In this document: positions 1 through 27,147 of the stretch, one piece after another
Position numbering within the stretch: position 1 is the first letter of the stretch
How the letters are laid out: every line of letters starts with the position of its first letter
UHGV virus genome: UHGV-1347488
From: a virus
Length of the DNA stretch: 27,147 nucleotides
Reading direction: 5' to 3' (one strand)
Notes under the pieces: model-generated
Databases searched by the model: none
What the model saw: the letters and a program-made list of their open reading frames with translations, nothing else
Told to the model about the DNA's origin: nothing
Program-made: the position numbers and the translations under genes

Positions 1-17
1 AGGAACGGCAAAATTTT

Positions 18-3000
18 TTACACTTCTATTACTTCTTTATCACACATAAGCAAACCATCCAGAAAGCTATTAATAGAACTGATTAACTCTGCATCCTGTG
101 ATGGATCGAGAGACTTCTTAAAGGTAGTGAGATTGCCGCTGATTTCTGATAGAGCACTCTCGGACTCCAAAATCCACGCATCATACTGCTTTTTGGCGTT
201 AGTCAGCATTGTATAATCGGCCTGATCCTGGTATCCGGTAGGATTCTTTTGCTCAATATCCGCAATTTGCTGTTCAATTTTCTCACGTTCTTCCAGATAA
301 CGGTTATAATCTGCCAACTGTTTTGTGGCGTTTTCCATCACTGTACCACGGCCACCAGACATAGTGCCGATATTCTGGTATCCTTCATAAATACTGCTCT
401 TATCAAGGTCAACACCCTCGTAAGAGCCATAATAGGATTCTGCGCCTAACGCTTTTAAAGCATCAGCACGAGACTGTTTTCCGGCAGTATCAGCTTTGAT
501 TTCTGCCAACTGAATGCTGCGTTCCAATTCTGCATTGGCATCTTTCAATTTCTGCAATTCTTCCTGTTCAATGAAAGACAGATGGTCTTTTGCTTCCAAT
601 TCATCAATGCGGCTATTGGTGGTTTTCAACTCATCATTTAAACTTTCAACCTCATTCTTTGCATCCTCATAAGCCTGTGCCGACTCCTCCGCTTTTTCTT
701 TCAGATTGTCGACATTGTGCGCCACATAATCATAAGCTTTGCCAATGGCCCAAATTCCGGCTGTAATAGCCGCTGTGATACCCATGTTAAGAGCCATATT
801 CAGCGCAACGGTTTCTAATTTCAATGCCATTGTTGCTGTCTTGCTCGCATTCAGTGAAGCAGTATAGCCCTTCATCGTAGCTTCGGCACCATTAAGGCCA
901 GAGAGATACGAACGCATATCGAAGTCATTTGTAAGCTGATTGATAGCTTTCTGATTTGCACACTGAGCTTTTACGAGGACATTGTAATTGCTGATGATAC
1001 TATCTGCATTGGCAATAGGCTGTACCACGTTCTTTGTAAATAGGCCGCCGAACTTTTCACCCTCGGCTGATGCCTGTCGCATTTCTTCCAGAGTCTTGCC
1101 TAAGAAGGTAATCTCCGAACCATTGTTATTGAATACCCCGATGGTCTTACCTCTTAAAGCACTTCCGGCTGTGATTGCTCCCATTGCGGTAGAGAGCACG
1201 CCCAGTTTGTCAATTACTTCTGACAGAACATTAAGGAATGCTGCACCGCCATCTGCTGCCCCTTTCAGGAACTCAGAATCTGCAAGCTGCATGGACAATT
1301 TCTCGTAGGCCGCAATCATGGAATTGATATGTGATTGAACTGTATCGGCATAGGCTTCAAATTTCTTTAATGCCTCATCACTAGAATTTTCAGAAATCTT
1401 TGTTAGCTTTTCAACCTTGTCCCAGTTAGATAGAACTATAGCTCCGGTGTTTGCCTGATATACGCCAAAAAGAGCCGAATTAATGGAGTTTCGCTCCACA
1501 TCATTTAATGTGTTGTATCGAGCTGCCAGTTCACGTAATACATCCGATAAATCACGATAGTCTGTCAGGTTTTCTCTTATCTTAATTCCAACTTTTCCGA
1601 GGGCCTTTTCAATATTGCTTAAATCGTCTCCAGATTCATAATCCACAAACTTTCCAACTTTAATTTGGCTATATCTAGCAACGATTGATTTAATGGCATT
1701 ACCTAACTGTTCGTCTCCAAGAGTAGGAGCAGTATCTTTCATGGCCGCAAGCATACCAAGTAATAAATCCACATTAATTCCGGCTTGCTTGGCGGAAGCT
1801 GCCGTTCTTGAAAGTGCTTCTGCAAGACCTCCCGCAGAGCTGGCCGAAGACATATCTACGTTTGACAAACGAGATAAAATGGACATAGTATCAGAAATAT
1901 CCATTTGATAGCCATTTAGAATTGCCATTAAATCTTCCGTAGCACTAGCTTCGTCCATCATACCAATTTTAGATAAGATCATGGAATCCTTAATCAAGGT
2001 ATTGGCTTCGCTGATACTCTTACCAGACCTTAACCAATCATCTGCTGCATTTGCCACAGATGTTGTTGTAGAACCTAAGTCCTGCGCCATCTGATTGTAT
2101 GTACCGATTAATGCCTTAGTCTGCTCTCTTGTTCCGCCAGTCGCAACCTGTAAGTTATACAAGGATGTATCAATATCCTTGGCGGTATTAACCATCTGTT
2201 TGAAAGTCTGGAAAGCCGCAGTCAGAGATACAACATTCGCAACAGCGGAATCAAAGGCGGATTTCATCTCCTGGACTGTCGCATTAGTGGTCAAGCCCAT
2301 CTGCTTTGCTTCACTCTGAATCTGCCTAAACTCGTTCTGCAATGCAGTAAACTTAACAGAATCAGCAGATTGCAAATCAGCTTTAATCTGTGCCAGACGT
2401 GATGAAAAGATTATTGCCGCATCGGTGTTCTTGTTCATCCAGGTATCGAGATTAGTTCCAAATAAAGACTTGTCTGCATTCAGCTTTGTATCTTTAGCAG
2501 CATTTTTCTGCTCAATAGACATCTGTTTGAACCGCTGCGTACAGGTATTAAGTGATTCTGTCAGCTGATTGTATAGCTTAATCTTGCCCTCCGGCTCATC
2601 AATGCTTCCAATCTGCTGTAGCTGCTGCCGCATGGTCTGGAATGCCTGCGCAACATCATCCGGCATATCAAACTTTGCACCTTTAAATTTGGACTCTAAA
2701 TAGTCGAGGTCAGCCGGAAGCTCACGGATATACTGATCCAATTTTTCAGCTGCATTGGAAGACCATTTCTTCGCAATCTCCGCATTGAAAGACTTAGCCT
2801 TTTCGATGGCCTGGTCATATTTTGCAATCATGGCATCCAGACTGCCCTTATCAGAGATATTTGAAAAATCAATGCTATCGACTAATGACTTGAAGGAGTT
2901 GTTGGTTGAATCACCGGATAAAAAAGATTTATAAGTGGATTTTAGACCTTCTAATTTTGACTGAAACTCTGCTGCTTTTGCAGATACCTCTGCAAACTCT

Positions 3001-4121
3001 TTGCCGGACTGGTCAATGACTTTACTGCCTGCATATACATACTGCCCCATATCATTCAGAGCAAAATTGTATTGCTGGATAATTCCTTTGCCCTTATCTA
3101 ACGTGGCACTAAATTTTGTAATTTCTTCATTACCATTTTCGTTGAACTGTAGCCTAATGTCTTTGTCAGTGATACCATCAAGCTGTGTAAAATACCCTTT
3201 GACCTGTGATGTCAGTTCTGAGATTGTCCCCTTACCGAAGGAAACATCAATATCCAATAGGGATTTCTTAATGTTCTGTGCTTCCGCTGATACATCACCG
3301 TTGATGGATTCCAATTGCGCTTTCAACTGGGTACGCATGACCGCCAAATCAGAATATAACTGGCTATACATATCATCTTCAAAGCCGATTTTATCCTTTA
3401 AATTAACCGGCTCCAACTTATCAATATCAGACTTATACAGCTTGATAGCATTCACAATTTCACGAAACTGCTGCGTAGGATCGGCAGTGCCAGAAAACAT
3501 ATCTTTAAATTTAGAAGACATTTCCTGATAAATACTATCTAACTGGATACCGCTTTTATTTGGATCGGTGATGAATTTGTCTGCGGATACCATCCGTAAA
3601 CTATTCCATTCTTTGCCAAGGTCTGATTTTACAATATCTGGGATTTTGATTCGATCAAGAGATTTGAAATAATTGAAGAAATTATCATAGATTCCAGTTC
3701 TGCTTTGGATTATCTGAGCATTCTTACTAATAACTTCGCCCATCTGAAAGATGTATTCAAGATACTTCGGATTTTCTTTTCCTGTTTGTAGCTCGCCAAT
3801 ACTCACGTTCTGGAGCATGTTGGTAAGGTTCTTAATTTGATTCTGTGCTTGCTTGTTCTTAATGTTGTACTGGTTGATGAGACTGTTTCCTAGTGCTTCA
3901 CCAATCTTCTTTCCAGAATCGGTAGCTGCTTTGGCCCCGGTCGTGCCGAGGTTCTTAATTGACTGTTGGATATTCTTATCCAGTTCGGCTTTCAATTTAA
4001 TCTTAGAGCCAGACGCTTCTATCCGCTTTTGTAGTTCTGCTATATCTTTTGCAATAGCCTTGACCGATTCCTTTAAATCGAGTCCGGCCGTTAGGCCAAT
4101 ATTAAAATCTGTATCTGCCAT
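18..4121 (-). CDS. Phage tail tape measure protein (TP901-family core region, C-terminal coiled coil)
   Basis: 1367-aa ORF with Ala/Gly/Ser-rich tape-measure core (…NLQVATGGTREQTKALIGTYNQMAQDLG…SRLSNVDMSSASSAGGLAEALSRTAASAKQAGINVDLLLGMLAAMKDT…), hydrophobic segment ALNMALNMGITAAITAGIWAIG and long coiled coils. ATG at 4121 with RBS GGAAAGGA 7 nt upstream. Confidence 0.9.
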   Translation of the reverse strand: MADTDFNIGLTAGLDLKESVKAIAKDIAELQKRIEASGSKIKLKAELDKNIQQSIKNLGTTGAKAATDSGKKIGEALGNSLINQYNIKNKQAQNQIKNLTNMLQNVSIGELQTGKENPKYLEYIFQMGEVISKNAQIIQSRTGIYDNFFNYFKSLDRIKIPDIVKSDLGKEWNSLRMVSADKFITDPNKSGIQLDSIYQEMSSKFKDMFSGTADPTQQFREIVNAIKLYKSDIDKLEPVNLKDKIGFEDDMYSQLYSDLAVMRTQLKAQLESINGDVSAEAQNIKKSLLDIDVSFGKGTISELTSQVKGYFTQLDGITDKDIRLQFNENGNEEITKFSATLDKGKGIIQQYNFALNDMGQYVYAGSKVIDQSGKEFAEVSAKAAEFQSKLEGLKSTYKSFLSGDSTNNSFKSLVDSIDFSNISDKGSLDAMIAKYDQAIEKAKSFNAEIAKKWSSNAAEKLDQYIRELPADLDYLESKFKGAKFDMPDDVAQAFQTMRQQLQQIGSIDEPEGKIKLYNQLTESLNTCTQRFKQMSIEQKNAAKDTKLNADKSLFGTNLDTWMNKNTDAAIIFSSRLAQIKADLQSADSVKFTALQNEFRQIQSEAKQMGLTTNATVQEMKSAFDSAVANVVSLTAAFQTFKQMVNTAKDIDTSLYNLQVATGGTREQTKALIGTYNQMAQDLGSTTTSVANAADDWLRSGKSISEANTLIKDSMILSKIGMMDEASATEDLMAILNGYQMDISDTMSILSRLSNVDMSSASSAGGLAEALSRTAASAKQAGINVDLLLGMLAAMKDTAPTLGDEQLGNAIKSIVARYSQIKVGKFVDYESGDDLSNIEKALGKVGIKIRENLTDYRDLSDVLRELAARYNTLNDVERNSINSALFGVYQANTGAIVLSNWDKVEKLTKISENSSDEALKKFEAYADTVQSHINSMIAAYEKLSMQLADSEFLKGAADGGAAFLNVLSEVIDKLGVLSTAMGAITAGSALRGKTIGVFNNNGSEITFLGKTLEEMRQASAEGEKFGGLFTKNVVQPIANADSIISNYNVLVKAQCANQKAINQLTNDFDMRSYLSGLNGAEATMKGYTASLNASKTATMALKLETVALNMALNMGITAAITAGIWAIGKAYDYVAHNVDNLKEKAEESAQAYEDAKNEVESLNDELKTTNSRIDELEAKDHLSFIEQEELQKLKDANAELERSIQLAEIKADTAGKQSRADALKALGAESYYGSYEGVDLDKSSIYEGYQNIGTMSGGRGTVMENATKQLADYNRYLEEREKIEQQIADIEQKNPTGYQDQADYTMLTNAKKQYDAWILESESALSEISGNLTTFKKSLDPSQDAELISSINSFLDGLLMCDKEVIEV

Positions 4122-4139
4122 TTAATCATCCTTTCCTTA

Positions 4140-4613
4140 TTAAAAGTAATTTATCTGCACATCTAATGGATTTTTTACCGACTGTCTATATGCTTCGATT
4201 GCCTTATCAACAAAATGCGTTGCTTCACGAAATCCGAAGTATGGCACATCCGCAAACTTGCCATGTGTCTGCCATCCCTCATTTAAGAGCAATGCCGTAT
4301 TAATAGACTTACCATCTAGGCCAGTATGCCATGCTCCATCACCGAAGCCGAGACGAACACTGACAAACATCTTTGTTCCTTTTACCTCTGTATACACTCT
4401 GCTGTCAGTTAATAGGGAATGCTGTAATGCAAAGGTTCTCTTATATAAAACAGGCATATAAGAAGCGTACACCACCCATAGTTGCTGAGAGATGCACGCT
4501 GCTAATATATCTGCATGGTGCCGAAGTTCCTGTTCAATCGTCTTGCCGTTGTCCAGTTTCATTTTGGATACATCCATACTTTTGAGGAGCTTCTTTAAGC
4601 TGTTTTTGTCCAT
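4140..4613 (-). CDS. Hypothetical protein immediately upstream of the tape measure gene (tail-assembly-chaperone position; no recognisable motif)
   Basis: 157-aa ORF, ATG with RBS AAGGGGAG 6 nt upstream; stop 18 nt before the TMP start. Lies in the -1 frame relative to the preceding ORF and overlaps it by 19 nt. Confidence 0.55.
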   Translation of the reverse strand: MDKNSLKKLLKSMDVSKMKLDNGKTIEQELRHHADILAACISQQLWVVYASYMPVLYKRTFALQHSLLTDSRVYTEVKGTKMFVSVRLGFGDGAWHTGLDGKSINTALLLNEGWQTHGKFADVPYFGFREATHFVDKAIEAYRQSVKNPLDVQINYF

Positions 4614-5140
4614 AGCTGCTCCCCTTCATGTGCCTTGTGCGGACCAAATAAAGCAAGATTGAGCGCATTTTTCTGAATTTCACTAAAAGTAGGATACTTT
4701 TCGCTGATCTTAGAAAGAGTTTCTATCAAATTATGAGAATTAGCAGCAAATGATATCTCAATACCCATTTTGCTTAACACCCAGTCAATATGTTCAAAAT
4801 CTTCTTTGGTGAGTGCACCCATAAGATTAAGAATAGGCATAGAATTAAATTTAGGAGATTCCGGTGCGCTCTTCCTTGAAGTTACTTTCTGCACCTTTCC
4901 ATCTGTGATATTTTTAAGAAGCTCCATTTGATGTAATGCCTCTGAATATTGCGCCATTGTAATCGAAGCATTCAAATTCCATTCATGGTATGAAACTTCT
5001 CCATTTACCATAGCCAAAATTGTTCGCAAATCCACAAGACTCAGCAATTTATCAAATTTATCTCCATCGGAATCTTGATTGTTTTCAGCCATCAATCTCA
5101 TTAAATCTGTGTAAGTATATTTTTTTTTTGTGTCTGCCAT
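4595..5140 (-). CDS. Hypothetical protein (possible tail assembly chaperone by position only)
   Basis: 181-aa ORF, ATG with RBS GGGGAGGA 9 nt upstream; 3' end overlaps the next ORF across an A-run (GACAAAAACAG). Confidence 0.55.
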   Translation of the reverse strand: MADTKKKYTYTDLMRLMAENNQDSDGDKFDKLLSLVDLRTILAMVNGEVSYHEWNLNASITMAQYSEALHQMELLKNITDGKVQKVTSRKSAPESPKFNSMPILNLMGALTKEDFEHIDWVLSKMGIEISFAANSHNLIETLSKISEKYPTFSEIQKNALNLALFGPHKAHEGEQLWTKTA

Positions 5141-5166
5141 ATTAGCAAGTCCTCCCCTTTTATGTT

Positions 5167-5334
5167 TTAATTAAATACAATGTTCTTATAATGTTTTCTA
5201 ATCTCGCTCAATGTGAGTTTAGACTTCGCCCTGCTGCCATCAGCGGAAACCAGATAAACGGTATTCCAAAGTGTAGCCAGGACGGTATACATCTTGTCTC
5301 CATCTGAGACGATTGTTCCATTTTTAAGATTCAT
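5167..5334 (-). CDS. Small hypothetical protein (55 aa), absent from the ORF track
   Basis: Translated by hand: MNLKNGTIVSDGDKMYTVLATLWNTVYLVSADGSRAKSKLTLSEIRKHYKNIVFN; ATG preceded by AAAGGAAAAA; fills the gap between the HTH gene and the 181-aa gene. Confidence 0.3.
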   Translation of the reverse strand: MNLKNGTIVSDGDKMYTVLATLWNTVYLVSADGSRAKSKLTLSEIRKHYKNIVFN

Positions 5335-5374
5335 ACAATTTTTCCTTTATTGGAATTGGTGGCGAAGTGCCGGA

Positions 5375-5563
5375 TTAATTTTTTGATTCGAAATATGCCG
5401 ATAATTTGGCAAAAGATTTTTTTCCTAAATTCATTTTGTTCCGCTTAAATCCAGACAGAACATCTTTATTGATACCAGTCACAGTACAAATATAGCTTGC
5501 CTTGACTGCCTGTAACTCATCATTTAATTTTGCTCGTAACTCTTCCTGGGTCAGTTTTATCAT
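5375..5563 (-). CDS. Small helix-turn-helix DNA-binding protein (Cro/XRE-like regulator)
   Basis: 62-aa ORF; HTH-like segment ICTVTGINKDVLSGFKRNK; paralogous to the 5742..5930 product. AAGGAG abuts the ATG (short spacer). Confidence 0.5.
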   Translation of the reverse strand: MIKLTQEELRAKLNDELQAVKASYICTVTGINKDVLSGFKRNKMNLGKKSFAKLSAYFESKN

Positions 5564-5717
5564 CTCCTTCTGTGTAAAATATCATAATTTTTTATGTTTA
5601 AAAAAATAAAAGTCGTAATCATACGCAATGCCCCGCCGCTGTTTGAGGACGGCGAGGTATCACATGGGGAAACAAAACGCATTACATCTAAACGCAACAC
5701 CTATTATTTATAATAAA

Positions 5718-5733
5718 ACACTTGCGCAAGTGT
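5718..5733. promoter_or_regulatory. Perfect 16-bp palindrome ACACTTGCGCAAGTGT (candidate operator, or stem of a minus-strand terminator)
   Basis: Read directly; sits 9 bp past the stop of the 5742..5930 HTH gene and about 155 bp upstream of the 5375..5563 HTH gene; followed on the minus strand by a T/A-rich tract. Confidence 0.4.
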
Positions 5734-5741
5734 AATATTAC

Positions 5742-5930
5742 CTATGGGATTATAACTTTTGATAAATACTCCTCAAGCCTGACTGCATCCTCTTCGCAGA
5801 GAAACAGTTTGCCAGTCTTAAAATTTGATAAAATGTACTGTGGAATTCCGGTCTTTTTTGAAATAGCTTTTGCAGCAAGACCATCATTCAGTACAGCTAT
5901 AAGATGATTTTTTAAATCAGTCTGATTCAT
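5742..5930 (-). CDS. Small helix-turn-helix DNA-binding protein (Cro/XRE-like regulator), paralog of 5375..5563
   Basis: 62-aa ORF; segment ISKKTGIPQYILSNFKTGK aligns with the other small HTH protein; ATG with RBS AAAGGAGAG. Confidence 0.55.
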   Translation of the reverse strand: MNQTDLKNHLIAVLNDGLAAKAISKKTGIPQYILSNFKTGKLFLCEEDAVRLEEYLSKVIIP

Positions 5931-5976
5931 GCTGCTCTCCTTTCCCGTATTTCACAATTATCTTTTAAAAAATTTT

Positions 5977-6001
5977 AGGAAGAGGAATCTCTGTCCTCTC
6001 C
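5977..6001 (-). terminator. Candidate intrinsic terminator downstream of the 999-aa gene
   Basis: Minus-strand imperfect hairpin GGGAGAGGACAGAGATTCCTCTTCC followed by TAAAATTTTTT. Confidence 0.3.
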
Positions 6002-6087
6002 CTATTCTATGTTGACGTTTTGTAATTTTTGCACTAAATAAGTCAATAATTACTGGCGTTTTTCTGTGCATATTTTACACTTCAAAA

Positions 6088-9087
6088 CTACGAAACTGAT
6101 GTTCGTTTCTTTCTGAGCGCATTTTCACGACTGCATGATTCAGAACAGGTTAACGCATTGCCCCACTTAATGTATGGCTTTTGACAGATGATACAATCGC
6201 AGACCTTCTTTTTACCATTATAACGGTAAAAGTACGGCAGCAGCTTCTTAGCCTTATATGGAATCTCGTAAGCAAGTGTTTTTTCTTCCGGCTGATATTC
6301 CAACTGAATTTCTATATAGTCTGCATTCTGCTCTGTACTGATAGCTCCTATTTTAGCCAATCGTGCAATGCCTTTCTTGGCAATCGTAACGTCACCTTCC
6401 AACATCTTATCAATGGCCCCATAAGTCAATGCAGATTTTTTGCCGGAATAAATCTTGATGTTTCCAAATCTCTTTGATAAAATCAATAGGACGAATAAAA
6501 GTTCTCGGTCGTTTTCGGCAGTCGATTTTTTATATGGCTGATTATCAATCCATCCTAATTCTTCCTTATAAATCTGCACCGATTTTTCATCAACTTTCAA
6601 AACGGCCTTTGTAGCACTGTCTGCTACCTTTTCCATCTTAATTACCTTTTCTGTGGTGTATCTGGCTCTCCGCCGCTTAACTTCACAGCCTTTATTCTTC
6701 CGAACTGTATCAGCAATTACATCCCCGAAGCAGTTCCAAAGGATATTTTTTCCTGACATGGCAGTTCCTTCATTGCGCTGCATATATTCATATTCCAAAA
6801 GATATTGTGTGGCTCTTCCCCTATCTGGAATAATCTGTAGAATTAATCTTTCGCACAACAGATAGAACACCTCGTATCGACTAATTTTTTCAGCGAAGCC
6901 ATCTGATTTTGTCTGATGTTCAAGTTCTTTCTGAATGTACTGTTCAAGTTGTTTGGCCCTGGCTTTTAAATCGAACATCAGCTTTTCCAACTGACCGTAT
7001 ACGGCATCTTTAACATTTATGGTCATAGACTGGTCAAACAAGATTGATGGGTCAAATTTTTTGCCGTCCTTATTATATGACTTGTTTCCAGTCTGCTTAT
7101 GGATATACTGGCAAATACGGTCACAGATGCTATCACTTGGTGCTGCACAGTTTTCTTTCTTCTTACCTTTTGCATAGATAAAGAAGTAAGGCGGCTTCTT
7201 TGCTTTCAGTTCCAGATACTTTGCTTCGTACTCTCCCAGAGACACATTTTTCTGGCTCTTCGGAAAATCAATAGTCAGATTGTTGTAGCAGCACATAACG
7301 GCATTGAAGTCATCGTCAATTTCCTTGCTGTTATAATTCTTGGTCATGACGTTGGAAATATCACCAATGTTTGAATTGTTCATGCTTGCCACCAGTGCCG
7401 TATAAATTGCATCCGGTGTAACTGGCGTTTTCTCCGCTGAAAAAGATGTATAATATAAGGTATGTTTATCATCGGGGACACAATCCATCATGGCCTGATT
7501 CGGGGTCAGAAGAATCTCATCCCCATCAACATCAAACTGTAAGACCCGGCATAACAGATCATGACCGCTTACTACGGTATCCAAATCATTAAACCATTCT
7601 TTGCATCTTTCAAGGTCAACACCTTTTACCAGATTGCGAATTCCATGCTCCATATACAGGTGAGGACTTCGCAGACAGTCAACCTTTTCATACGGCTTAT
7701 CATTGAAGAAACTGTTATATACATGATTACGTGGAATCAAACCTTTTGGATTCTCAATGCCACAGAACAACCACTCACAGAAGGCATATAAATCAGGGCA
7801 AATATAGCTATACAGTGAATCCGGCAGAATCAGCTTGCATCCTCGGGCATCGGTGCGTTCGGATTTAAACTTGTTCTGTAGTTGATACTGAACATATTTA
7901 TCTCTCAACATATTTTCTGGATCAGCTTCGACCGCTTCCGCTAAATCACTGTCACCCAAAAGCTTCACGATTTTATCTGGATTCTGTTTCAGGTCTGCCA
8001 GATAATCAATGGTCGGCTTGCATAACTCTTCCATCTTCTCATCAGTGAACTTTTGACTGTCTAAAGTCTGCAAAAACTGATAACTGGTTTTAGCGTAACC
8101 TTTCGGTTCTGTGTCCGCAAATTTATTGATTGCAATTCTCATGCCGTTTGCTTTGAATGCGGCCTTGTACTCTTCCCATGATTTATAGTAGGCGTGCATT
8201 TTTAACTGTGAAGCAGTCAGAATAACTTGAATGTCCTCTGCAATAACATCATGCTCATTTCCCCACGCATCCTTAATAATTGGACTCGGTTTTACTCCTT
8301 CTACGGATGGCTGTGCAAGAAACTTGCGGAAATCAAATGGGAAAATACAGCCTTTCATATGTGCGCATCTGATTTGTGCCGATGCAGGAAGGACACCAGG
8401 CAGAAACATTCCGGCTCCATCAGTTTGAGGAATCTTTATATGTTCCGTCCTTACCTCAATGCCAGTGATAGTTTCATCATCGTGGTCAATGCACTTAACC
8501 TCTTCATCCAGATAGGTTTCAAAGTCACCTACCACAAGGCACTTATCAATATTCAATTCGTAATTGGTGGGAATAAATGATGTTGATAGCGGTAGTCCCT
8601 TATATGCAAGATACTTACCAGTATTACAACCGCCATTAGAGTTAATGAGTTCGTTTGTCAGACCGCACATGAATTGTTTTTCATGCTGTCGGTAAAAATC
8701 CTCTTTGATTAGGATAATCTCACCACGCTTCATCTGATTTGTGGTTGAACTATAAAAGATGTAATGTGTGCCGTCAATGTCTACGCCATTCTGTAGAATC
8801 TGTTTCAGAATCGTATTCTGCTGTGCCACTTTTAGATAAATAATCTCGGTCAACACTGGCGTTCCATCCATAGAATCTGTAGTGTATCGTCCCATCTCGC
8901 TCTCAAAGAGTGCAATCTGATTGTCGGTGCGCTCTTCATCGTTTAGAGATAATGCCGATTTGTAAATCTGCCGGACACCTGTGAAAGATTCTATTAGATT
9001 GTCTCGCTGTTTTTTCAGATACAGCTTGGTGTTTGCTTTTGTGGATTCCTTGTATGCTTTGTGTGCGTTCCGCTCCTCATCGGTCAA
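6088..9087 (-). CDS. Large polymerase-like protein with DxDGD motif; candidate YonO-like single-subunit two-barrel RNA polymerase (C-terminal Cys cluster)
   Basis: 999-aa ORF containing FDVDGDEILLTP, which resembles the metal-binding NADFDGD loop of RNAP beta-prime, YonO and cellular RdRPs; C-terminal CDCIICQ…CSESC. Listed start is TTG with no clear RBS, so the true start is uncertain. Confidence 0.5.
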   Translation of the reverse strand: MTDEERNAHKAYKESTKANTKLYLKKQRDNLIESFTGVRQIYKSALSLNDEERTDNQIALFESEMGRYTTDSMDGTPVLTEIIYLKVAQQNTILKQILQNGVDIDGTHYIFYSSTTNQMKRGEIILIKEDFYRQHEKQFMCGLTNELINSNGGCNTGKYLAYKGLPLSTSFIPTNYELNIDKCLVVGDFETYLDEEVKCIDHDDETITGIEVRTEHIKIPQTDGAGMFLPGVLPASAQIRCAHMKGCIFPFDFRKFLAQPSVEGVKPSPIIKDAWGNEHDVIAEDIQVILTASQLKMHAYYKSWEEYKAAFKANGMRIAINKFADTEPKGYAKTSYQFLQTLDSQKFTDEKMEELCKPTIDYLADLKQNPDKIVKLLGDSDLAEAVEADPENMLRDKYVQYQLQNKFKSERTDARGCKLILPDSLYSYICPDLYAFCEWLFCGIENPKGLIPRNHVYNSFFNDKPYEKVDCLRSPHLYMEHGIRNLVKGVDLERCKEWFNDLDTVVSGHDLLCRVLQFDVDGDEILLTPNQAMMDCVPDDKHTLYYTSFSAEKTPVTPDAIYTALVASMNNSNIGDISNVMTKNYNSKEIDDDFNAVMCCYNNLTIDFPKSQKNVSLGEYEAKYLELKAKKPPYFFIYAKGKKKENCAAPSDSICDRICQYIHKQTGNKSYNKDGKKFDPSILFDQSMTINVKDAVYGQLEKLMFDLKARAKQLEQYIQKELEHQTKSDGFAEKISRYEVFYLLCERLILQIIPDRGRATQYLLEYEYMQRNEGTAMSGKNILWNCFGDVIADTVRKNKGCEVKRRRARYTTEKVIKMEKVADSATKAVLKVDEKSVQIYKEELGWIDNQPYKKSTAENDRELLFVLLILSKRFGNIKIYSGKKSALTYGAIDKMLEGDVTIAKKGIARLAKIGAISTEQNADYIEIQLEYQPEEKTLAYEIPYKAKKLLPYFYRYNGKKKVCDCIICQKPYIKWGNALTCSESCSRENALRKKRTSVS

Positions 9088-9325
9088 AGCATCAAAGGTA
9101 CTAAGTTTGTAAATTCTGATCCGTCTTGGTTTAAACTCCTTGTTAATAGTAACACGCTCCTTATCTATATAAATTTATTTATACTTTCTCCAAACATGTT
9201 GCAATTTGGAACTGATGAAATTAACTTTTCAAATTTAATTTTGCATGTATATTGTATTTTTCTTAGTTACATCTTGATTCGTCAATGTTTTTATGTTAAC
9301 ATAACAAAAAAATGGAGGTGAAGAC

Positions 9326-9532
9326 ATGTCCAAACTTTCCACTAAAATGCCCGATGGACGTATGATTTATGGTGCAGCCGCTCAACAGCATATCATCAAA
9401 GAAAACGGCGGCTGGGATGAACATCATCGGAAATTCGCTGAACGCGTAATCGACACAGTTATGAAAGAATTTACAAAAGAAAATTCTAAACGAAAATTTT
9501 CTGTTGTCGATGGGAAACGCAATGTCGGTTAA
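9326..9532 (+). CDS. Small hypothetical protein (68 aa), the only convincing plus-strand gene in the left half
   Basis: ATG preceded by GGAGGTG at 7 nt; immediately followed by a hairpin and T-tract. Confidence 0.6.
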   Translation: MSKLSTKMPDGRMIYGAAAQQHIIKENGGWDEHHRKFAERVIDTVMKEFTKENSKRKFSVVDGKRNVG

Positions 9533-9536
9533 TAGC

Positions 9537-9929
9537 TCATGTACGGCACCTCTTCACGGAGGTGCTTTTTAATTTATCCTGATTCTGTAATTCCTTATAA
9601 CCAGCATTAATGCTTTTTTCGCCTGACAATACTTCCTTTTTTAATTTTTCATTATCCGAATCAAGAATTTTTTTGCCCTTTGAATATGTATCAGTAGATA
9701 CACCCGCTGTTTGAGCTAATTTTTTGGTTGTATTAACGGGTGAAAACGCTTTTTCAGAATTCTGAAAACCCGTTATTTTGTATTCATCAGATTTTTTATC
9801 ACCACCACCAAGAGATTGATTTTCTTTCGCCTGTTTCTCATAAATTGGTCTATATTTTTCAGCAACAGCGATTCTCTGGACGGGAGATAGATTACGTCTG
9901 CCAAGCTGGATATCAAGCATCCACTCCAT
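9537..9929 (-). CDS. ParB/KorB-like HTH DNA-binding protein (putative)
   Basis: 130-aa ORF; pattern LGRRNLSPVQRIAVAEKY…EKQAKENQ…GGGDKKS…TAGVSTDT resembles the HTH region of ParB-family proteins; ATG with RBS AAAGAGGAAG; in-frame TAA 37 codons upstream. Confidence 0.45.
   Translation of the reverse strand: MEWMLDIQLGRRNLSPVQRIAVAEKYRPIYEKQAKENQSLGGGDKKSDEYKITGFQNSEKAFSPVNTTKKLAQTAGVSTDTYSKGKKILDSDNEKLKKEVLSGEKSINAGYKELQNQDKLKSTSVKRCRT
9546..9570 (+). terminator. Intrinsic terminator (GCACCTC / loop TTCACG / GAGGTGC + TTTTT)
   Basis: Perfect 7-bp GC-rich stem plus T5 directly after the stop of the 68-aa gene; it overlaps the last codons of the convergent 9537..9929 gene. Confidence 0.6.
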
Positions 9930-9995
9930 AACTTCCTCTTTTGTTTCGTAGGCGAGAGTGCCAACTACATAGTCGATGTTGTGGAATAAACCACT

Positions 9996-10013
9996 TTTGG
10001 TAAATTTACCAAA
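9996..10013. promoter_or_regulatory. Perfect 18-bp palindrome TTTGGTAAATTTACCAAA (candidate operator or centromere-like site)
   Basis: About 70 bp upstream of the ParB-HTH-like gene; related copies at 10177..10190 (TTGGTAAATTTACT), 13021..13030 and 13053..13070 (TTTACC-N6-GGTAAA). Confidence 0.4.
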
Positions 10014-10201
10014 TATGGATTTGCCAGGTTCAAATGAACCTTACGCCCTGTATTACCGTTCTGCTAAAATTGGTGGAACGGATTCTATATTGTTCAGCTT
10101 AGACCAAATTTGGCACAAGCTGATTATATATTGTTGGACTTCCGCCAAAGTTGGTGTAAGTCCACTTTTTGCTCTGTTGGTAAATTTACTAATGAACCAT
10201 A

Positions 10202-10858
10202 TCATTCATCCTTTTCTACAAACTCCCATCCCTCCGGTAAGGTTCCGGCAGCAGATGTATCTTCTTCACGATATAAGACCTCATCCAAATACTGCTCGAC
10301 CATGCTCTTGCCTGTCTGCTCTCTGTACATGGCACTGATGATGGATGTATAGTGAACGGTAAACTCACCCAGGTCATCATTATGATAATCCCAGAGGAAT
10401 TTATATACATTATCTGCTCCGATTGGTTGTTTCCAGTCATACTTTTGTAAATCAGCCATCGTTGAAAAATAATCTTTGCAGCACCATTTTGGGCCGTCAT
10501 AATTCTTCGTGATTGGAAAAATCTGAACCAGATTCTCTAAAGTCAGCGCACCTAAATACTGCAAGGCCATCTGGATCCGGTCATAGACTTCTTGCGTTTT
10601 CTCAGCTACATAATCATCATCTTCACATGACAGATTGATAAACTGTACTGCTGCGTATGCCGCCTTTTTAAGTATATCCTGTGGAACATTCGTTTCTAAG
10701 ACAGACGCATCATCACCATATTTATCAATGATTTCTTGCAGCACCGATGAGAACTGTCTGCCCCACATCTGCTGCCATTTCAGGCCCCGAATATGACACT
10801 CTCGCTGCTCAATCTGTCTCAGAAGTTCATTCTGCTCCTTGTTATCAATGATTTCCAT
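10202..10858 (-). CDS. Hypothetical protein (218 aa), last gene of the ClpX operon
   Basis: ATG with RBS GAGGGGAG starting right after the ClpX stop codon; no recognisable motif. Confidence 0.7.
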   Translation of the reverse strand: MEIIDNKEQNELLRQIEQRECHIRGLKWQQMWGRQFSSVLQEIIDKYGDDASVLETNVPQDILKKAAYAAVQFINLSCEDDDYVAEKTQEVYDRIQMALQYLGALTLENLVQIFPITKNYDGPKWCCKDYFSTMADLQKYDWKQPIGADNVYKFLWDYHNDDLGEFTVHYTSIISAMYREQTGKSMVEQYLDEVLYREEDTSAAGTLPEGWEFVEKDE

Positions 10859-10877
10859 GCTATCACTCCCCTCTCTC

Positions 10878-12098
10878 TTACGCCAACTGTTTTCCTCTAG
10901 CGGAATAAACTTCTGCCCCGGTCAGACCATCAACACACTGTTCAGTGATAAGCACCCTCTTTGCACCCTTCAAGTCTGGCACAGAAAACATAACATCTTG
11001 CATGGCTGACTCAATGATGCTGCGCAGACCTCTTGCACCAGATTTTTGCTTAATTGCTTTTTCCGCAATTTTCCTTAAAGCTTCGTCTGAAAACTCCAGA
11101 TTGACCTTATCCAACTTCATCAGTTCGGCATACTGTTTGGTCAGTGCATTCTTCGGTTCTGTAAGGATACGAAGCAAAGCATCTTCATCAAGTGGCATTA
11201 AGGTTGCCAACACCGGAATACGCCCCATTAACTCAGGAATTAGTCCGTAGTGGACTAAATCGGCATCAGTTATTTTGCTGAAATCGAAACTATCTGAAGG
11301 TGATGTGTTCACTGAATTGAACCCGATGGAATTACCAGAAGATTCCTGACCTACGATTTTCTCAATCCCATCAAATGCCCCACCAACGATAAATAGAATG
11401 TTGGAAGTATCCATACGCACTGTAGCCGCATTTGGGTGTTTGCGTCCGCCGCTTAGCGGTACATCAGCTATGGTTCCCTCCAGAATCTTTAAGAGTGCCT
11501 GTTGTACTCCTTCACCGGAAACATCACGAGTGATAGAAGTGTTCTCGCCTTTTCTGGAAAGCTTATCAATCTCGTCAACGTAAACGATCCCCCGCTGTGC
11601 CAGGTCAAGATCGTGATTGGCGGCATCATATAAGCGGAGTAGGACATTCTCGACATCCTCGCCAACATAACCAGATTCGGTCAGACAAGTGGCATCAGAC
11701 ATAGCAAAGGGAACGCCTAAGAATTTTGCCAGTGATTGAACCAGATATGTCTTACCGCTTCCTGTTGGCCCTACAAGCATGATGTTTGACTTCTGGATTT
11801 CTACACAGGATTTTGATTTCTGTGAGATGCGCTTGTAATGATTGTAAACCGCCACAGACAGAATCTTCTTTGCATCGTTCTGGCCGATGACATACTCGTC
11901 AAGATGCTTCTTAATCTGACTAGGAGTTGCCAACTTGAAGCTGTTTGATTTTGCGGATTCTTCCTTGTCCTGAAATGCTTCTTCTGCTTGCATAGAACAC
12001 TCACGGCAGAGACAGCCATATTTACCCTTGATGAGATAGTCAACCTGAGACTCGTCCTTGCCGCACATAAAACAGTAGTTAATGCGTTTTGTTGCCAT
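10878..12098 (-). CDS. clpX: ATP-dependent Clp protease ATP-binding subunit ClpX (phage-borne)
   Basis: N-terminal C4 zinc-binding domain (CFMCGK…CLCRECS), Walker [17 protein letters not shown] motif, Walker B VYVDEIDK, sensor and arginine-finger region (SGARGLR); ATG with RBS AAAGGAGAG. Confidence 0.9.
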
Positions 12099-12118
12099 AT
12101 ATGTAACTCTCCTTTGCT

Positions 12119-12934
12119 CTAGTACATGTCAAAATACATCTTCTGTTTGTTCTTGAATGTTAATGTATATTTTCTAATGGAAGTAACCCAGTCTGCCTTA
12201 GACATTTCAATAGATGATATTTGCTTTTCAAATACTTCAATAAAGCATTCAACCTTATTATCACTGTCTTCCCATCCATGCTTAAATGCAATTTTGTTAG
12301 AATAAAAACGAATTGGTTTTGTATCAAACACTAAATCCTGTTTGATTCTGATATTATGATCAAAGTATGTAACCGTGATATTCGGACGGTACATATCCTG
12401 ATTGTTCTTTAACCGCTTAACAAATTCATCCCACCATGTCGTACCGCATTGTTCCATTCTTTGAATATAAGCAAAAAATTTTCCAATAATTACATTGATA
12501 TTTTCATCCAAACATTTTTTATATGCATCTGGATAGTCTCTGGCATAAATTTCATTATTGCTCATACCACTGTAACTAATTTTTCTGCTCTTATGGAGCA
12601 TATCCTTAATCAACTTATATAAATTATCATATAGCTCTTTTGTGAGAAGTCCGGTCTTTGATGCACATTCAATTAACAACTTTTTGACTTCACTATTTTT
12701 CACCATTTTTGCAATTTCATCATTATTCAATGTACAGAACTGATACGTCTTTCCACTATATAAATATCCACATTTAGGATACAACTCTCCTTCTCGATAA
12801 TAAAAATCCATTGGTATATAATTTCGACAACCGATGCGGCTCTCTCTGTCATGGTCATGGTATTTCTGACACACGCCATATAATCTATTTAATTTACACA
12901 TATCACACAATTCTTTTTCTACTAATAAAAACAT
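12119..12934 (-). CDS. Hypothetical Cys-rich protein (271 aa), first gene of the ClpX operon
   Basis: ATG with RBS AAGGAGAAAGG; N-terminal Cys/His cluster (CDMCK…CQKYHDHD…C); stop 21 nt before the ClpX start. Confidence 0.7.
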   Translation of the reverse strand: MFLLVEKELCDMCKLNRLYGVCQKYHDHDRESRIGCRNYIPMDFYYREGELYPKCGYLYSGKTYQFCTLNNDEIAKMVKNSEVKKLLIECASKTGLLTKELYDNLYKLIKDMLHKSRKISYSGMSNNEIYARDYPDAYKKCLDENINVIIGKFFAYIQRMEQCGTTWWDEFVKRLKNNQDMYRPNITVTYFDHNIRIKQDLVFDTKPIRFYSNKIAFKHGWEDSDNKVECFIEVFEKQISSIEMSKADWVTSIRKYTLTFKNKQKMYFDMY

Positions 12935-13940
12935 AATGCCTTTCTCCTTTATTTTGATATATGTATATAGAAGATTCTCTATCTGGAATCTTGTTTTATC
13001 GTGATGATGAAGGTTACGGCAAATTTACCAGAACCTTTGTATGGGGATCGGGTTTACCAAATTCGGTAAAGTTGGTTTATCATGCTCCAATTATGGATAA
13101 TATTATGTAAACAAAATAGACATATCCAGAAATGGACATTAATCTTCGATATCTATTTTTGCTATTTGTCCGCATATTTCCCATCTGTCCGTATATCCAC
13201 CATCGGGAACAGAACATTAAGAAACACCTGTATTTCCTAGCGTTTCTCATCGTACCAACTAGAAACTGAATCATCTGCCAACGCCAGACTAGCACTCTGA
13301 GCCAAAACAGTCTTAATGTCTTTAATTCCCAGTATTTATATAGGATTTAAGCATTTCCAAGTAAATTCAGGCTTATCGGTAGTGACATCGCAAAAAGGAA
13401 GTAAATCCTTACCTTTTCAGCATTGGTATCCCATAAATTGAACATCTAAAAATTCAAAAATTTTATACTTTTGACCGTAAAACCCTTGTAATCCTTACAT
13501 TTTTACGATACCGATTTTCTTTCCGAAGTCTCCATGATTTTTCACATTTTTGCGATAAACCTATCCGGCACGATTTCTGGCCCAGTTATTCCAACGCTCA
13601 CACTTAGCTTCTGCTTTCTCCTGTGTATTAAATACACACCGTCTACGGATACCAACACAAGAATCAGTATCAGATACATGAATCTTTACTCTTAGATTCT
13701 CCTTGCCTAGATCAGATACAACAATTCCAGTCTGCACCTTCCAGATGCGTCGATTCTTCCGTTTAACCAGAAACCTTTGAATGAACCACACCTGCTGTCC
13801 CTCTGTAAATACCAACTGAATCACTCTCCTTTTGATTTGGACATTTTGTTTATGTCTAAATTTGCACGATAGCTCACCCAAATGAGCCTTATTTTACTGG
13901 ACTTTAGACACATTCTATAGGGAAAAATGGGACCATGGAA

Positions 13941-14305
13941 TTTGCATTATCCAAAGTCCTACAAAGCTAGTAAATAAGCCATTTTTACGATTATATATAC
14001 GCAAAATTCATACCTATCATTTTGCATTATTCCGTTCATTTCATACATTGTTCACTCATTGAATTTTTAAAATTCTTATTGCTTTGCCATCGAAAATGTG
14101 CTAAAATAAGTTCAACTAAAAAGATTATGCAAATGATTTTTTAAGTTATTTTTTTGCATTATAGAAAGTCGAGAAACCCTTGATTTTACTAGCTTTTAGA
14201 CACAATTAACATGCAAAATTCATACCATGGATTTGCATTATAGAAAGTCGGAAATCCCTTGTAATTACTGGGTTTTGGTGACAATTAACATGCAAAATTC
14301 ATACC
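13941..14305. repeat. Array of about 74-bp direct repeats with 5-bp spacers (period about 79 bp); candidate origin or iteron/promoter array
   Basis: Units 13941..14014, 14153..14226 and 14232..14305 each start TTTGCATTAT and end (A/C)GCAAAATTCATACC; spacers ATGGA/TATCA; a diverged longer unit at 14020..14152 and a partial unit at about 13900..13940. The last two units are about 85% identical. Confidence 0.7.
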
Positions 14306-14342
14306 TATGTATAGAATGTATTATATACCGATAGGTATACGT

Positions 14343-16250
14343 CTAAGCCATTAGCTTAATGGTAATATCAATATCATCTTTACTCTTATCAATTCCAACC
14401 ACTTTATCAGTATTAGGATTATCAACAATCACACCACCATCATTACAAGTATTATCATTATACTTATTAGTGTGTTTTTGCGAGTAAATATTATACCAAT
14501 TTCCTTTATCACTTCTATTCTGTATCACATCAATACACTGCGCAGATTGCAGGTTCTTAATTGCTTCAATAATGTTCGGTTTTCCGAAATGAAGAATCCT
14601 ATCCATTTCCTCAATCGTACATGCACGACCATTTCTGATGTTGTTTACGATACACAGAAATACCTTAAATTCATTCTGTGTAATCTGCTTCGCAATGAAC
14701 GCTCTTGCCGCACTGTAGTAAAACTCAATATACTTATCATTAAAGTCTTTCAATCCTCTTTTGATTTTAATTTTCGTCAAATCAAAGGAATTTTTTGACT
14801 TGTTTTCCGGCTCTACTAATTCAATACAATGATGCGCTACCAAGCGTTCTAAAGTATCTTTAAATGTTCTTATATCCATGCAAAGTTGCCATTTCCCATG
14901 TATTTTGTACTGCATTTTCATCTTCAAATTTCTAATTGTAAACGGTGTTTTAGAACCGCTCTTGATGTATTTATAAAGGATCGTCATAATCAGATATTCA
15001 AATCCGCTCATGCTGATGTCCTTGTCATTTCTCAGCCGATTATCCGTCAACAGCTTCTGTGACATCTTCACGCCAATATCTTCCTGAATGGAAATAACTT
15101 TCTTCTGAACAGCTTGCATACAATGGAGTTTGTCGCACTGCGCCTGTACCATCTTTTTCACACGTTCATCCGGTATCTGCTCCCAACAACCATTTAAACG
15201 GTAAATGTTTTCATGATCCAGATATGCGTCAATATCTTTCTTTACCTCATTTGAATTCTTCGGTGGTCTACACCTGGTATTCCAGTCAAGACAGATTTCA
15301 CGAACTTTTGATTCTGTGTATCCGTCATATCTCAGCATGGAAACAATACGGCCTAACCAAGTATTGCGCTCACCCTCGTCTGCTCCCTCACGAAGAACTT
15401 TTTCAGTACATAAACACGGATATGTTTTCAGATTAAGGCCATCACCGGAATAATCCCATTTTTCCAACGGTTTGCTTTCTAGTTGGAACTGTTCTTTTTT
15501 CAGTTCGTTTTCTACTCTTCTTCTGATAAATGCGGTGTCCATAGGGTGATAACCTGCCACTTGATTATCATGCTTCTTGTAATGGTCAACTTCCTTTACA
15601 AGCGGAAACTTGCCGTTTTCATCTGGATGTTTGCGGTTATAGGTGCATGGGATTCTGGCTACCTGTGTCACCTTGCAAGCGTTTGTATCTGCTCCTACTA
15701 TCTGGCAAATCATCTTGTTCAGTTCTGATAAATCTCTGACCTTACAAGTCGGTTTCACAATCACATAGAAGTGGTATCCATGTCCAGAATCATACACTGC
15801 ATGGACAAATAAATCTGGTAATTTATCCCTAATCAGCTGCCGAAATTCTTCTACACTGTGGAGATTTTCATGGTCTTTTTTATCGAAATCAATGAATAAA
15901 ACCCTCTGCTGTCTCATATTGGCTTCACGCCTATGTAATTCATTTTTGCGGTCATATTTTACTGTTGCAAGTGCATTATAAATATGATAATTGTGTCTGT
16001 ACTTCATGATACACTCAACGTACTGGTCAAAATTTTTTACATAGCGGTGGAACTTAATCTCGTTTCCATCTTTATCTAATGCCGGATTACCCTGTTCATC
16101 CGTTTTTGCAATGAACAAACAAATAAATTCTTTTTCTTCCAGTTTGGAAGGGTATAACATCTCATAGTATCTTTTTAAATGATTGCTAATAGTAGTACCT
16201 TCTTTCTTACCATTCTGTCGGTAGTAAAATTGTTGTTCTTGTGTCCTCAT
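14343..16250 (-). CDS. Archaeo-eukaryotic-type primase-polymerase (PrimPol-like replication protein)
   Basis: 635-aa ORF with AEP motifs in order: VLFIDFDKKD (DxD), DSGHGYHFYV (sxH) and ARIPCTYNRK (R-x-P-G/C-x-N); large C-terminal domain. The start has a weak RBS and is overlapped by the upstream ORF. Confidence 0.65.
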   Translation of the reverse strand: MRTQEQQFYYRQNGKKEGTTISNHLKRYYEMLYPSKLEEKEFICLFIAKTDEQGNPALDKDGNEIKFHRYVKNFDQYVECIMKYRHNYHIYNALATVKYDRKNELHRREANMRQQRVLFIDFDKKDHENLHSVEEFRQLIRDKLPDLFVHAVYDSGHGYHFYVIVKPTCKVRDLSELNKMICQIVGADTNACKVTQVARIPCTYNRKHPDENGKFPLVKEVDHYKKHDNQVAGYHPMDTAFIRRRVENELKKEQFQLESKPLEKWDYSGDGLNLKTYPCLCTEKVLREGADEGERNTWLGRIVSMLRYDGYTESKVREICLDWNTRCRPPKNSNEVKKDIDAYLDHENIYRLNGCWEQIPDERVKKMVQAQCDKLHCMQAVQKKVISIQEDIGVKMSQKLLTDNRLRNDKDISMSGFEYLIMTILYKYIKSGSKTPFTIRNLKMKMQYKIHGKWQLCMDIRTFKDTLERLVAHHCIELVEPENKSKNSFDLTKIKIKRGLKDFNDKYIEFYYSAARAFIAKQITQNEFKVFLCIVNNIRNGRACTIEEMDRILHFGKPNIIEAIKNLQSAQCIDVIQNRSDKGNWYNIYSQKHTNKYNDNTCNDGGVIVDNPNTDKVVGIDKSKDDIDITIKLMA

Positions 16251-16587
16251 TCATATTGGTGCAAATCCAAATTTCTGTACCATTGACAGCATAGGAACCC
16301 ATGATATCCCCATAGCCAGATTTAATAGTTGCTTCATTGATATAAGCATCCTTTTTACAACCGCCCCAATCACAATTAAGGTAACGCCGGAATGCTTTGC
16401 TTAACTCTGGCGAATTCATGTTTAATCCTAATGCTTCAACGCCAGGCGTAATATGAATGCTTCCTGTATAGAACTTTTTTCCATTTTTCTTTGCAGCATT
16501 TAGATTATGCTTTCTTACCGCTTCTGTCTGTGTTTTGAATATTGCTCGAAGCTCTGCCAACTCAATACTTGCTGAATCCATTGCCAT
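16207..16587 (-). CDS. Hypothetical protein (126 aa from the RBS-supported ATG; ORF track shows a longer frame to 16701)
   Basis: ATG (MAMDSAS…) preceded by TTGGAGGGAAG at 7 nt; 3' end overlaps the primase start by 44 nt in another frame. Confidence 0.5.
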   Translation of the reverse strand: MAMDSASIELAELRAIFKTQTEAVRKHNLNAAKKNGKKFYTGSIHITPGVEALGLNMNSPELSKAFRRYLNCDWGGCKKDAYINEATIKSGYGDIMGSYAVNGTEIWICTNMNEDTRTTILLPTEW

Positions 16588-16796
16588 TGCTCTTCCCTCC
16601 AATATTAATAGTGTAGGCGCACCGCCCCTGAATGCAATGCGCCCTGTCTGTCCGTCAATATGTGTGCCAGTATCTTCACTGGAAAAAAGGAGATAAATCA
16701 TATGGCATTTCGTTTGTTGGGGCCAGCCTCATCACTGGTAAATGGTCTGTCCGTCTTTTGGAATTATCAGCTTCGATAATATAGGATTCTCCACTT

Positions 16797-17126
16797 CTAC
16801 GCTTCGATTTTCTTTAAACTATCCAGGCATTCCGGATTCTCAATCTGGCCCTCGACACGGATACAGAAATCAAAGAAACTGCTCATGCGTCCGATGCTAA
16901 ACTCAATGCCTGTCTTGGTTGGCTCATACATCACATCTAGGCCGTCCGCAAGGATACCGGATTCCATATAAAACTCCAAATCCTCTATGAACTTGTCCGG
17001 CGTGATCCGCTGTTGTGGTGTCTGGAAGTCTTTGTTCTGTGCCGTGACTGATGTTACCACGATGACCTTATCTTTGATTGCCTGTAAAAGCTGTTTTCCG
17101 GAAGATCTGATTCCGCTCTTACTCAT
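16797..17126 (-). CDS. Hypothetical protein (109 aa from the RBS-supported start)
   Basis: ATG (MSKSGIRSS…) preceded by AAGAAGGGG at 7 nt; the ORF track extends to 17180 but that start has no RBS. Confidence 0.55.
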   Translation of the reverse strand: MSKSGIRSSGKQLLQAIKDKVIVVTSVTAQNKDFQTPQQRITPDKFIEDLEFYMESGILADGLDVMYEPTKTGIEFSIGRMSSFFDFCIRVEGQIENPECLDSLKKIEA

Positions 17127-17198
17127 AACGCTGCCCCTTCTTATAGAAGCCTGCCGCCGTGCAAGCTCCCATATATACATTCTTCTTTCTGTGTTGGC

Positions 17199-17567
17199 TT
17201 ACTGTGCAAAATAATCTGCCAGTTCTTCCAGACTCATAGGAGTCTCGCCCGCCTGTAACACACTGCTGCTATCTGCAATCAGCCAGCCGGAAGTACCCAA
17301 CACATGCTCTTTTGCTGGCACAAGGTGTAATCCGCTCTTCTTGGCTTTTTCCTCCATCTGTCCCAATGTCAGAATTGGATTCACCTTTACTGCTCTACTT
17401 CCTCTTTCTGAGTTCTCAGCTTCAAAATCTACAATGTCATCATCATCTAAGGTGCGGAATCCCTGCATCTGAATATCGGTCTGATGCACGAAATAATCCT
17501 TGTGGTTATCACCAGTGATGAATCCCCATCCTTTAGTCTTGTCGAATAATTTAACTGTTCCTCTCAT
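17199..17567 (-). CDS. Cold-shock domain protein (CspA-like N-terminal domain with about 55-aa C-terminal extension)
   Basis: MRGTVKLFDKTKGWGFITGD…DYFVHQTDIQ matches the RNP1 (KGFGFI) and RNP2 (VFVHF) motifs of cold-shock proteins; RBS AAAGGAGA 8 nt upstream; about 260-bp untranslated region upstream. Confidence 0.75.
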   Translation of the reverse strand: MRGTVKLFDKTKGWGFITGDNHKDYFVHQTDIQMQGFRTLDDDDIVDFEAENSERGSRAVKVNPILTLGQMEEKAKKSGLHLVPAKEHVLGTSGWLIADSSSVLQAGETPMSLEELADYFAQ

Positions 17568-17830
17568 GATGCTTGTCTCCTTTTTTATAATTTTTTACAT
17601 ACCAGATTCTGTGAACTACATCGGCAATTGAATTACCGAGCATCTGATTACGAAGCATAGCTCCGTAGCTTCAGAGGTGCGTCCATGACACCCGTACTGC
17701 TACCCAGATGGGTTACACAGCTACTTTTATTGTTTTTGTACTACTCAGCCCAGTTACGGCATGATACTTTCTCAAATTGAATAACCGAGGATTTCCACTT
17801 GTTATCAATTTCTTCTGCCACTTCTGGAAA

Positions 17831-18052
17831 TTAAGACATCTTTACAAATTTGTATCCAGTGACTTTGATAGCCCTAGGACTATTTTTTCTGCTGATTAAC
17901 CCTAATTTTTCCAGTTGATTTAGTTTCTTAAAAACTATAGATACGCAGCATTCCGCTTCTTCTGCGATCTCTCTGACTGTTGGTGGATAACCGTTTTCTT
18001 CCAGGTAATCACAGATGAATTTATAAATAAATTCACCCTTATCTGTTATCAT
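17831..18052 (-). CDS. LexA-N-terminal-domain-like winged-HTH protein (73 aa, no peptidase domain)
   Basis: FIYKFICDYLEENGYPPTVREIAEE…VFKKLNQLEKLGLISRK…RAIKV parallels the LexA DNA-binding domain (…G.PPT.REIA…HL.ALE.KG.I…R.I.L); RBS AGAAGGAG. Confidence 0.6.
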   Translation of the reverse strand: MITDKGEFIYKFICDYLEENGYPPTVREIAEEAECCVSIVFKKLNQLEKLGLISRKNSPRAIKVTGYKFVKMS

Positions 18053-18115
18053 GCGTGGCTCCTTCTTGTTTCAATTTTGATGGGTGCCGTTTTCACAGCA
18101 CCCTTGCATTTATAA

Positions 18116-18628
18116 TTACAGTTCTTTTAAAATCTCGCCTAAAATTTCCAGGAATTCTTTGCCATATTGAACCGACTTTTTCTCACAGTATGTAAGATTT
18201 TCCTGTAAAACAGACTGCATATACTCATCAATTTCTTCTAAGTCAATCCCAAATTTCTGCTTCAATGCATCGGATAATTTCATTTTTTTCTCTGCCATAC
18301 AAAGTACAAACGTTTCAGTTTCTTCTCTCGTCAGATCAAAATACCGATACACTGCCTCCATTACCTGCAACAGTTTTTCACATGATTCTGTGTTGTACTG
18401 TTCCTCTTTGAATCTCGCCATATAAAAGGCTTTATCCACATCTGTTAAACAATATTGCTGCATCACTATTTTGGGAAAAATCAGCATCTCTTCGGTAATT
18501 CTAACGCCTTTAGTTTTCATGTAAAGAAGGGACTTTTTTATTACTGTAGTTGCTTCCAGTAATGTATAATCCTCATCTTCGTCTAATAAAAACTCTCTCC
18601 ATACTTCTTTGATATTTGTTTTTTTCAT
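18116..18628 (-). CDS. Hypothetical protein (170 aa from the RBS-supported ATG)
   Basis: ATG (MKKTNIKEVW…) with AAGGAG 9 nt upstream; the ORF-track start at 18679 is a TTG without an RBS. Confidence 0.6.
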   Translation of the reverse strand: MKKTNIKEVWREFLLDEDEDYTLLEATTVIKKSLLYMKTKGVRITEEMLIFPKIVMQQYCLTDVDKAFYMARFKEEQYNTESCEKLLQVMEAVYRYFDLTREETETFVLCMAEKKMKLSDALKQKFGIDLEEIDEYMQSVLQENLTYCEKKSVQYGKEFLEILGEILKEL

Positions 18629-18684
18629 AATGCAAAACTCCTTTTCTTTATTTATTTTATATACAGCTGATGTCATCAAGGCAT

Positions 18685-18831
18685 CTACTTAACTGTCTTC
18701 TTTACTGGTTCTTCCGTCCATCTCACAGAGCCATCAGAATTGATGGGAATTTCAACTTTTTTGCCGCTGTCATATTCCAGAACTTTTGATAATCTGCCAT
18801 TATCGGCCTTAATCCAAATATGCTTAATCAT
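18685..18831 (-). CDS. Small hypothetical protein (48 aa), absent from the ORF track
   Basis: Translated by hand: MIKHIWIKADNGRLSKVLEYDSGKKVEIPINSDGSVRWTEEPVKKTVK; ATG preceded by AAGGAGA at 7 nt; fits exactly between flanking genes. Confidence 0.4.
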   Translation of the reverse strand: MIKHIWIKADNGRLSKVLEYDSGKKVEIPINSDGSVRWTEEPVKKTVK

Positions 18832-18843
18832 TATCTTGTCTCC

Positions 18844-19269
18844 TTAGATATACTGTCTGACTTCCTCTAAATCCTTTGGATTATTCGGATTGTAATAGGA
18901 ACAGTAAATCTTACGGCTTCCATGCCTGGTCTCCATCACAGCAACCAACTCTGGATTGTCAAGCTCATCGTAACCGATTGCAACTACTCTCGTAACAGAT
19001 AAAGCAGCGTTGTTCCGCTCGTATACCGCAAGATTGAACATCATGTTATAGATGTTGCCGAAAGCGAACTGTTTCTGATCCGGCGTGCAGTTCAAAAAAT
19101 CCTTCCAACTGTTGATTTTTGCCAGTTCATAATTGTGAGTCAAAATGATGTTCAATGACTCTACAGCCAATGGATTCTTTAAATGGCTGCTAATCTCTCC
19201 ATTTACATATCTGATGGGTCTTGATTTGGGAATCAGGTCATTTTTGGTAAAAATCTTATAATTCAGCAT
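18844..19269 (-). CDS. Hypothetical protein (141 aa)
   Basis: ATG with RBS AAAGGAGA 6 nt upstream; no recognisable motif. Confidence 0.65.
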   Translation of the reverse strand: MLNYKIFTKNDLIPKSRPIRYVNGEISSHLKNPLAVESLNIILTHNYELAKINSWKDFLNCTPDQKQFAFGNIYNMMFNLAVYERNNAALSVTRVVAIGYDELDNPELVAVMETRHGSRKIYCSYYNPNNPKDLEEVRQYI

Positions 19270-19338
19270 CGTGTATCTCCTTTAGGAAGTGCGGCAAGCG
19301 GAATCCCCACTCACCACACTGTATACTAGATTCTCTAC

Positions 19339-20031
19339 TTACTCCGGTTTCTTGCAGTAAACCAACTTGACCGTGGTAAACGGCTGACCGTAAGGGAAGA
19401 TACGGAAGCAGCGCATATCTCCGGTGGTCTTGGACTGAAACTCGTTGCAGCTGTCATCGAATACAGTCAGGGCATAATTGGTACCATCAGCATTGACCCG
19501 GAGTTTCAGATTGTCCTCATCACATTCATCAATGAAAGCATTCCCGCCGTAGATGTTCATGTTCAGCGCAAAGCTGTCAGACACATTAACAGATACCAGA
19601 TAGTAACCGTTCGTGCCGTGAAGTGCTTCGTCCATGAAGGTCATCATATTGTCCAGGTCAACTTCATGCCAACCTTCTAAATCATCGGCTGACCACTCGT
19701 TAAAGAATGTCAGGCACAATTTCTGATCGTCCGGCAAGTCGAATTGCAGAATCAAATAGTTGCCCTCTTCTTCATCTTCTTTCAGGGTAGCGTTGGTCAT
19801 ATCTTCATATCTGATTGCGATACCGTTTGTACCGTCAAGAGTGCCGGACTGGTAGAACTCAATCTTATCCTCAAACAGCTCACATCTGTTGGCATACAGC
19901 TTTACTACATCGTCACCCTCAGCGTCCGTTACAACAACCTGTGTGATATTGTAGGCTTCAACTAAGGATTTGATGTCCTCTGCATTAATCTTTTTGGCAC
20001 TGGTTTTAACTCTCTTTACTACTTCGTTCAT
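19339..20031 (-). CDS. Hypothetical acidic protein (230 aa) downstream of the tubulin-like GTPase gene
   Basis: ATG with RBS GAGGAAA; no recognisable motif; its position could correspond to an accessory partition factor, but that is unproven. Confidence 0.65.
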   Translation of the reverse strand: MNEVVKRVKTSAKKINAEDIKSLVEAYNITQVVVTDAEGDDVVKLYANRCELFEDKIEFYQSGTLDGTNGIAIRYEDMTNATLKEDEEEGNYLILQFDLPDDQKLCLTFFNEWSADDLEGWHEVDLDNMMTFMDEALHGTNGYYLVSVNVSDSFALNMNIYGGNAFIDECDEDNLKLRVNADGTNYALTVFDDSCNEFQSKTTGDMRCFRIFPYGQPFTTVKLVYCKKPE

Positions 20032-20072
20032 GTGTTATTTCCTCGATTTTCCTATATATTGGTCGTTCCGTC

Positions 20073-21179
20073 CTACTTACTGATTCTTCTGGCTTTCAGT
20101 TGCTCTAACGCTGACAGGCCGCTACTAGTCGGCTTATGCTCTGGTTCCTTCTTGACCGCAAACACACTGGATGTTCTGGCGGTGCGCACCTGTGTAAGAG
20201 CCTTCAAAGAGTTCTGCACGCTCTCAGCTTCTTTTTCTACGGATTCTGCTAACGCATCAATCCGGCTGTACGGCATCACCAGGCCGCTAAGGATCACCAC
20301 ATTTTCACCGGAATCTGAAACATATCCGTGATATTCGGTCGGTGCTGTACCTACGGCTTTCCGGAGTTCCGCAATATCAATCTTGCTCTCTTTTGCTGAT
20401 ACCGCTTCGGAAATACCCATAATGCTGACCGTCTTATCTTCCCGCTGTGCAAAAATATTGCTCTCACGGGTCAGAATATCCACGATATAACCCGTTGTGC
20501 CATTGGCTGCATTAGTGGCAACGATTACAGAAAATGACGGACAATGTAAGCAGCTTTCAATCTCTGCCAAATCCATATTGCCGTCCTGGGATTTATTGTT
20601 AATGCAAAGCACTGCTGTCATCAGTCTGGCGAATGCTCGGTTGATCTGCAACTTCTCACCGGAGTTATTGTCCAGCATGAAAATGCTTCCCAAACTCGGC
20701 TTTAATTCCTCGATTTCCTCAAAGGTCTGTCTGGCATTATCTCTGATTTTTAAGGATTCCGTATCTGCCGGAATAACCACAACCAGACACACTTTGTATC
20801 CCATCTCTAACAGGATTCTTGCCAACATTGGCCCCATTGCAGAGCCGGTTCCACCGCCCATTGAAAATGCGATAAATACTGTGCTGCCCTCGATTATGTA
20901 CTGCTGCAATTCATCCAGAATACTATCAACATTTTCCGCAAGTGCATCTAAGCTGCGCTCCCTGTTGCCTGCTGCCCCATTACAGTTTTTCACATGGATT
21001 TTGTGGGACAGATTAACCGCCGATAAATCCTCGGTACTGGTGTTGATACCAACAAAGGATACGCTGTCTTTGCTGCCATCCAGTTCCATAACCTTCTTTT
21101 CAACCTCAGAAATGACCTGGCATCCGCACTGACCGCATCCGATAAAGGTAGCTTTTAATCTCGTATTTAATTTTTTCAT
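20073..21179 (-). CDS. Tubulin/FtsZ-superfamily GTPase, TubZ/PhuZ-like (putative partition or positioning cytoskeletal protein)
   Basis: T1-loop-like GCGQCGCQ near the N-terminus and tubulin signature-like FSMGGGTGSAMGP; internal ATG (MKKLNT…) with RBS AGAGGAG 7 nt upstream, chosen over the track's 21206 start; begins 4 nt after the stop of the upstream small HTH gene. Confidence 0.7.
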   Translation of the reverse strand: MKKLNTRLKATFIGCGQCGCQVISEVEKKVMELDGSKDSVSFVGINTSTEDLSAVNLSHKIHVKNCNGAAGNRERSLDALAENVDSILDELQQYIIEGSTVFIAFSMGGGTGSAMGPMLARILLEMGYKVCLVVVIPADTESLKIRDNARQTFEEIEELKPSLGSIFMLDNNSGEKLQINRAFARLMTAVLCINNKSQDGNMDLAEIESCLHCPSFSVIVATNAANGTTGYIVDILTRESNIFAQREDKTVSIMGISEAVSAKESKIDIAELRKAVGTAPTEYHGYVSDSGENVVILSGLVMPYSRIDALAESVEKEAESVQNSLKALTQVRTARTSSVFAVKKEPEHKPTSSGLSALEQLKARRISK

Positions 21180-21183
21180 AGAC

Positions 21184-21444
21184 TTACTCCTCTTGTTCCA
21201 TCTCATCCATCCATTGAATTCCTGTGGAAGTAATATAGTAGGTTTTGGCGTTTAACTGGTTCATACCATATTTGATGTATCCCAGATTAATCAGCTCCTT
21301 TAGATGCTTATAGATAACCTTGTAAGAGTATTTGATACCAATCTCTGCAAGACCCTCTTCAATCATCTTCTGAGTAGCCGCAACTAACTTGCTTCTTGCT
21401 TCCGCATGGAATAGGACGTTGAGAATTTCGTAATTTGTACGCAA
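21184..21444 (-). CDS. Small winged-HTH protein upstream of the tubulin-like gene (TubR-like by position and size)
   Basis: 86-aa ORF with TTG start and AGGAAGG RBS; helix-wing segment YKVIYKHLKELINLGYIKYG…NAKTYYITSTG; arrangement resembles tubR-tubZ operons. Confidence 0.45.
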   Translation of the reverse strand: MRTNYEILNVLFHAEARSKLVAATQKMIEEGLAEIGIKYSYKVIYKHLKELINLGYIKYGMNQLNAKTYYITSTGIQWMDEMEQEE

Positions 21445-21804
21445 ATAAAATCATCCTTCCTATATTCAGTTGTAGTGTTTCTTCTATATAAAGTGTGGGA
21501 AATGCCGCAGCAGAACGCTGACAGCAATTTGACAAATAAAAAAAATCATGATAATATACTTTTGAACATTTGTTACATGGTCGTTTACCAGACGATCACG
21601 TTATTACCATGAAAGCCTTCTGTCATCACGGTGTTACCAGCACCAGACAGGAGGTTTTTCATTTATCTTACCGCTCACTATATATCAAATTGGAACTCTG
21701 TTCCTATCCTGTTTGTTTATTATTGGTTCTGTGTTTCATCTCTGTTGTACCTCTTTTCCTTTGATGGGTTAAGTATAGCACTGTATGATAACCTAGTCAA
21801 GTAG

Positions 21805-21947
21805 TTTTGTATTATTTTTATATTTTTTGTATTATAATATTTTTATGTGTATTATTTTATTGTATTTGCACCAATTTTGTATTATAAAATAGTGTTTTCC
21901 TATTTTATTTAATATCTTCGTTGAAAAAAAACGGATTTTGTATTATT
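21805..21947. repeat. Iterated TTTTGTATTAT(T/A) motif, 5-6 copies (candidate operator or centromere-like repeats)
   Basis: Copies at 21805, 21825, about 21847, 21875 and 21936; the last overlaps the putative promoter of the 21971 gene. Confidence 0.5.
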
Positions 21948-21949
21948 CT
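21921..21949 (+). promoter_or_regulatory. Candidate sigma70-type promoter for the 21971 gene (-35 TTGAAA, 17-bp spacer, -10 TATTCT)
   Basis: Hexamers read directly; followed by RBS GAGGTGAG and the ATG at 21971. Confidence 0.3.
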
Positions 21950-21970
21950 AAACATATGAGGTGAGATAAA

Positions 21971-23083
21971 ATGCTAGGAAAAAAAATTATTTTAAATGAT
22001 GCTATCCGTGATTCTATCACTAGATTTAGGAAAAGCAAAATGAAAGAACACCCCGAATTAACCGCAGATGGCATTTCAGAAAAAATAGGAAGATCTAAGT
22101 CTTGGTTATCTCAAGTAGNNNNNNNNNNNNNNNNNNNNNNNNNNNNNNNNNNNNNNNNNNNNNNNNNNNNNNNNNGAGCAGATTTCAATTTTAAATATGA
22201 ATATGATGCAGTAGCCAAACGTGTAGATAATGAAATCATGTTAATAAATGCATTCATTAAACATGGTATTGCAGATGAAAACGGTAATATACTTGATTTC
22301 CATGAGAGTCTACGATTAGAGCAATGTAGAGGTTTTCTTCGACAAGCCGGAAAAATGACAGATTGTTATATTAAGGAATATTTACAAAACCCAATTCAGG
22401 AAATTGAAAAAAAAATTAAAACTGAGATTCATAATGTTTTAATTGAAATTGTTCGATGGATAAACAGAGCTTTTGATGACACTGCTGATTTATTTTCTGA
22501 TGAAGTGTCAACTAAAAATTTATATTGTTTACTGGAAACGGCATATACTATTTTTAATGCTCATTGTGATTATTTCGGCCTAAATCCTTTAACCGCCACA
22601 GATACTGATTTAAAAACCTTAAAGAACAAATTAAATACGGATTGTTTTATAAAACCACGAACGGTATTAAAACCTCTTGATGATTATACAGAATCAGAGT
22701 TCAAGGAAGTGGTTAAAAATTTTTCTTCCGAAGAATATATGCAATGGAAAAACAAGCGCATTTATATTGGTGATGATCCATTTCCTATGACTGTTGGTTT
22801 TATTGATAGTAAAAAAGAACGGCATACCCCACTACACTATATAACTTATCCAGATTTAAATAAAGCTACCGGATTATCTGAAAAGGAATATCTCTATATC
22901 ATTAAGCAAGTTTATTTACAATTTGATATTTTTTATAAAGATTGTCAATCGTTAAGAGATGATTTGGAATTTTATAAAGATGAAAATGATCAGTATTACG
23001 ATGAAATTCAAGAATTAAATGAACGTATAAATGAACTCACCAATAAACTTAATACTGAGTCAGAGAAGCCACCAGAGGAATAA
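21971..23083 (+). CDS. HTH-domain protein with large C-terminal domain of unknown function (370 aa; reading frame interrupted by an N run)
   Basis: RBS GAGGTGAG; N-terminal XRE-like segment (…LTADGISEKIGRSKSWLSQV…); C-terminal coiled-coil-like region; very AT-rich codon usage. Confidence 0.65.
   Translation: MLGKKIILNDAIRDSITRFRKSKMKEHPELTADGISEKIGRSKSWLSQVXXXXXXXXXXXXXXXXXXXXADFNFKYEYDAVAKRVDNEIMLINAFIKHGIADENGNILDFHESLRLEQCRGFLRQAGKMTDCYIKEYLQNPIQEIEKKIKTEIHNVLIEIVRWINRAFDDTADLFSDEVSTKNLYCLLETAYTIFNAHCDYFGLNPLTATDTDLKTLKNKLNTDCFIKPRTVLKPLDDYTESEFKEVVKNFSSEEYMQWKNKRIYIGDDPFPMTVGFIDSKKERHTPLHYITYPDLNKATGLSEKEYLYIIKQVYLQFDIFYKDCQSLRDDLEFYKDENDQYYDEIQELNERINELTNKLNTESEKPPEE
22119..22175. other. 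Run of 57 N (assembly gap or masked segment) inside the 21971..23083 ORF
   Basis: Literal n characters; length is a multiple of 3, so the frame is preserved. Confidence 0.95.
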
Positions 23084-23147
23084 TCCCCTAGTGGCTTCTT
23101 TCATGTCACACCTTATTTCAAATGTCTCCATGTTTTAGGTCATAGAA

Positions 23148-23183
23148 AAGACACCCTGGGTTACGGGGTGTCTTGGTTTTGTT
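23148..23183. terminator. Hairpin between convergent genes (AAGACACCC / loop / GGGTGTCTT, then GGTTTTGTT); likely a bidirectional terminator
   Basis: 9-bp stem followed by a T-rich tract on the plus strand; located between the stops at 23083 (+) and 23189 (-). Confidence 0.5.
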
Positions 23184-23188
23184 ATTGG

Positions 23189-24055
23189 TTATTTCAAATA
23201 CAATGGATGGCTATTATCGTCCGCTTCCTTCTCAAAGTCACCATTGAATTTATATTGACCCTGGTGATCGGGTTTACTATTATAAACTTCATAGCCACCA
23301 TTTTCAAAATCTGTGGATAAATACACATCCAATTTGGGACTTTTAAAAACCTGTCTTTTAGGAGATTGTCCATCTCTCTTTTTAGCTTTTCGCTTATTTA
23401 AAGCGGTAAGTTTAGAATCGTATGTATACTTATTTCGTTCTGCAACTTCCATTCCAATTTTATGAAGGGTTGCTATTTTATCATCAATTGAATTAGAACG
23501 TAATATTTCAGATCTCCATTCGTTATATCCATTACACAATACAGATGCTGGAAACTTATTATTAAATGATGGGACAGAAATTTGTATTAATTCATCTTGT
23601 TGAATCCATCTTTTAATATTTGAATCAACTTCCTGATCAAAATTTCCTATAAAAAATATTTTATCATTCAATTGTTTTTGTTGTAACTCTCTATGCCGTC
23701 TATCTTTAATGTATGGGATTACAACAATATTATCTTCTGATATACTTAGAATATATTTTATTTTTCCAACAAAAGCCTTCGTAAAACCGAGATTATTCAA
23801 AGCAATGTCTTCAGCTTCTGACACAAGACCTGCATCATATTTATCTACCTTATGAGTTTTTAAAATTGAATGATTTACCTCTCTGAACCTGGAAGATCTG
23901 TTATATGACTTTGTGGAAGTTGCAAAAGGTTCAAACATAACTAATTTTGCATTGAAAAAATTTTCAACAACTAATAAAAAATCATTCAAGTATTTTTGCT
24001 GTTCAATGCTTGTTTGATAAAATTTTTCATCGATAAGTATTTTATATGTTGGCAT
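23189..24055 (-). CDS. Unknown-function partner protein of the ABC ATPase (288 aa; candidate effector of a two-gene defence-like module)
   Basis: ATG (MPTYKILIDEKF…) with RBS CAGGAGAG; start lies 1 nt after the ATPase stop codon; basic C-terminal region (KRKAKKRDGQSPKRQ); no HNH-type Cys/His pattern. Confidence 0.7.
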   Translation of the reverse strand: MPTYKILIDEKFYQTSIEQQKYLNDFLLVVENFFNAKLVMFEPFATSTKSYNRSSRFREVNHSILKTHKVDKYDAGLVSEAEDIALNNLGFTKAFVGKIKYILSISEDNIVVIPYIKDRRHRELQQKQLNDKIFFIGNFDQEVDSNIKRWIQQDELIQISVPSFNNKFPASVLCNGYNEWRSEILRSNSIDDKIATLHKIGMEVAERNKYTYDSKLTALNKRKAKKRDGQSPKRQVFKSPKLDVYLSTDFENGGYEVYNSKPDHQGQYKFNGDFEKEADDNSHPLYLK

Positions 24056-24056
24056 A

Positions 24057-25487
24057 TCAACTCTCCTGTTTCTGCAAATTTCTATATCCAACATCTATGA
24101 TTTTAGCTGTTTCATTTGAAAATTGATAAAAGAAATTTTCATTTTCACATAATGCCCCGTCAACTTCATCAATCACTATAGGTGTTATAAAAGACATACC
24201 TAATTCATTCTGATCTACAAAATAGATTTGAATTTTATCACGTACCTCTACATCCTCCATATAGCGTCTAACAATTCTATTTACAAAATGATCACTATGA
24301 GTTTCAATAACAACAGATTTATCATGTGTGGAGAGGGATAATAAAAAATCTGCCATTCGCATTTGCATTTTAGGATGCAGGTGAATTTCTGGCTGTTCCA
24401 AAATCAAGGTTTGATTCGAAGACATAATAATTCCTTCGGCTAAAATTGGCAATGACTGACTAATTCCAAATCCAACATCAACCAAATTATGTTTATTTAT
24501 TCTTACTTTTACTAAATCTTGTTGTCTATTATCAAGGAATAGCGTACCTAATTCTAAATATTGCATCCATGAACCAATTAAATCAATAAATTTATTTGAT
24601 TCACATACTGTCTGTGACGGCACATAATTATCTTCCGATTCAGGAGCCATAACACCTACCACAGTATTTTTTTGTTTATTCTTCAATAACAGAGGGGTAT
24701 CTTCACCGGATACACCAACATCAACAACCTTTTTGTCTGCGATATAACGTCTCATAGGATTTTCTCTCAATGGAGCAATATATTGTAATTGAATATACTG
24801 AGATGGAAGAATACTAAAAATTGAAGTTAAAGTTGGAATAAACAATTTTGTAGAAGGATTCATACGTTCTTCGTAAATACTATTTAAAGTCATATTACGA
24901 AAATAACAGATAGCATTGTTAATATTAAAATCTCCTAAATTCCCAGCAACATCTGGGATTTGTGTTCCGCGAACAGTATATGTCTTTTTCCCATTTCTGC
25001 ACAATTCAATTCGTGAATTGATTGAGCCAGTTTTTAATTCTACTTCAATATTAACATCAATGGCATGTAATTTATTTGCATATAAAGAAGCGCCACTATT
25101 ATCAATAGAAACACAATAATTGATGATGAATTTTTCGACATCGTTTCTATAATATAATCTATTCAAATCACGAAACTGAACGTTATCTTTTGAAGCGGTT
25201 TCTTTTGAACGTTTAAGTTCAAAAGTATTGCTAATCGTAAAGAAATTTTCTGAATGTTGATCACACAAAATCTCAGAAAATGTTCCATTGTCTATATATT
25301 TACCGTTAAATAACATTTGGTCGGATGTATTAGTATCTTCAAAAGTTTGCTTTAACATCAGCAAGCTTTTTAAAATAGAACTTTTACCGCTGCTATTTAC
25401 ACCGCACAATACGGTCAGTGGCGCAATCTCTATATCGGTCTTATCTTTAAAGCACTTATAATTTTCCAAACTTATAGATTTCAGCAT
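24057..25487 (-). CDS. AAA15/AAA21-type ABC ATPase (OLD/AriA/PtuA/AbiLi-like)
   Basis: N-terminal I.SI.L.NYKCF with Walker A GVNSSGKS; Q-loop-like QYIAPLRE; signature-like GFGISQSLPILAEG; Walker B LILEQPEIHLHP; H-loop ETHSDH. ATG (MLKSISL…) preceded by GGAGGT at 6 nt. Confidence 0.8.
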   Translation of the reverse strand: MLKSISLENYKCFKDKTDIEIAPLTVLCGVNSSGKSSILKSLLMLKQTFEDTNTSDQMLFNGKYIDNGTFSEILCDQHSENFFTISNTFELKRSKETASKDNVQFRDLNRLYYRNDVEKFIINYCVSIDNSGASLYANKLHAIDVNIEVELKTGSINSRIELCRNGKKTYTVRGTQIPDVAGNLGDFNINNAICYFRNMTLNSIYEERMNPSTKLFIPTLTSIFSILPSQYIQLQYIAPLRENPMRRYIADKKVVDVGVSGEDTPLLLKNKQKNTVVGVMAPESEDNYVPSQTVCESNKFIDLIGSWMQYLELGTLFLDNRQQDLVKVRINKHNLVDVGFGISQSLPILAEGIIMSSNQTLILEQPEIHLHPKMQMRMADFLLSLSTHDKSVVIETHSDHFVNRIVRRYMEDVEVRDKIQIYFVDQNELGMSFITPIVIDEVDGALCENENFFYQFSNETAKIIDVGYRNLQKQES

Positions 25488-25729
25488 TCCCATACCTCCA
25501 TAATCTCCTTTCATTTTACCAAAATTTACCAGTTACTACAATGAGAACGTGTGTATATAGATTCGATATTTTAAAATATTTTTTTATGAAAGAAGCTGCC
25601 GGAATATACCAACGGCTCCCGCATTATTCCTTTCCAATCTTCCACTTAGCAAGTTCTTCCCCCAGGACCCAGCTCAATTCTTTGTACTGCTCCGGTGTGA
25701 GGGTCGTGCCGCATTTTTCTTCCACATTC

Positions 25730-26194
25730 TTAATGATTGACTGTTTCAGTCTTCCTTTTTCGTCTATTGGCATTCTGCTGCTCCCTTCTAGTTTTTCTTC
25801 TGGCTTTTTCCTCTGCTGCTTTCTGGTTCAGATAGTTACACTTTTCCTGTCCTTCTTCCTCGGTGGAAAAGATAAATCTTTCTTCCGCTTCGGTTTTATG
25901 TCTGTTCCAGTGTTCCAGTTCATATTTGATTTCAAAATGCCCTCTAGCCGTTGCTCTCACATAAACCTCTGTAATTCTTGCTTCATCACAATGATAACCA
26001 TGCGTATAAGCAACGTATCTACCAGAACCATGACAGTTAGAACATTTACTTTCTTTTCCGGCTGAACCGTCTGGATCAGTGCTAATCGCCACTCCTTTGC
26101 CCTCGTACACAGGACAAACAGCCAGTTCAAACATCTGGTCATTCGTTACCAAATATACGATGTCTCCGAGATTGAATTTAGTTTTGATATTCAT
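25730..26194 (-). CDS. Hypothetical protein with Cys/His cluster and basic C-terminal tail (154 aa from the RBS-supported ATG)
   Basis: ATG (MNIKTKF…) with AAGGAG 10 nt upstream; CSNCHGSGRYVAYTHGYHC; C-terminus rich in R/K. Confidence 0.6.
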   Translation of the reverse strand: MNIKTKFNLGDIVYLVTNDQMFELAVCPVYEGKGVAISTDPDGSAGKESKCSNCHGSGRYVAYTHGYHCDEARITEVYVRATARGHFEIKYELEHWNRHKTEAEERFIFSTEEEGQEKCNYLNQKAAEEKARRKTRREQQNANRRKRKTETVNH

Positions 26195-26310
26195 GGTTTT
26201 TATGCTCCTTTTCCTTGTTTTAGAGCACAAGCCCAAGTTGGACATGTGTTATCTCTTGAAGAGATAGCAAAGCAGTTAGGGACTTCCGCTCTGTATATTA
26301 TTATGATTCT

Positions 26311-26724
26311 CTACTGGAACAAACTTTTTTCCAACTGCTGCAACATACACATCTTAAACACTTTATAAATTGGGTCATCAGTATTTATTCTGTATTCATC
26401 AGCAGAAAGTCTCTCCCCATCGTTGTTTGCATCATATATCCATACATAAATACCATAGTTAATTTCATCATCATCTATATCAATCTCTATGTATGGTTCC
26501 ACTATATACGATTTTAGAATCAGTGCTGTATTATCAGATGCCGTTTGAAGCTTTATTCTTCCTAAAGCATCACGAATCATCTCTTCTGCTTTATTTCTAA
26601 TTTCTTCCGGAAAGTCAGGTTCATCGGTTATTGGAAAATAAATTGTTTCTGGCCCACATCCTTCTGCCATACCGTATTTCCGAATTTCTTTAAATCCAAA
26701 ATCACTTAACATCTTTTTCACCAA
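26311..26724 (-). CDS. Hypothetical small acidic protein, tandem paralog A
   Basis: 137-aa ORF; shares YFP(I/V)TD(E/D)PDFP(E/A)E(I/L)R and a C-terminal DP(I/L)Y…QLE..LF with the next gene. Confidence 0.65.
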   Translation of the reverse strand: MVKKMLSDFGFKEIRKYGMAEGCGPETIYFPITDEPDFPEEIRNKAEEMIRDALGRIKLQTASDNTALILKSYIVEPYIEIDIDDDEINYGIYVWIYDANNDGERLSADEYRINTDDPIYKVFKMCMLQQLEKSLFQ

Positions 26725-26742
26725 ACCTTTCTAGTTTCATTC

Positions 26743-27147
26743 TTATCTAAATAAGTGCTGTTCCAGTTGCTTTATCATATAGTCCTTAAATGGCAGATAC
26801 AACGGATCACTGGTTTCTATCTCGTACTGCGTCCAGGCATCAATCTCAGTATCATCACAGATACCAACTTGAATATCATAGCCAGGTAAATTATCACTAT
26901 TTCTGCAATAGACCTCTATTCGTGCCGATAGCAGCAATTTGGAACATACAGGATCAATACCATATCTGGCCTGTATCTGGCGCAGGACTTCATCAATGAG
27001 AGTTTCTGTCTTGGCTCTAAGTTCCGCCGGAAAATCTGGATCATCGGTTACAGGAAAATACAGTGTACTTTTGCCAGTAAAATCATCGGTAAAATAATTC
27101 AACTGCTCTACTGCCTGGAATCCATAATCATTTATCATCTTCCACAC
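26743..27147 (-). CDS. Hypothetical small acidic protein, tandem paralog B (start at or just beyond the window edge)
   Basis: 134-aa ORF paralogous to 26311..26724; the listed first codon is GTG at the window end and an ATG (MINDYGF…) lies 3 codons in, so the start is uncertain. Confidence 0.6.
   Translation of the reverse strand: MWKMINDYGFQAVEQLNYFTDDFTGKSTLYFPVTDDPDFPAELRAKTETLIDEVLRQIQARYGIDPVCSKLLLSARIEVYCRNSDNLPGYDIQVGICDDTEIDAWTQYEIETSDPLYLPFKDYMIKQLEQHLFR

Follow-up and report, generated by a model that had tools for sequence, protein, structure and literature searches.

The smallest known relatives of cellular RNA polymerase are the enzymes of the YonO type, which figure in discussions of its single-chain ancestor as possible models. 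Eight residues are invariant in the two-barrel superfamily: a DxDxD triad, one more aspartate, three basic residues and one proline (Ruprich-Robert & Thuriaux 2010, PMC2919709). YonO of Bacillus phage SPbeta is experimentally proven to be a strict DNA-dependent RNA polymerase with a strong preference for DNA templates, and RNA synthesis is abolished in its Asp-triad mutant 3D>3N (Forrest et al. 2017, PMC5467207). Synthesis of YonO follows induction, and 37 late genes, transcribed together as a single operon, depend on the enzyme (PMC5467207). The way in which YonO-type enzymes find their promoters was explicitly left unresolved in the same work (Forrest et al. 2017, PMC5467207).

Here we describe a polymerase gene of this type in a stretch of viral DNA of 27,147 nt, referred to below as the window. 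The gene, from its likely start, occupies 6088..9147 on the minus strand, with 1019 codons and a TAG stop, and very probably encodes a YonO-family single-subunit two-barrel DNA-dependent RNA polymerase of a Lachnospiraceae phage, which would transcribe the late operon from a conserved element. Like SPbeta YonO, the protein has the catalytic DxDGD, the eight active-site residues and a C-terminal CxxC...CxxC zinc ribbon with a basic tail, and its gene lies upstream of, and co-directional with, a late structural operon in which a YomN-family gene and the tape measure gene are found. The two systems differ in host (Lachnospiraceae here, Bacillus for SPbeta) and in size, as the protein described here has 1019 aa including a 163-aa winged-helix insert whereas YonO has 839 aa and lacks the insert. 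The next gene encodes a small HTH-like protein here and the HU-like YonN in SPbeta. The candidate promoter lies about 70 nt past the polymerase stop codon, while the SPbeta start is in the yonN-yonK spacer, beyond yonN.

Gene boundaries and family assignment

The reading frame was initially called as a 999-aa ORF (6088..9087, minus strand) with a TTG start, and an in-frame upstream extension containing AAGGAG had been remarked upon. Judged from the sequence, this call is 20 codons short and the TTG start is wrong, since conserved protein sequence runs on upstream of the TTG. The extension (...INKEFKPRRIRIYKLSTFDAL) is kept in homologs (e.g. MILINQVFKPNRIRIYKLSTFDALTDEER in P0002), and when it is included the BLASTP alignment to YonO begins at residue 8. 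An in-frame TAA stop lies upstream of the extension at 9177-9175, and no ATG, GTG or TTG is present between this stop and the TTG at 9087. A Shine-Dalgarno AAGGAG (9162-9157) is followed by a 9-nt spacer and an ATT at 9147-9145 (together 9145..9162, minus strand). We infer that translation likely starts at this ATT, giving a protein of 1019 aa; locus L002, which encodes a 77%-identical relative, retains ATT AAC 8 nt after AAGGGAG. The AAGGAG-containing extension is real, and the question of the start is settled in its favor. Residue numbering throughout is from the corrected start.

By BLASTP, residues 8-821 of the query align with residues 10-799 of YonO at 31% identity (E=5e-101), and tblastn (E=1e-90) recovered SPBc2 yonO together with genes annotated 'DNA-directed RNA polymerase YonO'. 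The protein matches phrog_8308 at E=7e-148. RdRP (PF05183) is its sole Pfam match above the gathering cutoff (54.5 bits vs a cutoff of 23.8), and no RNA polymerase beta or beta-prime family was found among the Pfam matches; YonO, in contrast, does not score as Pfam RdRP. PF05183 is a sequence family, so the RdRP name does not establish an RNA template. The two predicted barrels are carried on one polypeptide, which has none of the additional domains of multisubunit enzymes, such as the SBHM/flap insert (single 1019-aa ORF, Pfam, Foldseek). Relatives are encoded in 410 IMG/VR contigs and in 166 species-representative genome stretches. The protein belongs to the known YonO family, within which its architecture is a variant; it is not a new kind of enzyme. 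The original prediction of a YonO-type RNA polymerase is supported by the near end-to-end homology to YonO, the active-site residues, the Foldseek matches, the gene position and the zinc ribbon, and by homology to YonO the enzyme would be expected to carry out DNA-dependent, processive RNA synthesis.

Short-form YonO-like polymerases of Firmicute phages and prophages, from Paenibacillus, Brevibacillus, Oscillospiraceae, Clostridium phages c-st and D-1873 and Psychrobacillus phage Perkons belong to the same family (28-35% identity) and share the invariant residues and the zinc ribbon. However, their matches stop at about query residue 818, and they have neither the winged-helix insert nor the conserved downstream element described below.

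Among more distant proteins, a single-protein phmmer search of the PDB returned a chance match only, and neither the PDB copy searched nor the searchable literature yielded a structure of YonO. Neither QDE-1 nor RDR2 was recovered when family profiles (A1 and A4) were searched against PDB sequences, so the link to these two enzymes rests on the Pfam model and Foldseek. When the C-terminal 201 aa were searched for homologs by word index, no matches were obtained even though identical proteins exist, which we read as a limitation of the index; phmmer against representatives worked and was used for this region.

Active-site residues and predicted fold

The catalytic metal-binding loop FDVDGDEILLTP (7501..7536, minus strand) carries the invariant D539, D541 and D543. 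BLASTP aligns LQFDVDGDEILL to YonO LQFDNDGDKALI, which puts DVDGD opposite the catalytic DNDGD. F538, D539, D541, G542 and D543 are invariant in 66 close relatives and the D-x-DGD residues in 50 diverse relatives (28-58% identity), so the motif is not a chance match. The DxDGD motif first picked out in the 999-aa ORF is thus confirmed, being invariant in the homologs checked. Residues 539-609, starting with D539 itself, map to positions 435-511 of the Pfam RdRP profile.

The motifs of the first (beta-like) barrel, D243-G-x-G ... Q-I-R260-x4-K265-G, are at 8350..8421 (minus strand), and D243, G244, G246, R260, K265 and G266 are invariant in the 50 diverse relatives. The QDE-1 counterparts of D243, R260 and K265 are D709, R738 and K743 (PMC2919709). 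An R493-S-P495-H motif (7660..7671, minus strand) is equivalent to Rpb1 R446/P448 and QDE-1 R962/P964 (PMC2919709); R493, P495 and H496 are invariant in the same 50 relatives, and R493 precedes D539 by 46 residues, compared with 45 in QDE-1 (PMC2919709). All eight residues of the superfamily (D539/D541/D543, D243, R260, K265, R493 and P495) are present and invariant in the 50 relatives. QDE-1 has the same eight-residue set and spacing (D709/R738/K743/R962/P964/D1007/D1009/D1011), including the R-x4-K and R-x-P spacing of R738/K743 and R962/P964.

In the AlphaFold model, residues 203-271 of the first barrel form six beta strands (pLDDT 70-87). The second barrel with conserved basic residues that had been proposed as a check is present, with D243, R260 and K265 (QIRCAHMKG) falling in this six-strand region. 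Residues 440-560 around DVDGD were modelled with few strands at a pLDDT of about 50; given this low confidence, it is homology, and not the model, that supports a barrel around the DVDGD loop. Whole-model Foldseek matches included RDR2 (9.6e-10) and QDE-1 (2.6e-6), both with a probability of 1.0, and phage proteins annotated RdRP were matched at E=1.8e-19. The closest folds are RdRPs, not beta/beta-prime, and in the Foldseek comparison suggested earlier both RDR2 and QDE-1 are matched by the model (E 1e-9 to 3e-6). QDE-1 and RDR2 (PDB 2J7N, 7RQS), the best structural matches, are likewise single chains with two barrels. Unlike the enzyme described here, they copy RNA in silencing pathways and have no comparable C-terminal zinc ribbon or winged-helix module, and identity to them is only 10-13%.

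C-terminal zinc ribbon and winged-helix insert

The protein ends in a zinc ribbon, C985-x2-C988 ... C1001-x3-C1005, with a basic tail (CIICQKPYIKWGNALTCSESC; 6133..6195, minus strand). The ribbon cysteines are invariant or nearly so in the 66 close and 50 diverse relatives, and YonO has the matching CCICGKAF...YCQSC. CxxC...CxxC with a K/R-rich tail ends nearly all family representatives, and the C-terminal cysteine cluster noticed at the outset proves to be a family-wide trait that includes YonO.

An insert of 163 aa (residues 822-984; 6196..6684, minus strand) separates the ribbon from the polymerase body; it was modelled confidently as a winged helix, with R929 invariant in KKGIxRL. The insert is absent from YonO, and the polymerases in which it was found all belong to one clade from Lachnospiraceae prophages, referred to here as the long form. 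Its occurrence as a free-standing winged-helix factor as well was considered and rejected; all short matches were polymerase fragments, and the module was found only fused to these polymerases. The insert most likely adds DNA contacts at initiation. Archaeal TFE and eukaryotic TFIIE-alpha also have a winged helix followed by a zinc ribbon, as in residues 822-1005. This likeness is an architectural analogy for which homology is not demonstrated, as the module has no sequence similarity to TFE or TFIIE-alpha and the winged helices of Fur, LexA, ORC and DnaB score equally well. In addition, the module is here fused to the polymerase itself, unlike TFE and TFIIE-alpha.

Genomic context and the downstream element

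The carrier is a temperate tailed phage of gut Lachnospiraceae, and the YonO-type family is abundant in gut Lachnospiraceae prophages; lysogens with loci of this type include Sporofaciens musculi WCA-9-b2 (L101) and Lachnospiraceae bacterium 28-4 (L089). The conserved gene order is tubulin, CSD, ClpX-like, polymerase, a 62-65-aa protein, a YomN-like protein and tape measure. The first gene past the element encodes a 62-aa HTH-like protein (5742..5930, minus strand) at a position conserved in the long-form loci examined; it has orthologs in L002, L004, L005 and L006, a paralog at 5375..5563 and no Pfam family. Late (virion) genes occupy 18..5140 on the minus strand and encode a 181-aa protein, a virion structural protein (phrog_7299) and the tape measure, the last assigned by tape-measure PHROGs; the L004 ortholog of 4140..4613 matches Pfam YomN, an SPbeta late-gene family. 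After the two small HTH-like genes, the same-strand genes downstream of the element are all structural, and past the tape measure all contigs end within the recombinase gene. The polymerase gene is co-directional with the virion and tape measure genes and about 2 kb upstream of them. The phage context originally proposed for the gene is borne out: the carrier is a tailed phage, and late structural genes lie downstream of the polymerase gene, as they do of yonO in SPbeta.

A hairpin after the polymerase stop codon (6021..6079, minus strand) is the probable terminator of the polymerase transcription unit. It is weak in the window (z=-2.2) but strong in relatives (z <= -3 in 13 of the 18 long-form loci), with stem sequences that differ among loci, and in a deeper sub-clade of these loci the hairpin is followed by a T-tract. 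Behind it, about 70 nt after the stop codon, is a conserved non-coding element, AAAACGTCAACATAGAATAGGGAGAGG (5995..6021, minus strand), with the general form AAAAyCGTCAA-N7-TAGGGAGAGG. The element comprises an A-tract, CGTCAA, the AT-rich TAGAATA and the purine run GGGAGAGG. It occurs once in the 27-kb window (up to 3 mismatches allowed) and once per related locus, and its distance past the stop is fixed, at 66-76 or 89-95 nt, in loci whose polymerases are 35-77% identical. Because it precedes the late structural genes, the element is a candidate late promoter of this polymerase.

The purine core of the element also forms the 5' arm of a second hairpin with a T-run (5966..6004, minus strand), a terminator-like site. 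This hairpin is strong in just 3 of the 18 loci (those of the window, L002 and L004) and weak or absent in most others. Conservation of the core merely as a terminator stem was therefore rejected, as the core is retained where the hairpin is missing. RNAalifold detected no structure when the downstream region was aligned with MAFFT, the stems being out of register, and hairpins were assessed by per-sequence folding instead. A scan of 4500-10000 for -35 and -10 hexamers at 16-18 nt spacing (at least 9/12 matches) found no sigma-70-like site at the element; a -10-like hexamer (TAGAAT/TATAAT/TAGTAT across loci) is present. An ECF-sigma or sigma-H reading of the CGTCAA and GAAT boxes was dropped on inspection by eye, as correctly spaced partner boxes were lacking.

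Across all loci fetched, the motif was confined to the long-form clade and, as a 16-mer with 2 mismatches, to SPbeta-type phages; a 9-mer scan of the loci found no family-wide motif. The SPbeta sequence CGTCAATAATTAGTTG differs from the 16-mer of the long-form clade at these 2 positions and is located 84 nt upstream of the P_YonO mapping primer, on the late strand; a match of this quality appeared in 15 of 2000 shuffles. The forward P_YonO mapping primer was placed in SPbeta and the reverse was not found at up to 2 mismatches, and later SPbeta papers added no promoter detail.

Proposed mechanism and alternatives

Taken with the parallel of YonO acting from P_YonO in SPbeta, homology and gene order suggest that the host polymerase would transcribe the gene as the last in an early or middle unit ending at the post-stop hairpin, and that the phage enzyme would then initiate at the conserved element about 70 nt downstream. 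It would transcribe the late operon, comprising the two small HTH-like proteins, the virion proteins, the tape measure and beyond. According to the sequence, D243, R260 and K265 of the active site come from the first barrel, and the second provides R493/P495 along with the Mg-binding triad D539/D541/D543. The weak ATT codon behind the strong Shine-Dalgarno is the most likely start of translation, and such a start would keep enzyme levels low. We further suggest, as a possible but rather doubtful extension, that the long-form enzyme is self-sufficient, its fused winged helix and zinc ribbon reading AAAAyCGTCAA-N7-TAGGGAGAGG and helping to melt it as a built-in analogue of TFE/TFIIE or sigma.

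There is a sizeable minority chance that the polymerase is correctly assigned but the element is not its promoter, serving instead as a host-polymerase promoter (with a non-sigma-A or phage sigma factor), an operator for the small HTH-like protein whose gene comes next, or an RNA leader. The -10-like hexamer inside the element, the conserved HTH-like gene immediately after it, the pairing of the purine core into a hairpin in the window, L002 and L004, and the absence of the motif from other YonO-like clades would all be consistent with such a role. Yet no -35 lies at usable spacing and the sigma-70 scan returned no site, most loci keep the core without the hairpin, and the partial match in the P_YonO region of SPbeta is in keeping with a late promoter. 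A single copy at a fixed spot between a terminator-like hairpin and the late genes also fits a dedicated late promoter.

Polymerases of crAss-like phages and N4 are packaged in the virion and injected with the DNA to transcribe early genes. A similar early role for this enzyme, in place of late transcription, is very improbable in our view. The proximity of the gene to the virion and tape measure genes (about 2 kb) would suit packaging, and Thermus phage P23-45 offers a precedent, a two-barrel polymerase reported to be fused to the tape measure (bioRxiv 10.1101/2022.12.01.518664). Here, however, no fusion exists and the polymerase is separated from the virion genes by the hairpin, the conserved element and two small genes; the same-strand genes downstream of the element are all structural, and the homolog YonO is made after induction and required for late genes (PMC5467207). 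Slightly less probable still is the reading in which the enzyme, instead of transcribing DNA, copies phage or host RNA as an RNA-dependent RNA polymerase. Its appeal lies in the RdRP family match in Pfam, in RDR2 and QDE-1, both RNA-dependent, as the nearest solved structures, and in the UniRef name 'RNA dependent RNA polymerase' of a 57%-identical relative. These database names come from the Pfam label and not from experiment, whereas a strong preference for DNA templates is documented for YonO, the one close relative that has been characterised (PMC5467207), and the carrier, a tailed dsDNA phage, has a layout of late genes parallel to that of SPbeta.

Implications

The label 'RNA dependent RNA polymerase' that databases apply to this family probably misstates its template. 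If the long-form enzyme does recognize the element through its fused module, then promoter recognition, melting and elongation would be carried out by one polypeptide, which would answer, for this clade, the open question of whether YonO needs initiation factors. A compact orthogonal polymerase-promoter pair of this kind could also be useful in synthetic biology. The locus provides a defined test system, in which a polymerase with a fused winged helix is accompanied by a short single-copy element at the expected site of a late promoter. Given the pairing of polymerase and element in the long-form clade, promoter recognition by a minimal two-barrel polymerase becomes directly testable with one protein and one 30-bp DNA.

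The YonO-type polymerase and its active site

Comparison with YonO, the experimentally proven polymerase of Bacillus phage SPbeta (SPBc2), supports the original prediction of a YonO-type single-subunit enzyme: with the N-terminus corrected, BLASTP aligned residues 8-821 with YonO 10-799 (E=5e-101, 31% identity), setting LQFDVDGDEILL of the window protein against LQFDNDGDKALI of YonO. A tblastn search of annotated phages returned yonO of SPbeta/SPBc2 and relatives (E=1e-90), and some of the matched genes carry the annotation "DNA-directed RNA polymerase YonO". PHROG 8308, of unknown function, also matched (E=7e-148), as did Pfam RdRP (PF05183; 54.5 bits, cutoff 23.8). Pfam gave no hit at E up to 10 on YonO itself (SPbeta-type locus L001, 5749-8265); the Lachnospiraceae clade, scored through the window protein (6091-9147), is nearer the RdRP profile than the founding member. 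Knowledge of YonO-like proteins in Firmicute prophages dates back to 2003-2010, and the characterisation of YonO to 2017 (PMC5467207). Databases already list close relatives of the window protein as RdRP, so the core finding is a member of a known family.

Eight invariant residues define all two-barrel polymerases (Ruprich-Robert and Thuriaux 2010, PMC2919709), and in QDE-1 these are D709, R738, K743, R962, P964, D1007, D1009 and D1011 (PMC2919709). The equivalents in the window protein are D243, R260 and K265 (QIRCAHMKG), R493 and P495 (RSPH), and D539, D541 and D543. The R-x4-K and R-x-P spacings are the same in both proteins, and the distance from Arg to the first Asp is 46 residues in the window protein versus 45 in QDE-1. 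None of the eight varies in an alignment of 50 diverse family members (28-58% identity) or among 66 close relatives; this includes the Asp residues of the DxDGD motif on which the prediction had been based. Since the residues are found, their spacing agrees and they do not vary across the alignments, the anticipated second barrel with conserved basic residues (D243, R260, K265) is present as well. On sequence evidence, the two-barrel active site of the protein is complete and a zinc ribbon is present.

An AlphaFold2 model built from a 66-sequence alignment (pLDDT 76, pTM 0.65) placed six strands in the first barrel region, residues 203-271 (pLDDT 70-87), and reached a pLDDT of only about 50 over residues 440-560, which include the DVDGD loop. 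Because of this low value, the putative local barrel around DVDGD is taken from homology to YonO and from the Pfam RdRP mapping (window residues 539-609 to profile positions 435-511), not from the model. The Foldseek comparison that had been proposed found Arabidopsis and maize RDR2 and Neurospora/Thielavia QDE-1 as the sole significant matches in the PDB (E 9.6e-10 to 2.7e-4, probability 1.0), while the top matches among viral models were phage proteins annotated as RdRP (E=1.8e-19, TM 0.52). The solved RdRPs were out of reach of family sequence profiles, and no YonO structure was found among PDB sequences or in the searchable literature. The modelled structure supports an overall RdRP-like fold.

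Translation start

The ORF listing contains the expected 999-aa ORF with a TTG start (6088..9087, minus strand), including LQFDVDGDEILLTP and the terminal Cys cluster, and the in-frame extension carrying AAGGAG upstream of the TTG is real. Homologs are mostly 1028-1042 aa, and their N-termini (...FKPRRIRIYKLSTFDA/TFTDEER) match this extension (INKEFKPRRIRIYKLSTFDAL). No ATG, GTG or TTG lies between the stop codon at 9177-9175 and the TTG at 9087; an ATT is located at 9147-9145, 9 nt after AAGGAG (9162-9157). In a relative at 77% identity, ATT AAC follows AAGGGAG by 8 nt, and the GTG assigned as the start of this relative overlaps the Shine-Dalgarno sequence of the same gene. In the model, the segment lost with the TTG start forms a strand and helices (pLDDT 74-91). 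On these grounds, the protein most likely starts at the ATT and is about 1019 aa long. ATT is a weak start codon, and polymerase expression could therefore be limited. A weak sigma-70-like site (TTGACG, 18 nt, AAAAAT; 9256..9285, minus strand) in the 180-nt gap upstream of the gene, adjoining a divergent 68-aa ORF (9326..9532, plus strand), may be its host-polymerase promoter.

Zinc ribbon and winged-helix insert

The C-terminal Cys cluster (C985, C988, C1001, C1005) was correctly read as zinc-ribbon-like and is the same ribbon as that of YonO, which ends in ...KGC-CICGKAF...YCQSC and a basic tail. Nearly all family representatives end in CxxC...CxxC with a K/R-rich tail, and the ribbon is thus a family trait. 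Unlike YonO, the window protein has 163 residues (822-984) inserted before the ribbon in the BLASTP alignment. A phmmer search of 1.84 billion representative proteins matched this region in only 31 clusters, all long-form polymerases (those with the winged-helix insert) or their fragments except the zinc-ribbon-repeat protein P0128; none was the insert as a free-standing protein. P0128 (347 aa) has repeated zinc ribbons closely like the polymerase C-terminal ribbon (CVVCGKPFEKWGKKITCSEQCSRE), with four stretches matched. A winged helix followed by a zinc ribbon is the domain order of TFE/TFIIE-alpha, although the fold match is generic. A contribution of the insert to promoter binding or opening is speculative.

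In a collection of species-representative genomes, the long form occurred at 14 loci, all in Lachnospiraceae (Robinsoniella, Dorea, Faecalimonas, Blautia, Sporofaciens and others), and the short form, which lacks the insert, in Paenibacillus, Brevibacillus, Oscillospiraceae and other Lachnospiraceae. Relatives were found on 410 IMG/VR contigs, almost all in the short form.

Gene neighbourhood

GC content in the AT-rich window is 29-46%, and almost every gene lies on the minus strand. The genes downstream of the polymerase, on its own strand, encode two 62-aa HTH-like paralogs without a Pfam family (5742..5930 and 5375..5563), a 181-aa protein, a virion structural protein and the tape measure; those upstream are ParB-like (9537..9929), ClpX-like AAA+ ATPase (10878..12098, with a ClpX zinc finger), primase-polymerase-like, cold-shock and TubZ/PhuZ-like tubulin (20073..21206; Pfam Tubulin 1.5e-21) genes, all three located genes on the minus strand. 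This order is kept in relatives at 53-77% polymerase identity, one downstream gene of which matches Pfam YomN, an SPbeta late-gene family, and the SPbeta locus has a parallel layout. Several relatives likewise have tubulin and cold-shock genes ahead of the polymerase. The HTH-like gene at 5742..5930, directly after the polymerase and candidate promoter, is conserved in the long-form loci examined, and its product could act together with the polymerase or regulate it.

The window tape measure (18..4121, minus strand; 1367 aa) corresponds, at 78% identity and without gaps, to residues 1-1355 of its 2564-aa counterpart in the 77%-related phage, and ends with 12 diverged residues and a stop. A large serine recombinase gene lies on the opposite strand 54 nt past it, and every contig ends inside that gene (window 18..4121; L003 19124-20074; L168-L170). 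L004 and L005 likewise have an integrase or excisionase after the tape measure. Either a prophage junction or the insertion of a mobile element into the late operon may account for this boundary. At 23189..25514 (minus strand), a 485-aa ATPase matches PADLOC NsnB (E=4e-65; Pfam AAA_15/AAA_21) and its 301-aa neighbour matches NsnC (E=1e-9), a candidate prophage-borne anti-phage defence pair. The sole long plus-strand ORF (21971..23083) contains a scaffold gap of 57 N (22119..22175).

A candidate late promoter

A conserved non-coding element (5995..6021, minus strand) follows the polymerase gene. In every long-form locus of the closer sub-clade it reads AAAAyCGTCAAy-N-TAGGGAGAGG, 66-76 nt past the stop codon; in a deeper sub-clade (35-39% identity) it reads AAAATCG-N-GATTTAGTATAGGGAGAG or ...TATAAAAGAGAGG, 89-95 nt past the stop. 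It occurs once in the 27-kb window (up to 3 mismatches) and once in each related locus; ~55-65 nt downstream, the conserved small HTH-like gene has its Shine-Dalgarno sequence. Ahead of it, 13/18 loci have a strong hairpin (z of -3 or lower) that looks like a terminator, since stem sequences vary by locus and the deeper sub-clade has a T-tract after the hairpin. The purine core of the element is a hairpin arm in only 3/18 loci, so structure does not explain its conservation. A sigma-70 scan reported no site at the element. The likeness of TATAGGGAGA to the start region of T7-type promoters, seen by eye, was given no weight because these promoters are read by an unrelated enzyme.

SPbeta-type phages carry CGTCAATAATTAGTTG, with 2 mismatches to the 16-mer box of the long-form clade, at reverse-complement position 3545 of L007 (SPBc2) and at 8968 of L001. 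Located on the late strand in the yonN-yonK spacer, it follows yonN by 177 nt and precedes the primer of the P_YonO mapping by 84 nt; a match as good arises in 15/2000 shuffles. The motif was absent from other YonO-like clades, and no family-wide motif emerged. The element resembles a dedicated late promoter between the early unit and the late operon, a role we infer.

Proposed function

YonO synthesises RNA strictly from DNA and with high processivity; it is dead once its three aspartates are changed to asparagine, and 37 late genes on one operon transcript require it (Forrest et al. 2017, PMC5467207). By homology, the window polymerase would carry out DNA-dependent transcription of its late operon, and conservation and position suggest that it would initiate at the downstream element. 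RdRP activity, to which the Pfam and Foldseek matches could point, is given a low probability beside the strict DNA dependence of YonO. A virion-packaged early polymerase is rated similarly low, next to a gene order in which the late genes follow the polymerase. The likelihood that the element has a non-cognate role is low to moderate; the restriction of its motif to part of the family speaks for such a role, and its single copy per locus, ahead of the late genes, speaks against it.

Late-operon transcription from the element is the reading we prefer. The searchable literature yielded no description of the winged-helix long form, of its confinement to a clade of Lachnospiraceae prophages, of the candidate promoter or of the ATT start. 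The enzyme type is unsurprising, but at this locus the way in which a minimal two-barrel polymerase recognises its promoter can be approached by experiment.

Follow-up and report, generated by a model that had tools for sequence, protein, structure and literature searches.

A phage-only ClpX clade in uncultured Firmicutes phages: conserved neighbours and possible redirection of host ClpP

The window analysed here, a stretch of 27,147 nucleotides from the virus genome UHGV-1347488, carries three neighbouring co-directional open reading frames at 10202-12934 on its minus strand, which encode, in order, a protein of 271 amino acids, a ClpX of 406 and a protein of 218 (Table 1). All three start with ATG and have Shine-Dalgarno sites of the AGGAG type. 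Only 20 and 19 nt separate them, and the minus strand shows no terminator-like site in these gaps. The initial annotation had described a ClpX tightly flanked by the two other reading frames, and that description holds.

Table 1. Coordinates of the block and of features around it in the window.
Feature	Coordinates	Strand	Description
YonO-like single-chain RNA polymerase	6088..9087	-	conserved; follows the ClpX / 218-family pair
218-aa gene, phrog_6329 family	10202..10858	-	all-alpha; downstream of clpX
clpX, 406 aa	10878..12098	-	full-length ClpX: C4 zinc-binding N-domain and AAA+ module
271-aa ORF, 10 Cys	12119..12934	-	ORFan; position in same transcription unit as clpX
84-aa small protein, TTG start	13561..13815	-	conserved; parted from clpX by the 271-aa insertion
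74-80 nt repeat, four copies	13861..14305	-	with -35/-10 hexamers resembling sigma-70 sites; precedes the 84-aa gene
Phage tubulin (tubulin/FtsZ-family)	20073-21206		

The surroundings are those of a gut-type phage. A gene for a large serine recombinase adjoins the block, and elsewhere in the window lie genes for a tape measure protein, a YomN-like virion protein, a primase-polymerase (prim-pol), a ParB-like protein and a tubulin. The polymerase downstream matches Pfam RdRP (PF05183, E 1e-14) and phrog_8308 (E 7e-148), and is 32.6% identical to SPbeta yonO over 75% of the query (tblastn, E 1e-90), as a homologue in the two-barrel RdRP-like fold family would be. The four copies of the repeat upstream of the 84-aa gene form family D1 of the repeat search. 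Promoter-like matches lie in them at 14265-14237, 14054-14026 and 13974-13946 on the minus strand, and the copies possibly act on the block as promoters in tandem or as operators. Neither an Rfam search nor a tRNA search gave a match in the window. No close DNA relatives of the window were found among GenBank phages, and the four proteins compared (ClpX, the 218-aa and 271-aa proteins and YonO) are at most 60% identical to any phage record in INPHARED.

By its sequence, the 406-residue protein is ClpX, and in the explanation proposed below it would act as a functional hexameric unfoldase. It scores well above the NCBIfam equivalog cut-offs, with 570 bits against 359 for NF003745 and 548 bits against 371 for TIGR00382; its Pfam domains are zf-C4_ClpX (28.8 bits, cut-off 27), AAA_2 and ClpB_D2-small; and solved ClpX structures align with it from end to end at E about 1e-130. 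The zinc cysteines C9, C12, C31 and C34 align with C15, C18, C37 and C40 of E. coli, and they are followed by GPTGSGKT (110-117), GYVG (143-146), DEIDK (175-179), RKH (219-221), IGF (258-260), GRIP (292-295) and GARGLR (354-359). The initial annotation had called this ClpX complete and intact, and we agree, since the catalytic, pore, RKH, IGF and zinc-finger residues are all kept; in particular, comparison of its IGF-loop and pore-loop residues with those of cellular ClpX finds IGF, GYVG and RKH all present. The gene is under purifying selection, with a dN/dS of 0.07 at a dS of 0.35 against that of a sister phage, L003.

To what is this ClpX related? For the cellular sample, 185,579 species genomes were scanned and the 80 best loci taken. 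The top tblastn identity to these is 59%, while full-length identities lie between 51 and 56% (median 53.6%), and the cellular proteins of the same 80 loci are 63% identical among themselves. Cellular relatives closer than these 80 best loci are unlikely. On the other hand, the identity to the ClpX of other YonO phages is 60-64%, and with these the protein belongs to a phage-only clade of 18 members that is monophyletic in 98 of 100 neighbour-joining bootstraps. The clade surfaced only through a profile scan with the 218-aa family; a single-sequence scan of IMG/VR with ClpX missed the true clade, and the same kind of search there with the 218-aa or the 271-aa protein as query gave no matches. 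Full length, intact motifs, a dN/dS of 0.07 and at most 59% identity to cellular ClpX (80 best loci) rule out a recent capture from a host or a decayed fragment, and the Walker motifs in particular are intact, in keeping with the earlier view that this is not the remnant of a host gene.

All 18 members retain the four zinc cysteines, K125, Y153, E185, RKH, I/MGF, R307 and R370. The ClpP-docking tripeptide is IGF in 17 of them and MGF in one, and the loop outside this tripeptide diverges within the clade, which is the pattern expected from selection for ClpP docking. At sites that are 93-100% invariant in cellular ClpX, however, the clade has signatures of its own: C44A (18/18), R261E/D (16/18), T131S, S193G and P409A. 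Residue R261 (E. coli position; E252 in the window) lies at the base of the IGF loop, and its replacement there is a charge reversal. In addition, the hairpin of the zinc-binding domain (ZBD) reads KGK where cellular proteins have AGP, and the upstream flank of RKH reads VP(V/L)(T/S)G(S/G) in place of the cellular VPPQGG. The clade-specific replacements are concentrated in the N-domain, which selects substrates and adaptors, and in the RKH flanks.

Gene order was mapped in 17 loci of the clade, namely 15 distant relatives, the window and L003. In every one of them ClpX is followed by a variable slot, the 218-family gene and the YonO RNA polymerase, with the 218-family gene 0-3 kb downstream of ClpX and the slot holding 0-2 genes in most relatives. 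The phages concerned encode YonO, are uncultured and are known only from contigs of 35-97 kb. In codon composition clpX (GC3 0.447) and the 218-aa gene (0.452) both match phage core genes. These comparisons indicate that clpX is a long-standing core gene of an uncultured group of Firmicutes phages with a YonO-type RNA polymerase, and that the ClpX, 218-family and YonO polymerase genes form a conserved core of this group.

A ClpP gene is typically adjacent to clpX in cellular genomes, although this adjacency is not strictly defining for ClpX. In our cellular sample clpP lies directly upstream of clpX in 78 of the 80 loci, whereas no clpP was found in any phage locus fetched, and in the window the upstream position is held by the 271-aa gene. 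A tblastn search for ClpP in the window and an extension of about 10 kb found none; as a positive control, the same queries match 78 of the 80 cellular clpX loci. The earlier description of a phage-borne ClpX lacking a cognate ClpP is therefore borne out for the neighbourhood of the gene.

The 218-aa protein is a member of phrog_6329 (E 2.7e-40 over residues 29-196), a family that includes Bacillus phage Gamma gp31 and Lactococcus phage proteins. Its homologues fall into 59 clusters, all of them hypothetical proteins of Firmicutes phages or prophages; none of the 54 members searched belongs to a Pfam family. The usual setting of these genes is a replication module, and the family occurs also in phages without a ClpX of their own (Gamma, Lactococcus 98202, L116 and L177). 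The dN/dS of the window's copy is 0.06. An AF2 model of it, with a pLDDT of 83, is all-helical with residues 201-218 disordered, and this all-alpha model has no significant fold match in PDB or BFVD. Many members of the family end in a peptide such as KPKQSHLRIVK, SHLKIVK, PRYLKVIK or RPRYLKPVQ, following a pattern RPxxL(K/R)(I/V)VK, which resembles the C-terminus of E. coli SspB, ...RGGRPALRVVK. A motif L[KR]x[VILA] is present within the last 12 residues in 19 of 56 distinct family tails as compared to 30 of 653 control ORF tails, a test that is not independent, the family tails being homologous. In the ClpX-linked clade the tails read NKPSFMQIVK or NHLRIVK, and the main ClpX-linked group has MQIVK, a relaxed form of the motif, rather than L(K/R). 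The window's own copy ends instead in a short acidic tail, ...LPEGWEFVEKDE, where the family has L(K/R)x(V/I)K. In this copy and its close relatives alike the end is acidic, and neither the motif nor the conserved stretch leading up to it is present.

The initial annotation had suggested both neighbours of ClpX as adaptors or substrates. This idea survives for the downstream protein, which is linked to ClpX in 17 loci and belongs to a family with SspB-like tails, albeit with no such tail on the window copy. Since its family is co-conserved with the phage ClpX, the 218-aa protein is the best candidate for a ClpX partner, be it an adaptor, an anti-adaptor or a substrate. The 271-aa protein, by contrast, is ruled out as a partner by its distribution, composition and mosaicism. 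Its gene is very rare, and the product is Cys-rich. None of the 15 more distant loci mapped has it in front of ClpX, a place taken there by the 84-aa gene or others. The homologues, about 48% identical, have toxin-antitoxin and TIR genes around them and no ClpX. The gene is AT-rich, with a GC3 of 0.32 against 0.45, and two phages share it at 99.6% identity, with a dS of 0.35-0.81 in the genes on either side. It is a lineage-specific, recently exchanged accessory insertion between the 84-aa gene and clpX, unrelated to ClpX. In 6 distant relatives the 84-aa gene lies about 45 nt upstream of clpX. Its family (F5), annotated as an 84-aa gene in relatives, has 8 loci including the window and L003, and Pfam and PADLOC searches with the protein gave no matches.

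How could a phage make use of a ClpX with no ClpP beside it? We consider it most likely overall, with a probability of about one half, that the phage unfoldase redirects the ClpP of its host. Since clpX has the replication genes on one side and the late-gene polymerase on the other, ClpX is probably made in mid-infection. Rings of phage ClpX would dock on host ClpP to give a hybrid protease, and we regard the host enzyme as the most likely partner because no ClpP gene lies alongside, yet the clade as a whole conserves the IGF loop. The zinc-binding N-domain of ClpX is a docking platform for adaptors and substrates, and the phage may set the substrate choice of the hybrid protease through the clade-specific changes in this domain and in the flanks of the RKH loop. 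The 218-family protein may be a partner of the phage ClpX, perhaps through physical contact, whereas the 271-aa gene is an accessory insertion in the transcription unit with no relation to ClpX. Against this reading it can be said that conserved order within one phage group can stem from shared ancestry rather than from functional coupling, that in most relatives the variable slot parts ClpX from the 218-family gene and the family is found in phages with no ClpX of their own, that the charge reversal R261E might loosen docking on ClpP, and that a phage ClpP could sit outside the window and the added 10 kb or so, for which Bacillus phage G offers a precedent (PMC12484599).

We have also considered other ways in which the conserved genes could work. 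Phage ClpX could act alone, independently of ClpP, by dismantling a repressor, replication or recombinase complex, or polymers of the FtsZ/tubulin kind, be they host FtsZ, which would block division, or phage tubulin. The disassembly of the MuA transpososome by E. coli ClpX is a precedent, the fetched phage loci are uniformly devoid of ClpP, and clpX lies beside replication genes (prim-pol, ParB-like) in a phage that encodes a tubulin/FtsZ-family protein. FtsZ is a known substrate of E. coli ClpXP (PMC3983244), and the clade-wide R261E beside the IGF loop could lower the affinity for ClpP. Nevertheless I/MGF is invariant in 18 of 18 members while the rest of the loop diverges, and no specific target was found, so that remodelling without ClpP seems doubtful to us. 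Improbable, in our estimate, is a mere boost to proteostasis, in which extra ClpX activity of the ordinary kind relieves the protein load during infection; the enzyme would have no preferred substrates, and its neighbours would be functionally unconnected to it. The retention of every canonical ClpX feature would fit such a role, as would the jumbo phages that have ClpX, and sometimes ClpP, discussed as a chaperone or quality-control function (PMC7824862, PMC12484599). However, a generic copy should resemble the ClpX of the host, whereas the clade has fixed replacements at sites invariant in cells, and clpX has held one place in the genome, as a core gene, in phages that share only about 60% identity.

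A further alternative, which we regard as tentative, gives the 218-family the leading part: its members would dock on the ZBD by an SspB-like tail and either bring chosen substrates or keep host ClpX out of action, leaving ClpP to the phage ClpX and its altered N-domain. The conserved tail peptides resemble RPALRVVK of SspB and fit the published ZBD-binding consensus LKxh (PMC7226468), the motif is enriched in the family tails relative to controls, the family is genomically linked to phage ClpX, and SPO1 Gp53 sets a precedent with ClpCP (PMC6873191). But the match comprises five or six residues only, the enrichment suffers from the homology of the tails, the main ClpX-linked group departs from L(K/R), and the window's own protein and its close relatives are without the motif. 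Moreover, no similarity to SspB in fold or sequence was found, and since the family resides mostly in replication modules, a replication protein could be the tail's target instead. In its most general form the idea would make phrog_6329 a so far overlooked family of phage proteins that use an SspB-like tail to dock on the ClpX ZBD, and that were joined in one phage group by a phage ClpX with a remodelled N-domain, the two together taking over host ClpP by delivering phage-chosen substrates, by excluding host ClpX, or both; in this extended form we think it unlikely.

Redirection of host ClpP by the phage unfoldase, our preferred reading, would have broad consequences. ClpXP governs repressors, antitoxins, cell division and stress regulators, and for this reason a substrate selector supplied by the phage could reprogramme host proteolysis in one step. 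More generally, the phage-only clade may be viewed as a natural experiment in rewiring ClpX specificity. In the literature searched we found neither a phage ClpX outside the jumbo phages nor a phage ClpX adaptor. If the 218-family, widespread in Firmicutes phages, does use its SspB-like tails in this way, it would provide the first known case of ClpX adaptors or anti-adaptors in phages that infect Gram-positive bacteria.

Comparison with known systems places these proposals in context. The window ClpX resembles cellular ClpX (E. coli ClpX, PDB 8e91; NF003745 / TIGR00382) in length class and domain order, and in its C4 N-domain, Walker A and B motifs, GYVG pore-1 loop, pore-2 loop, RKH, IGF, arginine finger and sensor-2; it differs, with its clade, in being phage-encoded, in having no clpP upstream, and in its five signature replacements, altered ZBD hairpin and altered RKH flank. 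The window shares with SPbeta-like phages a YonO homologue, a YomN-like protein and a large serine recombinase beside the block, but no SPbeta-type phage is among the matches listed for ClpX or the 218-aa protein, and the gene order around YonO differs from that of SPbeta. The initial annotation overstated how unusual a phage ClpX is, since jumbo phages are known to encode one (PMC7824862, PMC12484599), which has been proposed to serve as a translocase or assembly chaperone (PMC7824862). Those of Bacillus phage G (gp258), the Prevotella Lak phages and Agrobacterium phage Atu_ph07 are likewise phage-encoded and full-length, but at 47-53% identity to the window ClpX they do not belong to the same clade, which is further set apart by its conserved 218-family and YonO neighbours. 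In phage G, ClpP (gp257) adjoins ClpX (PMC12484599), while none was found in the loci fetched from the window's phage group. SspB, the proteobacterial tethering adaptor of ClpX, consists of a folded domain, a disordered region and a short end that binds the N-domain (PMC9963277); at the family level the 218-aa proteins are alike in having a folded body and a C-terminal extension with a basic-hydrophobic end, comparable to RPALRVVK-COOH, and unlike it in sequence and fold, while the window's own copy is without the N-domain-binding peptide. Finally, SPO1 Gp53, an adaptor-like protein encoded by a phage for B. subtilis ClpCP (PMC6873191), is similar in concept, in that a Clp protease of the host is redirected by a protein of the phage, but it is an unrelated protein that acts on ClpC, whereas the phage of the window supplies the unfoldase itself.

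By every available test, the 406-aa product is identified as ClpX. It passes the NCBIfam equivalogs NF003745 (570 bits, cut-off 359) and TIGR00382 (548 bits, cut-off 371), carries the Pfam domains zf-C4_ClpX, AAA_2 and ClpB_D2-small, and aligns over its full length to solved ClpX structures (E ~1e-130). The zinc ligands C9/C12/C31/C34 are present, as are Walker A, GYVG, Walker B, pore-2, RKH, the arginine finger, sensor-2 and, at residues 258-260, the IGF loop tripeptide. The initial annotation had proposed a complete, phage-borne ClpX, and our analysis agrees; it had also considered a captured host fragment with inactivated Walker motifs, and we find both Walker motifs intact. Among the matches listed from a scan of 185,579 species (one genome each), cellular ClpX reaches at most 59% identity by tblastn, mostly in Clostridia, with proteobacteria nearly as close. 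In the full alignment, with the best 80 cellular loci listed, identity between the window ClpX and its cellular counterparts is 51-56%, against 63% among the latter. dN/dS against the ClpX of the sister phage contig L003 (95% identity) is 0.07, and the GC3 of clpX (0.447) is in line with phage core genes. On these results, and with the cellular matches listed, we reject both a fragment and a recent host capture.

A profile scan of IMG/VR with the family of the 218-aa protein encoded downstream gave 80 loci, and in 14 of the 15 best a full-length ClpX lies 1-3 kb upstream on the same strand. These ClpX are 60-64% identical to the window copy, closer than any cellular ClpX listed, and with it and L003 form a clade of 18, recovered as monophyletic by 98 of 100 neighbour-joining bootstraps. 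None of the 18 has lost a defining ClpX residue, I/MGF included. The clade has its own signature, at positions 93-100% invariant in cellular ClpX: C44A in all members, R261E/D, which reverses the charge at the IGF-loop base, in 16/18, and further T131S, S193G and P409A. The N-domain hairpin changes from cellular LIAGPSVYIC to LI(K/R)GKYGYIC, and the flank of the RKH loop from VPPQGGRKHPQQEF to VPVTGSRKHPQAET.

With the ClpP of B. subtilis and of E. coli as tblastn queries, we found no ClpP in the window, its extensions or any phage locus fetched. The same queries place clpP immediately upstream of clpX in 78/80 cellular loci, which both validates them and shows the normal arrangement. The proposed lack of a cognate ClpP thus holds for the neighbourhood, the search having covered the window, about 10 kb beyond it and the phage loci fetched; a more distant ClpP is possible.

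The three-gene arrangement proposed around ClpX is confirmed: the ORFs are co-directional and lie 20 and 19 nt apart, and nothing resembling a terminator stands between them on the minus strand. A 50-aa ORF, which starts at an ATG overlapping the 218-aa gene's stop codon (ATGA), lacks a counterpart in the 16 related loci clustered and may be spurious. Both neighbours had been suggested as adaptors or substrates. For the downstream protein, co-conserved with ClpX, this is plausible, but for the upstream one it does not stand. The 271-aa gene is confined to the window lineage, between a conserved 84-aa gene and clpX; in 6 distant relatives the latter two are ~45 nt apart, with the 84-aa gene upstream. 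It is AT-rich (GC3 0.316 vs 0.447 for clpX), and its window and L003 copies are 99.6% identical, with a dS of 0.007 against 0.35-0.81 for adjacent genes. Judged from these comparisons of sequence, it is an insertion. When 1.84 billion representatives were searched exhaustively with its profile, six matches emerged, two of them full length. Its homologues (~48% identity) have accessory genes as neighbours, toxin-antitoxin and TIR genes included, and no ClpX. We obtained no family or fold assignment for the protein; its N-terminal CxxC...C...H...C cluster, which is conserved, may be a zinc knuckle, and in the predicted model a weak PH-like beta sandwich makes up the C-terminal half. Further upstream, in an almost ORF-free region, four copies of a 74-80 nt repeat lie between the prim-pol and 84-aa genes. 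Each has, on the minus strand, TTACAA-17 nt-TATAAT-like hexamers flanked by TTTGCAT/ATGCAAA words, and these copies could act as tandem promoters, as operators or as iterons.

The 218-aa protein belongs to phrog_6329, with 59 homologue clusters, all labelled hypothetical, from Bacillus, Lactococcus, Brevibacillus and Paenibacillus prophages and from metagenomes. The gene is in the early/replication region of phage Gamma (gp31) and of Lactococcus phage 98202, neither of which has its own ClpX at that locus; at loci L116 and L177, too, no ClpX is nearby. The structure is predicted with confidence (pLDDT 83) as all helices followed by a disordered C-terminus, and no significant structural neighbour emerged; F114, P115, K118, G122, K128, D129, F131 and Y158, all invariant, cluster in loop regions. 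Many C-terminal extensions in the family finish in a conserved peptide (KPKQSHLRIVK, SHLKIVK, PRYLKVIK, RPRYLKPVQ), the ClpX-linked clade in NKPSFMQIVK or NHLRIVK. These tails resemble the RPALRVVK end of E. coli SspB (...RGGRPALRVVK), a short binder of the ClpX N-domain that follows a disordered region (PMC9963277); the N-domain-binding consensus from a peptide array is LKxh (PMC7226468). Within the final 12 residues, L[KR]x[VILA] is present in 19/56 distinct family tails versus 30/653 control ORF tails, which, the tails being homologous, describes a conserved family feature rather than an independent statistical test. The window protein and its close relatives do not share the likeness: they have neither the motif nor the conserved segment preceding it, and finish in acidic ...LPEGWEFVEKDE.

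Distant 218-aa homologues (35-39% identity) sit downstream of ClpX in other contigs with YonO-like polymerases. The core conserved over 17 loci is the 84-aa protein (8 loci), ClpX, a variable slot of 0-2 unrelated genes, the 218-family protein, an optional gene and the YonO-like RNA polymerase, kept downstream of ClpX across the whole phage group. The slot cargo differs by phage (a DUF3102 protein, ParB-like proteins of 390-417 aa, or unknowns), and the slot after the 218-family gene sometimes holds a SEC-C/CxxCxxCC zinc-motif protein. At its C-terminus the window's polymerase runs ~200 aa past the YonO-aligned region, with a Cys-rich CxxC...C motif as its end.

The window is phage DNA, encoding a 1367-aa tape measure protein and a YomN-like virion protein, as well as ParB-like, primase-polymerase, cold-shock-domain and tubulin/FtsZ-family proteins; no close relative was found among GenBank phages. 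All contigs on which the tubulin-encoding phage was seen measure 19-46 kb. In ~37 kb we saw no genes for the head or for packaging, so either the layout is unusual or the genome is much larger than the contigs. Three independent assemblies end in or near a large serine recombinase gene (Recombinase, Zn_ribbon_recom, DUF4368) right after the tape measure gene. The L003 tape measure protein is much longer (>2570 aa), with weak matches to choline-binding repeats (Pfam Choline_bind_2/3), a hint that the host's cell-wall polymers carry choline. The phage also carries a candidate anti-phage defence system, an NsnB/NsnC pair; the 370-aa ORF beside it (GC3 0.19) had no match.

Coordinates of features in the window and, where a contig is named, in related or extending contigs
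Feature	Position	Strand	Remarks
271-aa ORF, 10 Cys	12119-12934	minus	ATG start, AGGAG-type RBS
ClpX ORF, 406 aa	10878-12098	minus	ATG start, AGGAG-type RBS
218-aa ORF	10202-10858	minus	ATG start, AGGAG-type RBS
50-aa ORF	10053-10205	minus	
84-aa gene	13561-13815		
Four-copy repeat	13861-14305		
Almost ORF-free region	12935-14342		
Variable-slot examples in relatives	L117 2937-3905; L124 5740-6471		
YonO-like single-chain RNA polymerase, 999 aa	6088-9087	minus	Pfam RdRP PF05183, phrog_8308, 32% identity to SPbeta YonO
Tubulin/FtsZ-family protein	20073-21206	minus	Pfam Tubulin E 1.5e-21; PhuZ-type PHROG
NsnB match (AAA_15/OLD-type ATPase) and NsnC match	24057-25514 and 23189-24094	minus	AT-rich pair; PADLOC E 4e-65 and E 1e-9
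370-aa ORF	21971-23083	plus	
Large serine recombinase	L010 14650-15600; L009 14650-15975	opposite to tape measure gene	just beyond window position 1
ArdC-like anti-restriction protein (ArdcN + MPTase-PolyVal), GmrSD_N, HEPN protein, two HNH endonucleases, two sigma-factor-like genes	L012 117-962 and 2703-5286		beyond the window's right end
Tape measure protein of L003	L003 16354-20660		

How might such a ClpX act? The reading we prefer, with a probability of roughly one half, is that it is a functional, phage-lineage ClpX that would be expressed between replication and late transcription and would dock on host ClpP, its remodelled N-domain and RKH flanks changing the choice of substrates. Docking on host ClpP is most likely because the IGF tripeptide is kept while the remainder of the loop diverges, and because no phage ClpP is seen. 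That same retention sits poorly with a remodeller acting on a repressor, replication complex, FtsZ or tubulin independently of ClpP, which we consider rather unlikely; the phage tubulin, perhaps a means of segregating or positioning the genome, might conceivably be a client of ClpX.

Our preferred reading overlaps with another, in which the 218-aa family would be the centre of a system that is guided by an adaptor or displaces host ClpX. The family's SspB-like tails and its co-conservation with ClpX make this a tentative possibility for the family, and a weaker one for the window copy with its acidic end. A generic booster of proteostasis would fit the intact ClpX motifs, but set beside the clade's fixed replacements it seems improbable.

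Phage-encoded ClpX has been documented in jumbo phages (PMC12484599, PMC7824862), examples being phage G gp258, the Lak phages and Atu_ph07, and phage ClpX is thus not new in kind. We found no description in the literature searched of this separate ClpX clade, which occurs in YonO-encoding phages where no ClpP is seen, has fixed changes in its specificity elements and is accompanied by a co-conserved partner family whose tails are SspB-like. In phage G, ClpX gp258 adjoins ClpP gp257 (PMC12484599), whereas the group studied here shows no ClpP of its own at the loci examined. More generally, SPO1 Gp53, which acts on ClpCP, offers a conceptual precedent for phages redirecting Clp proteases (PMC6873191).

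Follow-up and report, generated by a model that had tools for sequence, protein, structure and literature searches.

A primase-linked array of phased 79-80 bp repeats as a candidate replication origin in a viral DNA window

Described origins and the comparison with this locus

It is already known that a replication origin can lie beside the gene of an AEP-type initiator, and for the initiators of ColE2 and the pAMbeta1 family the origins are found just downstream of rep. Iteron origins, such as those of pPS10, R6K, P1 and F, possess near-identical direct repeats of 17-22 bp beside an AT-rich region and a rep gene; these repeats are kept alike within one replicon but vary from one replicon to the next, and their initiators are WH1-WH2 Reps, built from winged-helix modules and without primase activity. 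In the Sulfolobus plasmid pRN1 the origin has been mapped to a stem–loop in the 166 bp that follow the prim-pol rep gene, where it comes after a small stop-codon hairpin (PMC4234260). The oriV of RSF1010 (IncQ) harbours iterons, an AT-rich stretch and the hairpin priming sites ssiA and ssiB, which occupy opposite strands; the ssiA hairpin comprises nt 7-27, RepB′ binds the six nt on its 5′ side, and priming begins at T32 (PMC8567376). Three proteins act in that system, namely the iteron binder RepC, the helicase RepA and the primase RepB′. Within the clostridia, the replicon of pCD6 is in use in C. difficile vectors (PMC6807378).

The locus considered here lies in a stretch of viral DNA of 27,147 nucleotides (UHGV-1347488), referred to in its entirety as the window, in which a set of direct repeats follows the stop codon of a primase-like gene. 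On sequence comparison, the array is taken to be the cis-acting origin of a rep-ori module, at a probability of about 0.6, with the neighbouring 635-aa protein, an AEP primase of the RepB′/plasmid-Rep kind that carries a winged helix, as its putative initiator. The position of such an origin would not be new; what is unusual is the ~80 bp unit, together with a conserved hairpin and leader.

The resemblance to RSF1010 extends to the repeats, the AT-rich centre and a hairpin that covaries and is flanked by invariant sequence: the primer of RepB′ starts a few nt 3′ of the ssi hairpin, and the hairpin of the window directly abuts the invariant TAATACATTCTATACA. The two systems differ in that a single protein, combining primase and winged helix, stands in the window where RSF1010 employs three, in that one hairpin-leader is found rather than two ssi on opposite strands, and in the ~80 bp size of the window units. 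With pRN1 the locus shares an AEP-type Rep (ORF904 in pRN1), the placement of the origin, here a putative one, in non-coding DNA 3′ of the gene, and a small hairpin at the stop codon that precedes the origin element (PMC4234260). The origin of pRN1 is, however, a single 100-nt stem–loop without repeats, and ORF904 includes a helicase, whereas no comparable long stem–loop occurs in the window. Similarity to the iteron origins resides in direct repeats beside an AT-rich region and a rep gene, in homogenisation per replicon and in the winged-helix component of the initiator; in contrast to iterons, the window units are about four times as long, at 74 bp, recur with a 79-80 bp period and are diverged, and the candidate initiator is a primase.

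Genomic setting, candidate initiator and anatomy of the array

Long ORFs between positions 18 and 21444 reside almost entirely on the minus strand. This run includes genes for a tape-measure protein (18-4121), a YonO/RdRP-like RNA polymerase (6088-9087), a ClpX homolog (10878-12098), the tubulin TubZ (20073-21206) and a small TubR-like winged-helix protein (21184-21444). A cold-shock protein gene is also present amongst the minus-strand ORFs of the window. On account of this gene content, the window is part of an element that is phage-like and probably capable of a plasmid state. Relative to the minus-strand genes on either side, the array is 3′ of that for the primase and 5′ of the next one (13561..13815), for which TTG 13815, with AGGAGAG ahead of it, is the most likely start; its 84-aa product has no family assignment. 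If translation begins at this TTG, the non-coding gap is ~527 bp long (14342 down to 13816). The sequence-only reading had given the interval between the primase stop and the next operon as 440 bp, a length that this figure corrects.

The primase-type initiator gene (14343..16250, minus strand) encodes 635 aa, in which an AEP primase-polymerase domain is joined by a PriCT_1 helix bundle and, at the C-terminus, by a winged helix. The protein matches phrog_695 (DNA polymerase/primase) with an E-value of 5e-10, and the DFD and SGxGxH motifs that mark archaeo-eukaryotic primases are unchanged across 14 homologs; the PriCT_1 match (residues 287-338, E 1.2e-3) is weak and under Pfam's cutoff. Residues 522-598 match MarR-type winged helices, and in homologs the C-terminal domain matches Pfam DnaD_N, with E-values of up to 1.4e-10. 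A Foldseek search with an AlphaFold model, whose quality is moderate (pLDDT 67 overall and 76-88 within the AEP domain), has RSF1010 RepB′ as its best solved structure (3H20, E 8e-7; 3H25, E 2.7e-4), in a match that spans the catalytic and helix-bundle domains at a sequence identity of 8-9 %. No helicase domain is revealed by the domain and profile searches or by the structure model, and in a comparison with a 96 % identical relative the residue differences are not clustered in the winged helix.

Homology to plasmid Rep proteins is, like these domains, observed directly. A tblastn search of 72,556 plasmids matched only the large ORF carried by small, non-mobilizable plasmids from clostridia, at 24-30 % identity, and RepA of pCD6 from C. 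difficile is a distant homolog (E 1e-9, 25 % over 300 residues). In pCD6, seven perfect 35-bp repeats occupy 3915-4158, beginning 200 bp beyond the repA stop codon (3714), and the length differences between pCD6-like records are mostly multiples of 35 bp; in Sarcina p10, 5.7 perfect 27-bp repeats occur 220 bp after the rep homolog. A P. sordellii plasmid has a 5 x 50 bp array away from the homolog, and no clear array was found beside the homolog in C. difficile pAR1090-2 or Terrisporobacter pTPDSL2. The window has in common with pCD6 and Sarcina p10 a distantly related rep gene and a tandem array downstream of it, which in the plasmids starts ~200 bp after the stop codon, as well as the host phylum and a low G+C content. 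It departs from both in possessing two pairs of diverged, composite 79-80 bp units as opposed to five to seven perfect repeats of 27-35 bp, and, whilst the small clostridial plasmids measure 4.5-7 kb, the window derives from a phage-like element with tail, TubZ and RNA polymerase genes.

A repeat search delineates four full array units of ~74 bp each, at 13861-13934, 13941-14014, 14153-14226 and 14232-14305, with start-to-start distances of 80, 212 and 79 and spacers of 5-6 bp. Against 14153-14226 as reference, both units to the left display 62 % identity, and that at 14232-14305 displays 85 %. By far the top-scoring array that Tandem Repeats Finder detects in the 27-kb window is 14153-14305 (score 234, with 1.9 copies at a period of 79 and 86 % matches), and this score, along with the four-copy family of 74 nt, establishes that the repeats which the sequence-only reading had placed beside the primase are real. 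Their extent was underestimated, in that the array does not begin at position 13900 and reaches ~40 bp further left through the diverged unit at 13861-13934. Likewise, where at least three 74-bp units with 5-bp spacers had been described, the unit length is confirmed and the number of full units is four, with the spacing slightly more variable.

The primase-proximal unit 1 (14232..14305, minus strand) was recovered by Tandem Repeats Finder and by the repeat search, and was aligned with 46 other units in a set from 20 loci; read on the minus strand, it runs from box A, GGTATGAATTTTGCAT (14305 to 14290), through an A/T-tract middle to box B, TATAATGCAAA (14242 to 14232). Unit 2 (14153..14226, minus strand) was found by the same three approaches. 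The distal pair begins with unit 3 (13941..14014, minus strand; repeat search), whose middle contains TTTACTAGCTTT; unit 2 has the reverse complement of this sequence, AAAGCTAGTAAA. Unit 4 (13861..13934, minus strand) is diverged, with a box A (GGTCCCATTTTTCCCTAT) in the family consensus form and TATCGTGCAAA as its box B, and it carries a 10-mer, TATAGAATGT, which is the inverse of ACATTCTATA in the leader, without any hairpin at that point. Conserved sub-boxes of the array unit are 6-16 bp in size. When the whole window was searched, GCAAAATTCATACC was found in three exact copies, all inside the array, and TTTGCATTAT in four exact copies within a span of 300 bp, with one more in the other 27 kb. 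ORFs within the array do not exceed 40 aa, except for an extended frame of the next gene that reaches 13881 at the distal end.

Between the two pairs of units lies an AT-rich, degenerate centre of ~130 bp (14015..14152, no strand assigned), which is a candidate unwinding region. It contains a partial unit end at 14021-14030 and a reversed copy, TTTGCATAAT, at 14124-14133. The centre has a GC content of 0.27-0.30, and in duplex stability it falls within the lowest 0.6-2.6 % of windows across the 27 kb, the overall minimum being located at 21807-21914. Folded as ssDNA, it shows no stable structure of its own (z +1.0). GC skew has no inflection at the array and is uninformative in this setting, as the genes on both sides are co-directional.

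Conservation of the layout amongst relatives

Homologs of the primase in metagenome and genome collections number 141 and range from 96 % to 33 % identity, with the named genomes belonging to Lachnospiraceae, Blautia, Dorea, Eubacterium, Roseburia and other gut Clostridia. No relative was recovered from IMG/VR by protein patterns; a scan of the same collection with the leader 16-mer yielded 110 hits, of which only one (L043) is a true family member, the others being unrelated. Nucleotide and protein searches of the INPHARED phages produced no match, such that no cultured phage in that set has a homolog. The DNA 3′ of the primase stop was read in about 20 distinct loci, with protein identities from 96 % to 34 %, and at every one of them a non-coding gap of 340-560 bp follows the gene. 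On the primase-sense strand the order within the gap is the same at all loci, namely hairpin, leader, and two or more units at 78-80 bp phasing. Each unit opens with box A (consensus GGTnCnAATTTTCCCTAT), continues through an A/T-tract middle (AAAAnCTnGnAAAATCAAGGGTTTT) and closes with box B (TATnGTGCAAA), and the spacing of the TGCAAA box is 78-80 bp at every locus. Units 1 and 2 are followed in relatives by an AT-rich or long-hairpin segment, and the distal units 3 and 4 are confined to the closest clade of the window (the window itself, L001 and L002). The conservation of repeat architecture in related elements, upon which the sequence-only reading had placed weight, is therefore a matter of direct observation: the layout recurs at all of the loci read, about 20, and 47 units from 20 loci can be aligned, with the TGCAAA box in common. 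It is widespread amongst elements of uncultured gut Lachnospiraceae.

The hairpin is situated directly after the primase stop (14324..14339, minus strand; TATACC-tatc-GGTATA). Perfect pairing over 5 bp or more, with the stem ending exactly at the leader, is present in 17/22 distinct loci, against 3.6 % at random positions, and the stems covary, with at least seven different sequences in which pairing is maintained: TATACC/GGTATA, TATTCC/GGAATA, TATCCT/AGGATA, TATCTA/TAGATA, TATATGTCC/GGACATATA, TATCCTAC/GTAGGATA and TTAGGGGC/GCCCCTAA. The leader, TAATACATTCTATACATA (14306..14323, minus strand), is the most conserved sequence of the region. Its core, TAATACATTCTATACA, is nearly invariant amongst relatives and continues as TAATACATTCTATACA(T/C)AG; the leader is identical or near-identical at loci whose primases are 50-96 % identical to that of the window, and variants remain recognisable at 34-35 % primase identity (TATTATACATTCGTATACA). 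A TATAAT that is found family-wide lies at 14320-14325, in the leader rather than in the units, where it overlaps the 3′ arm of the hairpin. An alignment of the relatives contains no conserved -35 for this hexamer, which may be a promoter, a signal for the primase, or both.

Linkage of the array to the primase is likewise observed directly, in that the primase gene is the only constant neighbour of the array amongst the loci examined. The gene in the position of 13561..13815 varies from relative to relative, with the gap being followed by the 84-aa ORF, a 962-aa protein, a GIY-YIG protein, a ParB-like protein, a transposase or others. Two loci, L003 and L004, possess an identical primase and array and different tubR regions. 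In another, L008, the array is followed by a transposase in opposite orientation, and the primase and array are kept with no called phage structural gene in the surrounding 11.8 kb.

The units do not evolve uniformly along their length. Box A of unit 1 and box A of unit 2 at the same locus have a mean identity of 0.76, reaching at least 0.88 in 11/20 loci, whereas between loci the value is 0.53-0.59; the two boxes are unlike in five loci. The unit middle shows no within-locus excess of identity (0.54 vs 0.46-0.56). Given that box A is alike within a locus and the middle is not, units 1 and 2 are old paralogs whose 5′ box has been kept alike in each element. As judged from these alignments, box A is homogenised within loci and differs between clades, as iterons do, and thus displays concerted evolution; clade-specific forms include GGTATGAATTTTGC, GGTCCCATTTTTCC, GTTACCAAAATTCC and GGGGGGAAATTAAAC. 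Box A types also follow the phylogeny of the primase, and for this reason co-evolution of the two and common descent are not separable.

Comparison of the intergenic DNA with four-fold degenerate sites of the primase gives identities of 0.73 vs 0.46 for the window and L002, and of 0.87 vs 0.79 for the window and L001. The array region is, by this comparison, more conserved than the synonymous sites of the primase and is under purifying selection. A/T tracts of the region display a periodicity of 10-11.5 bp, with z-scores that are inflated by the relatedness of the loci, and this periodicity is compatible with DNA bending or with binding to a single helical face.

Alternative readings and a proposed route of initiation

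An involvement in transcription, by way of leftward promoters in the units or the leader, or of a long 5′ leader for the downstream operon, read by the host sigma-A or by the YonO-like RNA polymerase of the element, is suggested by the location of the array region upstream of a co-directional operon that includes this polymerase; for YonO no promoter is known (PMC5467207), which leaves some probability to one read by a phage RNA polymerase. The sequence-only reading had assigned a minus-strand TATAAT to each unit, with GATAAT in one. Two of the window units do carry TATAAT and a third has GATAAT; the partial unit has AATAAT and unit 4 has TATCGT, the unit ends on that strand being CGACTTTCTATAATGCAAA in two units, GGACTTTGGATAATGCAAA in one, GGAATAATGCAAA in the partial unit and GCTATCGTGCAAA in the fourth. 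A -35-like element is indeed present once, as ATTACA-17-TATAAT (14265 to 14237). In relatives, however, the unit hexamer takes the form of TATCGT, TTATGT, TTGCGT, TAAAGT, TATCTT and others, so that TATAAT is not conserved; the adjoining TGCAAA is at least 90 % conserved. Between 13600 and 14600 there are 5 sigma-70-like sites, compared with 5.5 +/- 2.3 in shuffles, and only one site scores 10/12. A stack of leftward promoters, as the sequence-only reading had also envisaged, was rejected in view of this lack of site enrichment and of the unconserved hexamer. The family-wide TATAAT of the leader speaks for a promoter there, and its want of a conserved -35 speaks against one. Further points against a role in transcription are that the array keeps to the primase while the downstream gene changes, with an opposed transposase downstream in L008, and that the repeated motifs are confined to the array (GCAAAATTCATACC) or occur just once outside it (TTTGCATTAT). 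On balance, such a role is considered unlikely.

Two further possibilities, that the array binds a protein for a purpose other than initiation or that its units act as structured nucleic acids, are less probable still. The former would include a TubR/TubZ centromere, an incompatibility or copy-control (handcuffing) array, and a packaging site. Phased direct-repeat arrays are typical of centromeres, the window unit end TTTTGCATTAT resembles TTTTGTATTAT, which occurs four times upstream of tubR (21806-21946), and the distal unit pair, being restricted to one clade, could be a control array. The likeness of TTTTGCATTAT to TTTTGTATTAT is seen in the window only, however, and a TubR centromere was rejected on that basis: the repeats upstream of tubR in relatives differ per locus (TTCTGAAAAA, AAATAAGTAA) whilst the TGCAAA box of the array is unchanged, and L003 and L004 combine the same array with different tubR regions. 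The retention of primase and array in L008, in surroundings without a called phage structural gene, also argues against this group of functions, which is accordingly regarded as improbable. As for tandem structured RNAs or ssDNA elements, in which each unit of ~75 nt would be a hairpin yielding a regulatory or primer RNA, the units of the window are each closed by TTTGCAT...ATGCAAA, shuffled sequence gives poorer folds than the region as a whole (z -2.5 and -3.1), and in one clade the third unit is a long hairpin, GCAGTTCCATGTA...TACATGGACTGC. Yet the closing stem is specific to the window, with TTTTCCGT in its 96 % relative L001 and TTTTCCCTAT in others, and the folding excess is owed to inverted segments that pair proximal with distal units over a long range (such as 13963-13974 with 14185-14196, and 13910-13919 with 14310-14319), not to unit hairpins. 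RNAalifold finds no consensus structure in 47 units, and for a candidate central helix the share of paired cells, 58 %, equals that of shuffles, with no excess covariation, so a structured unit RNA was rejected; a tRNA or other known RNA was rejected too, as neither ARAGORN nor Rfam has a match in the array. This last reading is the least probable of those considered.

A replication origin, which the sequence-only reading had put forward as one of the iteron type, is the explanation retained, with the primase as its putative initiator. It is favoured because the array is linked to the primase, box A evolves in concert, the region is under purifying selection, and the arrays of distantly related plasmid Reps are placed in the same manner. 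A route of initiation can be proposed in which the winged-helix part of the initiator would bind the repeated boxes, with box A as the specificity determinant and TGCAAA as the common box. These boxes would be presented at a phasing of 78-80 bp on A/T-tract-rich and probably bent DNA, and the bound initiator complex could then melt the AT-rich centre. By analogy with the use of ssiA by RepB′, the hairpin and the invariant TAATACATTCTATACA beside the stop codon may furnish a single-strand priming site for the AEP domain, after which host helicase and polymerase would continue replication. The involvement of a host helicase is proposed because the initiator has no helicase domain.

More tentatively, the family might represent a previously undescribed class of replicon, widespread in the phage-plasmid-like elements of gut Lachnospiraceae. 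In such a class, a single helicase-less protein, comprising AEP domain, PriCT bundle and DnaD_N-like winged helix, would join origin recognition and priming, functions that are split in RSF1010 between RepC and RepB′, and would act upon phased units of ~80 bp and one hairpin priming site.

Should the array prove to be the origin of this primase, then the primase gene and ~530 bp of DNA downstream of it would by themselves make up a compact replicon for Lachnospiraceae and allied gut Clostridia, bacteria for which genetic tools are few. The invariant leader, together with the 78-80 bp phasing of TGCAAA, is a usable signature for detecting the replicon in metagenomes, and clade-specific box A forms predict the existence of incompatibility or specificity groups. 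The locus would also demonstrate how a fusion of AEP primase and winged helix recognises and primes its own origin without a dedicated helicase.

The region upstream of tubR

The highest AT content (87-92 %) and the lowest stability of the window coincide at 21805-21946, and within the broader interval 21445-21970. Four copies of TTTTGTATTAT, as well as variants of it, are found at 21805-21946, and the region is flanked by the leftward operon of the partition genes tubR and tubZ and by a rightward gene that begins at 21971. This stretch (21805-21946, and 21445-21970 more broadly) probably serves as the tubC centromere/operator, or else as a divergent promoter region, and it is the chief other candidate for an origin besides the repeat array adjoining the primase gene. 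Within a 370-aa ORF (21971-23083), positions 22119-22175 are a run of 57 N, either masked bases or a gap in the scaffold.

Also upstream of tubR, on the minus strand, is a block at 21545-21700 that is conserved at about 1090-1340 in L004, a relative carrying a primase homologue and array, with stretches such as GGTGCTGGTAACACC, GATCGTCTGGTAAACGA, TTATTTGTCAAATT and TTCCCACACTTTATATAGAAG retained in both. The block could be a common promoter or leader, or else a small RNA.

Repeats and hairpins beside the primase gene in relatives

The 35-bp repeat of the Clostridioides difficile plasmid pCD6 (3915-4158), whose RepA is a distant homologue of the primase, includes AGAATGTAT, the reverse complement of ATACATTCT. 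This 9-mer is common to the pCD6 repeat and to the leader that stays invariant across the window's family (14306-14323 in the window); with respect to rep, the two copies are on opposite strands. Such a match may be due to chance, or may represent a recognition element common to distantly related initiators.

In the clades of L008, L014, L018, L019, L024, L026, L027 and L029, unit 2 of the array is followed, about 200-300 nt past the primase stop, by a long hairpin that is highly conserved, GCAGTTCCATGTA-(about 38 nt)-TACATGGACTGCAAA. An A-run comes before this hairpin, and its distance to the previous TGCAAA is about 76 nt. The window lacks a counterpart of it.

Neighbouring genes and module exchange

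The 999-aa protein encoded at 6088-9087 (-) is a YonO-like, single-chain two-barrel RNA polymerase (Pfam RdRP, E 1e-14; PHROG 8308, E 7e-148). Several relatives (L001, L002 and L010) also keep its gene downstream of the primase module. Among the element's own products are also a zinc-finger-bearing ATPase of the ClpX type (10878-12098, -) and a cold-shock-domain protein (17199-17567, -), both of which again occur near the primase in L001, L002, L006, L007, L009 and L010.

With regard to partition, L003 and L004/L005 have an identical primase (P0007) and array, but differ in their tubR-tubZ alleles and upstream repeats. This pairing of one primase and array with different tubR-tubZ genes indicates that the replication and partition modules are exchanged as modules.

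Follow-up and report, generated by a model that had tools for sequence, protein, structure and literature searches.

The minus-strand gene rep, which occupies positions 14343..16250 of the 27,147-nucleotide stretch of virus DNA analysed here (the window), probably encodes the replication initiator of its element, a single-chain primase from the superfamily of archaeo-eukaryotic primases (AEP) and the PrimPol-PV1 supergroup, with a candidate origin of replication lying directly downstream of the gene. A tape-measure gene and a TubZ-type partition gene give the element the look of a plasmid-like phage, which would need an autonomous replicon of the Rep kind. TubZ, CSD, ClpX, an RdRP-like gene and the tape-measure gene are syntenic with Rep in many loci, ClpX being encoded a few kb from the rep gene. 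No helicase or DNA polymerase was seen in the 27-kb window; a helicase or second initiator could lie beyond it.

The ORF listing gives Rep as one minus-strand open reading frame of 635 aa with exact ends at 14343 and 16250. Which start codon is used is uncertain: ATG 16250 lies in a 44-nt overlap with the upstream ORF and lacks an evident ribosome-binding site, the alternative is M31 at 16160, and many relatives begin 10-14 residues ahead of a conserved LKRYY or at a Met corresponding to M31. The parts of the gene and protein are as follows.

14343..16250, minus strand: the Rep gene, 635 aa, comprising an AEP primase, a PriCT-1-like domain, two winged helices and a C-terminal tail.
15546..16163, minus strand: AEP catalytic domain, about residues 30-235, placed by invariant residues, Foldseek, hhalign, RepB_primase in relatives and PHROG 695.
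15873-15902, minus strand: motif I of the AEP domain, D121/D123.
15762-15791, minus strand: motif II of the AEP domain, H160.
15687-15695, minus strand: motif III of the AEP domain, D188.
15630-15659, minus strand: motif IV of the AEP domain, R199/N205.
15096..15428, minus strand: helical domain resembling PriCT-1, PriX and PriL-CTD, about residues 275-385, in which C281, C355, C372 and C377 may make up a metal or Fe-S site.
14751..15068, minus strand: first winged helix, about residues 395-500, placed by model secondary structure, PadR/MarR profiles from the PDB and HTH matches in relatives.
14466..14738, minus strand: second winged helix, about residues 505-595, MarR/TFE/DnaD_N-like by Pfam, PDB profiles and Foldseek.
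14346..14465, minus strand: acidic disordered tail ending in IKLMA, placed by low pLDDT, a tabulation of C-termini and alignment.

An earlier note, made from the DNA letters, had read three motifs in this frame as an AEP signature. The three strings were located as VLFIDFDKKD at residues 117-126 (nt 15873-15902), DSGHGYHFYV at residues 154-163 (nt 15762-15791) and ARIPCTYNRK at residues 198-207 (nt 15630-15659), and their key residues are invariant in 32 diverse relatives. These 32 proteins, aligned at identities as low as 18%, share as invariant columns D121, D123, G156, G158, H160, Y162, D188, R199, N205, C281, C355 and C377; I200 is likewise invariant beside R199, and S155 nearly so. Judged by these columns, the motif set exceeds chance expectation.

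Pfam and NCBIfam scans of Rep gave sub-threshold matches only (PriCT_1, TFIIE_alpha, DnaD_N and ligD_pol), with every Pfam AEP model below threshold for Rep alone. The domains that the note had expected there were thus not obtained, Prim-Pol (PF09250) giving no match and PriCT_1 (PF08708) 18.9 bits, short of its 21.1-bit cut-off, in Rep itself, although it attains 23.6 bits in one relative (P0210). RepB_primase does exceed its 24.3-bit cut-off in two relatives (P0228, 28.4 bits; P0263, 25.5 bits), and PHROG 695, "DNA polymerase/primase", matches Rep with E 5e-10. Sequence and profile searches of the PDB recovered the winged helices only, and neither the AEP domain nor PriL, so that comparison of folds was needed. 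An AlphaFold model of full-length Rep (mean pLDDT 81.9, above 85 over residues 21-250) places D121 and D123 in a strand at 112-123, and its best solved match by Foldseek is RepB' of plasmid RSF1010 (PDB 3h20; E 3e-8, 358 aligned columns). The AEP domain of the cyanophage S-2L PrimPol (6zp9; E 8e-6, TM 0.70 on the target) was also matched, as were LigD polymerase, PriS, human Pri1 and CAPP, and among viral structures there were 63 matches at E<=1e-3, the named ones being mostly phage primases or primase-helicases. By hhalign against one classified PrimHYQ AEP domain (probability 95.9%, E 5e-9), DFD of Rep pairs with DID, SGHGYH with SGRGLY, GAD (holding D188) with GAD, and R..T.N.K with R..GT.N.K. 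D121/D123 align also to DID of PolpTN2 and to DVD of RepE/RepS, and motif II to SSGKGVH of the latter. The motifs therefore fall on AEP catalytic positions in the Foldseek comparison of the model, in hhalign to PrimHYQ and through RepB_primase in the two relatives; their failure to align with AEP catalytic residues in a profile alignment had been named as the refutation, and hhalign aligned all of them. By these comparisons the N-terminal domain adopts an AEP fold with AEP motifs I-III in place, the invariant D121, D123, H160, D188, R199 and N205 standing at positions of metal and nucleotide ligands, of which H160 is the nucleotide-binding His and D188 the third acidic ligand of the metal.

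The third string, originally described as "RxPGxN-like", is present and can be refined to motif IV of the PrimPol-PV1 supergroup, in which a conserved Arg and a hydrophobic residue are coupled to an Asn or His six residues on (PMC5862659). The six-residue spacing of R199-N205 equals that of R231-N237 in PolpTN2, which is termed "motif IV" in that protein (PMC5862659), and the Rep motif aligns to RAPLTVNHK of PolpTN2, at an hhalign probability of only 38.5%. Similarly, the 11 residues between D188 and R199 equal the spacing of D134 and R145 in RepB', both catalytic by mutagenesis (PMC8567376). Membership of Rep in the PrimPol-PV1 supergroup is supported through motif IV, and by alignment PrimHYQ appears to be the nearest classified AEP family, the clustering criterion of the defining paper being a CLANS P<=1e-11. 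PrimHYQ proteins likewise consist of Prim, PriCT_1 and HTH regions with no helicase and are found in mobile elements of Clostridia among others (PMC5862659); motif IV R...N is present and all four motifs align. They differ in motif II, which varies among H, Y and Q (Tyr in the member compared) whereas the Rep family always has His, and the Rep proteins are longer, with two winged helices and a four-cysteine site.

The claim that Rep is a replication protein gains support from its relatives, together with the origin-like cis-element that adjoins the gene. A search of 5.8 billion proteins gave 141 matches, and the family comprises 274 clusters at 50% identity (E<=1e-3). No match to Rep was found by tblastn among GenBank phages, and megablast of the window gave just one 54-nt match. 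By hhalign the family profile matches the whole length of RepA from pCD6 (NC_005326), a plasmid of Clostridioides difficile (499 columns aligned at probability 100%, E 1.2e-72), and tblastn of Rep against pCD6 gives E 1e-9 and 24.9% identity over residues 111-411; the same broad family for Rep and pCD6 RepA is supported by these matches. pCD6 serves as a replicon in clostridial shuttle vectors. By tblastn, relatives were also located on 17 plasmids, 16 from clostridia, which measure 4.6-15 kb and carry few other genes. As in Rep, the AEP motifs of pCD6 RepA (FDFDKK, DSGNGFH, GAD, RVPYTYN.K) are followed by a cysteine-bearing helical domain and two winged helices, and the region 3' of the gene is non-coding and repeat-rich, including a 30-nt repeat pair 79 nt apart. 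The two differ in that aligned identity is 22% (hhalign), the cysteine pattern of pCD6 RepA ends in CxxC, and pCD6 is a 6.8-kb plasmid whereas the Rep element has structural genes of a phage; the repeats of pCD6 are about eight tandem copies of 35 bp, in contrast to four units of about 79 nt here, and pCD6 is without the hairpin-and-core arrangement directly past the stop. pCD6 RepA has been described as similar to RepA of C. perfringens pIP404 (PMC12291638), and appears in the "HRN" AEP covariation set of Kazlauskas et al. 2018 (PMC5862659) while being absent from their family table.

These findings bear on a reading in which Rep is no initiator and instead an AEP that serves in repair, in defence or in conflict, as do LigD-Pol, CAPP or the AEPs of TOTE systems, or else a regulator of winged-helix type whose AEP-like domain is inactive. 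Weak LigD Prim-Pol and AEP-TOTE matches in Rep or its relatives, and a defence-like gene pair in the window, would fit; but the catalytic residues are all invariant, Rep has no Ku, ligase, Cas or TOTE partner beside it, the profile match to pCD6 RepA is full-length with relatives on small plasmids, and a cis-element is conserved beside the gene, so this reading is regarded as very improbable.

For the C-terminal region, which the earlier note had put at roughly 450 aa with possible helicase-loader or origin-binding functions, the size is about 400 aa (residues 236-635), and the second of these functions fits better. No P-loop, helicase or recognisable loader domain was found in Rep or its relatives, the sole loader-related signal being a generic DnaD_N-like winged helix, whereas the two winged helices may bind the origin. 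The helical domain keeps the conserved signature RN...GR...WN..C.PPK. Three of its four conserved cysteines (C281, C355, C377) are invariant, as is C372 in closer relative sets; the spacing is 74 residues from C281 to C355 and 17 from C355 to C372. The PriL C-terminal Fe-S family (PF04104) scored 32 bits in one relative only (P0233), and the PDB sequence search gave no link to the PriL Fe-S domain. The second winged helix draws on Pfam TFIIE_alpha and DnaD_N (sub-threshold), PDB profiles for MarR and TFE, and a Foldseek match to DnaD-N (2v79); DnaD_N was found in 22 of 31 relatives, and this domain is the likeliest candidate for the module that binds DNA sequence-specifically. In the tail, pLDDT falls below 50 over residues 606-635, and most relatives end in LLA, LIA or LMA.

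The candidate origin is compact, taking in the rep 3' end and about 520 bp, and its core is nearly invariant. In order from the rep stop codon its elements are these.

14324..14339, minus strand: hairpin TATACC-tatc-GGTATA, beginning 4 nt past the rep stop, its 3' arm abutting the core.
14306..14321, minus strand: candidate origin core, 16 nt, ATACATTCTATACATA, conserved downstream of rep in relatives.
14232..14305, minus strand: iteron-like unit 1, period about 79 nt, with conserved ends GGTnTGAATTTTcC ... CTATAATGCAAA.
14153..14226, minus strand: iteron-like unit 2, from repeat analysis.
14015..14152: AT-rich spacer of 138 nt between the unit pairs, 24% GC versus 38% for the window; a candidate unwinding region.
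13941..14014, minus strand: iteron-like unit 3, sharing 62% identity with unit 2.
13861..13934, minus strand: iteron-like unit 4, degenerate, overlapping the start of a small downstream ORF (13561-13881).

Since loop lengths differ, MAFFT left the 5' arms of the hairpin out of register, and stems were therefore counted directly against random-position controls: a perfect stem of at least 5 bp ends at the identical position in 16 of 20 distinct loci, versus 3.2% of random positions. At least six distinct stem sequences occur among the loci, and the stem covaries, with loops of 3-10 nt and compensatory stem changes. The fold itself is weak (-5.5 kcal/mol, z -1.4), and no hairpin was evident in a clade of 34-40% identity, L005 excepted. 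The core occurs once in the window, and lies on the same strand 6-93 nt past the stop in all fetched relatives of at least 43% protein identity except L043, the invariant block in the closer aligned relatives being roughly 14308-14326. With a related core in the 34-40% clade and a variant in relatives of 32-33% identity, it is kept over a range of 32-96% protein identity. Phage-like elements have it beside the Rep gene, and so does a small island that bears an integrase and has different downstream genes. The exact 16-mer has 62 matches in IMG/VR, two of them beside a Rep homologue; the other 60, for which no Rep homologue was shown, are probably chance, and thus the 16-mer alone is not specific at the size of IMG/VR. 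Rfam gave nothing meaningful on the origin region.

In the repeat units, the layout is that of an iteron-type theta origin, with direct repeats and an AT-rich region beside the rep gene. Another locus (L001) has the same architecture with an identical spacing of 212 nt, and its downstream DNA is 87% identical to that of the window. Matches to the units by nhmmer in relatives lie almost only 3' of the stop codon, and in 17 of 53 loci the exact-repeat score reaches its maximum for the locus in the downstream 600 nt, which fall in the top 6% in 21. RNAalifold on 16 repeat units gave no consensus structure (energy 0), indicating that the units are not structured RNAs. Of general origin signals, DnaA boxes were not enriched (12 in the window with at most one mismatch, versus 9.9 expected), with one imperfect box in the origin region, and GC skew was uninformative, being negative over the window save at 22-23 kb with no inflection at 14 kb. 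By these comparisons the region directly downstream of rep is the probable replication origin. Beside it, a 271-aa ORF belonging to a small unannotated family has a marginal RPA70 match (E 0.074); PHROGs gave nothing for nine neighbouring ORFs.

Could the same elements serve transcription, as the 3' end of rep, as promoters or operators of downstream genes or as sites of another regulator, with the origin elsewhere? A TATAAT precedes the core, which may have a promoter role; a promoter-like match (ATTACA-17-TATAAT, 10/12) lies within unit 1; and Rep has MarR-like winged helices, with relatives annotated as transcriptional regulators. Promoter-like matches are, however, not above those in shuffled sequence (12 versus 14.8 expected), the TATAAT at the unit end is lost in relatives, which have CTATCGTGCAAA or CTATCTTGCAAA, loops of variable length with compensatory stems favour base pairing over a dimer operator, and the core stays with the Rep gene though downstream genes differ. 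A purely transcriptional role is accordingly judged improbable, and the origin reading is retained.

Comparison with characterized plasmid initiators is consistent with an origin in this position. RepB' of RSF1010 (PDB 3h20, 3h25), matched across its catalytic and helix-bundle domains, needs a recognition site containing a hairpin with flanking single-stranded sequence, and the Rep locus has a hairpin; RepB' primes at the hairpin-containing ssiA and ssiB sites (PMC8567376). It is unlike Rep in having Gln for His in motif II and, where Rep has DxD, a motif I of DD, in lacking winged helices and in acting together with RepC as a separate initiator and RepA as a separate helicase; the sequences are about 9% identical. 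The ColE2-P9 Rep, a plasmid primase specific for its origin, shares the domain organisation of RepE/RepS; it is much smaller than the Rep studied here, and its single short origin is not known to contain iterons. ORF904 of pRN1 carries an SF3 helicase. No significant sequence match to Rep was obtained for either protein. As proposed for the Rep locus, the pRN1 origin lies 3' of the prim-pol gene and has a stem-loop (PMC4234260), and for AEP-PriCT-1-HTH proteins without helicases there is the precedent of ColE2 Rep, which unwinds DNA by its PriCT-1 and HTH domains (PMC5862659).

The Inc18 initiators RepE, RepR and RepS (pAMβ1, pIP501, pSM19035) share with Rep the AEP, PriCT-1 and HTH architecture and the lack of a helicase, and their origin, like the candidate here, is immediately 3' of the rep gene with an inverted repeat. 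In pIP501 and pAMβ1, oriR is directly downstream of repR and the inverted repeat is essential, and an AT-rich region melts beside the binding site (PMC4981023). Differences are an hhalign probability of 24.7%, a Gln in motif III versus the invariant D188 of the Rep family, and a minimal origin of 52 bp without long repeat units. D188 and the hhalign probability speak against membership of Rep in the RepE/RepS family.

The pAMβ1 primer is thought to come from the rep transcript and not from de novo priming (PMC4981023), and by analogy the same could hold here: Rep would bind and melt the origin, read-through rep mRNA processed at the origin would prime DNA polymerase I, and the AEP active site would work on that RNA or elongate it. 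No terminator is predicted between rep and the hairpin and core, which lie 4-37 nt past the stop and so probably belong to the rep transcript; besides the shared Prim, PriCT_1 and HTH architecture, pIP501 and pAMβ1 have the same gene-then-origin order, and transcription through their origin is required (PMC4981023). Against this stand the weak likeness to RepE/RepS, retention in the Rep family of the motif III Asp and of all nucleotide-binding residues, as would be expected of an active primase, and de novo priming by RepB', the closest structural relative. A primer from the rep transcript is on these grounds rather unlikely, and de novo priming by Rep is preferred.

For de novo priming, a sequence of events can be proposed. 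The winged helices would bind the repeat units, the core or both; the AT-rich spacer would open, exposing the hairpin and core as single-stranded DNA; and there the AEP domain, with the PriCT-like domain as a PriL-like initiation module, would make a primer at a fixed site. Because the window shows neither helicase nor DNA polymerase, a host polymerase is invoked to extend the primer and the host primosome to load the replicative helicase.

In summary, Rep belongs to an already known class of proteins, and the family assignment and the candidate origin are the new parts. A more speculative and rather unlikely extension is that these are self-sufficient, origin-specific primases combining PriS-like catalysis, a PriL-like [4Fe-4S] or metal initiation domain and winged helices that read the origin in one chain. 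Replication would begin at a nearly invariant, hairpin-marked site of 16-20 nt, common to a large and so far unannotated set of phage-plasmids and integrative islands from gut Lachnospiraceae that encode no helicase of their own, and the level or activity of the primases would be set by the element's ClpX through the LLA/LMA tail. AEP-PriCT-1-HTH initiator primases have so far been known through comparative genomics and a few plasmids (Inc18, ColE2, RSF1010), most members lacking annotation or wrongly carrying the label "MarR family transcriptional regulator"; a large family of 274 clusters, including the Reps of gut Lachnospiraceae phage-plasmid-like elements, is here assigned to that class and tied to the annotated replication protein of pCD6, a replicon reported in clostridial genetic-tool papers. 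The core motif offers a simple marker for finding such elements, and the rep gene with its candidate origin is suggested as a possible replicon for Lachnospiraceae shuttle vectors. The covarying hairpin beside an invariant core would provide a defined substrate for studying how a helicase-less AEP initiator recognizes its origin and primes.

The gene at 14343..16250 (-) is the single long ORF in that region in the ORF listing of the window, and encodes a probable replication protein (Rep) of 635 aa. The three peptides from which the earlier note had proposed a primase-polymerase (PrimPol) lie at residues 117-126, 154-163 and 198-207. In an alignment of 32 diverse relatives, with identity reaching down to 18%, the invariant residues were D121, D123, G156, G158, H160, Y162, D188, R199, N205, C281, C355 and C377; the quoted motifs hold the family's most constrained residues and are therefore genuine rather than chance strings. 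The peptide described as RxPGxN-like is, by sequence comparison, motif IV of the PrimPol-PV1 supergroup. The R199-N205 spacing of 6 residues matches that of R231 and N237 in PolpTN2, which are motif IV residues of this supergroup (PMC5862659), and the D188-R199 spacing is identical to that of D134-R145 in RSF1010 RepB', both shown to be catalytic by mutagenesis (PMC8567376). The position of the start codon is uncertain, and the true start may differ from ATG 16250, which is without a clear ribosome-binding site. A GAAGG-like ribosome-binding site, within the 44-nt overlap (16207-16250) of the Rep ORF with an upstream 164-aa ORF, precedes a non-canonical ATT codon, and in the alignment relatives start nearer the conserved LKRYY or at a Met equivalent to M31.

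Direct scans for an archaeo-eukaryotic primase (AEP) domain were weak, whereas structure and profile tests were clear, and together they indicate that the N-terminal domain of Rep is an AEP. Family scans of Rep matched ligD_pol at E 2e-3 and PHROG 695 ('DNA polymerase/primase') at E 5e-10, and PDB sequence searches with Rep returned winged helices only, the AEP domain not being found. In Pfam, suggested earlier as a check, PriCT_1 is weak in Rep itself (E 1.2e-3) and over threshold in a relative, P0210; RepB_primase passed the Pfam threshold in two relatives. The AlphaFold model (mean pLDDT 81.9, and >85 over residues 21-250) matched RepB' at E 3e-8 over 358 columns, and also the S-2L PrimPol AEP domain, LigD polymerase, PriS, human Pri1 and CAPP; 63 viral structures matched at E<=1e-3, those with names being mostly phage primases or primase-helicases. 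By hhalign, the family profile aligned with a PrimHYQ-family AEP domain at probability 95.9% (E 5e-9), all of motifs I-IV falling in register, bearing out the proposed fold and motifs, and motifs I-IV also aligned, with low probability, with PolpTN2 and RepE/RepS.

PF04104, the primase-large-subunit family, is over threshold in another relative, P0233, in the same region as PriCT_1. Four cysteines (C281, C355, C372, C377) are conserved in the alignments and thus suggest, as a hypothesis, a metal or Fe-S site. Two winged helices follow, at residues about 395-500 and 505-595, resembling MarR, TFE, PadR and DnaD_N; the model shows disorder over the final 30 residues (606-635), and most members end in LLA, LIA or LMA. 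None of the family members examined showed a helicase, P-loop or loader domain, and apart from the generic DnaD_N-like winged helix nothing supports the helicase-loader function once suggested for the C-terminal region. The same Prim+PriCT-1+HTH composition, without helicase, occurs in PrimHYQ, RepE/RepS and ColE2 Rep (Kazlauskas et al.).

A search of 5.8 billion proteins gave 141 relatives, and an exhaustive search 274 clusters at 50% identity (E<=1e-3); named hosts are for the most part Lachnospiraceae and other Clostridia. The 141 are unnamed or called 'predicted transcriptional regulator' or 'MarR family transcriptional regulator', names that describe the C-terminal winged helix only and miss the primase domain. 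A tblastn search placed relatives on 17 plasmids (4.6-15 kb), of which 16 are clostridial; pCD6 is among the 17, and its gene is annotated repA. The family profile aligned with the whole length of pCD6 RepA (probability 100%, E 1.2e-72, 499 columns), a member of the 'HRN' (His/Arg/Asn) AEP set of Kazlauskas et al. (PMC5862659) that is reported to be similar to pIP404 RepA (PMC12291638). Rep is a hitherto unannotated protein of a known class, nearest PrimHYQ and pCD6 RepA, and the replication role first assigned to it is supported.

Just past the Rep stop codon lies a candidate origin, with these parts:

14324-14339, hairpin, immediately 5' of the core
14306-14321, core of 16 nt, ATACATTCTATACATA, between stop codon and first unit
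14232-14305, unit 1 (~79-nt)
14153-14226, unit 2 (~79-nt)
13941-14014, unit 3 (~79-nt)
13861-13934, unit 4 (~79-nt)

The four units, conserved at their ends (gGTnnGAnTTTTCC ... TTTnTATnnTGCAAA), form two pairs separated by a spacer of 138 nt (24% GC); no consensus RNA fold of the units was found. A locus encoding a 96% identical protein has the same layout, its downstream DNA being 87% identical to that of the window. Among 53 loci, the exact-repeat score of the 600 nt after the gene was the locus maximum in 17 and in the top 6% in 21, and upstream of the gene it was usually zero. When relatives were searched with a unit profile, nearly all further units lay downstream of the stop codon; L016 and L019 are the two exceptions, with matches that are weak and partial and lie about 6.4-6.8 kb upstream.

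The core occurs in relatives as one copy on the gene's strand, 6-93 nt past the stop with <=2 mismatches, and is present in all fetched relatives of >=43% protein identity but one (L043). A recognisably related core, ATACATTTGTATACAATAGGGGTAATTTT, is found in the 34-40% clade, and a variant, ATACATTCTATACAAT, in relatives of 32-33%. In pCD6, the opposite strand of the tandem 35-bp repeats downstream of repA (3845-4194) includes TATACATTCT, a match of 9-10 nt to the middle of the core, which may be a shared Rep recognition element or chance. That plasmid also has a 30-nt repeat pair, 79 nt apart.

Of 20 distinct sequences, 16 have a perfect stem of at least 5 bp with a shared end position, the rate at random positions from the same loci being 3.2%; stems of at least 6 bp are present in 12 of the 20, the random rate being 1.1%. 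The stem is energetically weak, and the evidence for the hairpin is therefore comparative: at least six different stem sequences (TATACC, TATTCC, TATCC(TAC), TATCTA, TATATG, TATATTAA) enclose loops of 3-10 nt, and compensatory changes of this kind, together with loops that differ in length, favour base pairing, either in RNA or in single-stranded DNA.

Sequence comparison and structure prediction thus provide a domain composition, invariant catalytic residues and a conserved cis-element beside the gene; the mechanism proposed here draws on analogy. The winged helices would bind the units and/or the core, binding of the downstream repeats by the C-terminal part being plausible and now a more specific idea than when first raised; the AT-rich spacer would melt, the hairpin and core would mark a priming site for the AEP and PriCT-like domains, and host enzymes would extend the primer and load helicase. 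RepB' primes at hairpin-containing ssi sites (PMC8567376), the pRN1 origin is a stem-loop downstream of the primase gene (PMC4234260), and ColE2 Rep unwinds DNA via its PriCT-1 and HTH domains (PMC5862659). The pIP501/pAMβ1 origin follows rep directly; it contains an inverted repeat that is essential, and an adjoining AT-rich stretch melts (PMC4981023). The main rival to priming by Rep, a less probable one, is that the rep transcript serves as the primer in a pAMβ1-like way.

The following features surround Rep and its candidate origin:

18-4121, tape-measure gene
6088-9087 (-), 999-aa protein of the eukaryotic-type RNA-dependent RNA polymerase family (Pfam RdRP PF05183, E 1e-14; PHROG 8308, annotated as function unknown, E 7e-148)
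10878-12098 (-), ClpX-like ATPase/unfoldase (zf-C4_ClpX, AAA_2, ClpB_D2-small), about 2.2 kb downstream of rep
12119-12934 (-), 271-aa ORF, about 900 nt past the last repeat unit
17199-17567 (-), cold-shock protein with C-terminal extension, upstream of Rep
17831-18052, LexA-type winged helix
19339-20031 (-), ORF listed with the TubZ cassette
20073-21206 (-), TubZ/FtsZ-like GTPase (Pfam Tubulin, E 1.5e-21)
21184-21444 (-), small ORF upstream of TubZ, weak winged-helix-type match
23189-25514 (-), defence-like pair, AAA_15/AAA_21 ATPase and 301-aa protein

TubZ, cold-shock, ClpX, RdRP-like and tape-measure genes recur around Rep homologues; no integrase, helicase or DNA polymerase was seen in the 27-kb window. 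TubZ with its small ORF looks, by sequence, like a TubZ/TubR-type plasmid partition cassette, which suggests that the phage persists in plasmid form; some ten related loci have a TubZ homologue upstream of Rep. The cold-shock gene ends only about 300 nt ahead of Rep in many relatives (L040, L044, L011, L045, L051, L053, L026), and its product, as a binder of single-stranded nucleic acid, may belong to the replication module. The 12119-12934 product could be a single-strand-binding protein, with a marginal PDB match to the RPA70 DNA-binding domain (E 0.074) and a family of 12 without annotation. RdRP-like homologues occur downstream of Rep in several related loci, and the protein here is akin to the YonO-type single-subunit RNA polymerases known from Firmicute prophages. 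ClpX homologues were found in seven Rep loci; the conserved Rep ending (14346-14360 (-)), after its disordered linker, resembles an LAA-type C-terminal ClpX degron, and a tie between the two is speculative. The ATPase of the candidate anti-phage defence pair matches PADLOC NsnB (E 4e-65), with similarity also to AriA, GajA and Old, and its neighbour matches NsnC (E 1e-9).

A Blautia homologue (43% identity; MAG contigs L003/L004/L048) lies not in a phage but in a minimal HTH-Rep-gap-tyrosine integrase island (about 9263-13462 in L003), which retains the core 71 nt past the stop; repeat units were not detected in it. Rep and core therefore travel as a module between elements of different types. 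The conserved core and covarying hairpin add a useful detail, undescribed as far as our searches show, and the cis-element past the Rep gene is the main new result.

Follow-up and report, generated by a model that had tools for sequence, protein, structure and literature searches.

The DNA that was analysed (the window; 27,147 nucleotides of UHGV virus genome UHGV-1347488) carried two neighbouring minus-strand genes, encoding a 73-amino-acid (aa) winged helix–turn–helix (wHTH) protein and a 122-aa cold-shock-domain (CSD) protein. The best explanation for the region as a whole, to which we assign a probability of roughly 0.6, is a phage-plasmid with an independent regulator derived from LexA and a CSD-fusion nucleic-acid binder, with a recombination joint as the spacer between them. 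Judged from sequence, the most likely role of the 73-aa protein is that of a phage regulator that recognises DNA sites of its own, as opposed to an SOS-box mimic or immunity repressor.

The element combines a tailed phage with a plasmid-type TubR/TubZ partition system and is thus a phage-plasmid of ~42–45 kb, known from metagenome contigs. It also encoded a YonO-like RNA polymerase. No megablast match to positions 14000–22000 was obtained among GenBank phages. The wHTH and CSD genes were ordinary accessory genes in a string of small mosaic genes, located on the same strand 3′ of tubRZ and running on into replication genes. At the head of this co-directional string was the tubR/tubZ block (20073..21444, minus strand). 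TubZ (20073–21206, minus strand) matched Pfam Tubulin with 78 bits, and the tubR-like gene upstream of it (21184–21444, minus strand) encoded an 86-aa protein with weak HTH_45 and PHROG regulator matches. Iterated repeats of the centromere type (TTTTGTATTAT; 21805–21947) were located upstream of tubRZ. With a TubZ GTPase, a small winged-helix TubR and upstream repeats, the context was that of a type III (TubZRC) system. The tubRZ-headed gene order was the same in the related loci L001, L002, L178 and L179. Divergent from tubR, a gene at 21971–23083 encoded a 370-aa protein, the relatives' versions of which gave weak HTH_31/HTH_3 matches. Both the wHTH and the CSD gene are real; homologues of the two proteins (41–98% identity) preserved their length and motifs.

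The 73-aa gene (18052..17831, minus strand) was preceded by a Shine–Dalgarno sequence, AAGGAG (18059..18064, minus strand), 6 nt 5′ of the ATG. Its product was predicted to form three helices (residues 4–20, 26–33 and 37–49), followed by a wing and a C-terminal tail, GYKFV. The sequence-only reading had proposed the LexA N-terminal wHTH layout without an autoprotease domain, and this was confirmed, as Pfam, the PDB sequence search and the predicted fold all ranked LexA first. Pfam LexA_DNA_bind (PF01726) scored 38.2 bits (cut-off 23.7, E 1.2e-9), ahead of HTH_36 (24.9 bits) and MarR (24.3 bits). The top PDB sequence match was Thermotoga maritima LexA (3k2z, E 3.4e-8, residues 3–65). The AlphaFold2 (AF2) model had a pLDDT of 88.5, with a low-pLDDT tail in the monomer, and its top eight Foldseek matches in the PDB were all LexA (TMq 0.82–0.86). 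With three independent methods all placing LexA first and its hallmark GYPPT-x-REIA present, the counter-case of a better fit to MarR or ArsR did not hold. The NCBIfam-type LexA model TIGR00498 covered only the N-terminal part (38.8 bits, cut-off 110.95). The best phage-family match was PHROG 3502 (function unknown; E 5.8e-12).

The protease half of LexA was missing. Peptidase_S24 gave no match in the 73-aa protein, whereas the real LexA proteins of L029 and L031 scored 114–115 bits, and a tblastx comparison of the downstream spacer with loci carrying a real LexA revealed no coding remnant of the LexA C-terminal half. Since the cleavage module is absent, RecA-linked cleavage of the protein is impossible. 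The protein shared its fold with LexA (PF01726; PDB 3k2z, 3jso, 1lea), as well as GYPPT-x-REIA and the wing strand RAIKV, and was ~40% identical to the LexA N-domains of T. maritima and of the Firmicute type. Unlike LexA, it had no linker, Ala-Gly cleavage site, S24 Ser-Lys protease or dimerisation domain, but it had an additional invariant GYKFVKE tail and a diverged recognition helix. The 73-aa protein is encoded by a phage early-operon gene, whereas LexA is a chromosomal SOS regulator. A truncated LexA pseudogene was ruled out by the conservation of length and tail across 28 homologue clusters. TubY was ruled out as an identity as well, being MerR-like with a coiled coil. Stand-alone winged helices of ~70 residues are also found among the PapI/FaeA/PefI regulators (PDB 2jt1), and in the structure search PefI came ninth (E 1.2e-3), ahead of every other non-LexA fold but a weaker match than LexA. 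PapI-type proteins are enterobacterial co-regulators of fimbrial phase variation that work with Lrp. Pfam FaeA (PF04703) did not match the 73-aa protein at E ≤ 0.1; such a match existed only for the relative P0020, whose NCBI name is ‘FaeA/PapI family’.

The homologue clusters were all 63–99 aa in length, and a 24-member alignment consisted of the single-domain form with GYPPT-x-EIA and a C-terminal RAIKVxGYKFV. Residues G21, Y22, P23, P24, T25, E28, I29, A30, R60, I62, V64, G66, Y67, K68, F69 and V70 were invariant. The recognition helix (helix 3) was the most variable segment, with a column entropy of 1.70 bits compared to 0.54 bits for GYPPT..EIA and 0.31 bits for the nearly invariant tail, RAIKVxGYKFVKE. 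The distant members P0020 and P0024–P0028 retained a LexA-like recognition helix (S-T-S-x-V/A) and may recognise LexA-type operators. In temperate phages and phage-plasmids, stand-alone wHTH genes occupied regions devoted to early functions, maintenance or replication, and 43 dereplicated stand-alone relatives had early-region neighbours involved in replication, recombination and regulation. The gene was located in a tubRZ-led operon in L001–L008 and L178, and followed a resolvase or integrase in L010–L012 and L016. In prophages of the Mediterraneibacter type, it was on the lytic side after Bro-N/ORF6C, and a separate CI-like repressor was present. Where CI-like repressors were visible, the wHTH family was located apart from them. 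In a search of genome contigs, chromosomal LexA dominated and a single stand-alone relative was found, in a Faecalimonas MAG. A tblastn search of phages with the wHTH protein mainly retrieved LexA-like N-domains in unannotated records.

Two further roles of the 73-aa protein were considered. As an uncleavable LexA mimic, it would bind LexA operators belonging to the host or to co-resident prophages and keep SOS genes repressed after RecA-stimulated cleavage of LexA. The protein is clearly LexA-derived (37–53% identity to real chromosomal LexA N-domains) without the cleavage module, some family members retained a LexA-like recognition helix, and in 4–5 loci a more distant stand-alone subgroup had YolD genes and genes for SOS-type Y-family polymerases as neighbours. 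Additionally, phages damp the SOS response through other means: GIL01 gp7 is a LexA co-repressor, and the Listeria phage protein AriS also modulates SOS (PMC9043618). These proteins illustrate the interference with LexA/RecA signalling behind the mimic idea, but they are not LexA-domain proteins and bind LexA or inhibit RecA instead of replacing LexA on DNA (PMC9043618). The N-terminal, base-contacting half of helix 3 argued against the mimic: CCVSIVFKK matched KSASTAQFH of real Firmicute-type LexA at one of nine positions and differed at eight. A common SOS-box target would also be expected to conserve helix 3, the family's most variable segment. Cheo-like sites, the search for which had been suggested together with the SOS-box idea, occurred in the window at or below chance (3 found versus 5.4 expected, and 8 versus 8.2), with the reservation that a Cheo-type box may not be that of the host. 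Occupation of SOS boxes by the 73-aa protein is therefore disfavoured and seems unlikely. The proposal that the protein controls lysogeny (immunity) as the element's own repressor fared similarly. The protein belongs to a small DNA-binding type, had a weak second match to PHROG 362 (‘transcriptional repressor’), and an identical protein carries the JGI name ‘repressor LexA’. However, the gene was the seventh of the co-directional string, deep in the operon after tubRZ and away from any divergent promoter, whereas the position of the 370-aa gene divergent from tubR is more usual for a master regulator. In integrated prophage relatives, the CI-like HTH_3 repressor was separate, and the wHTH gene was on the Cro/antirepressor side. 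The gene was also gained and lost as a module, as observed for L004, L179 and many TubZ relatives. An immunity function is thus disfavoured too, and we regard it as improbable.

The CSD gene (17567..17199, minus strand; stop codon 17199..17201) had an AAGGAG ribosome-binding site (RBS) 9 nt upstream (17577–17582). As the sequence-only reading had stated, its product was a CspA-type CSD protein with a C-terminal extension. Residues 1–64 (17376..17567, minus strand) contained the RNP1-like motif KGWGFI and the RNP2-like motif YFVHQ, and matched Pfam CSD (PF00313) with 72.8 bits. K12, G13, G15, F26 and H28 were invariant in the family alignment. Residues 1–64 form the canonical CSD with RNP1/RNP2 motifs shared with CspA, CspB and CspE (PF00313; PDB 1g6p, 1csp, 1mjc), and the domain was most similar to RNA-chaperone and antiterminator Csps. 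In NCBIfam, the protein was nearest to the antiterminator CspE, with every Csp equivalog score under its cut-off (64.6 versus 120). Unlike CspA-type proteins, which consist of a single domain of ~65–70 aa, the 122-aa protein was double in length, carried a rare 57-aa domain and was phage-encoded. The gene also differed from the CspA type in that it had no conserved long 5′ untranslated region (UTR). Mycobacterium tuberculosis CspB (PDB 9xw3) resembled it in having a CSD plus extra C-terminal sequence. Other phage CSD proteins exist, namely PHROG 729 and CspD of Vibrio phage pVa5. The identity of a retron Se72/CSD_V effector was rejected, as no reverse transcriptase was present among the Pfam-scanned window ORFs and the scores were below cut-off.

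The extension of ~57 aa (residues 65–122; 17202..17375, minus strand) was conserved in a family of CSD proteins of 107–141 aa. It was modelled with an AF2 pLDDT of 75–93 as helix–strand–(short helix)–strand–strand–helix, with a conserved GMSLEEL-x-DYF at the end. Pfam and PDB sequence searches returned no match for it. Among 1.84 billion representative proteins, seven real matches were found, of which six followed a CSD and one was a stand-alone protein of 68 aa. Based on the model, the extension is a rare domain, predicted with confidence to be folded, of unknown function and with essentially no relatives outside the lineage. An IMG/VR scan with the CSD protein as a single query returned nothing; relatives were obtained with an alignment as the query. 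As expected of a real gene, many of the codon changes between the CSD gene and its relatives were synonymous; relative to L179, 19 were synonymous and 11 non-synonymous.

The two genes were 263 nt apart (17568–17830), which agrees with the leader of about 260 nt that had been noted upstream of the CSD gene, but its status as a leader was not supported. The first 221 nt of the spacer (17610..17830, minus strand) were linked to the wHTH gene, with 99.5% identity in L004, where this flank was followed by a convergent gene and no CSD gene. The last ~43 nt (17568..17610, minus strand), including the RBS, were linked to the CSD gene, with 88.6% identity in L179, where the wHTH gene was absent and 46 nt separated the CSD gene from the end of an unrelated 112-aa ORF upstream of it. 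The comparison showed the spacer to be a recombination joint of these two parts and not a conserved 5′ leader. Across relatives, the gaps upstream of the CSD gene were 263, 149, 147, 46, ~20 and −4 nt; by this comparison the gene is normally packed tightly in the operon behind a strong RBS. The spacer had previously been likened to thermosensing csp leaders, and a structured 5′ UTR would make CSD expression temperature-dependent. Its length, a fold somewhat more stable than that of shuffled sequences (z −1.8; 6 of 200 shuffles equal) and the precedent of Escherichia coli cspA, which has a long regulatory leader, are in line with this suggestion. It conflicts with the mosaic structure, in which linkage to the CSD gene was limited to the last ~43 nt and the first 221 nt persisted without it, and with the unalignable sequence in the relatives' shorter gaps. 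Rfam gave nothing at the gathering threshold for the whole window and nothing meaningful at E ≤ 5 for 17100–18200. Sample and organism names suggest a source in the gut, a habitat of constant temperature. The comparison of loci thus largely refuted the thermosensing leader, which we consider highly improbable.

A further possibility was that the CSD protein, alone or together with the wHTH protein, assists the TubRZ (type III) partition machinery as an accessory part. In L007, tubR, tubZ, wHTH and CSD genes abutted or overlapped as one unit. TubZ was located 0.5–3.5 kb upstream on the same strand in 15 of the 23 closest IMG/VR CSD loci, and a CSD gene was present within 5 kb downstream in 19 of 75 TubZ loci. 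Type III partition systems are also known to use an additional DNA-binding protein, TubY (PMC7762940). However, all 19 CSD-positive TubZ loci came from clades closely related to that of the window and none from more distant TubZ clades, the close TubZ relatives L362, L363, L370 and L387 had no CSD gene, and the genes between tubZ and CSD varied freely. No paper linking TubZ to cold-shock proteins was found in the literature searched. Because the positives were restricted to related clades and close relatives were without a CSD gene, the linkage is explained by common descent within a mosaic phage lineage, and a role in partitioning is unlikely. The wHTH gene was present in four of the 75 TubZ loci. 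By sequence comparison, neither gene appeared to be a conserved TubZRC component; the wHTH–CSD pairing was lineage-specific, and the CSD gene followed tubRZ more often, in related clades only.

Within the preferred reading of a phage-plasmid with its own LexA-derived regulator, the LexA DNA-binding domain has become an independent family of small phage proteins. The family has kept the LexA scaffold (three helices, wing and GYPPT-x-EIA) and combines a variable recognition helix with an additional strand at the C terminus, GYKFV(K/R)E, that hardly varies. The 73-aa protein would bind specific DNA sequences and regulate early/middle promoters of the phage, with an operator specificity particular to each lineage. 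The conserved tail may supply the dimerisation or partner contact that LexA obtains from its protease domain, and its low pLDDT in the monomer model is as expected for an interface strand. A precedent and functional model is T7 Gp5.7, a very small DNA-binding phage protein (7 kDa) of winged-helix-like fold, which tunes phage transcription and represses those promoters of the phage genome that host RNAP uses (PMC5569994). T7 is a phage of another type with another host, and the likeness is functional, without a claim of sequence kinship. The 122-aa protein is a CspA-type CSD whose nucleic-acid-binding surface is largely intact, joined to a rare domain predicted to be well folded. It may serve as an RNA chaperone/antiterminator or as a single-strand binder that aids expression or replication of the element.

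A more far-reaching combination of these ideas is tentative and, in our estimate, unlikely. The GYKFVKE family would be a phage-borne, RecA-proof LexA descendant in which the invariant C-terminal strand takes over the dimer interface from the protease domain. After LexA cleavage, members whose recognition helix is LexA-like would bind anew to LexA operators in the host or in rival prophages, and diverged members such as the 73-aa protein would have been retargeted to phage promoters. The CSD-plus-new-domain protein would then be a dedicated RNA/single-stranded-DNA cofactor for the phage-plasmid's transcription, given its YonO-like RNA polymerase, or for its maintenance.

For annotation, the pipeline label ‘repressor LexA’ would wrongly imply an SOS-cleavable switch on the element. 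The non-cleavable stand-alone LexA-domain family, with its variable recognition helix and invariant tail, is a defined subject for DNA-binding work in gut Lachnospiraceae-type phages, in which regulation is almost unstudied. The comparison of loci also removes the RNA-thermometer account, as a long ‘leader’ can arise from module shuffling alone. Being small, confidently folded and essentially without relatives outside the lineage, the 57-aa domain attached to the CSD is of modest promise for structural or functional work.

The spacer contained further sequence signals. A weak sigma-70-like promoter, TTCACA-17 nt-AATTAT (17587..17615, minus strand; 9 of 12 positions), was located just upstream of the CSD gene. 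L179 did not keep the T of its putative −10 element, and the promoter scan yielded fewer such sites across the region than chance predicts. A terminator scan found none. The 11-mers common to the spacer and other intergenic regions were only A/T-rich promoter-like strings. The sole candidate site for the 73-aa protein, found in one lineage only, was an 18-nt direct repeat together with a near-palindrome in the 3′ flank of the wHTH gene. Copy A of the repeat (ATCCTCGGTTATTCAATT; 17775..17792, minus strand) and copy B (ATGCTCGGTAATTCAATT; 17626..17643, minus strand) were 149 nt apart. Their identity of 16/18 was reached by none of 300 dinucleotide shuffles (maximum 14). The copies of the repeat core CTCGGTWATTCAATT and of the half-site TCGGYAATT were unique to these positions when the window and all loci were searched. 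In IMG/VR, a search for core and half-site yielded 99 stretches with a single copy each among the matches listed, which look like chance. The 19-bp near-palindrome (TCGGTAATTCAATTGCCGA; 17621..17639, no strand assigned) overlapped copy B. Its 16/19 match was marginally above chance (reached by 13 of 300 shuffles), and in the predicted RNA structure it paired into a hairpin of 8 bp, making it a candidate protein-binding site or RNA hairpin.

The element is a tailed phage with a plasmid-type partition system. It encodes a tape-measure protein (18–4121), a phage ClpX-like ATPase with a ClpX zinc finger (10878–12098, minus strand), a 635-aa PriCT-containing primase-like protein (14343–16250) and TubZ (20073–21206), with a small TubR-like winged-helix gene just ahead of it (21184–21444). 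A 999-aa protein (6088–9087, minus strand) matched the Pfam RdRP family (PF05183) with 54.5 bits and no NCBIfam family. It may be a YonO-like single-subunit phage RNA polymerase. Metagenome contigs of up to ~45 kb carried the identical 73-aa winged-helix protein (wHTH) in the same gene order; no GenBank phage matched the window at the DNA level.

The wHTH gene (18052..17831, minus strand) has an AAGGAG motif 6 nt 5' of its ATG, and its product is most similar to the LexA N-terminal domain by three independent methods. In Pfam, LexA_DNA_bind scored 38.2 bits (cut-off 23.7) versus 24.9 for HTH_36 and 24.3 for MarR. The best phmmer match in the PDB was T. maritima LexA (E 3.4e-8), with the next matches at E > 0.008. 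With the AlphaFold model (pLDDT 88.5), the best eight Foldseek matches were LexA chains (TMq 0.82–0.86), followed by PefI, DtxR and MntR. Since LexA ranked first throughout and the LexA hallmark GYPPT-x-REIA was present, the LexA layout proposed in the sequence-only reading was upheld over a MarR or ArsR assignment. Identity to two real Firmicute-type LexA N-domains was 41% overall. The autoprotease domain was absent, as had been proposed: the ORF ends at residue 73, TIGR00498 scored 38.8 (cut-off 110.95) and tblastx of the downstream spacer detected no coding remnant of a protease half. In contrast, real LexA proteins (loci L029 and L031) scored 114–115 bits for Peptidase_S24 in the same searches. 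The protein is of LexA-domain ancestry without the cleavage and dimerisation module, and adds a member to a known kind, phage proteins that consist of a lone LexA-type winged helix and resemble PHROG 3502. A broken gene was ruled out by 28 homologue clusters, all of 63–99 aa, with shared invariant residues (G21, Y22, P23, P24, T25, E28, I29, A30, R60, I62 and V64, and at the extreme C-terminus G66, Y67, K68, F69 and V70). An inverted repeat, GGGTGCTG-TGAAAA-CGGCACCC (18079–18100, minus strand), lies between a 187-aa ORF and the wHTH ribosome-binding site without a following T-run; it is not conserved in the relative loci L008 and L178, where the genes abut.

Across 24 family members, mean column entropy was 1.70 bits in the recognition helix (37–49), 0.54 bits in the GYPPT..EIA turn and helix 2, and 0.31 bits in the C-terminal tail (65–71), which had low confidence in the monomer model. 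Helix 3 was variable and the tail invariant family-wide. These sequence statistics point to a family that keeps the DNA-binding scaffold and a conserved interface while the specificity-determining helix diversifies. In the window protein, the N-terminal half of helix 3 shared only one of nine positions with real LexA (CCVSIVFKK versus KSASTAQFH); the distant homologues P0020 and P0024–P0028 retained an S-T-S-x-V/A helix, much nearer to LexA. Occupation of SOS boxes, suggested earlier, is disfavoured, and Cheo-type sites showed no enrichment across the window (allowing up to two mismatches, CGAACN4GTTCG gave 3 sites versus 5.4 expected; allowing up to one, GAACN4GTTC gave 8 versus 8.2). The protein would instead regulate phage promoters in a sequence-specific manner and may oligomerise or dock via its tail; the invariant GYKFVKE tail is a small curiosity.

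The family occupies early-operon positions. Genes of the window lineage are arranged as tubR-tubZ-230-141-48-170/187-wHTH-CSD, where CSD is the cold-shock-domain gene, with replication genes next. In L007 (wHTH 64% identical), tubR, tubZ, wHTH and CSD abut or overlap, and in L010–L012 and L016 a small resolvase/integrase precedes wHTH. In integrated prophages of the Mediterraneibacter type, wHTH lies on the lytic side, 3' of a Bro-N/ORF6C antirepressor, and a separate CI-like HTH_3 repressor with a Cro-like gene is found upstream. Most ORFs in 80 IMG/VR loci with wHTH relatives were of 68–100 aa, a few being real LexA. After dereplication, 43 stand-alone members had mixed early-region genes as neighbours (HTH_3, DnaB, IstB, D5_N, Prim-Pol, resolvase, integrase, ORF6N/C, methylase, ligase, YopX). 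These positions argue against an immunity repressor and fit an early or middle regulator, so the suggestion that wHTH is the element's own repressor is disfavoured. T7 Gp5.7 provides a precedent for a phage repressor that is a winged-helix protein of similarly small size (PMC5569994). A distant stand-alone subgroup adjoined Y-family polymerase (IMS) and YolD genes at 4–5 loci. At L033–L035, L049, L055 and L058, a ~70-aa LexA-domain gene lay directly 3' of a Y-family (IMS/UmuC-like) polymerase gene, with YolD at one locus; these are SOS-mutagenesis-type cassettes with a LexA-domain-only gene.

The 263 nt between wHTH and CSD (17568–17830) had been likened to thermosensing csp leaders. When this spacer was compared by blastn with all fetched loci, the alignments revealed a mosaic. 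The first 221 nt after the wHTH stop (17830–17610) matched L004 at 99.5%, where a convergent RNase_H/exonuclease gene follows instead of CSD. Nucleotides 221–263 (17610–17568) matched L179 at 88.6%, a locus without wHTH in which an unrelated 112-aa ORF lies 46 nt 5' of CSD. The spacers of L008 and L178 (wHTH 84% identical) were 147–149 nt and alignable to the window over the first 24 nt only, the two genes overlap by 4 nt in L007, and in more distant relatives a small Zn-ribbon gene precedes CSD by ~20 nt. This pattern limits the CSD-specific part to at most ~45 nt, including the ribosome-binding site. With no Rfam match in the spacer and a fold z-score of −1.8, the thermosensing-leader interpretation is not supported. 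In most IMG/VR relatives (L100–L120; e.g. L104 4765–4980), a ~70-aa CxxC...CxxC zinc-ribbon ORF fills the slot 5' of CSD in place of wHTH. The wHTH-linked part contains an 18-nt direct repeat (17792–17775 and 17643–17626; 16/18 identical), and none of 300 dinucleotide shuffles exceeded 14 identical positions. Its second copy falls within a 19-bp near-palindrome, TCGGTAATTCAATTGCCGA, which was marginal by shuffling (13/300) and lies directly upstream of a weak sigma-70-like match. Confined to this lineage and with no further copy in the window, the repeat/near-palindrome may serve as a binding site, perhaps one for wHTH itself.

The 122-aa CSD protein (17567..17199, minus strand; AAGGAG 9 nt upstream) had intact cold-shock motifs and, as the sequence-only reading had it, a C-terminal extension. 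Residues 65–122 were conserved in a family of 107–141 aa ending in GMSLEEL-x-DYF, with a confidently predicted helix-strand-(short helix)-strand-strand-helix fold. Pfam and PDB sequence searches gave no match for the extension, and structure searches matched the cold-shock part alone. Exhaustive phmmer against 1.84 billion representative proteins returned only nine matches, seven of them real, all behind a cold-shock domain except one 68-aa stand-alone protein. The protein belongs to the known phage cold-shock-domain proteins and would serve the element as a chaperone of RNA, as an antiterminator or by binding single strands; its rare, orphan C-terminal domain is a small curiosity. L178 carried tandem 122-aa CSD-plus-extension genes (5001–5369 and 5477–5845), the second more diverged. 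In L179, a ClpP protease gene (5446–6030) lies immediately 3' of CSD; with the ClpX-like ATPase of the lineage, some members encode a complete ClpXP.

A CSD gene was found within 5 kb in none of the 80 IMG/VR loci with wHTH relatives, and wHTH in none of the 23 closest CSD loci, 15 of which had tubZ 0.5–3.5 kb upstream on the same strand. Among 75 TubZ loci, 19 had CSD within 5 kb downstream, all in TubZ clades near the window lineage; CSD was missing from some close TubZ relatives and from all distant clades. Counted from all three sides, wHTH-CSD adjacency is restricted to the window lineage and L007, L008 and L178. For the broader tubZ-CSD linkage, common descent within a mosaic phage-plasmid lineage is the best explanation, and a partition-accessory role is disfavoured. 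A literature search found no paper linking TubZ to cold-shock proteins, and TubY, the additional factor known from type III systems, has a MerR-like domain and a coiled coil (PMC7762940), unlike both proteins.

The iteron TTTTG(T/C)ATTAT occurred in at least four copies 5' of tubR (21805–21947), in what looks like the tubC centromere, and in 4–5 copies ~80 nt apart (13940–14242) in the gap directly downstream of the primase-like gene. The shared motif suggests that one protein, perhaps TubR, binds both sites, or that centromere and origin are linked. The replication module 3' of wHTH-CSD-109 aa was exchanged among near-identical relatives: L001 (8588–10138) encodes a 516-aa DEAD/ResIII helicase with DUF5659 in place of the 635-aa primase-like protein of the window and L002 (7803–9710). 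Divergent from tubR, a 370-aa protein (21971–23083, plus strand) matched no family in Pfam, NCBIfam, PHROGs or PADLOC; its relatives had weak HTH_31/HTH_3 matches, and it may be the master regulator of the element or a TubY-analogue. The gene pair at 23189–25514 (minus strand) fitted the PADLOC models NsnB (AAA_15/AAA_21 ATPase, E 4e-65) and NsnC (E 1e-9), likely an anti-phage defence cassette beside the regulatory region. Downstream of tubZ, a 46–51-aa protein without a match in family searches, ..W(I/L)R.D..GKLS.V.EY..G..V.IP(I/L)N.DGS(I/V).W.. (window 18685–18831, minus strand; L016 9179–9319; L107 3126–3269), was kept across quite divergent relatives, its position better conserved than that of wHTH or CSD.

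Follow-up and report, generated by a model that had tools for sequence, protein, structure and literature searches.

Work on tubulin-based (type III) partition has dealt with only a few Bacillus plasmids and a single Clostridium phage. The TubZRC systems of pBtoxis, pXO1 and pBc10987 (structures 2xka, 3m89 and 4ei7; TubR, 4asn) reside on Bacillus virulence plasmids and combine a tubulin-fold GTPase, whose long C-terminal helix is followed by a flexible tail, with a small winged-helix adaptor encoded upstream. In the Bacillus type III systems, TubY is encoded upstream, acts as an activator and is needed for stable maintenance (PMC7762940). The locus of Clostridium botulinum phage c-st (CST190/CST189/CST188; 6tey, 3v3t and 4xcq) contains tubR followed by tubZ on one strand and only a few nucleotides apart, a repeat-rich non-coding region of ~500 bp upstream of tubR (PMC6009700), and a MerR-type TubY. 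PhuZ of the nucleus-forming jumbo phages 201phi2-1 and PhiKZ is also a phage-encoded tubulin homolog. To our knowledge, PhuZ systems possess neither a TubR-type adaptor nor a centromere. Control by a repressor plus a countertranscript is known from plasmid replicons, such as CopB/CopA of R1 and CopR/RNAIII of pIP501.

Here we analyzed a 27,147-nt stretch of the virus genome UHGV-1347488 (hereafter the window). Judged from its sequence, the tubRZ pair of the window is a genuine type III (TubZ/TubR) DNA-segregation module, borne on a phage-like element from human-gut Lachnospiraceae. TubR-TubZ is a known kind of machine for moving or inheriting DNA; what is unusual here is the control region, which includes a previously undescribed small antisense RNA. 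Most likely the module provides stable inheritance of a low-copy plasmid-like prophage, as in c-st, under control of an XRE regulator and an antisense RNA and without TubY. We assign this reading a probability of about 0.55.

The TubZ and TubR proteins

The tubZ gene (20073-21179, minus strand) encodes a 368-aa TubZ-type GTPase of the tubulin/FtsZ superfamily. It starts with the ATG at 21179, which is preceded by GAGGAG 7-12 nt upstream; an in-frame ATG further upstream, at 21206, would give 377 aa but overlaps tubR and lacks a Shine-Dalgarno sequence. The tubR gene (21184-21444, minus strand) starts with TTG, has GGAAGG 9 nt upstream, and its stop lies 4 nt ahead of the tubZ ATG. Its 86-aa product is predicted to be a winged-helix DNA-binding adaptor. 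A preliminary description, made from the letters of the DNA, had reported both minus-strand ORFs, the 4-nt gap between the 86-aa gene and tubZ, and the motifs GCGQCGCQ and GGGTGSA, and had read them as a tubulin/FtsZ-family GTPase behind a winged-HTH gene in the layout of phage c-st and the Bacillus virulence plasmids. The ORFs and the gap are indeed as described, the motifs lie at residues 14-21 and 108-114 of the 368-aa protein, and the layout holds, with matches to both TubZ and TubR. The missing TubY, the probable operator nature of the upstream repeats and the candidate antisense RNA in the leader did not figure in that description.

The GTPase assignment was borne out by the Pfam Tubulin family (PF00091), which TubZ matches far beyond chance (E = 1.4e-21; 78 bits, cut-off 33). 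Across the 34 members of the TubZ family, G14, C15, G16 and G19 of the first motif and GGGTGS at 108-113 are invariant, and so are N201, D203 and E206 of a T7-like NxDxxE motif; the segment G200-N-M-D203-L-A-E206 aligns opposite GVVDEDE of c-st TubZ. The protein thus carries the T1 loop GxGxxG, the signature GGGTG(S/T) and the T7-loop acidic residues that would support GTP hydrolysis.

In phmmer searches against the PDB, the best sequence matches were c-st TubZ (4xcq, 3.5e-15, 59.2 bits) and B. cereus TubZ/RepX (4ei7, 7.8e-15, 58.1 bits). CetZ reached 43.6 bits, and weaker matches were obtained with FtsZ (~1e-9, at most 41.9 bits) and PhuZ (3zbp, 4.4e-7; 3r4v, 1.5e-5), where PhiKZ039 scored 32.6 and PhuZ-201 27.5 bits. 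On these pairwise scores, whose margins are moderate, the characterised TubZ proteins appear to be nearer relatives of the window protein than are CetZ, FtsZ and PhuZ. The identity to c-st TubZ is 26% over 279 aa and that to Bacillus TubZ about 18% in structural alignments. PHROG 4733, labeled 'tubulin PhuZ', covers the N-terminal domain of TubZ only (4.6e-18).

Structural comparison gave a similar picture. With the AF2 model of TubZ (pTM 0.83) as query, all of the first four Foldseek ranks were taken by TubZ structures, 4ei7 at the top (5.8e-19) and 4xcq second (TM 0.83 on target), while PhuZ was absent from the top 50. A missing tubulin fold or non-conserved signature residues would have spoken against the preliminary description; Foldseek recovered the fold, and the signature is conserved in the 34 homologs.

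In the model, a long C-terminal helix (304-332) leads through a low-confidence or disordered linker (331-353) to a terminal helix (357-367), a predicted arrangement like that of the Bacillus proteins. The terminal helix is basic and conserved (LEQLKARRISK), the conserved tail residues in the 34 homologs being L358, L361, A363, R365, I366 and S367. This strong conservation of catalytic and tail residues speaks against the idea that the tubulin homolog acts on the host, for example by disturbing FtsZ-ring assembly, or is a decaying remnant without current function. Membership of the FtsZ superfamily would suit such a reading, and one related locus (L192) retains only a C-terminal tubZ fragment adjoining the RNA gene. 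However, tubZ is strictly coupled with tubR, and the FtsZ model TIGR00065 gives TubZ 55 bits, far below its cut-off of 295; we therefore consider either role highly improbable.

The small upstream protein is, on sequence grounds, a homolog of characterised TubR. The family profile matched c-st TubR (6tey) over its full length (residues 3-82, E = 3e-9), and hhalign of the family with c-st TubR gave a probability of 97.3%, while the match to Bacillus TubR (4asn) was marginal (E = 0.049). The proposed winged HTH was supported by this profile match and by the AF2 model (pLDDT 75), which folds as H-H-H-beta-beta-H; single-sequence Pfam analysis lent it weak support (HTH_45, E = 0.003). Fold searches with the TubR model returned generic winged-helix proteins only and did not single out TubR. 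Its modeled C-terminal helix ends in a conserved acidic tail, EMEQEE, a feature that c-st TubR lacks (PMC6009700).

By homology, TubR would coat a centromere-like site in the DNA preceding tubR, and TubZ would form treadmilling filaments with GTP. The flexible, conserved basic tail of TubZ might then capture the TubR-DNA complex, whereby copies of the element would be pulled apart in the cell. Such a function would ensure stable inheritance while the element persists as a low-copy extrachromosomal (plasmid-like) prophage, like that of C. botulinum phage c-st.

Predicted promoter, probable operators and candidate small antisense RNA upstream of tubR

Like c-st, the window has a repeat-rich non-coding region of ~500 bp upstream of tubR; unlike c-st, it has no TubY downstream of or near the locus. 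TubY was sought by its hallmarks, namely a MerR-type N-terminal HTH, a C-terminal coiled coil, a lysine-rich amphipathic tail and a position near tubRZ, and no MerR match was found within 10 kb in any related locus. Two ORFs were considered as TubY, one of 230 aa downstream and the divergent one of 372 aa. Both were rejected: BLASTP showed no similarity of either to CST188 (c-st TubY), and the divergent protein is of the HTH_31/XRE type with an acidic end. As TubY is needed in the Bacillus systems (PMC7762940), its absence here counts against the partition reading.

The best promoter match of the region is of the sigma70 type (TTGACT-17-TATACT with a TG extension, 10/12; 21772-21800, minus strand). 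It faces tubRZ, has equivalents in other lineages, and would yield a tubRZ leader of ~320 nt that overlaps the small RNA gene. Divergent from tubRZ lies the gene of an XRE-type regulator (21971-23083, plus strand; Pfam HTH_31, 30.3 bits, cut-off 27), which, like the antisense RNA, is absent from the c-st locus. The window ORF is broken by a 57-N scaffold gap (22119-22175), and an intact copy encodes 372 aa (L008:8091-9209). The N-terminal HTH of the regulator is common across lineages, while its C-terminal region is subgroup-specific and has a coiled-coil-like acidic end.

Five copies of ATAATACA in the same orientation (21805-21946, minus strand) abut the -35 element; they lie at 21808, 21828, 21848, 21878 and 21939, with spacings of 20, 20, 30 and 61. 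The whole window contains 7 copies, these clustered five included, against 1.7 expected, and none of 100 shuffles reached 7. Our first reading of ATAATACA as tubC was downgraded because equivalent repeats elsewhere co-vary with the divergent regulator and not with TubR. The TubR of L019 is 70-75% identical to those of L016/L017, yet in regulator and palindrome this locus goes with L001/L020; the TubRs of L017 and L027, two loci with a common regulator and operator, are only 51% identical. The ATAATACA repeats are most likely operators of the divergent XRE regulator, although they may also act as tubC. Because the obvious repeats track the regulator subgroup rather than TubR, no centromere was assigned. 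The c-st iterons TTGAC and (A/T)GAA are absent from the window locus. Tandem repeats of 79 nt are present elsewhere in the window, at 14153-14305.

The operators of other lineages are placed directly on the promoter. Three palindromes ATATGTACATAT lie over the -35/spacer of the tubRZ promoter in L017 and L027, the truncated L016 having two exact copies; in L001/L020/L019, this position is taken by AAGTA-N7-TACTT. In the partition reading, the operon starts at a host-type sigma70 promoter that the operators of the divergent XRE regulator guard, in place of TubY.

A divergent XRE regulator, palindromic operators over the promoter and an antisense promoter facing it are also reminiscent of a lysis-lysogeny switch, which counts against the partition reading, since tubRZ would then be early lytic rather than prophage-expressed genes. 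The XRE protein would be the prophage repressor, 21772-21800 the early lytic promoter and tubRZ the first early genes, whose filaments would arrange or distribute the phage genomes as these replicate in productive infection, functionally nearer PhuZ but with an adaptor protein. Apart from the operators that overlap the -35 or spacer, the divergent placement of the regulator recalls cI/cro and the switches of phages 186 and P2. Moreover, replication genes, for a PriCT primase-like protein, a helicase, a ClpX-like protein and a ParB-like nuclease, come next on the same strand. Sigma factors and a YonO-like RNA polymerase are encoded by the element itself and, under this rival reading, would serve later genes. 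On the other hand, sequence and fold place the window protein nearer TubZ than PhuZ; the module is also set apart from PhuZ systems by its TubR-type adaptor, and chimallin-like or other nucleus-type (shell) genes were not seen among the window ORFs scanned. We regard an early-lytic role as unlikely, though it is the strongest competitor to the partition reading.

Within the predicted leader lies a candidate small RNA of ~100 nt (21564-21663, plus strand), antisense to it and defined by a promoter, a terminator and covarying stems. The promoter (TTGACA-17-TAATAT with a TG extension; 21529-21557, plus strand; 10/12 of the consensus) is directed away from tubR, and its -35 and extended -10 are invariant in the 11 lineages of alignment A3. 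The RNA is predicted to consist of a 5' tail, stem-loop 1 with the loop UUUACCAGA, a linker containing UUACCAU, and a two-tier terminator stem-loop with the apical loop GUUACCAGC, followed by a U-run.

Several observations support this structure. In the alignment, 94.8% of cells are paired and 12 of the 26 pairs show compensatory changes; the observed value was reached by none of 500 shuffles, and slid controls gave 28-54%. The minimum free energy was lower on the plus strand than on the opposite strand in 11/11 lineages. Our covariance model (model R1) detected one copy per locus, always opposite tubRZ. The first gapped DNA pattern used for the RNA gave mostly chance matches, the covariance model accepting only 2 of its 80 listed loci, and a tighter pattern worked. 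No Rfam family matched the small RNA at gathering or permissive thresholds. The loop UUACCAG is invariant while the stems drift, an invariance that a purely cis-antisense pair would not require.

A further part of the leader (21475-21526, minus strand) is conserved in the 11 lineages of A3 and comprises hairpin 3 (21503-21526) followed by the box TTTCCCACACTTTATATAGAAGAAACAC (21475-21502). As predicted lineage by lineage, the stem sequence of hairpin 3 varies while its loop is GTTCT-like, and its G-U pairs fit the tubRZ-sense strand, which argues that the tubRZ leader is transcribed. This part is a candidate attenuator and/or TubR site. Short leader ORFs, such as MKHRTNNKQTG or a '...CW*' ORF ending in the CTGGTAA loop, were discarded, as by reading they are not conserved between lineages.

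Taken by analogy, a leader of ~320 nt that overlaps a conserved antisense RNA of ~100 nt with a constitutive promoter would resemble the repressor-plus-countertranscript circuits of plasmid replicons. The likeness to CopB/CopA of R1 and CopR/RNAIII of pIP501 is one of control layout and not of homology: in both, the antisense RNA measures ~100 nt, folds into two stem-loops of which the second is the terminator, and has a constitutive promoter inside the leader (predicted here), and a transcriptional repressor acts on the operon promoter (putative in the window). The window RNA differs in that it would control tubR-tubZ and not a rep gene, and it has no sequence relation to these RNAs.

This layout might also suggest that TubR-TubZ and the upstream region are mainly a replication-initiation or copy-number module, with the antisense RNA and the XRE repressor as copy-number controller. 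For RepX of pXO1 and ORF156/157 of pBtoxis, a role of this kind was reportedly the first to be suggested. The control cassette precedes different tubRZ cassettes, as in the mosaic locus L196 with its 33%-identical cassette, and this would also fit a replicon. However, dedicated replication genes (primase-like, helicase) are located downstream, and TubZ is regarded as a partition motor in the current literature (PMC7762940, PMC6009700); a replicon function hence seems improbable.

A broader proposal, which we put forward tentatively and with less confidence than the partition reading itself, is that in a widespread family of phage-like elements of gut Lachnospiraceae tubRZ is governed not by TubY but by a portable cassette. 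It would consist of an XRE repressor, swappable operators and a conserved CopA-like countertranscript that uses its invariant UUACCAG loops to contact the tubRZ leader or a conserved partner. If true, no type III partition or replicon module controlled by RNA would have been known before, and the elements would form a new, abundant group of gut phage-plasmids. The missing TubY together with the conserved antisense RNA would represent a different, testable solution for regulating a cytomotive segregation system.

Carrier element and distribution of the family

Like c-st, the window has a phage-like carrier and a host among the Clostridia, whereas the Bacillus carriers are virulence plasmids. 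What marks the element as 'phage' is a tape-measure protein, a single virion PHROG, further PHROG families without known function and an IMG/VR listing. Genes for terminase, portal or capsid were not recognised in the stretches that were examined; a search of IMG/VR with the tape-measure protein gave no match, and neither did an exact-protein look-up of a 137-aa ORF.

Genes of the plasmid-maintenance type adjoin tubRZ, namely RelB/ParE in L001, a PIN toxin gene and a 217-aa serine resolvase in L004, CopG/PIN and a 291-aa Xer-like recombinase in L033, and MNT/HEPN in L008-L012. The two small recombinases are unrelated, occupy an equivalent position and look like multimer-resolution functions. 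Moreover, a stretch of about 47 kb from the window lineage yielded no integrase belonging to the element. A large serine recombinase beyond the tape-measure gene was rejected as phage integrase: this 541-aa TnpX-like protein is encoded by a promiscuous ICE/IME gene present in >17,000 blocks, with relaxase, T4SS-coupling and TnpW/TnpV genes as neighbors.

A plasmid-like prophage is favored because of the toxin-antitoxin pairs, the small resolvases and the missing integrase in these ~47 kb. The toxin-antitoxin and resolvase neighbors also speak against the early-lytic role, as they suggest vertical maintenance. Some carrier contigs in MAGs, however, are 134-322 kb long, which counts against a plasmid-like prophage and, being far above typical phage size, counts in favor of early-lytic DNA positioning. 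These contigs could reflect chromosomal integration, very large elements or mis-joins. The 'Hodor' megaplasmid (PMC12934698) was rejected as an explanation of the 322-kb contig, its prophages (40-47 kb, GC 48-59%) being unrelated. Of the two uses that the preliminary description had suggested, a plasmid-like prophage or PhuZ-like positioning, the context of this incomplete genome sequence leans towards plasmid-like maintenance. If the elements are plasmid-like prophages, they would constitute an unrecognised group of gut phage-plasmids with defence and toxin-antitoxin cargo.

Each of the 31 related loci inspected, which derive from Lachnospiraceae MAGs, one isolate and IMG/VR contigs, retains tubR together with tubZ, at TubZ identities of 61-100%. 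The exact window TubZ occurs in 40 blocks of the collection; the P0007 lineage spans 244 blocks, none of its contigs exceeding 50 kb. No close relative was found in INPHARED phages or PLSDB plasmids. With 214 matches among the 90%-identity clusters, TubRZ forms a large and conserved family in uncultured human-gut Lachnospiraceae elements, and distant relatives (25-30% identity) are located on plasmids of Clostridium botulinum, C. novyi and C. perfringens.

The tubR-tubZ pair and its relatives

The tubZ gene (20073-21179, - strand) encodes a 368-aa protein from an ATG at 21179 with a GAGGAG Shine-Dalgarno sequence upstream, and the stop codon of tubR (21184-21444, - strand; 86 aa, TTG start) lies 4 nt before this ATG. 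The preliminary description had claimed such a pair, a 368-aa protein with two GTPase motifs preceded at 4 nt by an 86-aa gene, and both parts were confirmed, with GCGQCGCQ at residues 14-21 and GGGTGSA at residues 108-114 of TubZ. A longer tubZ reading of 377 aa from 21206 has no ribosome-binding site and overlaps tubR.

TubZ matched the Pfam Tubulin/FtsZ GTPase domain with E=1.4e-21 and 78 bits (cut-off 33 bits). Among solved structures, the best sequence match was phage c-st TubZ (4xcq; 3.5e-15, residues 41-317), and Bacillus cereus TubZ/RepX (4ei7) gave 7.8e-15. Weaker matches were obtained for CetZ (1.9e-10), FtsZ (about 6e-10 and weaker) and PhuZ-type proteins of nucleus-forming jumbo phages (4.4e-7 to 1.5e-5). 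For the AlphaFold2 model (pLDDT 78, pTM 0.83), the structural comparison suggested earlier likewise placed TubZ structures first, 4ei7 (5.8e-19) and 4xcq (TM 0.83 on target), followed by CetZ, B. thuringiensis TubZ and FtsZ, with no PhuZ among the best 50 matches. Across 34 aligned homologs with 58-86% identity, the T1 motif residues G14, C15, G16 and G19, the signature GGGTGS, N201, D203 and E206 (lined up with the c-st TubZ T7 loop) and the C-terminal tail residues L358, L361, A363, R365, I366 and S367 were invariant or nearly so. From the Pfam match, the structure matches and the conserved motifs, therefore, similarity to the tubulin/FtsZ fold and conservation of the signature residues are both present, and the proposed TubZ likeness stands.

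A word-indexed protein search with TubZ returned 214 matches. With an exhaustive search, 1675 representative clusters came up at E<=0.001; a single one was a full-length relative with more than 50% identity, and identity in the others dropped to 27-37%. The exact protein occurs in 40 blocks of the collection, of which those shown are contigs from human-gut metagenomes. In 31/31 related loci tubZ is immediately preceded by a tubR-like gene, and the carriers are listed under Lachnospiraceae hosts (Roseburia and Eubacterium MAGs, isolate AM48-27BH). No close relative was found among INPHARED phages, and PLSDB plasmids held only 25-30%-identical TubZ-like genes, carried by Clostridium botulinum, C. 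novyi, C. perfringens and Paenibacillus plasmids.

The core module belongs to the known TubZRC kind (type III partition), of which the present pair is a further member. It is set apart by a missing TubY, an XRE regulator and a conserved antisense RNA. A MerR-type TubY is encoded nearby, downstream, in phage c-st (CST188) and upstream of tubRZ in Bacillus plasmids (PMC7762940); in contrast, neither neighbour of tubRZ in the window resembles TubY, and no MerR domain was found within 10 kb of tubRZ in any lineage examined. The gene immediately downstream of tubZ (19339-20031, - strand) encodes an acidic 230-aa protein without a family match, which may serve the module as an accessory restricted to certain lineages. 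Homologs of this protein (25% identity) were limited to the L026/L027 lineages, at the corresponding position.

Promoter, repeats and divergent regulator

The best promoter in the gap of about 526 bp between tubR and the divergent gene, TTGACT-17-TATACT with a TG extension (21800-21772, - strand), implies a tubRZ leader of about 320 nt. Directly upstream of it are five ATAATACA repeats in one orientation with spacings of 20, 20, 30 and 61; the whole window has 7 copies against 1.7 expected, a number reached in 0/100 shuffles. The divergent gene (21971-23083) encodes an XRE-type HTH_31 protein and is interrupted by a scaffold gap of 57 N (22119-22175); its product counts 370 aa, 20 of them X, in the window and 372 aa in the intact form of the related locus L008.

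Homologous regulators occupy the same place in other lineages, in subgroups with only the N-terminal HTH in common, and the promoter repeats track these subgroups. AAGTA-N7-TACTT is found at the promoter in L001, L020 and L019, and ATATGTACATAT in three copies in L017 and L027, one inside the promoter spacer, and in two exact copies in the truncated L016 locus. In L019, regulator and operator are those of L001/L020, despite a TubR that is 70-75% identical to those of L016/L017 and only 45% to those of L001/L020; likewise, L017 and L027 have regulator and operator in common, their TubRs being only 51% identical. Because the repeats go with the regulator and not with TubR in these loci, they are most likely operators of the divergent regulator. 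The TubR centromere may lie at three (C/A)TGGTAA motifs of the conserved element described below, or else in the hairpin-3/box region at 21475-21526.

We give a probability of about 55% to the reading with the best support, that a TubR-TubZ segregation machine would pass a low-copy, plasmid-like prophage to both daughter cells and so keep it there, with tubRZ expression under the control of a repressor plus a countertranscript. In its main rival, which we regard as rather unlikely, the XRE protein would be the prophage repressor and tubRZ early lytic genes positioning replicating DNA.

A candidate small RNA antisense to the leader

An element kept across lineages sits between the tubRZ promoter and tubR. 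A near-consensus sigma70 promoter, TTGACA-17-TAATAT (21529-21557, + strand), with invariant -35 and extended -10 positions, faces two stem-loops, of which the second, with the U-run after it, would be an intrinsic terminator. The resulting candidate gene of about 100 nt (21564-21663, + strand) is antisense to the tubRZ leader, and folding, covariation and occurrence across loci speak for its being an RNA gene. The + strand folded better than the opposite strand in 11/11 lineages (for example, -32.3 vs -21.9 and -38.6 vs -19.9 kcal/mol). In the 11-lineage alignment 94.8% of cells were paired, with compensatory changes in 12/26 pairs; the observed value was reached in 0/500 shuffles, and slid controls were 28-54% paired. 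The covariance model detected the RNA in 13 lineages, exactly once per locus and always opposite tubRZ, also in the mosaic L196 ahead of a different tubR-tubZ cassette, and did not find it in the L004 group or in phage c-st. Rfam gave no match, and no paper linking TubZ with an antisense RNA was found in the literature searched. The UUACCAG loops are invariant and the stems drift between lineages, a hint that the RNA may have a conserved partner in addition to simple antisense pairing in cis.

The segment preceding tubR (21475-21526, - strand) consists of hairpin 3, then a U-rich stretch, then TTTCCCACACTTTATATAGAAGAAAC, a conserved box; in L015, L017 and L026 the segment is followed by an extra ORF. 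The hairpin stem differs between lineages, with a GTTCT-like loop, and its G-U pairs fit the tubRZ-sense strand, an argument for transcription of the leader across this stretch. Possible functions of hairpin 3 and the box are attenuation or protein binding.

Several related loci have other layouts. L196:4815-6925 joins an L027-type control cassette (regulator, operators, small RNA) to another tubRZ cassette within the 5' end of tubR; the downstream genes encode a TubR-like, a 164-aa and a second TubR-like protein and a 354-aa TubZ, 33% identical to that of the window. L192 retains only a C-terminal tubZ fragment adjoining the small RNA. The L004 lineage (L004:9502-9747 / L022), without small RNA and divergent regulator, carries an additional TubR-like gene of the winged-helix type immediately before tubR.

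The carrier element

The window contains a virion-protein PHROG match and a gene for a 1367-aa tape-measure protein (18-4121); terminase, portal and capsid genes were not recognised in the stretches examined. Contigs L154 (14158-15483), L155 and L156 carry a large serine recombinase 53 nt beyond the tape-measure stop. This TnpX/XisF-like gene (541 aa), convergent with the tape-measure gene and beyond window position 1, is broken by the ends of these contigs. It was ruled out as the integrase of the element because it belongs to the TnpX-like genes of ICE/IME context and recurs in more than 17,000 blocks. Since one relative has a tape-measure protein of 2169 aa, the 1367-aa form may be truncated by recombinase insertion. 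One carrier lineage, with 244 blocks listed, had no contig above 50 kb; other carriers lie on contigs of 134-322 kb.

In relatives, toxin-antitoxin pairs adjoin tubRZ, and the equivalent place holds a 217-aa serine resolvase in L004 and a 291-aa Xer-like recombinase in L033; toxin-antitoxin pairs and small recombinases are the usual plasmid stability set. Just downstream of a primase-like gene (14343-16250), a 79-nt unit is repeated 1.9 times in tandem (14153-14305, 86% matches) and may be an origin of replication or a block of iterons; a further ATAATACA copy is found at 14317. A replicon-type role of tubRZ itself seems improbable and a host-directed or vestigial one very improbable, both being less likely than the segregation and early-lytic readings.

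The 999-aa protein at 6088-9087 (- strand) resembles single-subunit RNA polymerases of the YonO type (Pfam RdRP PF05183, 1.1e-14; phrog_8308, 7e-148), and relatives have, in addition, two sigma-factor genes upstream. A ClpX-like ATPase, a ParB-like nuclease, a PriCT primase-like protein and a cold-shock protein are also encoded. The pair at 23189-25514 (- strand) matches a Menshen-like anti-phage defence system, with NsnB (24057-25514; 485 aa, AAA_15/AAA_21; PADLOC 4e-65) and NsnC (23189-24094; 301 aa; PADLOC 1e-9). This slot varies among the otherwise near-identical relatives L008-L013 and thus behaves like a defence hot spot.

Follow-up and report, generated by a model that had tools for sequence, protein, structure and literature searches.

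Defence genes of prophages are found next to the repressor, as in the case of rexAB beside cI in lambda and the old/tin/fun hotspots of P2, and PARIS systems are typically carried in hotspots of P2/P4-type prophages. Both PARIS (AriA/AriB) and Septu (PtuA/PtuB) consist of two genes, with an ABC ATPase of the AAA_15/AAA_21 type controlling a separate nuclease. The closest match to the locus described here is Menshen, an anti-phage system composed of NsnA, NsnB and NsnC (Millman et al. 2022, as cited in PMC12065111; domains from PMC12065111), that is, a sensor combining ParB-DUF262 with ParBDB, an ABC ATPase, and an effector encoded directly downstream of NsnB that consists of a PIN-like N-terminal domain and a nuclease C-terminal domain. 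NsnB is atypical in its motifs: D-E of Walker B is replaced by E-N, the Q-loop Gln by Arg, and SGG by GxG (PMC12065111).

The AT-rich block analysed here lies in a 27,147-nt stretch of the virus genome UHGV-1347488 (the window). Its layout is the one described in an earlier note on this DNA, with a plus-strand HTH gene facing a convergent minus-strand pair, an ATPase and its partner (Table 1). Judged by sequence comparison, the two-gene operon is homologous to the NsnB-NsnC core of Menshen and lacks NsnA, the ParB/DUF262 sensor.

Table 1. Features of the AT-rich block, with positions in the window
Feature	Position	Strand	Details
Unit 1: regulator and repeats	about 21801-23130		
Five direct repeats, T(T/G)TGTATTAT	21806..21946	+	starts at 21806, 21826, 21846, 21876, 21937
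XRE/lambda-cI-type HTH regulator gene	21971..23083	+	370 aa as read, 372 aa unmasked (P0035)
G+C-rich hairpin	23148..23174	.	11 pairs, T-runs flanking on both strands; between two convergent stop codons
Unit 2: exchange unit	23187..25344 (25344 approximate)	-	partner gene and ATPase from about codon 48 to its end
NsnC-type effector gene	23189..24055	-	288 aa; PIN-like N-domain and colicin-E3/CdiA-CT-like RNase C-domain
NsnB-type ABC ATPase gene (AAA_15/AAA_21)	24057..25487	-	476 aa from likely start M10

A two-gene relative of the Menshen core

Among the PADLOC profiles, the ATPase shows the best match to NsnB (4.3e-65, 218.7 bits, profile positions 1-343 of 345), with the alignment reaching residue 473, followed by HEC-03B (150 bits), PDC-M55A (126 bits) and AriA (111 bits). 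In Pfam, it is assigned to AAA_15 (3.4e-27) and AAA_21, with no DUF3696 reported in its tail at E ≤ 0.01; in Menshen, the N-domain of NsnC docks on a C-terminal DUF3696 helix of NsnB. The NCBIfam PtuA model gives just 30 bits against a cut-off of 500. The AriA and PtuA profiles both score far below NsnB, a difference from PARIS and Septu. By inspection, the protein contains GVNSSGKS (Walker A), LILEQPE, APLR, GFG and ETHSDH, with the H-loop His present, and the atypical features of NsnB are recognizable, namely E-Q in Walker B, an Arg at the position of the Q-loop Gln, and the GxG signature; the second Walker B residue is Gln (LILEQPE), whereas in Menshen NsnB it is Asn. Further differences from Menshen are the lower score on the NsnB profile (219 bits against 377 for a canonical member) and a length about 130 aa in excess of the 345-position profile, due to insertions. 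The open frame runs on to 25514 and the listed ORF starts with TTG; the called start is the ATG at 25487, with a GGAGG ribosome-binding site 7 nt ahead of it, and the same 476-aa product is found in public gene calls (P0054; L041 and L047).

The ATG of the partner begins 1 nt past the ATPase stop codon, and the two genes form a translationally coupled operon in which, as in Menshen, the ATPase is tightly followed by the effector. The partner also has the layout of NsnC: the predicted structure consists of a PIN-like N-terminal domain and a colicin-E3-like RNase C-terminal domain, and the C-terminus matches three NsnC models of PADLOC. Unlike AriB of PARIS and PtuB of Septu, this PIN-like and E3-like protein is neither DUF4435/Toprim nor HNH, none of which is detected in it with PADLOC or Pfam. 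It has no match in NCBIfam, and a PDB sequence search with the profile of the partner family, either at full length or with the C-terminal domain only, returned nothing even at E ≤ 10. The sequence likeness to the 16S rRNA-cleaving toxin domains of colicin E3 and CdiA-CT(ECL) is only marginal and, unlike in these toxins, the RNase domain is joined to a PIN-like domain, an ATPase is its partner, and no gene for an immunity protein is present here. A D..HG..E.Y motif resembling colicin E3 is discernible by eye and is not counted as evidence because hhalign of the C-terminal profile against a colicin E3 sequence gave no meaningful alignment. The catalytic chemistry is uncertain because DFENGG in the window allele replaces the DF(L/I/M)HGG of some relatives.

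No DUF262 gene is present within the window, and the gene upstream of the pair (25730-26245) shows neither DUF262 nor any PADLOC match. Similarly, no NsnA or DUF262 gene is found in the 5-8 kb flanks of the pair in L013, L014, L021, L023, L034 and L038; unlike in Menshen, an adjoining NsnA is missing here and in more than eight other contexts. The pair invariably comprises two genes where it recurs, in unrelated prophages, in an ICE or plasmid and in a Roseburia chromosome; in L021, it is part of an integrated prophage, beside the integrase, and in L038, of a bacterial chromosome. Carriage by phages and further mobile elements in gut Clostridia is another difference from Menshen. A bona fide three-gene Menshen system (NsnA, 386 bits; NsnB, 377 bits) with the same C-terminal domain family is encoded in L033.

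Composition and exchange of the AT-rich block

The AT-rich island that the earlier note placed at 21780-25530 is borne out, with a GC content of 30.3% against 39.6% in the remainder of the window. The minimum-GC 3751-nt stretch of the window begins at 21649 (0.3027), compared with a minimum of 0.350 for stretches of this length clear of the island and a median of 0.392; in a 500-nt profile, GC drops to 0.238 at 21751-22250 and does not rise above 0.35 before about 25500. The HTH, partner and ATPase genes have a GC of 0.30-0.31 and the lowest GC3 among the 30 ORFs (0.20-0.23 against 0.29-0.56 in the other 27), and their synonymous codon usage differs from that of the rest (chi2 = 219, df 41, p about 3e-26), in agreement with the predicted non-uniformity. 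The GC of 45-50% attributed to comparator genes was overstated: the values are 41.5% for the tape measure, 36.9% for the primase and 46.2% for TubZ. Beyond the island, AT-rich patches are found in the gene at 12119-12934 (31.1%) and in non-coding DNA at about 13750-14500 (28.6-32%).

The horizontal acquisition that the GC break had suggested is partly supported, in that the compositional edges of the island coincide with recombination breakpoints. Composition alone is weak evidence and no proof of recent transfer because the pair and the HTH family each exceed their surroundings in AT content in all 13 contexts measured. Between the window and the sister phage L019, identity is 91-100% in the flanks and breaks down from about 21800 to about 25500. 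Five further contigs share a 99.6-100% identical backbone and encode another ATPase and partner in unit 2, the segment exchanged as a whole in phages with allele C; in blastn comparisons with L040, L042, L043 and L048, identity is 99.6-100% over 17457-23186 and 25345-27147, with only a 70% fragment between these flanks. Divergence in situ as the source of the low identity is rejected because the flanking DNA is 99.6-100% identical.

Three divergent alleles of the pair are found on this backbone. Alleles A and B differ most in the PIN-like domain (40-43% identity) and in the insert and tail of the ATPase (51-64%), and are conserved in the catalytic motifs (79-82%) and the RNase domain (86%). 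This pattern agrees with the hypervariability that has been reported for the inPIN domain, and the shuffling of effectors between alleles is likewise shared with Menshen. The ATPase of allele C scores 217 bits on the NsnB profile; its partner has no match in Pfam, PADLOC or PDB, and its RelE-like appearance is no more than an impression. In more distant relatives, the slot is occupied by YoeB/Phd (L027), ParE/Phd (L030), a DUF3990/PARP-like gene or unknown genes, so that the comparison of relatives called for in the earlier note reveals a variable slot. Neither the phage collection of GenBank nor the plasmid collection of PLSDB gave a megablast match to 19000-27147, and no Rfam family was detected across the whole window. 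The island is a clean but fairly ordinary phage-borne hotspot of putative defence genes.

The view of the island as a three-gene cargo does not survive these comparisons: homologs of the HTH gene are resident in the same position in related phages, and this gene is 99.7% identical between phages whose neighbouring ATPase pair is exchanged. The island consists of two independently exchangeable units. The hairpin between the convergent genes, which is bordered by AGAAAA upstream and GGTTTTG downstream and is retained in alleles B and C, is the top terminator-like match in a scan that identified 9 sites against 1.7 expected; we read it as a predicted bidirectional intrinsic terminator. No promoter was assignable with confidence.

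The resident regulator and its repeats

In the HTH protein, the HTH at the N-terminus is followed by a helical middle domain and by a long C-terminal helix (residues 306-366), and the tail is acidic; within its gene, positions 22119-22175 are a 57-nt run of N. The window protein has no match in Pfam, PHROGs, PADLOC or NCBIfam. Its homologs in related phages (38-57% identity) are encoded divergently from tubR-tubZ, and members of the family accompany other cargo, without the ATPase pair, in L025, L027, L029 and L030. The gene is a resident regulator rather than cargo; in L019, it is swapped for another regulator.

The repeat array upstream of the HTH gene holds all four exact copies of the motif and one copy with a single mismatch (15 matches with at most one mismatch against 5.9 ± 2.5 expected), and the distance from the last copy to the start codon is 34 nt. 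Direct repeats of TTTGTATTAT are also present upstream of every HTH-family homolog (L025, L027, L029 and L030), including L025, in which tubRZ is absent; the same repeats accompany a 44% identical homolog in an integrated prophage whose locus includes an integrase and lacks an annotated tubulin gene. The repeats were not found in L019, with its different regulator. Their interpretation as a tubC centromere is rejected because they follow the HTH allele instead of TubR, which is 98.8% identical in the repeat-less L019, and because they occur in the tubRZ-less prophage. The GTTACCAG-type repeats located closer to tubR were tried as tubC as well, and their clustering is not significant. An XRE-type HTH, divergent orientation relative to the early operon and repeated operator-like sites in the intergenic region are all found here, as in cI-like repressors. 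The HTH protein is probably a lysogeny or early-gene regulator, and the five repeats are probably operator or autoregulatory sites bound by it.

Proposed function and competing interpretations

With a probability of roughly 0.6, the island is an accessory lysogeny-side block, consisting of a cI-type regulator and an NsnB-NsnC defence operon, of a temperate SPbeta-like phage of the human gut. Because it carries a TubZ/TubR partition module, this phage probably persists as a plasmid prophage, and the most likely role of the pair is abortive-infection defence expressed in the lysogen. The regulator, transcribed divergently from the tubR-tubZ early operon, would bind the repeats before its own gene. 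By analogy with Menshen, PARIS and Septu, an oligomer of the ABC ATPase would keep the effector inactive via the C-terminal tail of the ATPase and the PIN-like domain, until a cue from a superinfecting phage alters the state of the ATPase. The colicin-E3-like RNase domain, freed or activated, might then cut rRNA or another RNA of translation, and translation would stop and the infection would be aborted. The cassette passes between phages by recombination, with one breakpoint in the conserved N-terminus of the ATPase and the other at the terminator, and thereby endows each lineage with a different effector and presumably a different specificity. Such an organization resembles lambda rexAB and P2 old/tin/fun in that an accessory defence set, presumably expressed in the lysogen, is located by the regulator and exchanged between similar phages, although the proteins are different and the host phage is SPbeta-like, with tubulin-based partition.

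The main rival interpretation, unlikely in our assessment, is plasmid addiction, whereby the ATPase-RNase pair would kill cells that lose the extrachromosomal prophage and so complement TubZ/TubR, with no part in defence against other phages. The slot adjoins the partition genes, the partner has a toxin-type RNase domain, and the classical toxin-antitoxin pairs in the same slot of relatives, beside the partition system, fit addiction as well as defence. However, addiction would be unnecessary in the integrated prophage of L021 or the chromosome of L038, both of which carry the pair, and the closest characterised relatives of the pair are defence systems; moreover, toxin-antitoxin systems of such slots often double as abortive-infection defences, so that the roles are not exclusive.

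A role of the HTH protein as a TubY-like fourth component in type III (TubZRC) partition, rather than as a lysogeny regulator, is improbable. In the window, L027, L029, L030 and L040-48, the gene adjoins tubR-tubZ in divergent orientation, and the protein shares with TubY the N-terminal HTH and the long C-terminal helix. However, TubY has a MerR-type HTH, about 200 aa and a lysine-rich tail that binds membranes (PMC7762940), whereas the 370-aa XRE/cI-type protein with its acidic tail does not conform to this kind of partition accessory, and its family also occurs without tubRZ, as in the integrase-bearing prophage with the 44% identical homolog. Even more doubtful is a three-gene system in which the HTH protein would be the sensor or transcriptional controller of the pair. 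An XRE-type HTH gene adjoins the pair in most contexts (L013, L014, L023, L034-37 and L038, where it is an HTH-S24 peptidase), and Menshen NsnA proteins often bear extra DNA-binding sensor domains; nevertheless, the HTH gene here is separated from the convergent pair by the terminator, its repeats are on the far side, 3.6 kb from the start of the pair, its family coexists with other cargo where the pair is absent, the gene remains 99.7% identical when the pair is swapped, and the HTH neighbours elsewhere have 124-254 aa compared with 370-372 aa here. Least likely is a split Menshen system in which the phage itself would supply NsnA as a 365-aa DUF262 protein, whose gene is located outside the window, 5.6 kb upstream of the ATPase: NsnA is the sole PADLOC match of this protein (1.8e-17, 61.7 bits) and it has QRxxxW and DGxQR motifs, but this score is far under that of canonical NsnA (386 bits), the protein is kept at 64% identity in L002-L005, all of which lack the pair, about 15 genes separate it from the pair, and the pair elsewhere (L013, L014, L021, L023, L034 and L038) has no DUF262 gene in its 5-8 kb flanks.

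The preferred reading, a lysogeny-side block with an NsnB-NsnC defence operon, suggests a sensor-less, swappable variant of the known Menshen-type ATPase-effector core. A broader proposal, which we put forward only tentatively, is that sensor-less NsnB-NsnC could be a self-sufficient defence family, spread widely over phages, ICEs and chromosomes in gut Clostridia, in which the variable ATPase insert and the PIN-like domain would sense the invader directly and swaps of the whole cassette at a fixed point of the ATPase gene would change specificity and effector. For annotation, the lesson is that one AT-rich block can hold a resident regulator as well as true cargo; furthermore, three-gene definitions of Menshen would miss such cassettes, and automated tools would call the system incomplete. 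With at least three alleles of one cassette on a 99.6-100% identical backbone, this locus is a natural experiment suited to tests of Menshen-type specificity. Altogether, these observations suggest that a ParB-type sensor is not needed for the ATPase-effector core to exist and probably not for it to function, which bears on the current sensor-transducer-effector model of Menshen.

Phage setting and exchange of the ATPase-partner pair

The window comes from a phage, marked as SPbeta-like by a probable YonO-like two-barrel RNA polymerase; an AAA ATPase and a primase-like protein are also encoded. No close match was detected among GenBank phages and PLSDB plasmids; human-gut metagenomes contain identical or near-identical contigs. 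The two terminal genes are adjacent paralogues with about 37% mutual identity, a tandem duplication.

Features of the phage sequence, in window positions
Feature	Position	Strand	Remarks
Tape measure protein	18-4121		
Probable YonO-like two-barrel RNA polymerase	6088-9087	-	999 aa; Pfam RdRP PF05183, 1e-14; phrog_8308, 7e-148
Orphan gene	12119-12934	-	271 aa; 31.1% GC
AT-rich non-coding stretch	13882-14342		beside primase-like gene
79-bp tandem repeat	14153-14305		1.9 copies
TTTGCATTAT sites	13941, 14021, 14153, 14232		
Swapped gene	19339-20031	-	45% GC
TubZ	20073-21206		
TubR candidate	21184-21444		small winged-helix protein
Stretch upstream of tubR	21445-21800		355 bp
Promoter-like match	21529-21557		TTGACA (perfect -35 hexamer), 17-nt spacer, TAATAT
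HTH gene	21971-23083	+	
N run	22119-22175		57 nt
Hairpin	23148-23174		T-runs on both sides
Partner gene	23189-24055	-	288 aa
ATPase gene	24057-25514	-	AAA_15/AAA_21 ABC ATPase
Gene upstream of the pair	25730-26245		faint zinc-finger match only
Adjacent paralogues	26311-26724, 26743-27147	-	

Between the window and the sister phage L019, identity in 100-nt steps is 91-100% outside the AT-rich island but 45-80% at about 21800-25500. The pair of L019 (allele B) differs from that of the window (allele A), with 63-64% identity between the ATPases and 60-62% between the partners, the values varying with ORF boundaries and alignment method. An exact match of a flanking protein identifies 24 contigs with the same backbone. 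L041 and L047 are 100% identical to the window, and a third allele, C, is present in five of the ten loci listed (L040, L042, L043, L045 and L048), beyond which there are 12 further similar contigs. Among the allele C loci, identity in the four of full length that were compared (all but L045) is 99.6-100% over 17457-23186 and 25345-27147, a span that takes in the HTH gene (99.7% at the amino acid level) and the terminator, and allele C replaces 23187-25344. The breakpoints lie at the partner stop codon and in the conserved N-terminus of the ATPase, directly after the Walker A motif. The allele C ATPase (508 aa) is 41.7% identical to that of the window and still matches Menshen NsnB best (217 bits); its partner (300 aa) has no family match and no detectable similarity to the window partner (26% identity when an alignment is forced).

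The pair is absent from this slot in the more distant TubZ-bearing phages L001-L012 (TubZ 61-67% identical), which carry small unknown genes instead. Contexts of the HTH family contain YoeB/Phd, ParE/Phd, a DUF3990/PARP-like gene, or unknown proteins of 231 or 283 aa. Comparison of these loci identifies the slot as a hotspot and divides the island into two exchange units. The hotspot, which the earlier note offered as something to check, is real, but its view of the three genes as a single cargo is wrong, given that the HTH gene is retained where the pair is swapped for allele C. Prophage defence hotspots adjoining regulators are well known.

The AT-rich character of the island, also proposed in that note, is confirmed by direct computation. 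GC content is 30.3% in 21780-25530 versus 39.6% in the rest of the window; the lowest-GC segment of 3751 nt begins at 21649 (30.3%), the minimum clear of the island is 35.0%, and the median is 39.2%. GC3 is 0.20, 0.20 and 0.23 in the three island genes and 0.29-0.56 in all 27 other ORFs, and synonymous codon usage differs between the two sets (chi2 219, df 41, p about 3e-26). The 45-50% GC ascribed to the comparator genes was overstated (tape measure 41.5%, primase 36.9%, TubZ 46.2%). Smaller AT-rich patches occur at 12119-12934 and about 13750-14500. The former is an orphan gene without Pfam or PHROG matches or homologues in the related loci L001-L012, a candidate second cargo gene.

Low GC content is a trait of the gene families themselves because in five other contexts the pair is poorer in GC than its surroundings by 4-11 points, and in eight contexts the HTH family by 2-9 points, including sites of its stable residence. 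Low GC is common among accessory and regulatory phage genes. The compositional break is neither a clock nor proof of recent arrival; it is the allele comparison that proves exchange. Furthermore, exchange is not always tied to low GC: the GC-rich gene at 19339-20031 is only 57% identical to its L019 counterpart, with neighbours at 96-97%, and is another swapped gene.

The HTH regulator and its repeats

The HTH gene is resident rather than cargo. Among homologues with 38-57% identity, the HTH segment is almost invariant; these genes are divergent from tubR-tubZ in L027, L029 and L030, and in L025 and L026, loci without an annotated tubulin gene, they sit next to an integrase in an integrated prophage, or next to host smpB. 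In the window, the gene follows five direct repeats T(T/G)TGTATTAT whose starts are 20, 20, 30 and 61 nt apart. Several copies of this motif are found upstream of every homologue examined, including that in L025, and the start codon comes about 35 nt after the last of them. L019 retains TubR at 98.8% identity, with nearly identical intergenic DNA up to 21801, but has unrelated sequences, a 355-aa gene and a 104-aa gene, in place of both the repeats and the regulator. Therefore, the repeats belong to the regulator, and the possibility that they are the TubR centromere is ruled out. The masking N run falls just past the recognition helix; the unmasked protein (P0035, 372 aa) has ENGRLKSVKNEDFVKVYCVLYG at this site and exceeds the window ORF by 2 aa. 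TubY, the HTH accessory protein of TubZRC, is of the MerR type, about 200 aa long and has a lysine-rich tail (PMC7762940); the window protein differs from it in all three respects.

The stretch upstream of tubR, shared with L019 at about 97% identity, is not AT-rich and includes the promoter-like match and TTACCAG-like repeats whose clustering is not statistically significant; it could contain the tubC centromere. Some relatives have two tandem tubR-like ORFs upstream of tubZ (L001:3260-3762; L003-L005:9464-9953). The non-coding stretch beside the primase-like gene has four TTTGCATTAT sites, one base off the HTH-associated TTTGTATTAT motif; it may serve as an origin of replication, or the regulator may have a second target there.

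A Menshen variant without NsnA

The best defence-profile match of the ATPase is Menshen NsnB (4.3e-65, 218.7 bits, whole profile covered), followed by HEC-03B (150 bits), PDC-M55A (126) and AriA (111). The protein contains Walker A (GVNSSGKS, residues 38-45 in ORF numbering, with the lysine at 44), a Walker B-like motif (LILEQPE), a GFG signature and the H-loop histidine, with arginine in place of the ABC Q-loop glutamine; the same deviations from the ABC consensus are listed for NsnB in a 2025 NAR study (PMC12065111). The likely start is M10 (ATG at 25487, with GGAGG as ribosome-binding site 7 nt upstream), and public gene calls include an identical 476-aa product. A search yields 2613 clusters at E <= 1e-20, a total that certainly includes other AAA_15 families. 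Short stretches in L003:16113-16688 and L007:15745-16320 match residues 5-51 and 354-483 only, in a different slot between homologues of 17199-17567 and 10878-12098, and perhaps represent a mini-ATPase or a remnant.

The partner gene begins at ATG 24055, 1 nt past the ATPase stop codon. Residues 192-297 match three NsnC profiles (best 1.1e-9), and a confident AlphaFold2 model, built on an alignment of 26 homologues, has two domains (pLDDT 91.7, pTM 0.88), as in the published NsnC architecture of a PIN-like N-domain and a toxin C-domain. Independently, Foldseek matches the colicin E3 RNase domain with probability 0.99-1.00 and E-values of only about 0.01-0.03 (20-23% identity over 60 columns, target TM 0.48); 20 of the 26 family members weakly match Pfam PF09000 (colicin E3 'Cytotoxic'; best 4.5e-4). 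[quoted passage not shown]

Neither neighbour of the pair is a DUF262/ParB gene. The same phage encodes, outside the window and 5.6 kb further upstream, a 365-aa DUF262/GmrSD_N protein (L017:3298-4395) with QRxxxW and DGxQR motifs, whose sole PADLOC match is NsnA (61.7 bits); it is kept at 64% identity in relatives without the pair. Its gene lies between two sigma-factor-like genes, with two HNH genes and a HEPN gene nearby, the latter partnered by a nucleotidyltransferase in sister contigs (e.g., L019/L039). Across the contexts inspected, this ATPase subfamily as a rule takes the two-gene form, lacking DUF262: in prophages (L021/L031, L023/L024, L013-L016), in an ICE- or plasmid-like element (L034-37) and on a Roseburia chromosome (L038). 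The cargo is a variant, without NsnA, of a known defence system.

Predicted function

In the published Menshen model, an NsnB tetramer clamps the PIN-like domain of NsnC between its C-terminal tails, resembling PARIS and Septu, in which the state of the ATPase governs a nuclease. Between alleles A and B, identity is 40-43% in the PIN-like domain and 51-64% in the ATPase insert and tail, compared with 79-82% in the catalytic blocks and 86% in the RNase domain, a pattern that fits the ATPase-PIN interface being the fast-evolving part. By analogy, the model and this pattern favour an abortive-infection defence, in which the pair would be expressed in the lysogen and a colicin-E3-like RNase would halt translation. 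The main rival is plasmid addiction, for which speak the toxin-antitoxin pairs in the same slot of relatives and the adjacent partition genes. The hairpin lies between the convergent units, and no promoter could be reliably assigned in the window. Of all the results, the near-isogenic allele series is the most useful.

Follow-up and report, generated by a model that had tools for sequence, protein, structure and literature searches.

A direct-repeat array upstream of tubR in a gut phage most likely serves a divergent Cro/CI-type regulator

In known TubZRC systems the centromere, tubC, always lies upstream of tubR and consists of direct repeats in blocks that cover the operon promoter (PMC6009700, PMC5016525). 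The locus described here raises the question of which protein reads an array of short direct repeats in such a place. The array lies between a tubR-like gene and a divergent gene at 21971 that encodes an HTH protein of 370 residues (HTH370), within a window of 27,147 bases (the whole stretch of DNA that was analysed). The initial annotation, which had described these flanking genes correctly, offered two readings of the repeats, as operators of the HTH protein or as a tubC array for TubR. The window is phage DNA, with genes for a tape-measure protein, a YonO-like single-subunit RNA polymerase, a ClpX-like ATPase and a pol/primase-like protein. The YonO-like polymerase is a 999-aa protein (6088-9087, minus strand; Pfam RdRP, 1e-14; phrog_8308, 7e-148), so some phage genes may use non-sigma-70 promoters. 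The genes around the array are as follows.

20073-21206, minus strand: tubZ, encoding a tubulin/FtsZ-like GTPase (Pfam Tubulin, 1.5e-21)
21184-21444, minus strand: tubR-like winged-helix gene, 86 aa (best solved relative TubR 6tey, E 1e-3)
21971-23083, plus strand: HTH370 gene, 370-aa regulator with a Cro/CI-type HTH, a helical middle domain and a predicted 60-residue C-terminal helix

The best solved relatives of the TubZ in the window are TubZ of phage c-st and RepX. Directly downstream of tubZ lies a 230-aa gene (19339-20031, minus strand) with no family assignment that is conserved in the L006 group of loci at 24-25% identity (L006-L012, at about 7200-7860). The position downstream of tubZ sometimes holds accessory partition proteins. 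A third group of TubZ phages (L001-L005; for example, L002 at 4561-5989) is without an HTH370-type gene; immediately ahead of its tubR there is instead another winged-helix gene (91 aa), preceded by a 171-aa protein.

The iterated motifs first reported at 21805-21947 are borne out by a recount. Between 21805 and 21946 the array holds four exact copies, one near copy and one degenerate copy of an 11-mer, all on the plus strand.

21805-21815, plus strand: O1, TTTTGTATTAT, exact, 4 nt from the leftward -35
21825-21835, plus strand: O2, TTTTGTATTAT, exact, 20 bp from O1
21845-21855, plus strand: O3, ATGTGTATTAT, one mismatch in the 9-nt core, invariant GTATTAT kept
21858-21868, plus strand: doubtful degenerate copy, TATTGTATTTG, read from the sequence, three mismatches
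21875-21885, plus strand: O5, TTTTGTATTAT, exact, with the promoter-proximal copy 61 bp further on
21936-21946, plus strand: candidate promoter-proximal operator, TTTTGTATTAT, exact, lying over the spacer and the first -10 bases of the HTH-gene promoter

Exact copies of TTTTGTATTAT number four in all 27,147 bases (starts 21805, 21825, 21875 and 21936), every one of them on the plus strand and inside the reported interval. Dinucleotide shuffles of the whole window give an expectation of 0.05 copies, and in 100 such shuffles the count never rose to four. Because the array region has a G+C content of only about 29%, we added a stricter local test, in which any 11-mer reached four copies in 5 of 2,000 dinucleotide shuffles of 21801-21970. 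Measured against AT-rich DNA, a check that the initial annotation had proposed, the motif is thus commoner than in the shuffles at both scales. From start to start the good copies lie 20, 20, 30 and 61 bp apart, near whole helical turns, which agrees with the spacing of 20-30 bp plus one of about 60 bp that had been claimed.

The array occupies the gap between two divergent sigma-70-like promoters.

21772-21800, minus strand: predicted leftward promoter, TTGACT-17-TGc-TATACT (consensus scan, extended -10)
21921-21949, plus strand: predicted HTH-gene promoter, TTGAAA-17-TATTCT (consensus scan; -35 kept across loci)

The leftward promoter matches 10 of 12 consensus positions and points toward tubR, tubZ and the phage early genes via a leader of about 320 nt; none of the sites in the window overlaps its core (-35 to +1). 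On the other side, the -10 of the HTH-gene promoter (TATTCT, 21944-21949) ends 22 nt before the start codon at 21971, and its first three bases are covered by the last copy of the repeat, an overlap that had been correctly pointed out from the start.

The N-terminus of HTH370 has the lambda-CI/Cro fold (pSK41 Cop is among the fold matches), and the protein thereby has the lambda-repressor-like HTH of an immunity repressor. Its predicted C-terminal helix of 60 residues probably oligomerises. A second trait of phage immunity repressors, inducible inactivation (for example, by S24 self-cleavage), was not recognised in HTH370: neither a LexA/S24-type cleavage domain nor any other known induction domain came up in Pfam, NCBIfam or PHROGs. 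No family assignment was obtained from Pfam, NCBIfam, PHROGs or PADLOC, the family profile had no significant match among solved structures, a search of BFVD gave no match at E up to 0.001, and no recognisable relatives were found for the C-terminal 300 residues. The family is rare, with 19 homologues detectable in 5.8 billion protein clusters; at E up to 1e-30, a set of 1.84 billion representative proteins yields eight clusters. Relatives were obtained solely from the protein database with its contigs and from a single metagenome scan; viral_contigs and genome_contigs, searched by protein and by profile, contained none, and a near-identity DNA search of 19300-23200 against phage and plasmid records gave no match.

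A run of N at 22119-22175 masks the HTH370 codons right after the recognition helix. At 372 aa, the unmasked protein (P0001; L017:3755-4870) exceeds the open reading frame of the window by two residues, so the run does not preserve the original length. L017 is a metagenome contig of the same phage; its TubR, its TubZ and the 260 nt compared ahead of the HTH370 start codon are identical to those of the window. Immediately beyond the HTH370 gene the window carries a low-GC (about 30%) cargo island (23189-25514, minus strand) with a defence-like pair, an NsnC-like protein (301 aa, E 1e-9) and an NsnB-like AAA_15 ATPase (485 aa, E 4e-65). At this site L017 has a different ATPase (40% identical) and other relatives have toxin-antitoxin pairs; it is thus a variable hot spot for cargo.

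For comparison we assembled 11 non-redundant loci, with HTH370 homologues that are 37-61% identical, and recovered the DNA around the homologues. All 11 loci carry the (T)TTGTATTAT(T) motif, always on the strand of the regulator. A matrix of 50 sites from these loci gives the consensus T-T-(T/c)-G-T-A-T-T-A-T-T, and the positions of the GTATTAT core (for example, G3 and A5) are conserved in 46-50 of the 50 sites. The TATTGTATTTG copy at 21858 is considered doubtful because two of its three mismatches fall on invariant positions of this matrix and it is out of phase with the others. The layout recurs as well. Ten of the 11 loci have their first copy 2-4 nt away from the TTGACA of the leftward promoter, the exception being L018/L026, with the nearest matching copy about 25 nt away. 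The next copy follows at +20 in nine loci, with an additional copy at +9/10 in most, and the distance from the distal cluster to the last copy is 61-63 bp in 10. In 10 of the 11, a TTGAAA/TTGCAA -35 precedes that last copy by 14 nt, and the ATG follows it at 30-40 nt. In L013 the proximal copy is more distant from the start codon than elsewhere, and the distal cluster of the window has about 40 bp extra relative to its relatives. The form TTGACA-17-(TGn)-TAnnnT is conserved in the leftward promoter of every HTH370 locus, whereas the DNA between and around the sites is not conserved. At the protein level, all family members keep the invariant segment GR(S/A/T)KSWLSQ(V/I)ENGRL, with the predicted recognition helix inside it; between the same loci, TubR is 34% identical at the median (range 19-60%).

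These regularities bear on the simplest explanation, that the repeats arise by chance in AT-rich DNA or are stacked -10-like or UP-element sequence with no specificity for a protein. The motif does include the -10-like TATTAT, the region is 29% G+C, and the bare pattern TTGTATTAT-N11-TTGTATTAT is found in 86 viral contigs, none of which encodes an HTH370 relative. However, four copies are rare in the local shuffles, and a 9-11-mer recurs with the same strand and spacing in 11 diverged loci with unconserved flanks, which makes chance a hardly credible source of the array. As a marker of HTH370 in viral contigs, the bare two-site pattern was discarded as non-specific (86 matches, 0 near relatives).

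Three comparisons indicate that the repeats travel with the divergent regulator and not with TubR. First, L013 and L014 are an integrating prophage with a tyrosine integrase (L014 is flanked by SmpB, RNase R and SecG) that carries HTH370, the repeats and the leftward promoter, and no TubR or TubZ was found within the 8 kb examined on either side. Second, L022 and L025 have regulators that are 76% identical and share operators and leader, and their TubR proteins are only 25% identical. Third, L006 and L011, two viral contigs reached through TubZ, are near-identical in TubR, TubZ and leader, whereas their divergent regulators and repeats differ: L006 combines a 370-aa regulator, 43% identical to HTH370 in its N-terminus, with palindromic ATATGTACATAT repeats, and L011 combines a 260-aa regulator with direct TATTGTATAATT repeats, two of which lie 20 bp apart. 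In L006 the leftward promoter (TTGACA 5356-5361, TATAGT 5379-5384) has one operator (5361-5372) within its spacer, and the promoter of the regulator gene has another over its -10. As in heteroimmune phages, three types of site pair with three types of regulator, and L006 and L011 differ only in this module. The surroundings are those of a lysogeny module, with the integrase 1.8 kb past the HTH370 gene in L013 and the prophage end and SmpB beyond the HTH370 gene in L014, and with the plasmid-maintenance genes tubRZ beside it in the window and nine other loci. Copies of the motif lie over or abut the promoters of both the regulator and the divergent early operon. Because the motif and its layout follow the HTH protein, are present without TubR and are swapped together with the regulator, the array most likely consists of operators of the neighbouring Cro/CI-type regulator and is not tubC. 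Of the two readings offered at the outset, HTH operators is thus the one that the comparison of 11 loci favours, and a tubC array for TubR falls for want of co-variation.

The tubC reading, in which TubR would bind the repeats, build the segrosome on them and autoregulate tubRZ, nevertheless has location on its side. The array lies upstream of tubR, in direct-repeat blocks at a distance of 360-500 bp, is divided into a distal cluster plus one proximal copy, and borders on the leftward -35. Between it and tubR there is no other significant iterated motif; when 21445-21800 was searched for a second one that might serve as tubC, no k-mer rose above the shuffles. Centromere-binding proteins normally co-vary with their centromeres (PMC7762940), yet here the motif stays invariant across TubR proteins of 19-60% identity, is found in the prophage L013/L014 without TubR and TubZ, and gives way to different repeats in L006 and L011, which share TubR. 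Furthermore, a distance of 360-500 bp separates the array from tubR, and the copies keep a constant arrangement with respect to the HTH-gene promoter. A centromere is therefore highly improbable, and TubR, which diverges across the loci that share the motif, is most probably not the reader of the repeats.

The leader between the array and tubR contains one more predicted element.

21529-21668, plus strand: predicted antisense small RNA unit (promoter TTGACA/TAATAT, hairpins, terminator) in the leftward leader 21445-21770

Its sigma-70-like promoter, with TTGACA at 21529 and a TAATAT ending at 21557, would produce an RNA of about 100 nt (21564-21665) with two to three hairpins that have 7-nt UUACCAG loops, followed by a terminator hairpin and a U-run ending near 21665. 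An equivalent unit occurs in all 11 HTH370 loci, including the TubR-less L013, with fold z-scores of -3.6 to -6.7, and a five-sequence alignment has compensatory changes in 7 of 26 pairs. The unit belongs to one control region with the array. The GGTAA/TTACC elements that recur in the leader were candidates for TubR sites but do not qualify: they form the loops of hairpins whose stems change in a compensatory way, and L022 and L025 have them in common despite TubR proteins of 25% identity. A search of the window against Rfam gave no match, and no tRNA genes were found in it.

Direct repeats about two turns apart, AT-rich and directly upstream of a gene whose promoter they overlap, are also what iterons of a plasmid-prophage origin would look like, with HTH370 as an initiator that is autoregulated through the copy in its own promoter. 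The swapping of regulator and repeats as a unit would fit incompatibility groups. Against this, Pfam, NCBIfam and PHROGs assign HTH370 to no Rep family and its HTH is of the repressor type, Cro/CI; a search of 21445-21970 for DnaA boxes was negative; and an integrating prophage retains the same module. With neither a recognised initiator family nor a DnaA box in that region, only the period of about 20 bp is iteron-like, and we consider an origin at this position very unlikely. A better candidate for the origin is the array at 13900-14340, upstream of the pol/primase-like gene.

This second array is intergenic, and the pol/primase-like gene follows at 14343-16250 (minus strand). It comprises a 79-nt tandem unit present 1.9 times (14153-14305) and three to four palindromic units ATGCAAAAT-N11-13-ATTTTGCAT(TAT), and may represent either an origin of replication or an operator for some other regulator. 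Copies of TTTGCATTAT at 13940-14241 were considered as extra operators of HTH370 and dropped, as they have a mismatch where 49 of 50 sites have T; they are part of the separate palindromic repeat and hence were not counted as operators.

A gene for an HTH protein divergent from tubRZ also recalls TubY and TubX. In pBc10987 the TubY gene lies upstream of tubRZ, and the protein binds the tubRZ promoter region and not the TubR sites (PMC7762940); TubY can activate tubRZ through its promoter region (PMC7762940, PMC5016525). If HTH370 were an analogue of TubY or TubX, it would be an activator of tubRZ and maybe an accessory of the segrosome, and not an immunity-type repressor. TubY has an N-terminal HTH and a C-terminal tetrameric coiled coil, and HTH370 is divergent from tubRZ and has an HTH and a predicted C-terminal helix of 60 residues. 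Moreover, the distal sites, at about -40 to -90 of the leftward promoter, are placed as activator sites would be. On the other hand, the HTH is of the Cro/CI type and not of the MerR type; the tails of HTH370 proteins are variable or acidic and a conserved lysine-rich amphipathic tail is absent; and no TubY turns up when solved structures are searched with the family profile (E up to 1). The family and its operators also occur in a prophage that lacks tubRZ. Finally, every locus has a leftward promoter close to consensus (TTGACA, 17 bp, TGn), for which an activator should be unnecessary, and L006 has its type of operator within the spacer of that promoter. Taken together, we consider a TubY-like or TubX-like activator unlikely.

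We put the probability that the repeats are the operator array of HTH370, in the lysogeny module of a temperate phage of gut Firmicutes, at roughly 0.7. In the mechanism that we propose, each asymmetric site of 9-11 bp (consensus TTTGTATTATT) would bind one HTH or one dimer. Binding of HTH370 would probably be cooperative, because the directly repeated sites face the same side of the DNA, and the C-terminal helix would supply the oligomerisation. The gap of 61-63 bp, which amounts to six helical turns, would permit a small DNA loop that bridges the distal cluster and the proximal site. The proximal site falls within the spacer and -10 of the promoter that drives the regulator gene, and its occupation would lead to negative autoregulation, a step that we infer from a proximal-site geometry conserved in 10 of the 11 loci. 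Occupation of the distal cluster, abutting the leftward -35, would repress the operon of tubR-tubZ and the early genes. Repression of the leftward promoter by HTH370 is the less certain of these steps. A site centred near -45 is a classic activator position too. In L006, the operator inside the leftward spacer together with the one over the regulator's own -10 suggests a geometry of repression. Precedents for the parts of the scheme exist: CopR of pIP501 represses from a site just upstream of a -35 (PMC4981023), the Cro/CI-type C repressors of P2 have direct repeats two to three helical turns apart, with operator sequence and spacing that vary among heteroimmune P2 relatives (PMC2995052), and phi105 and L5 have repressors with multiple asymmetric operators (PMC1934351). 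Full repression of the sole strong promoter upstream would fit only awkwardly with the need of a plasmid prophage for tubRZ expression.

Since a separate tubC was not located, a second role for the array can be imagined. HTH370 could be both an immunity-type repressor and a TubY-like partner of TubZRC, with the array doubling as part of the centromere or segrosome, an arrangement that we hold to be quite unlikely. It would mean that the C-terminal coiled coil holds the array together, that no separate tubC array exists, and that a pIP501-like circuit with an antisense RNA in the leader has been transplanted into a lysis-lysogeny switch.

With HTH370 as the probable reader of the array, a rare family of phage regulators of 350-370 aa gains a probable function and a DNA recognition sequence. 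The family is previously uncharacterised, and the principle of an operator switch is already familiar. The results also define a control region for temperate phages from gut metagenomes that are maintained either by TubZ/TubR partition or by integration, and describe a natural heteroimmunity-style exchange of modules, in which three types of regulator and operator sit on a common backbone. The strict 20/9/62-bp geometry invites structural study of how Cro/CI-type proteins read direct repeats. As a caution for annotation, a repeat array upstream of tubR is not always a centromere.

Among known systems, TubZRC with TubY resembles this locus in its direct-repeat blocks upstream of tubR (PMC6009700, PMC7762940) and in a neighbour with an HTH and a coiled coil that is divergent from tubRZ and is predicted to bind beside the tubRZ promoter. 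It differs in that the repeats described here follow the HTH protein and persist without tubRZ, and in that HTH370 is of the Cro/CI and not the MerR type and has no lysine tail. The plasmid pIP501 also has a site for a small-HTH-type repressor immediately upstream of a -35, a leader of about 320-330 nt and a convergent antisense-RNA promoter, with an RNA of about 100-136 nt that has hairpin loops (PMC4981023). However, CopR has 92 aa, binds one inverted repeat, does not autoregulate and controls the replication initiator gene repR (PMC4981023), whereas the first genes to be controlled here would be tubR-tubZ and the phage early genes, and the antisense RNA is a prediction. Considered as an inc18-type system, the window has a candidate repressor site upstream of the -35 and the predicted antisense unit, both of which all 11 loci display, and no convincing attenuator was identified in the window.

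Lambda-type CI/Cro switches share with this locus a regulator divergent from the early operon, several operators between the two promoters and an operator over the regulator's own promoter, which leads to autoregulation; in the integrating relatives, the HTH370 gene also lies beside the integrase or attachment end. In contrast to lambda-type switches, the sites here are asymmetric and direct, the regulator has no S24 self-cleavage domain, no Cro-like gene comes directly after the leftward promoter, and the sites miss the core of that promoter. The C repressor of P2 is a protein of 99 aa with two half-sites at one promoter in a switch of convergent promoters (PMC2995052), whereas HTH370 has 370 aa, a large helical C-terminal part and four to six sites that span two divergent promoters, with a conserved 62-bp gap; no sequence relationship between the two proteins was detected. 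Even so, P2 C has a Cro/CI-type HTH, like HTH370, and reads non-palindromic direct repeats about two turns apart at promoter elements (PMC2995052). The heteroimmune relatives among P2-like coliphages, as those described here, vary in repressor, operator sequence and spacing (PMC2995052).
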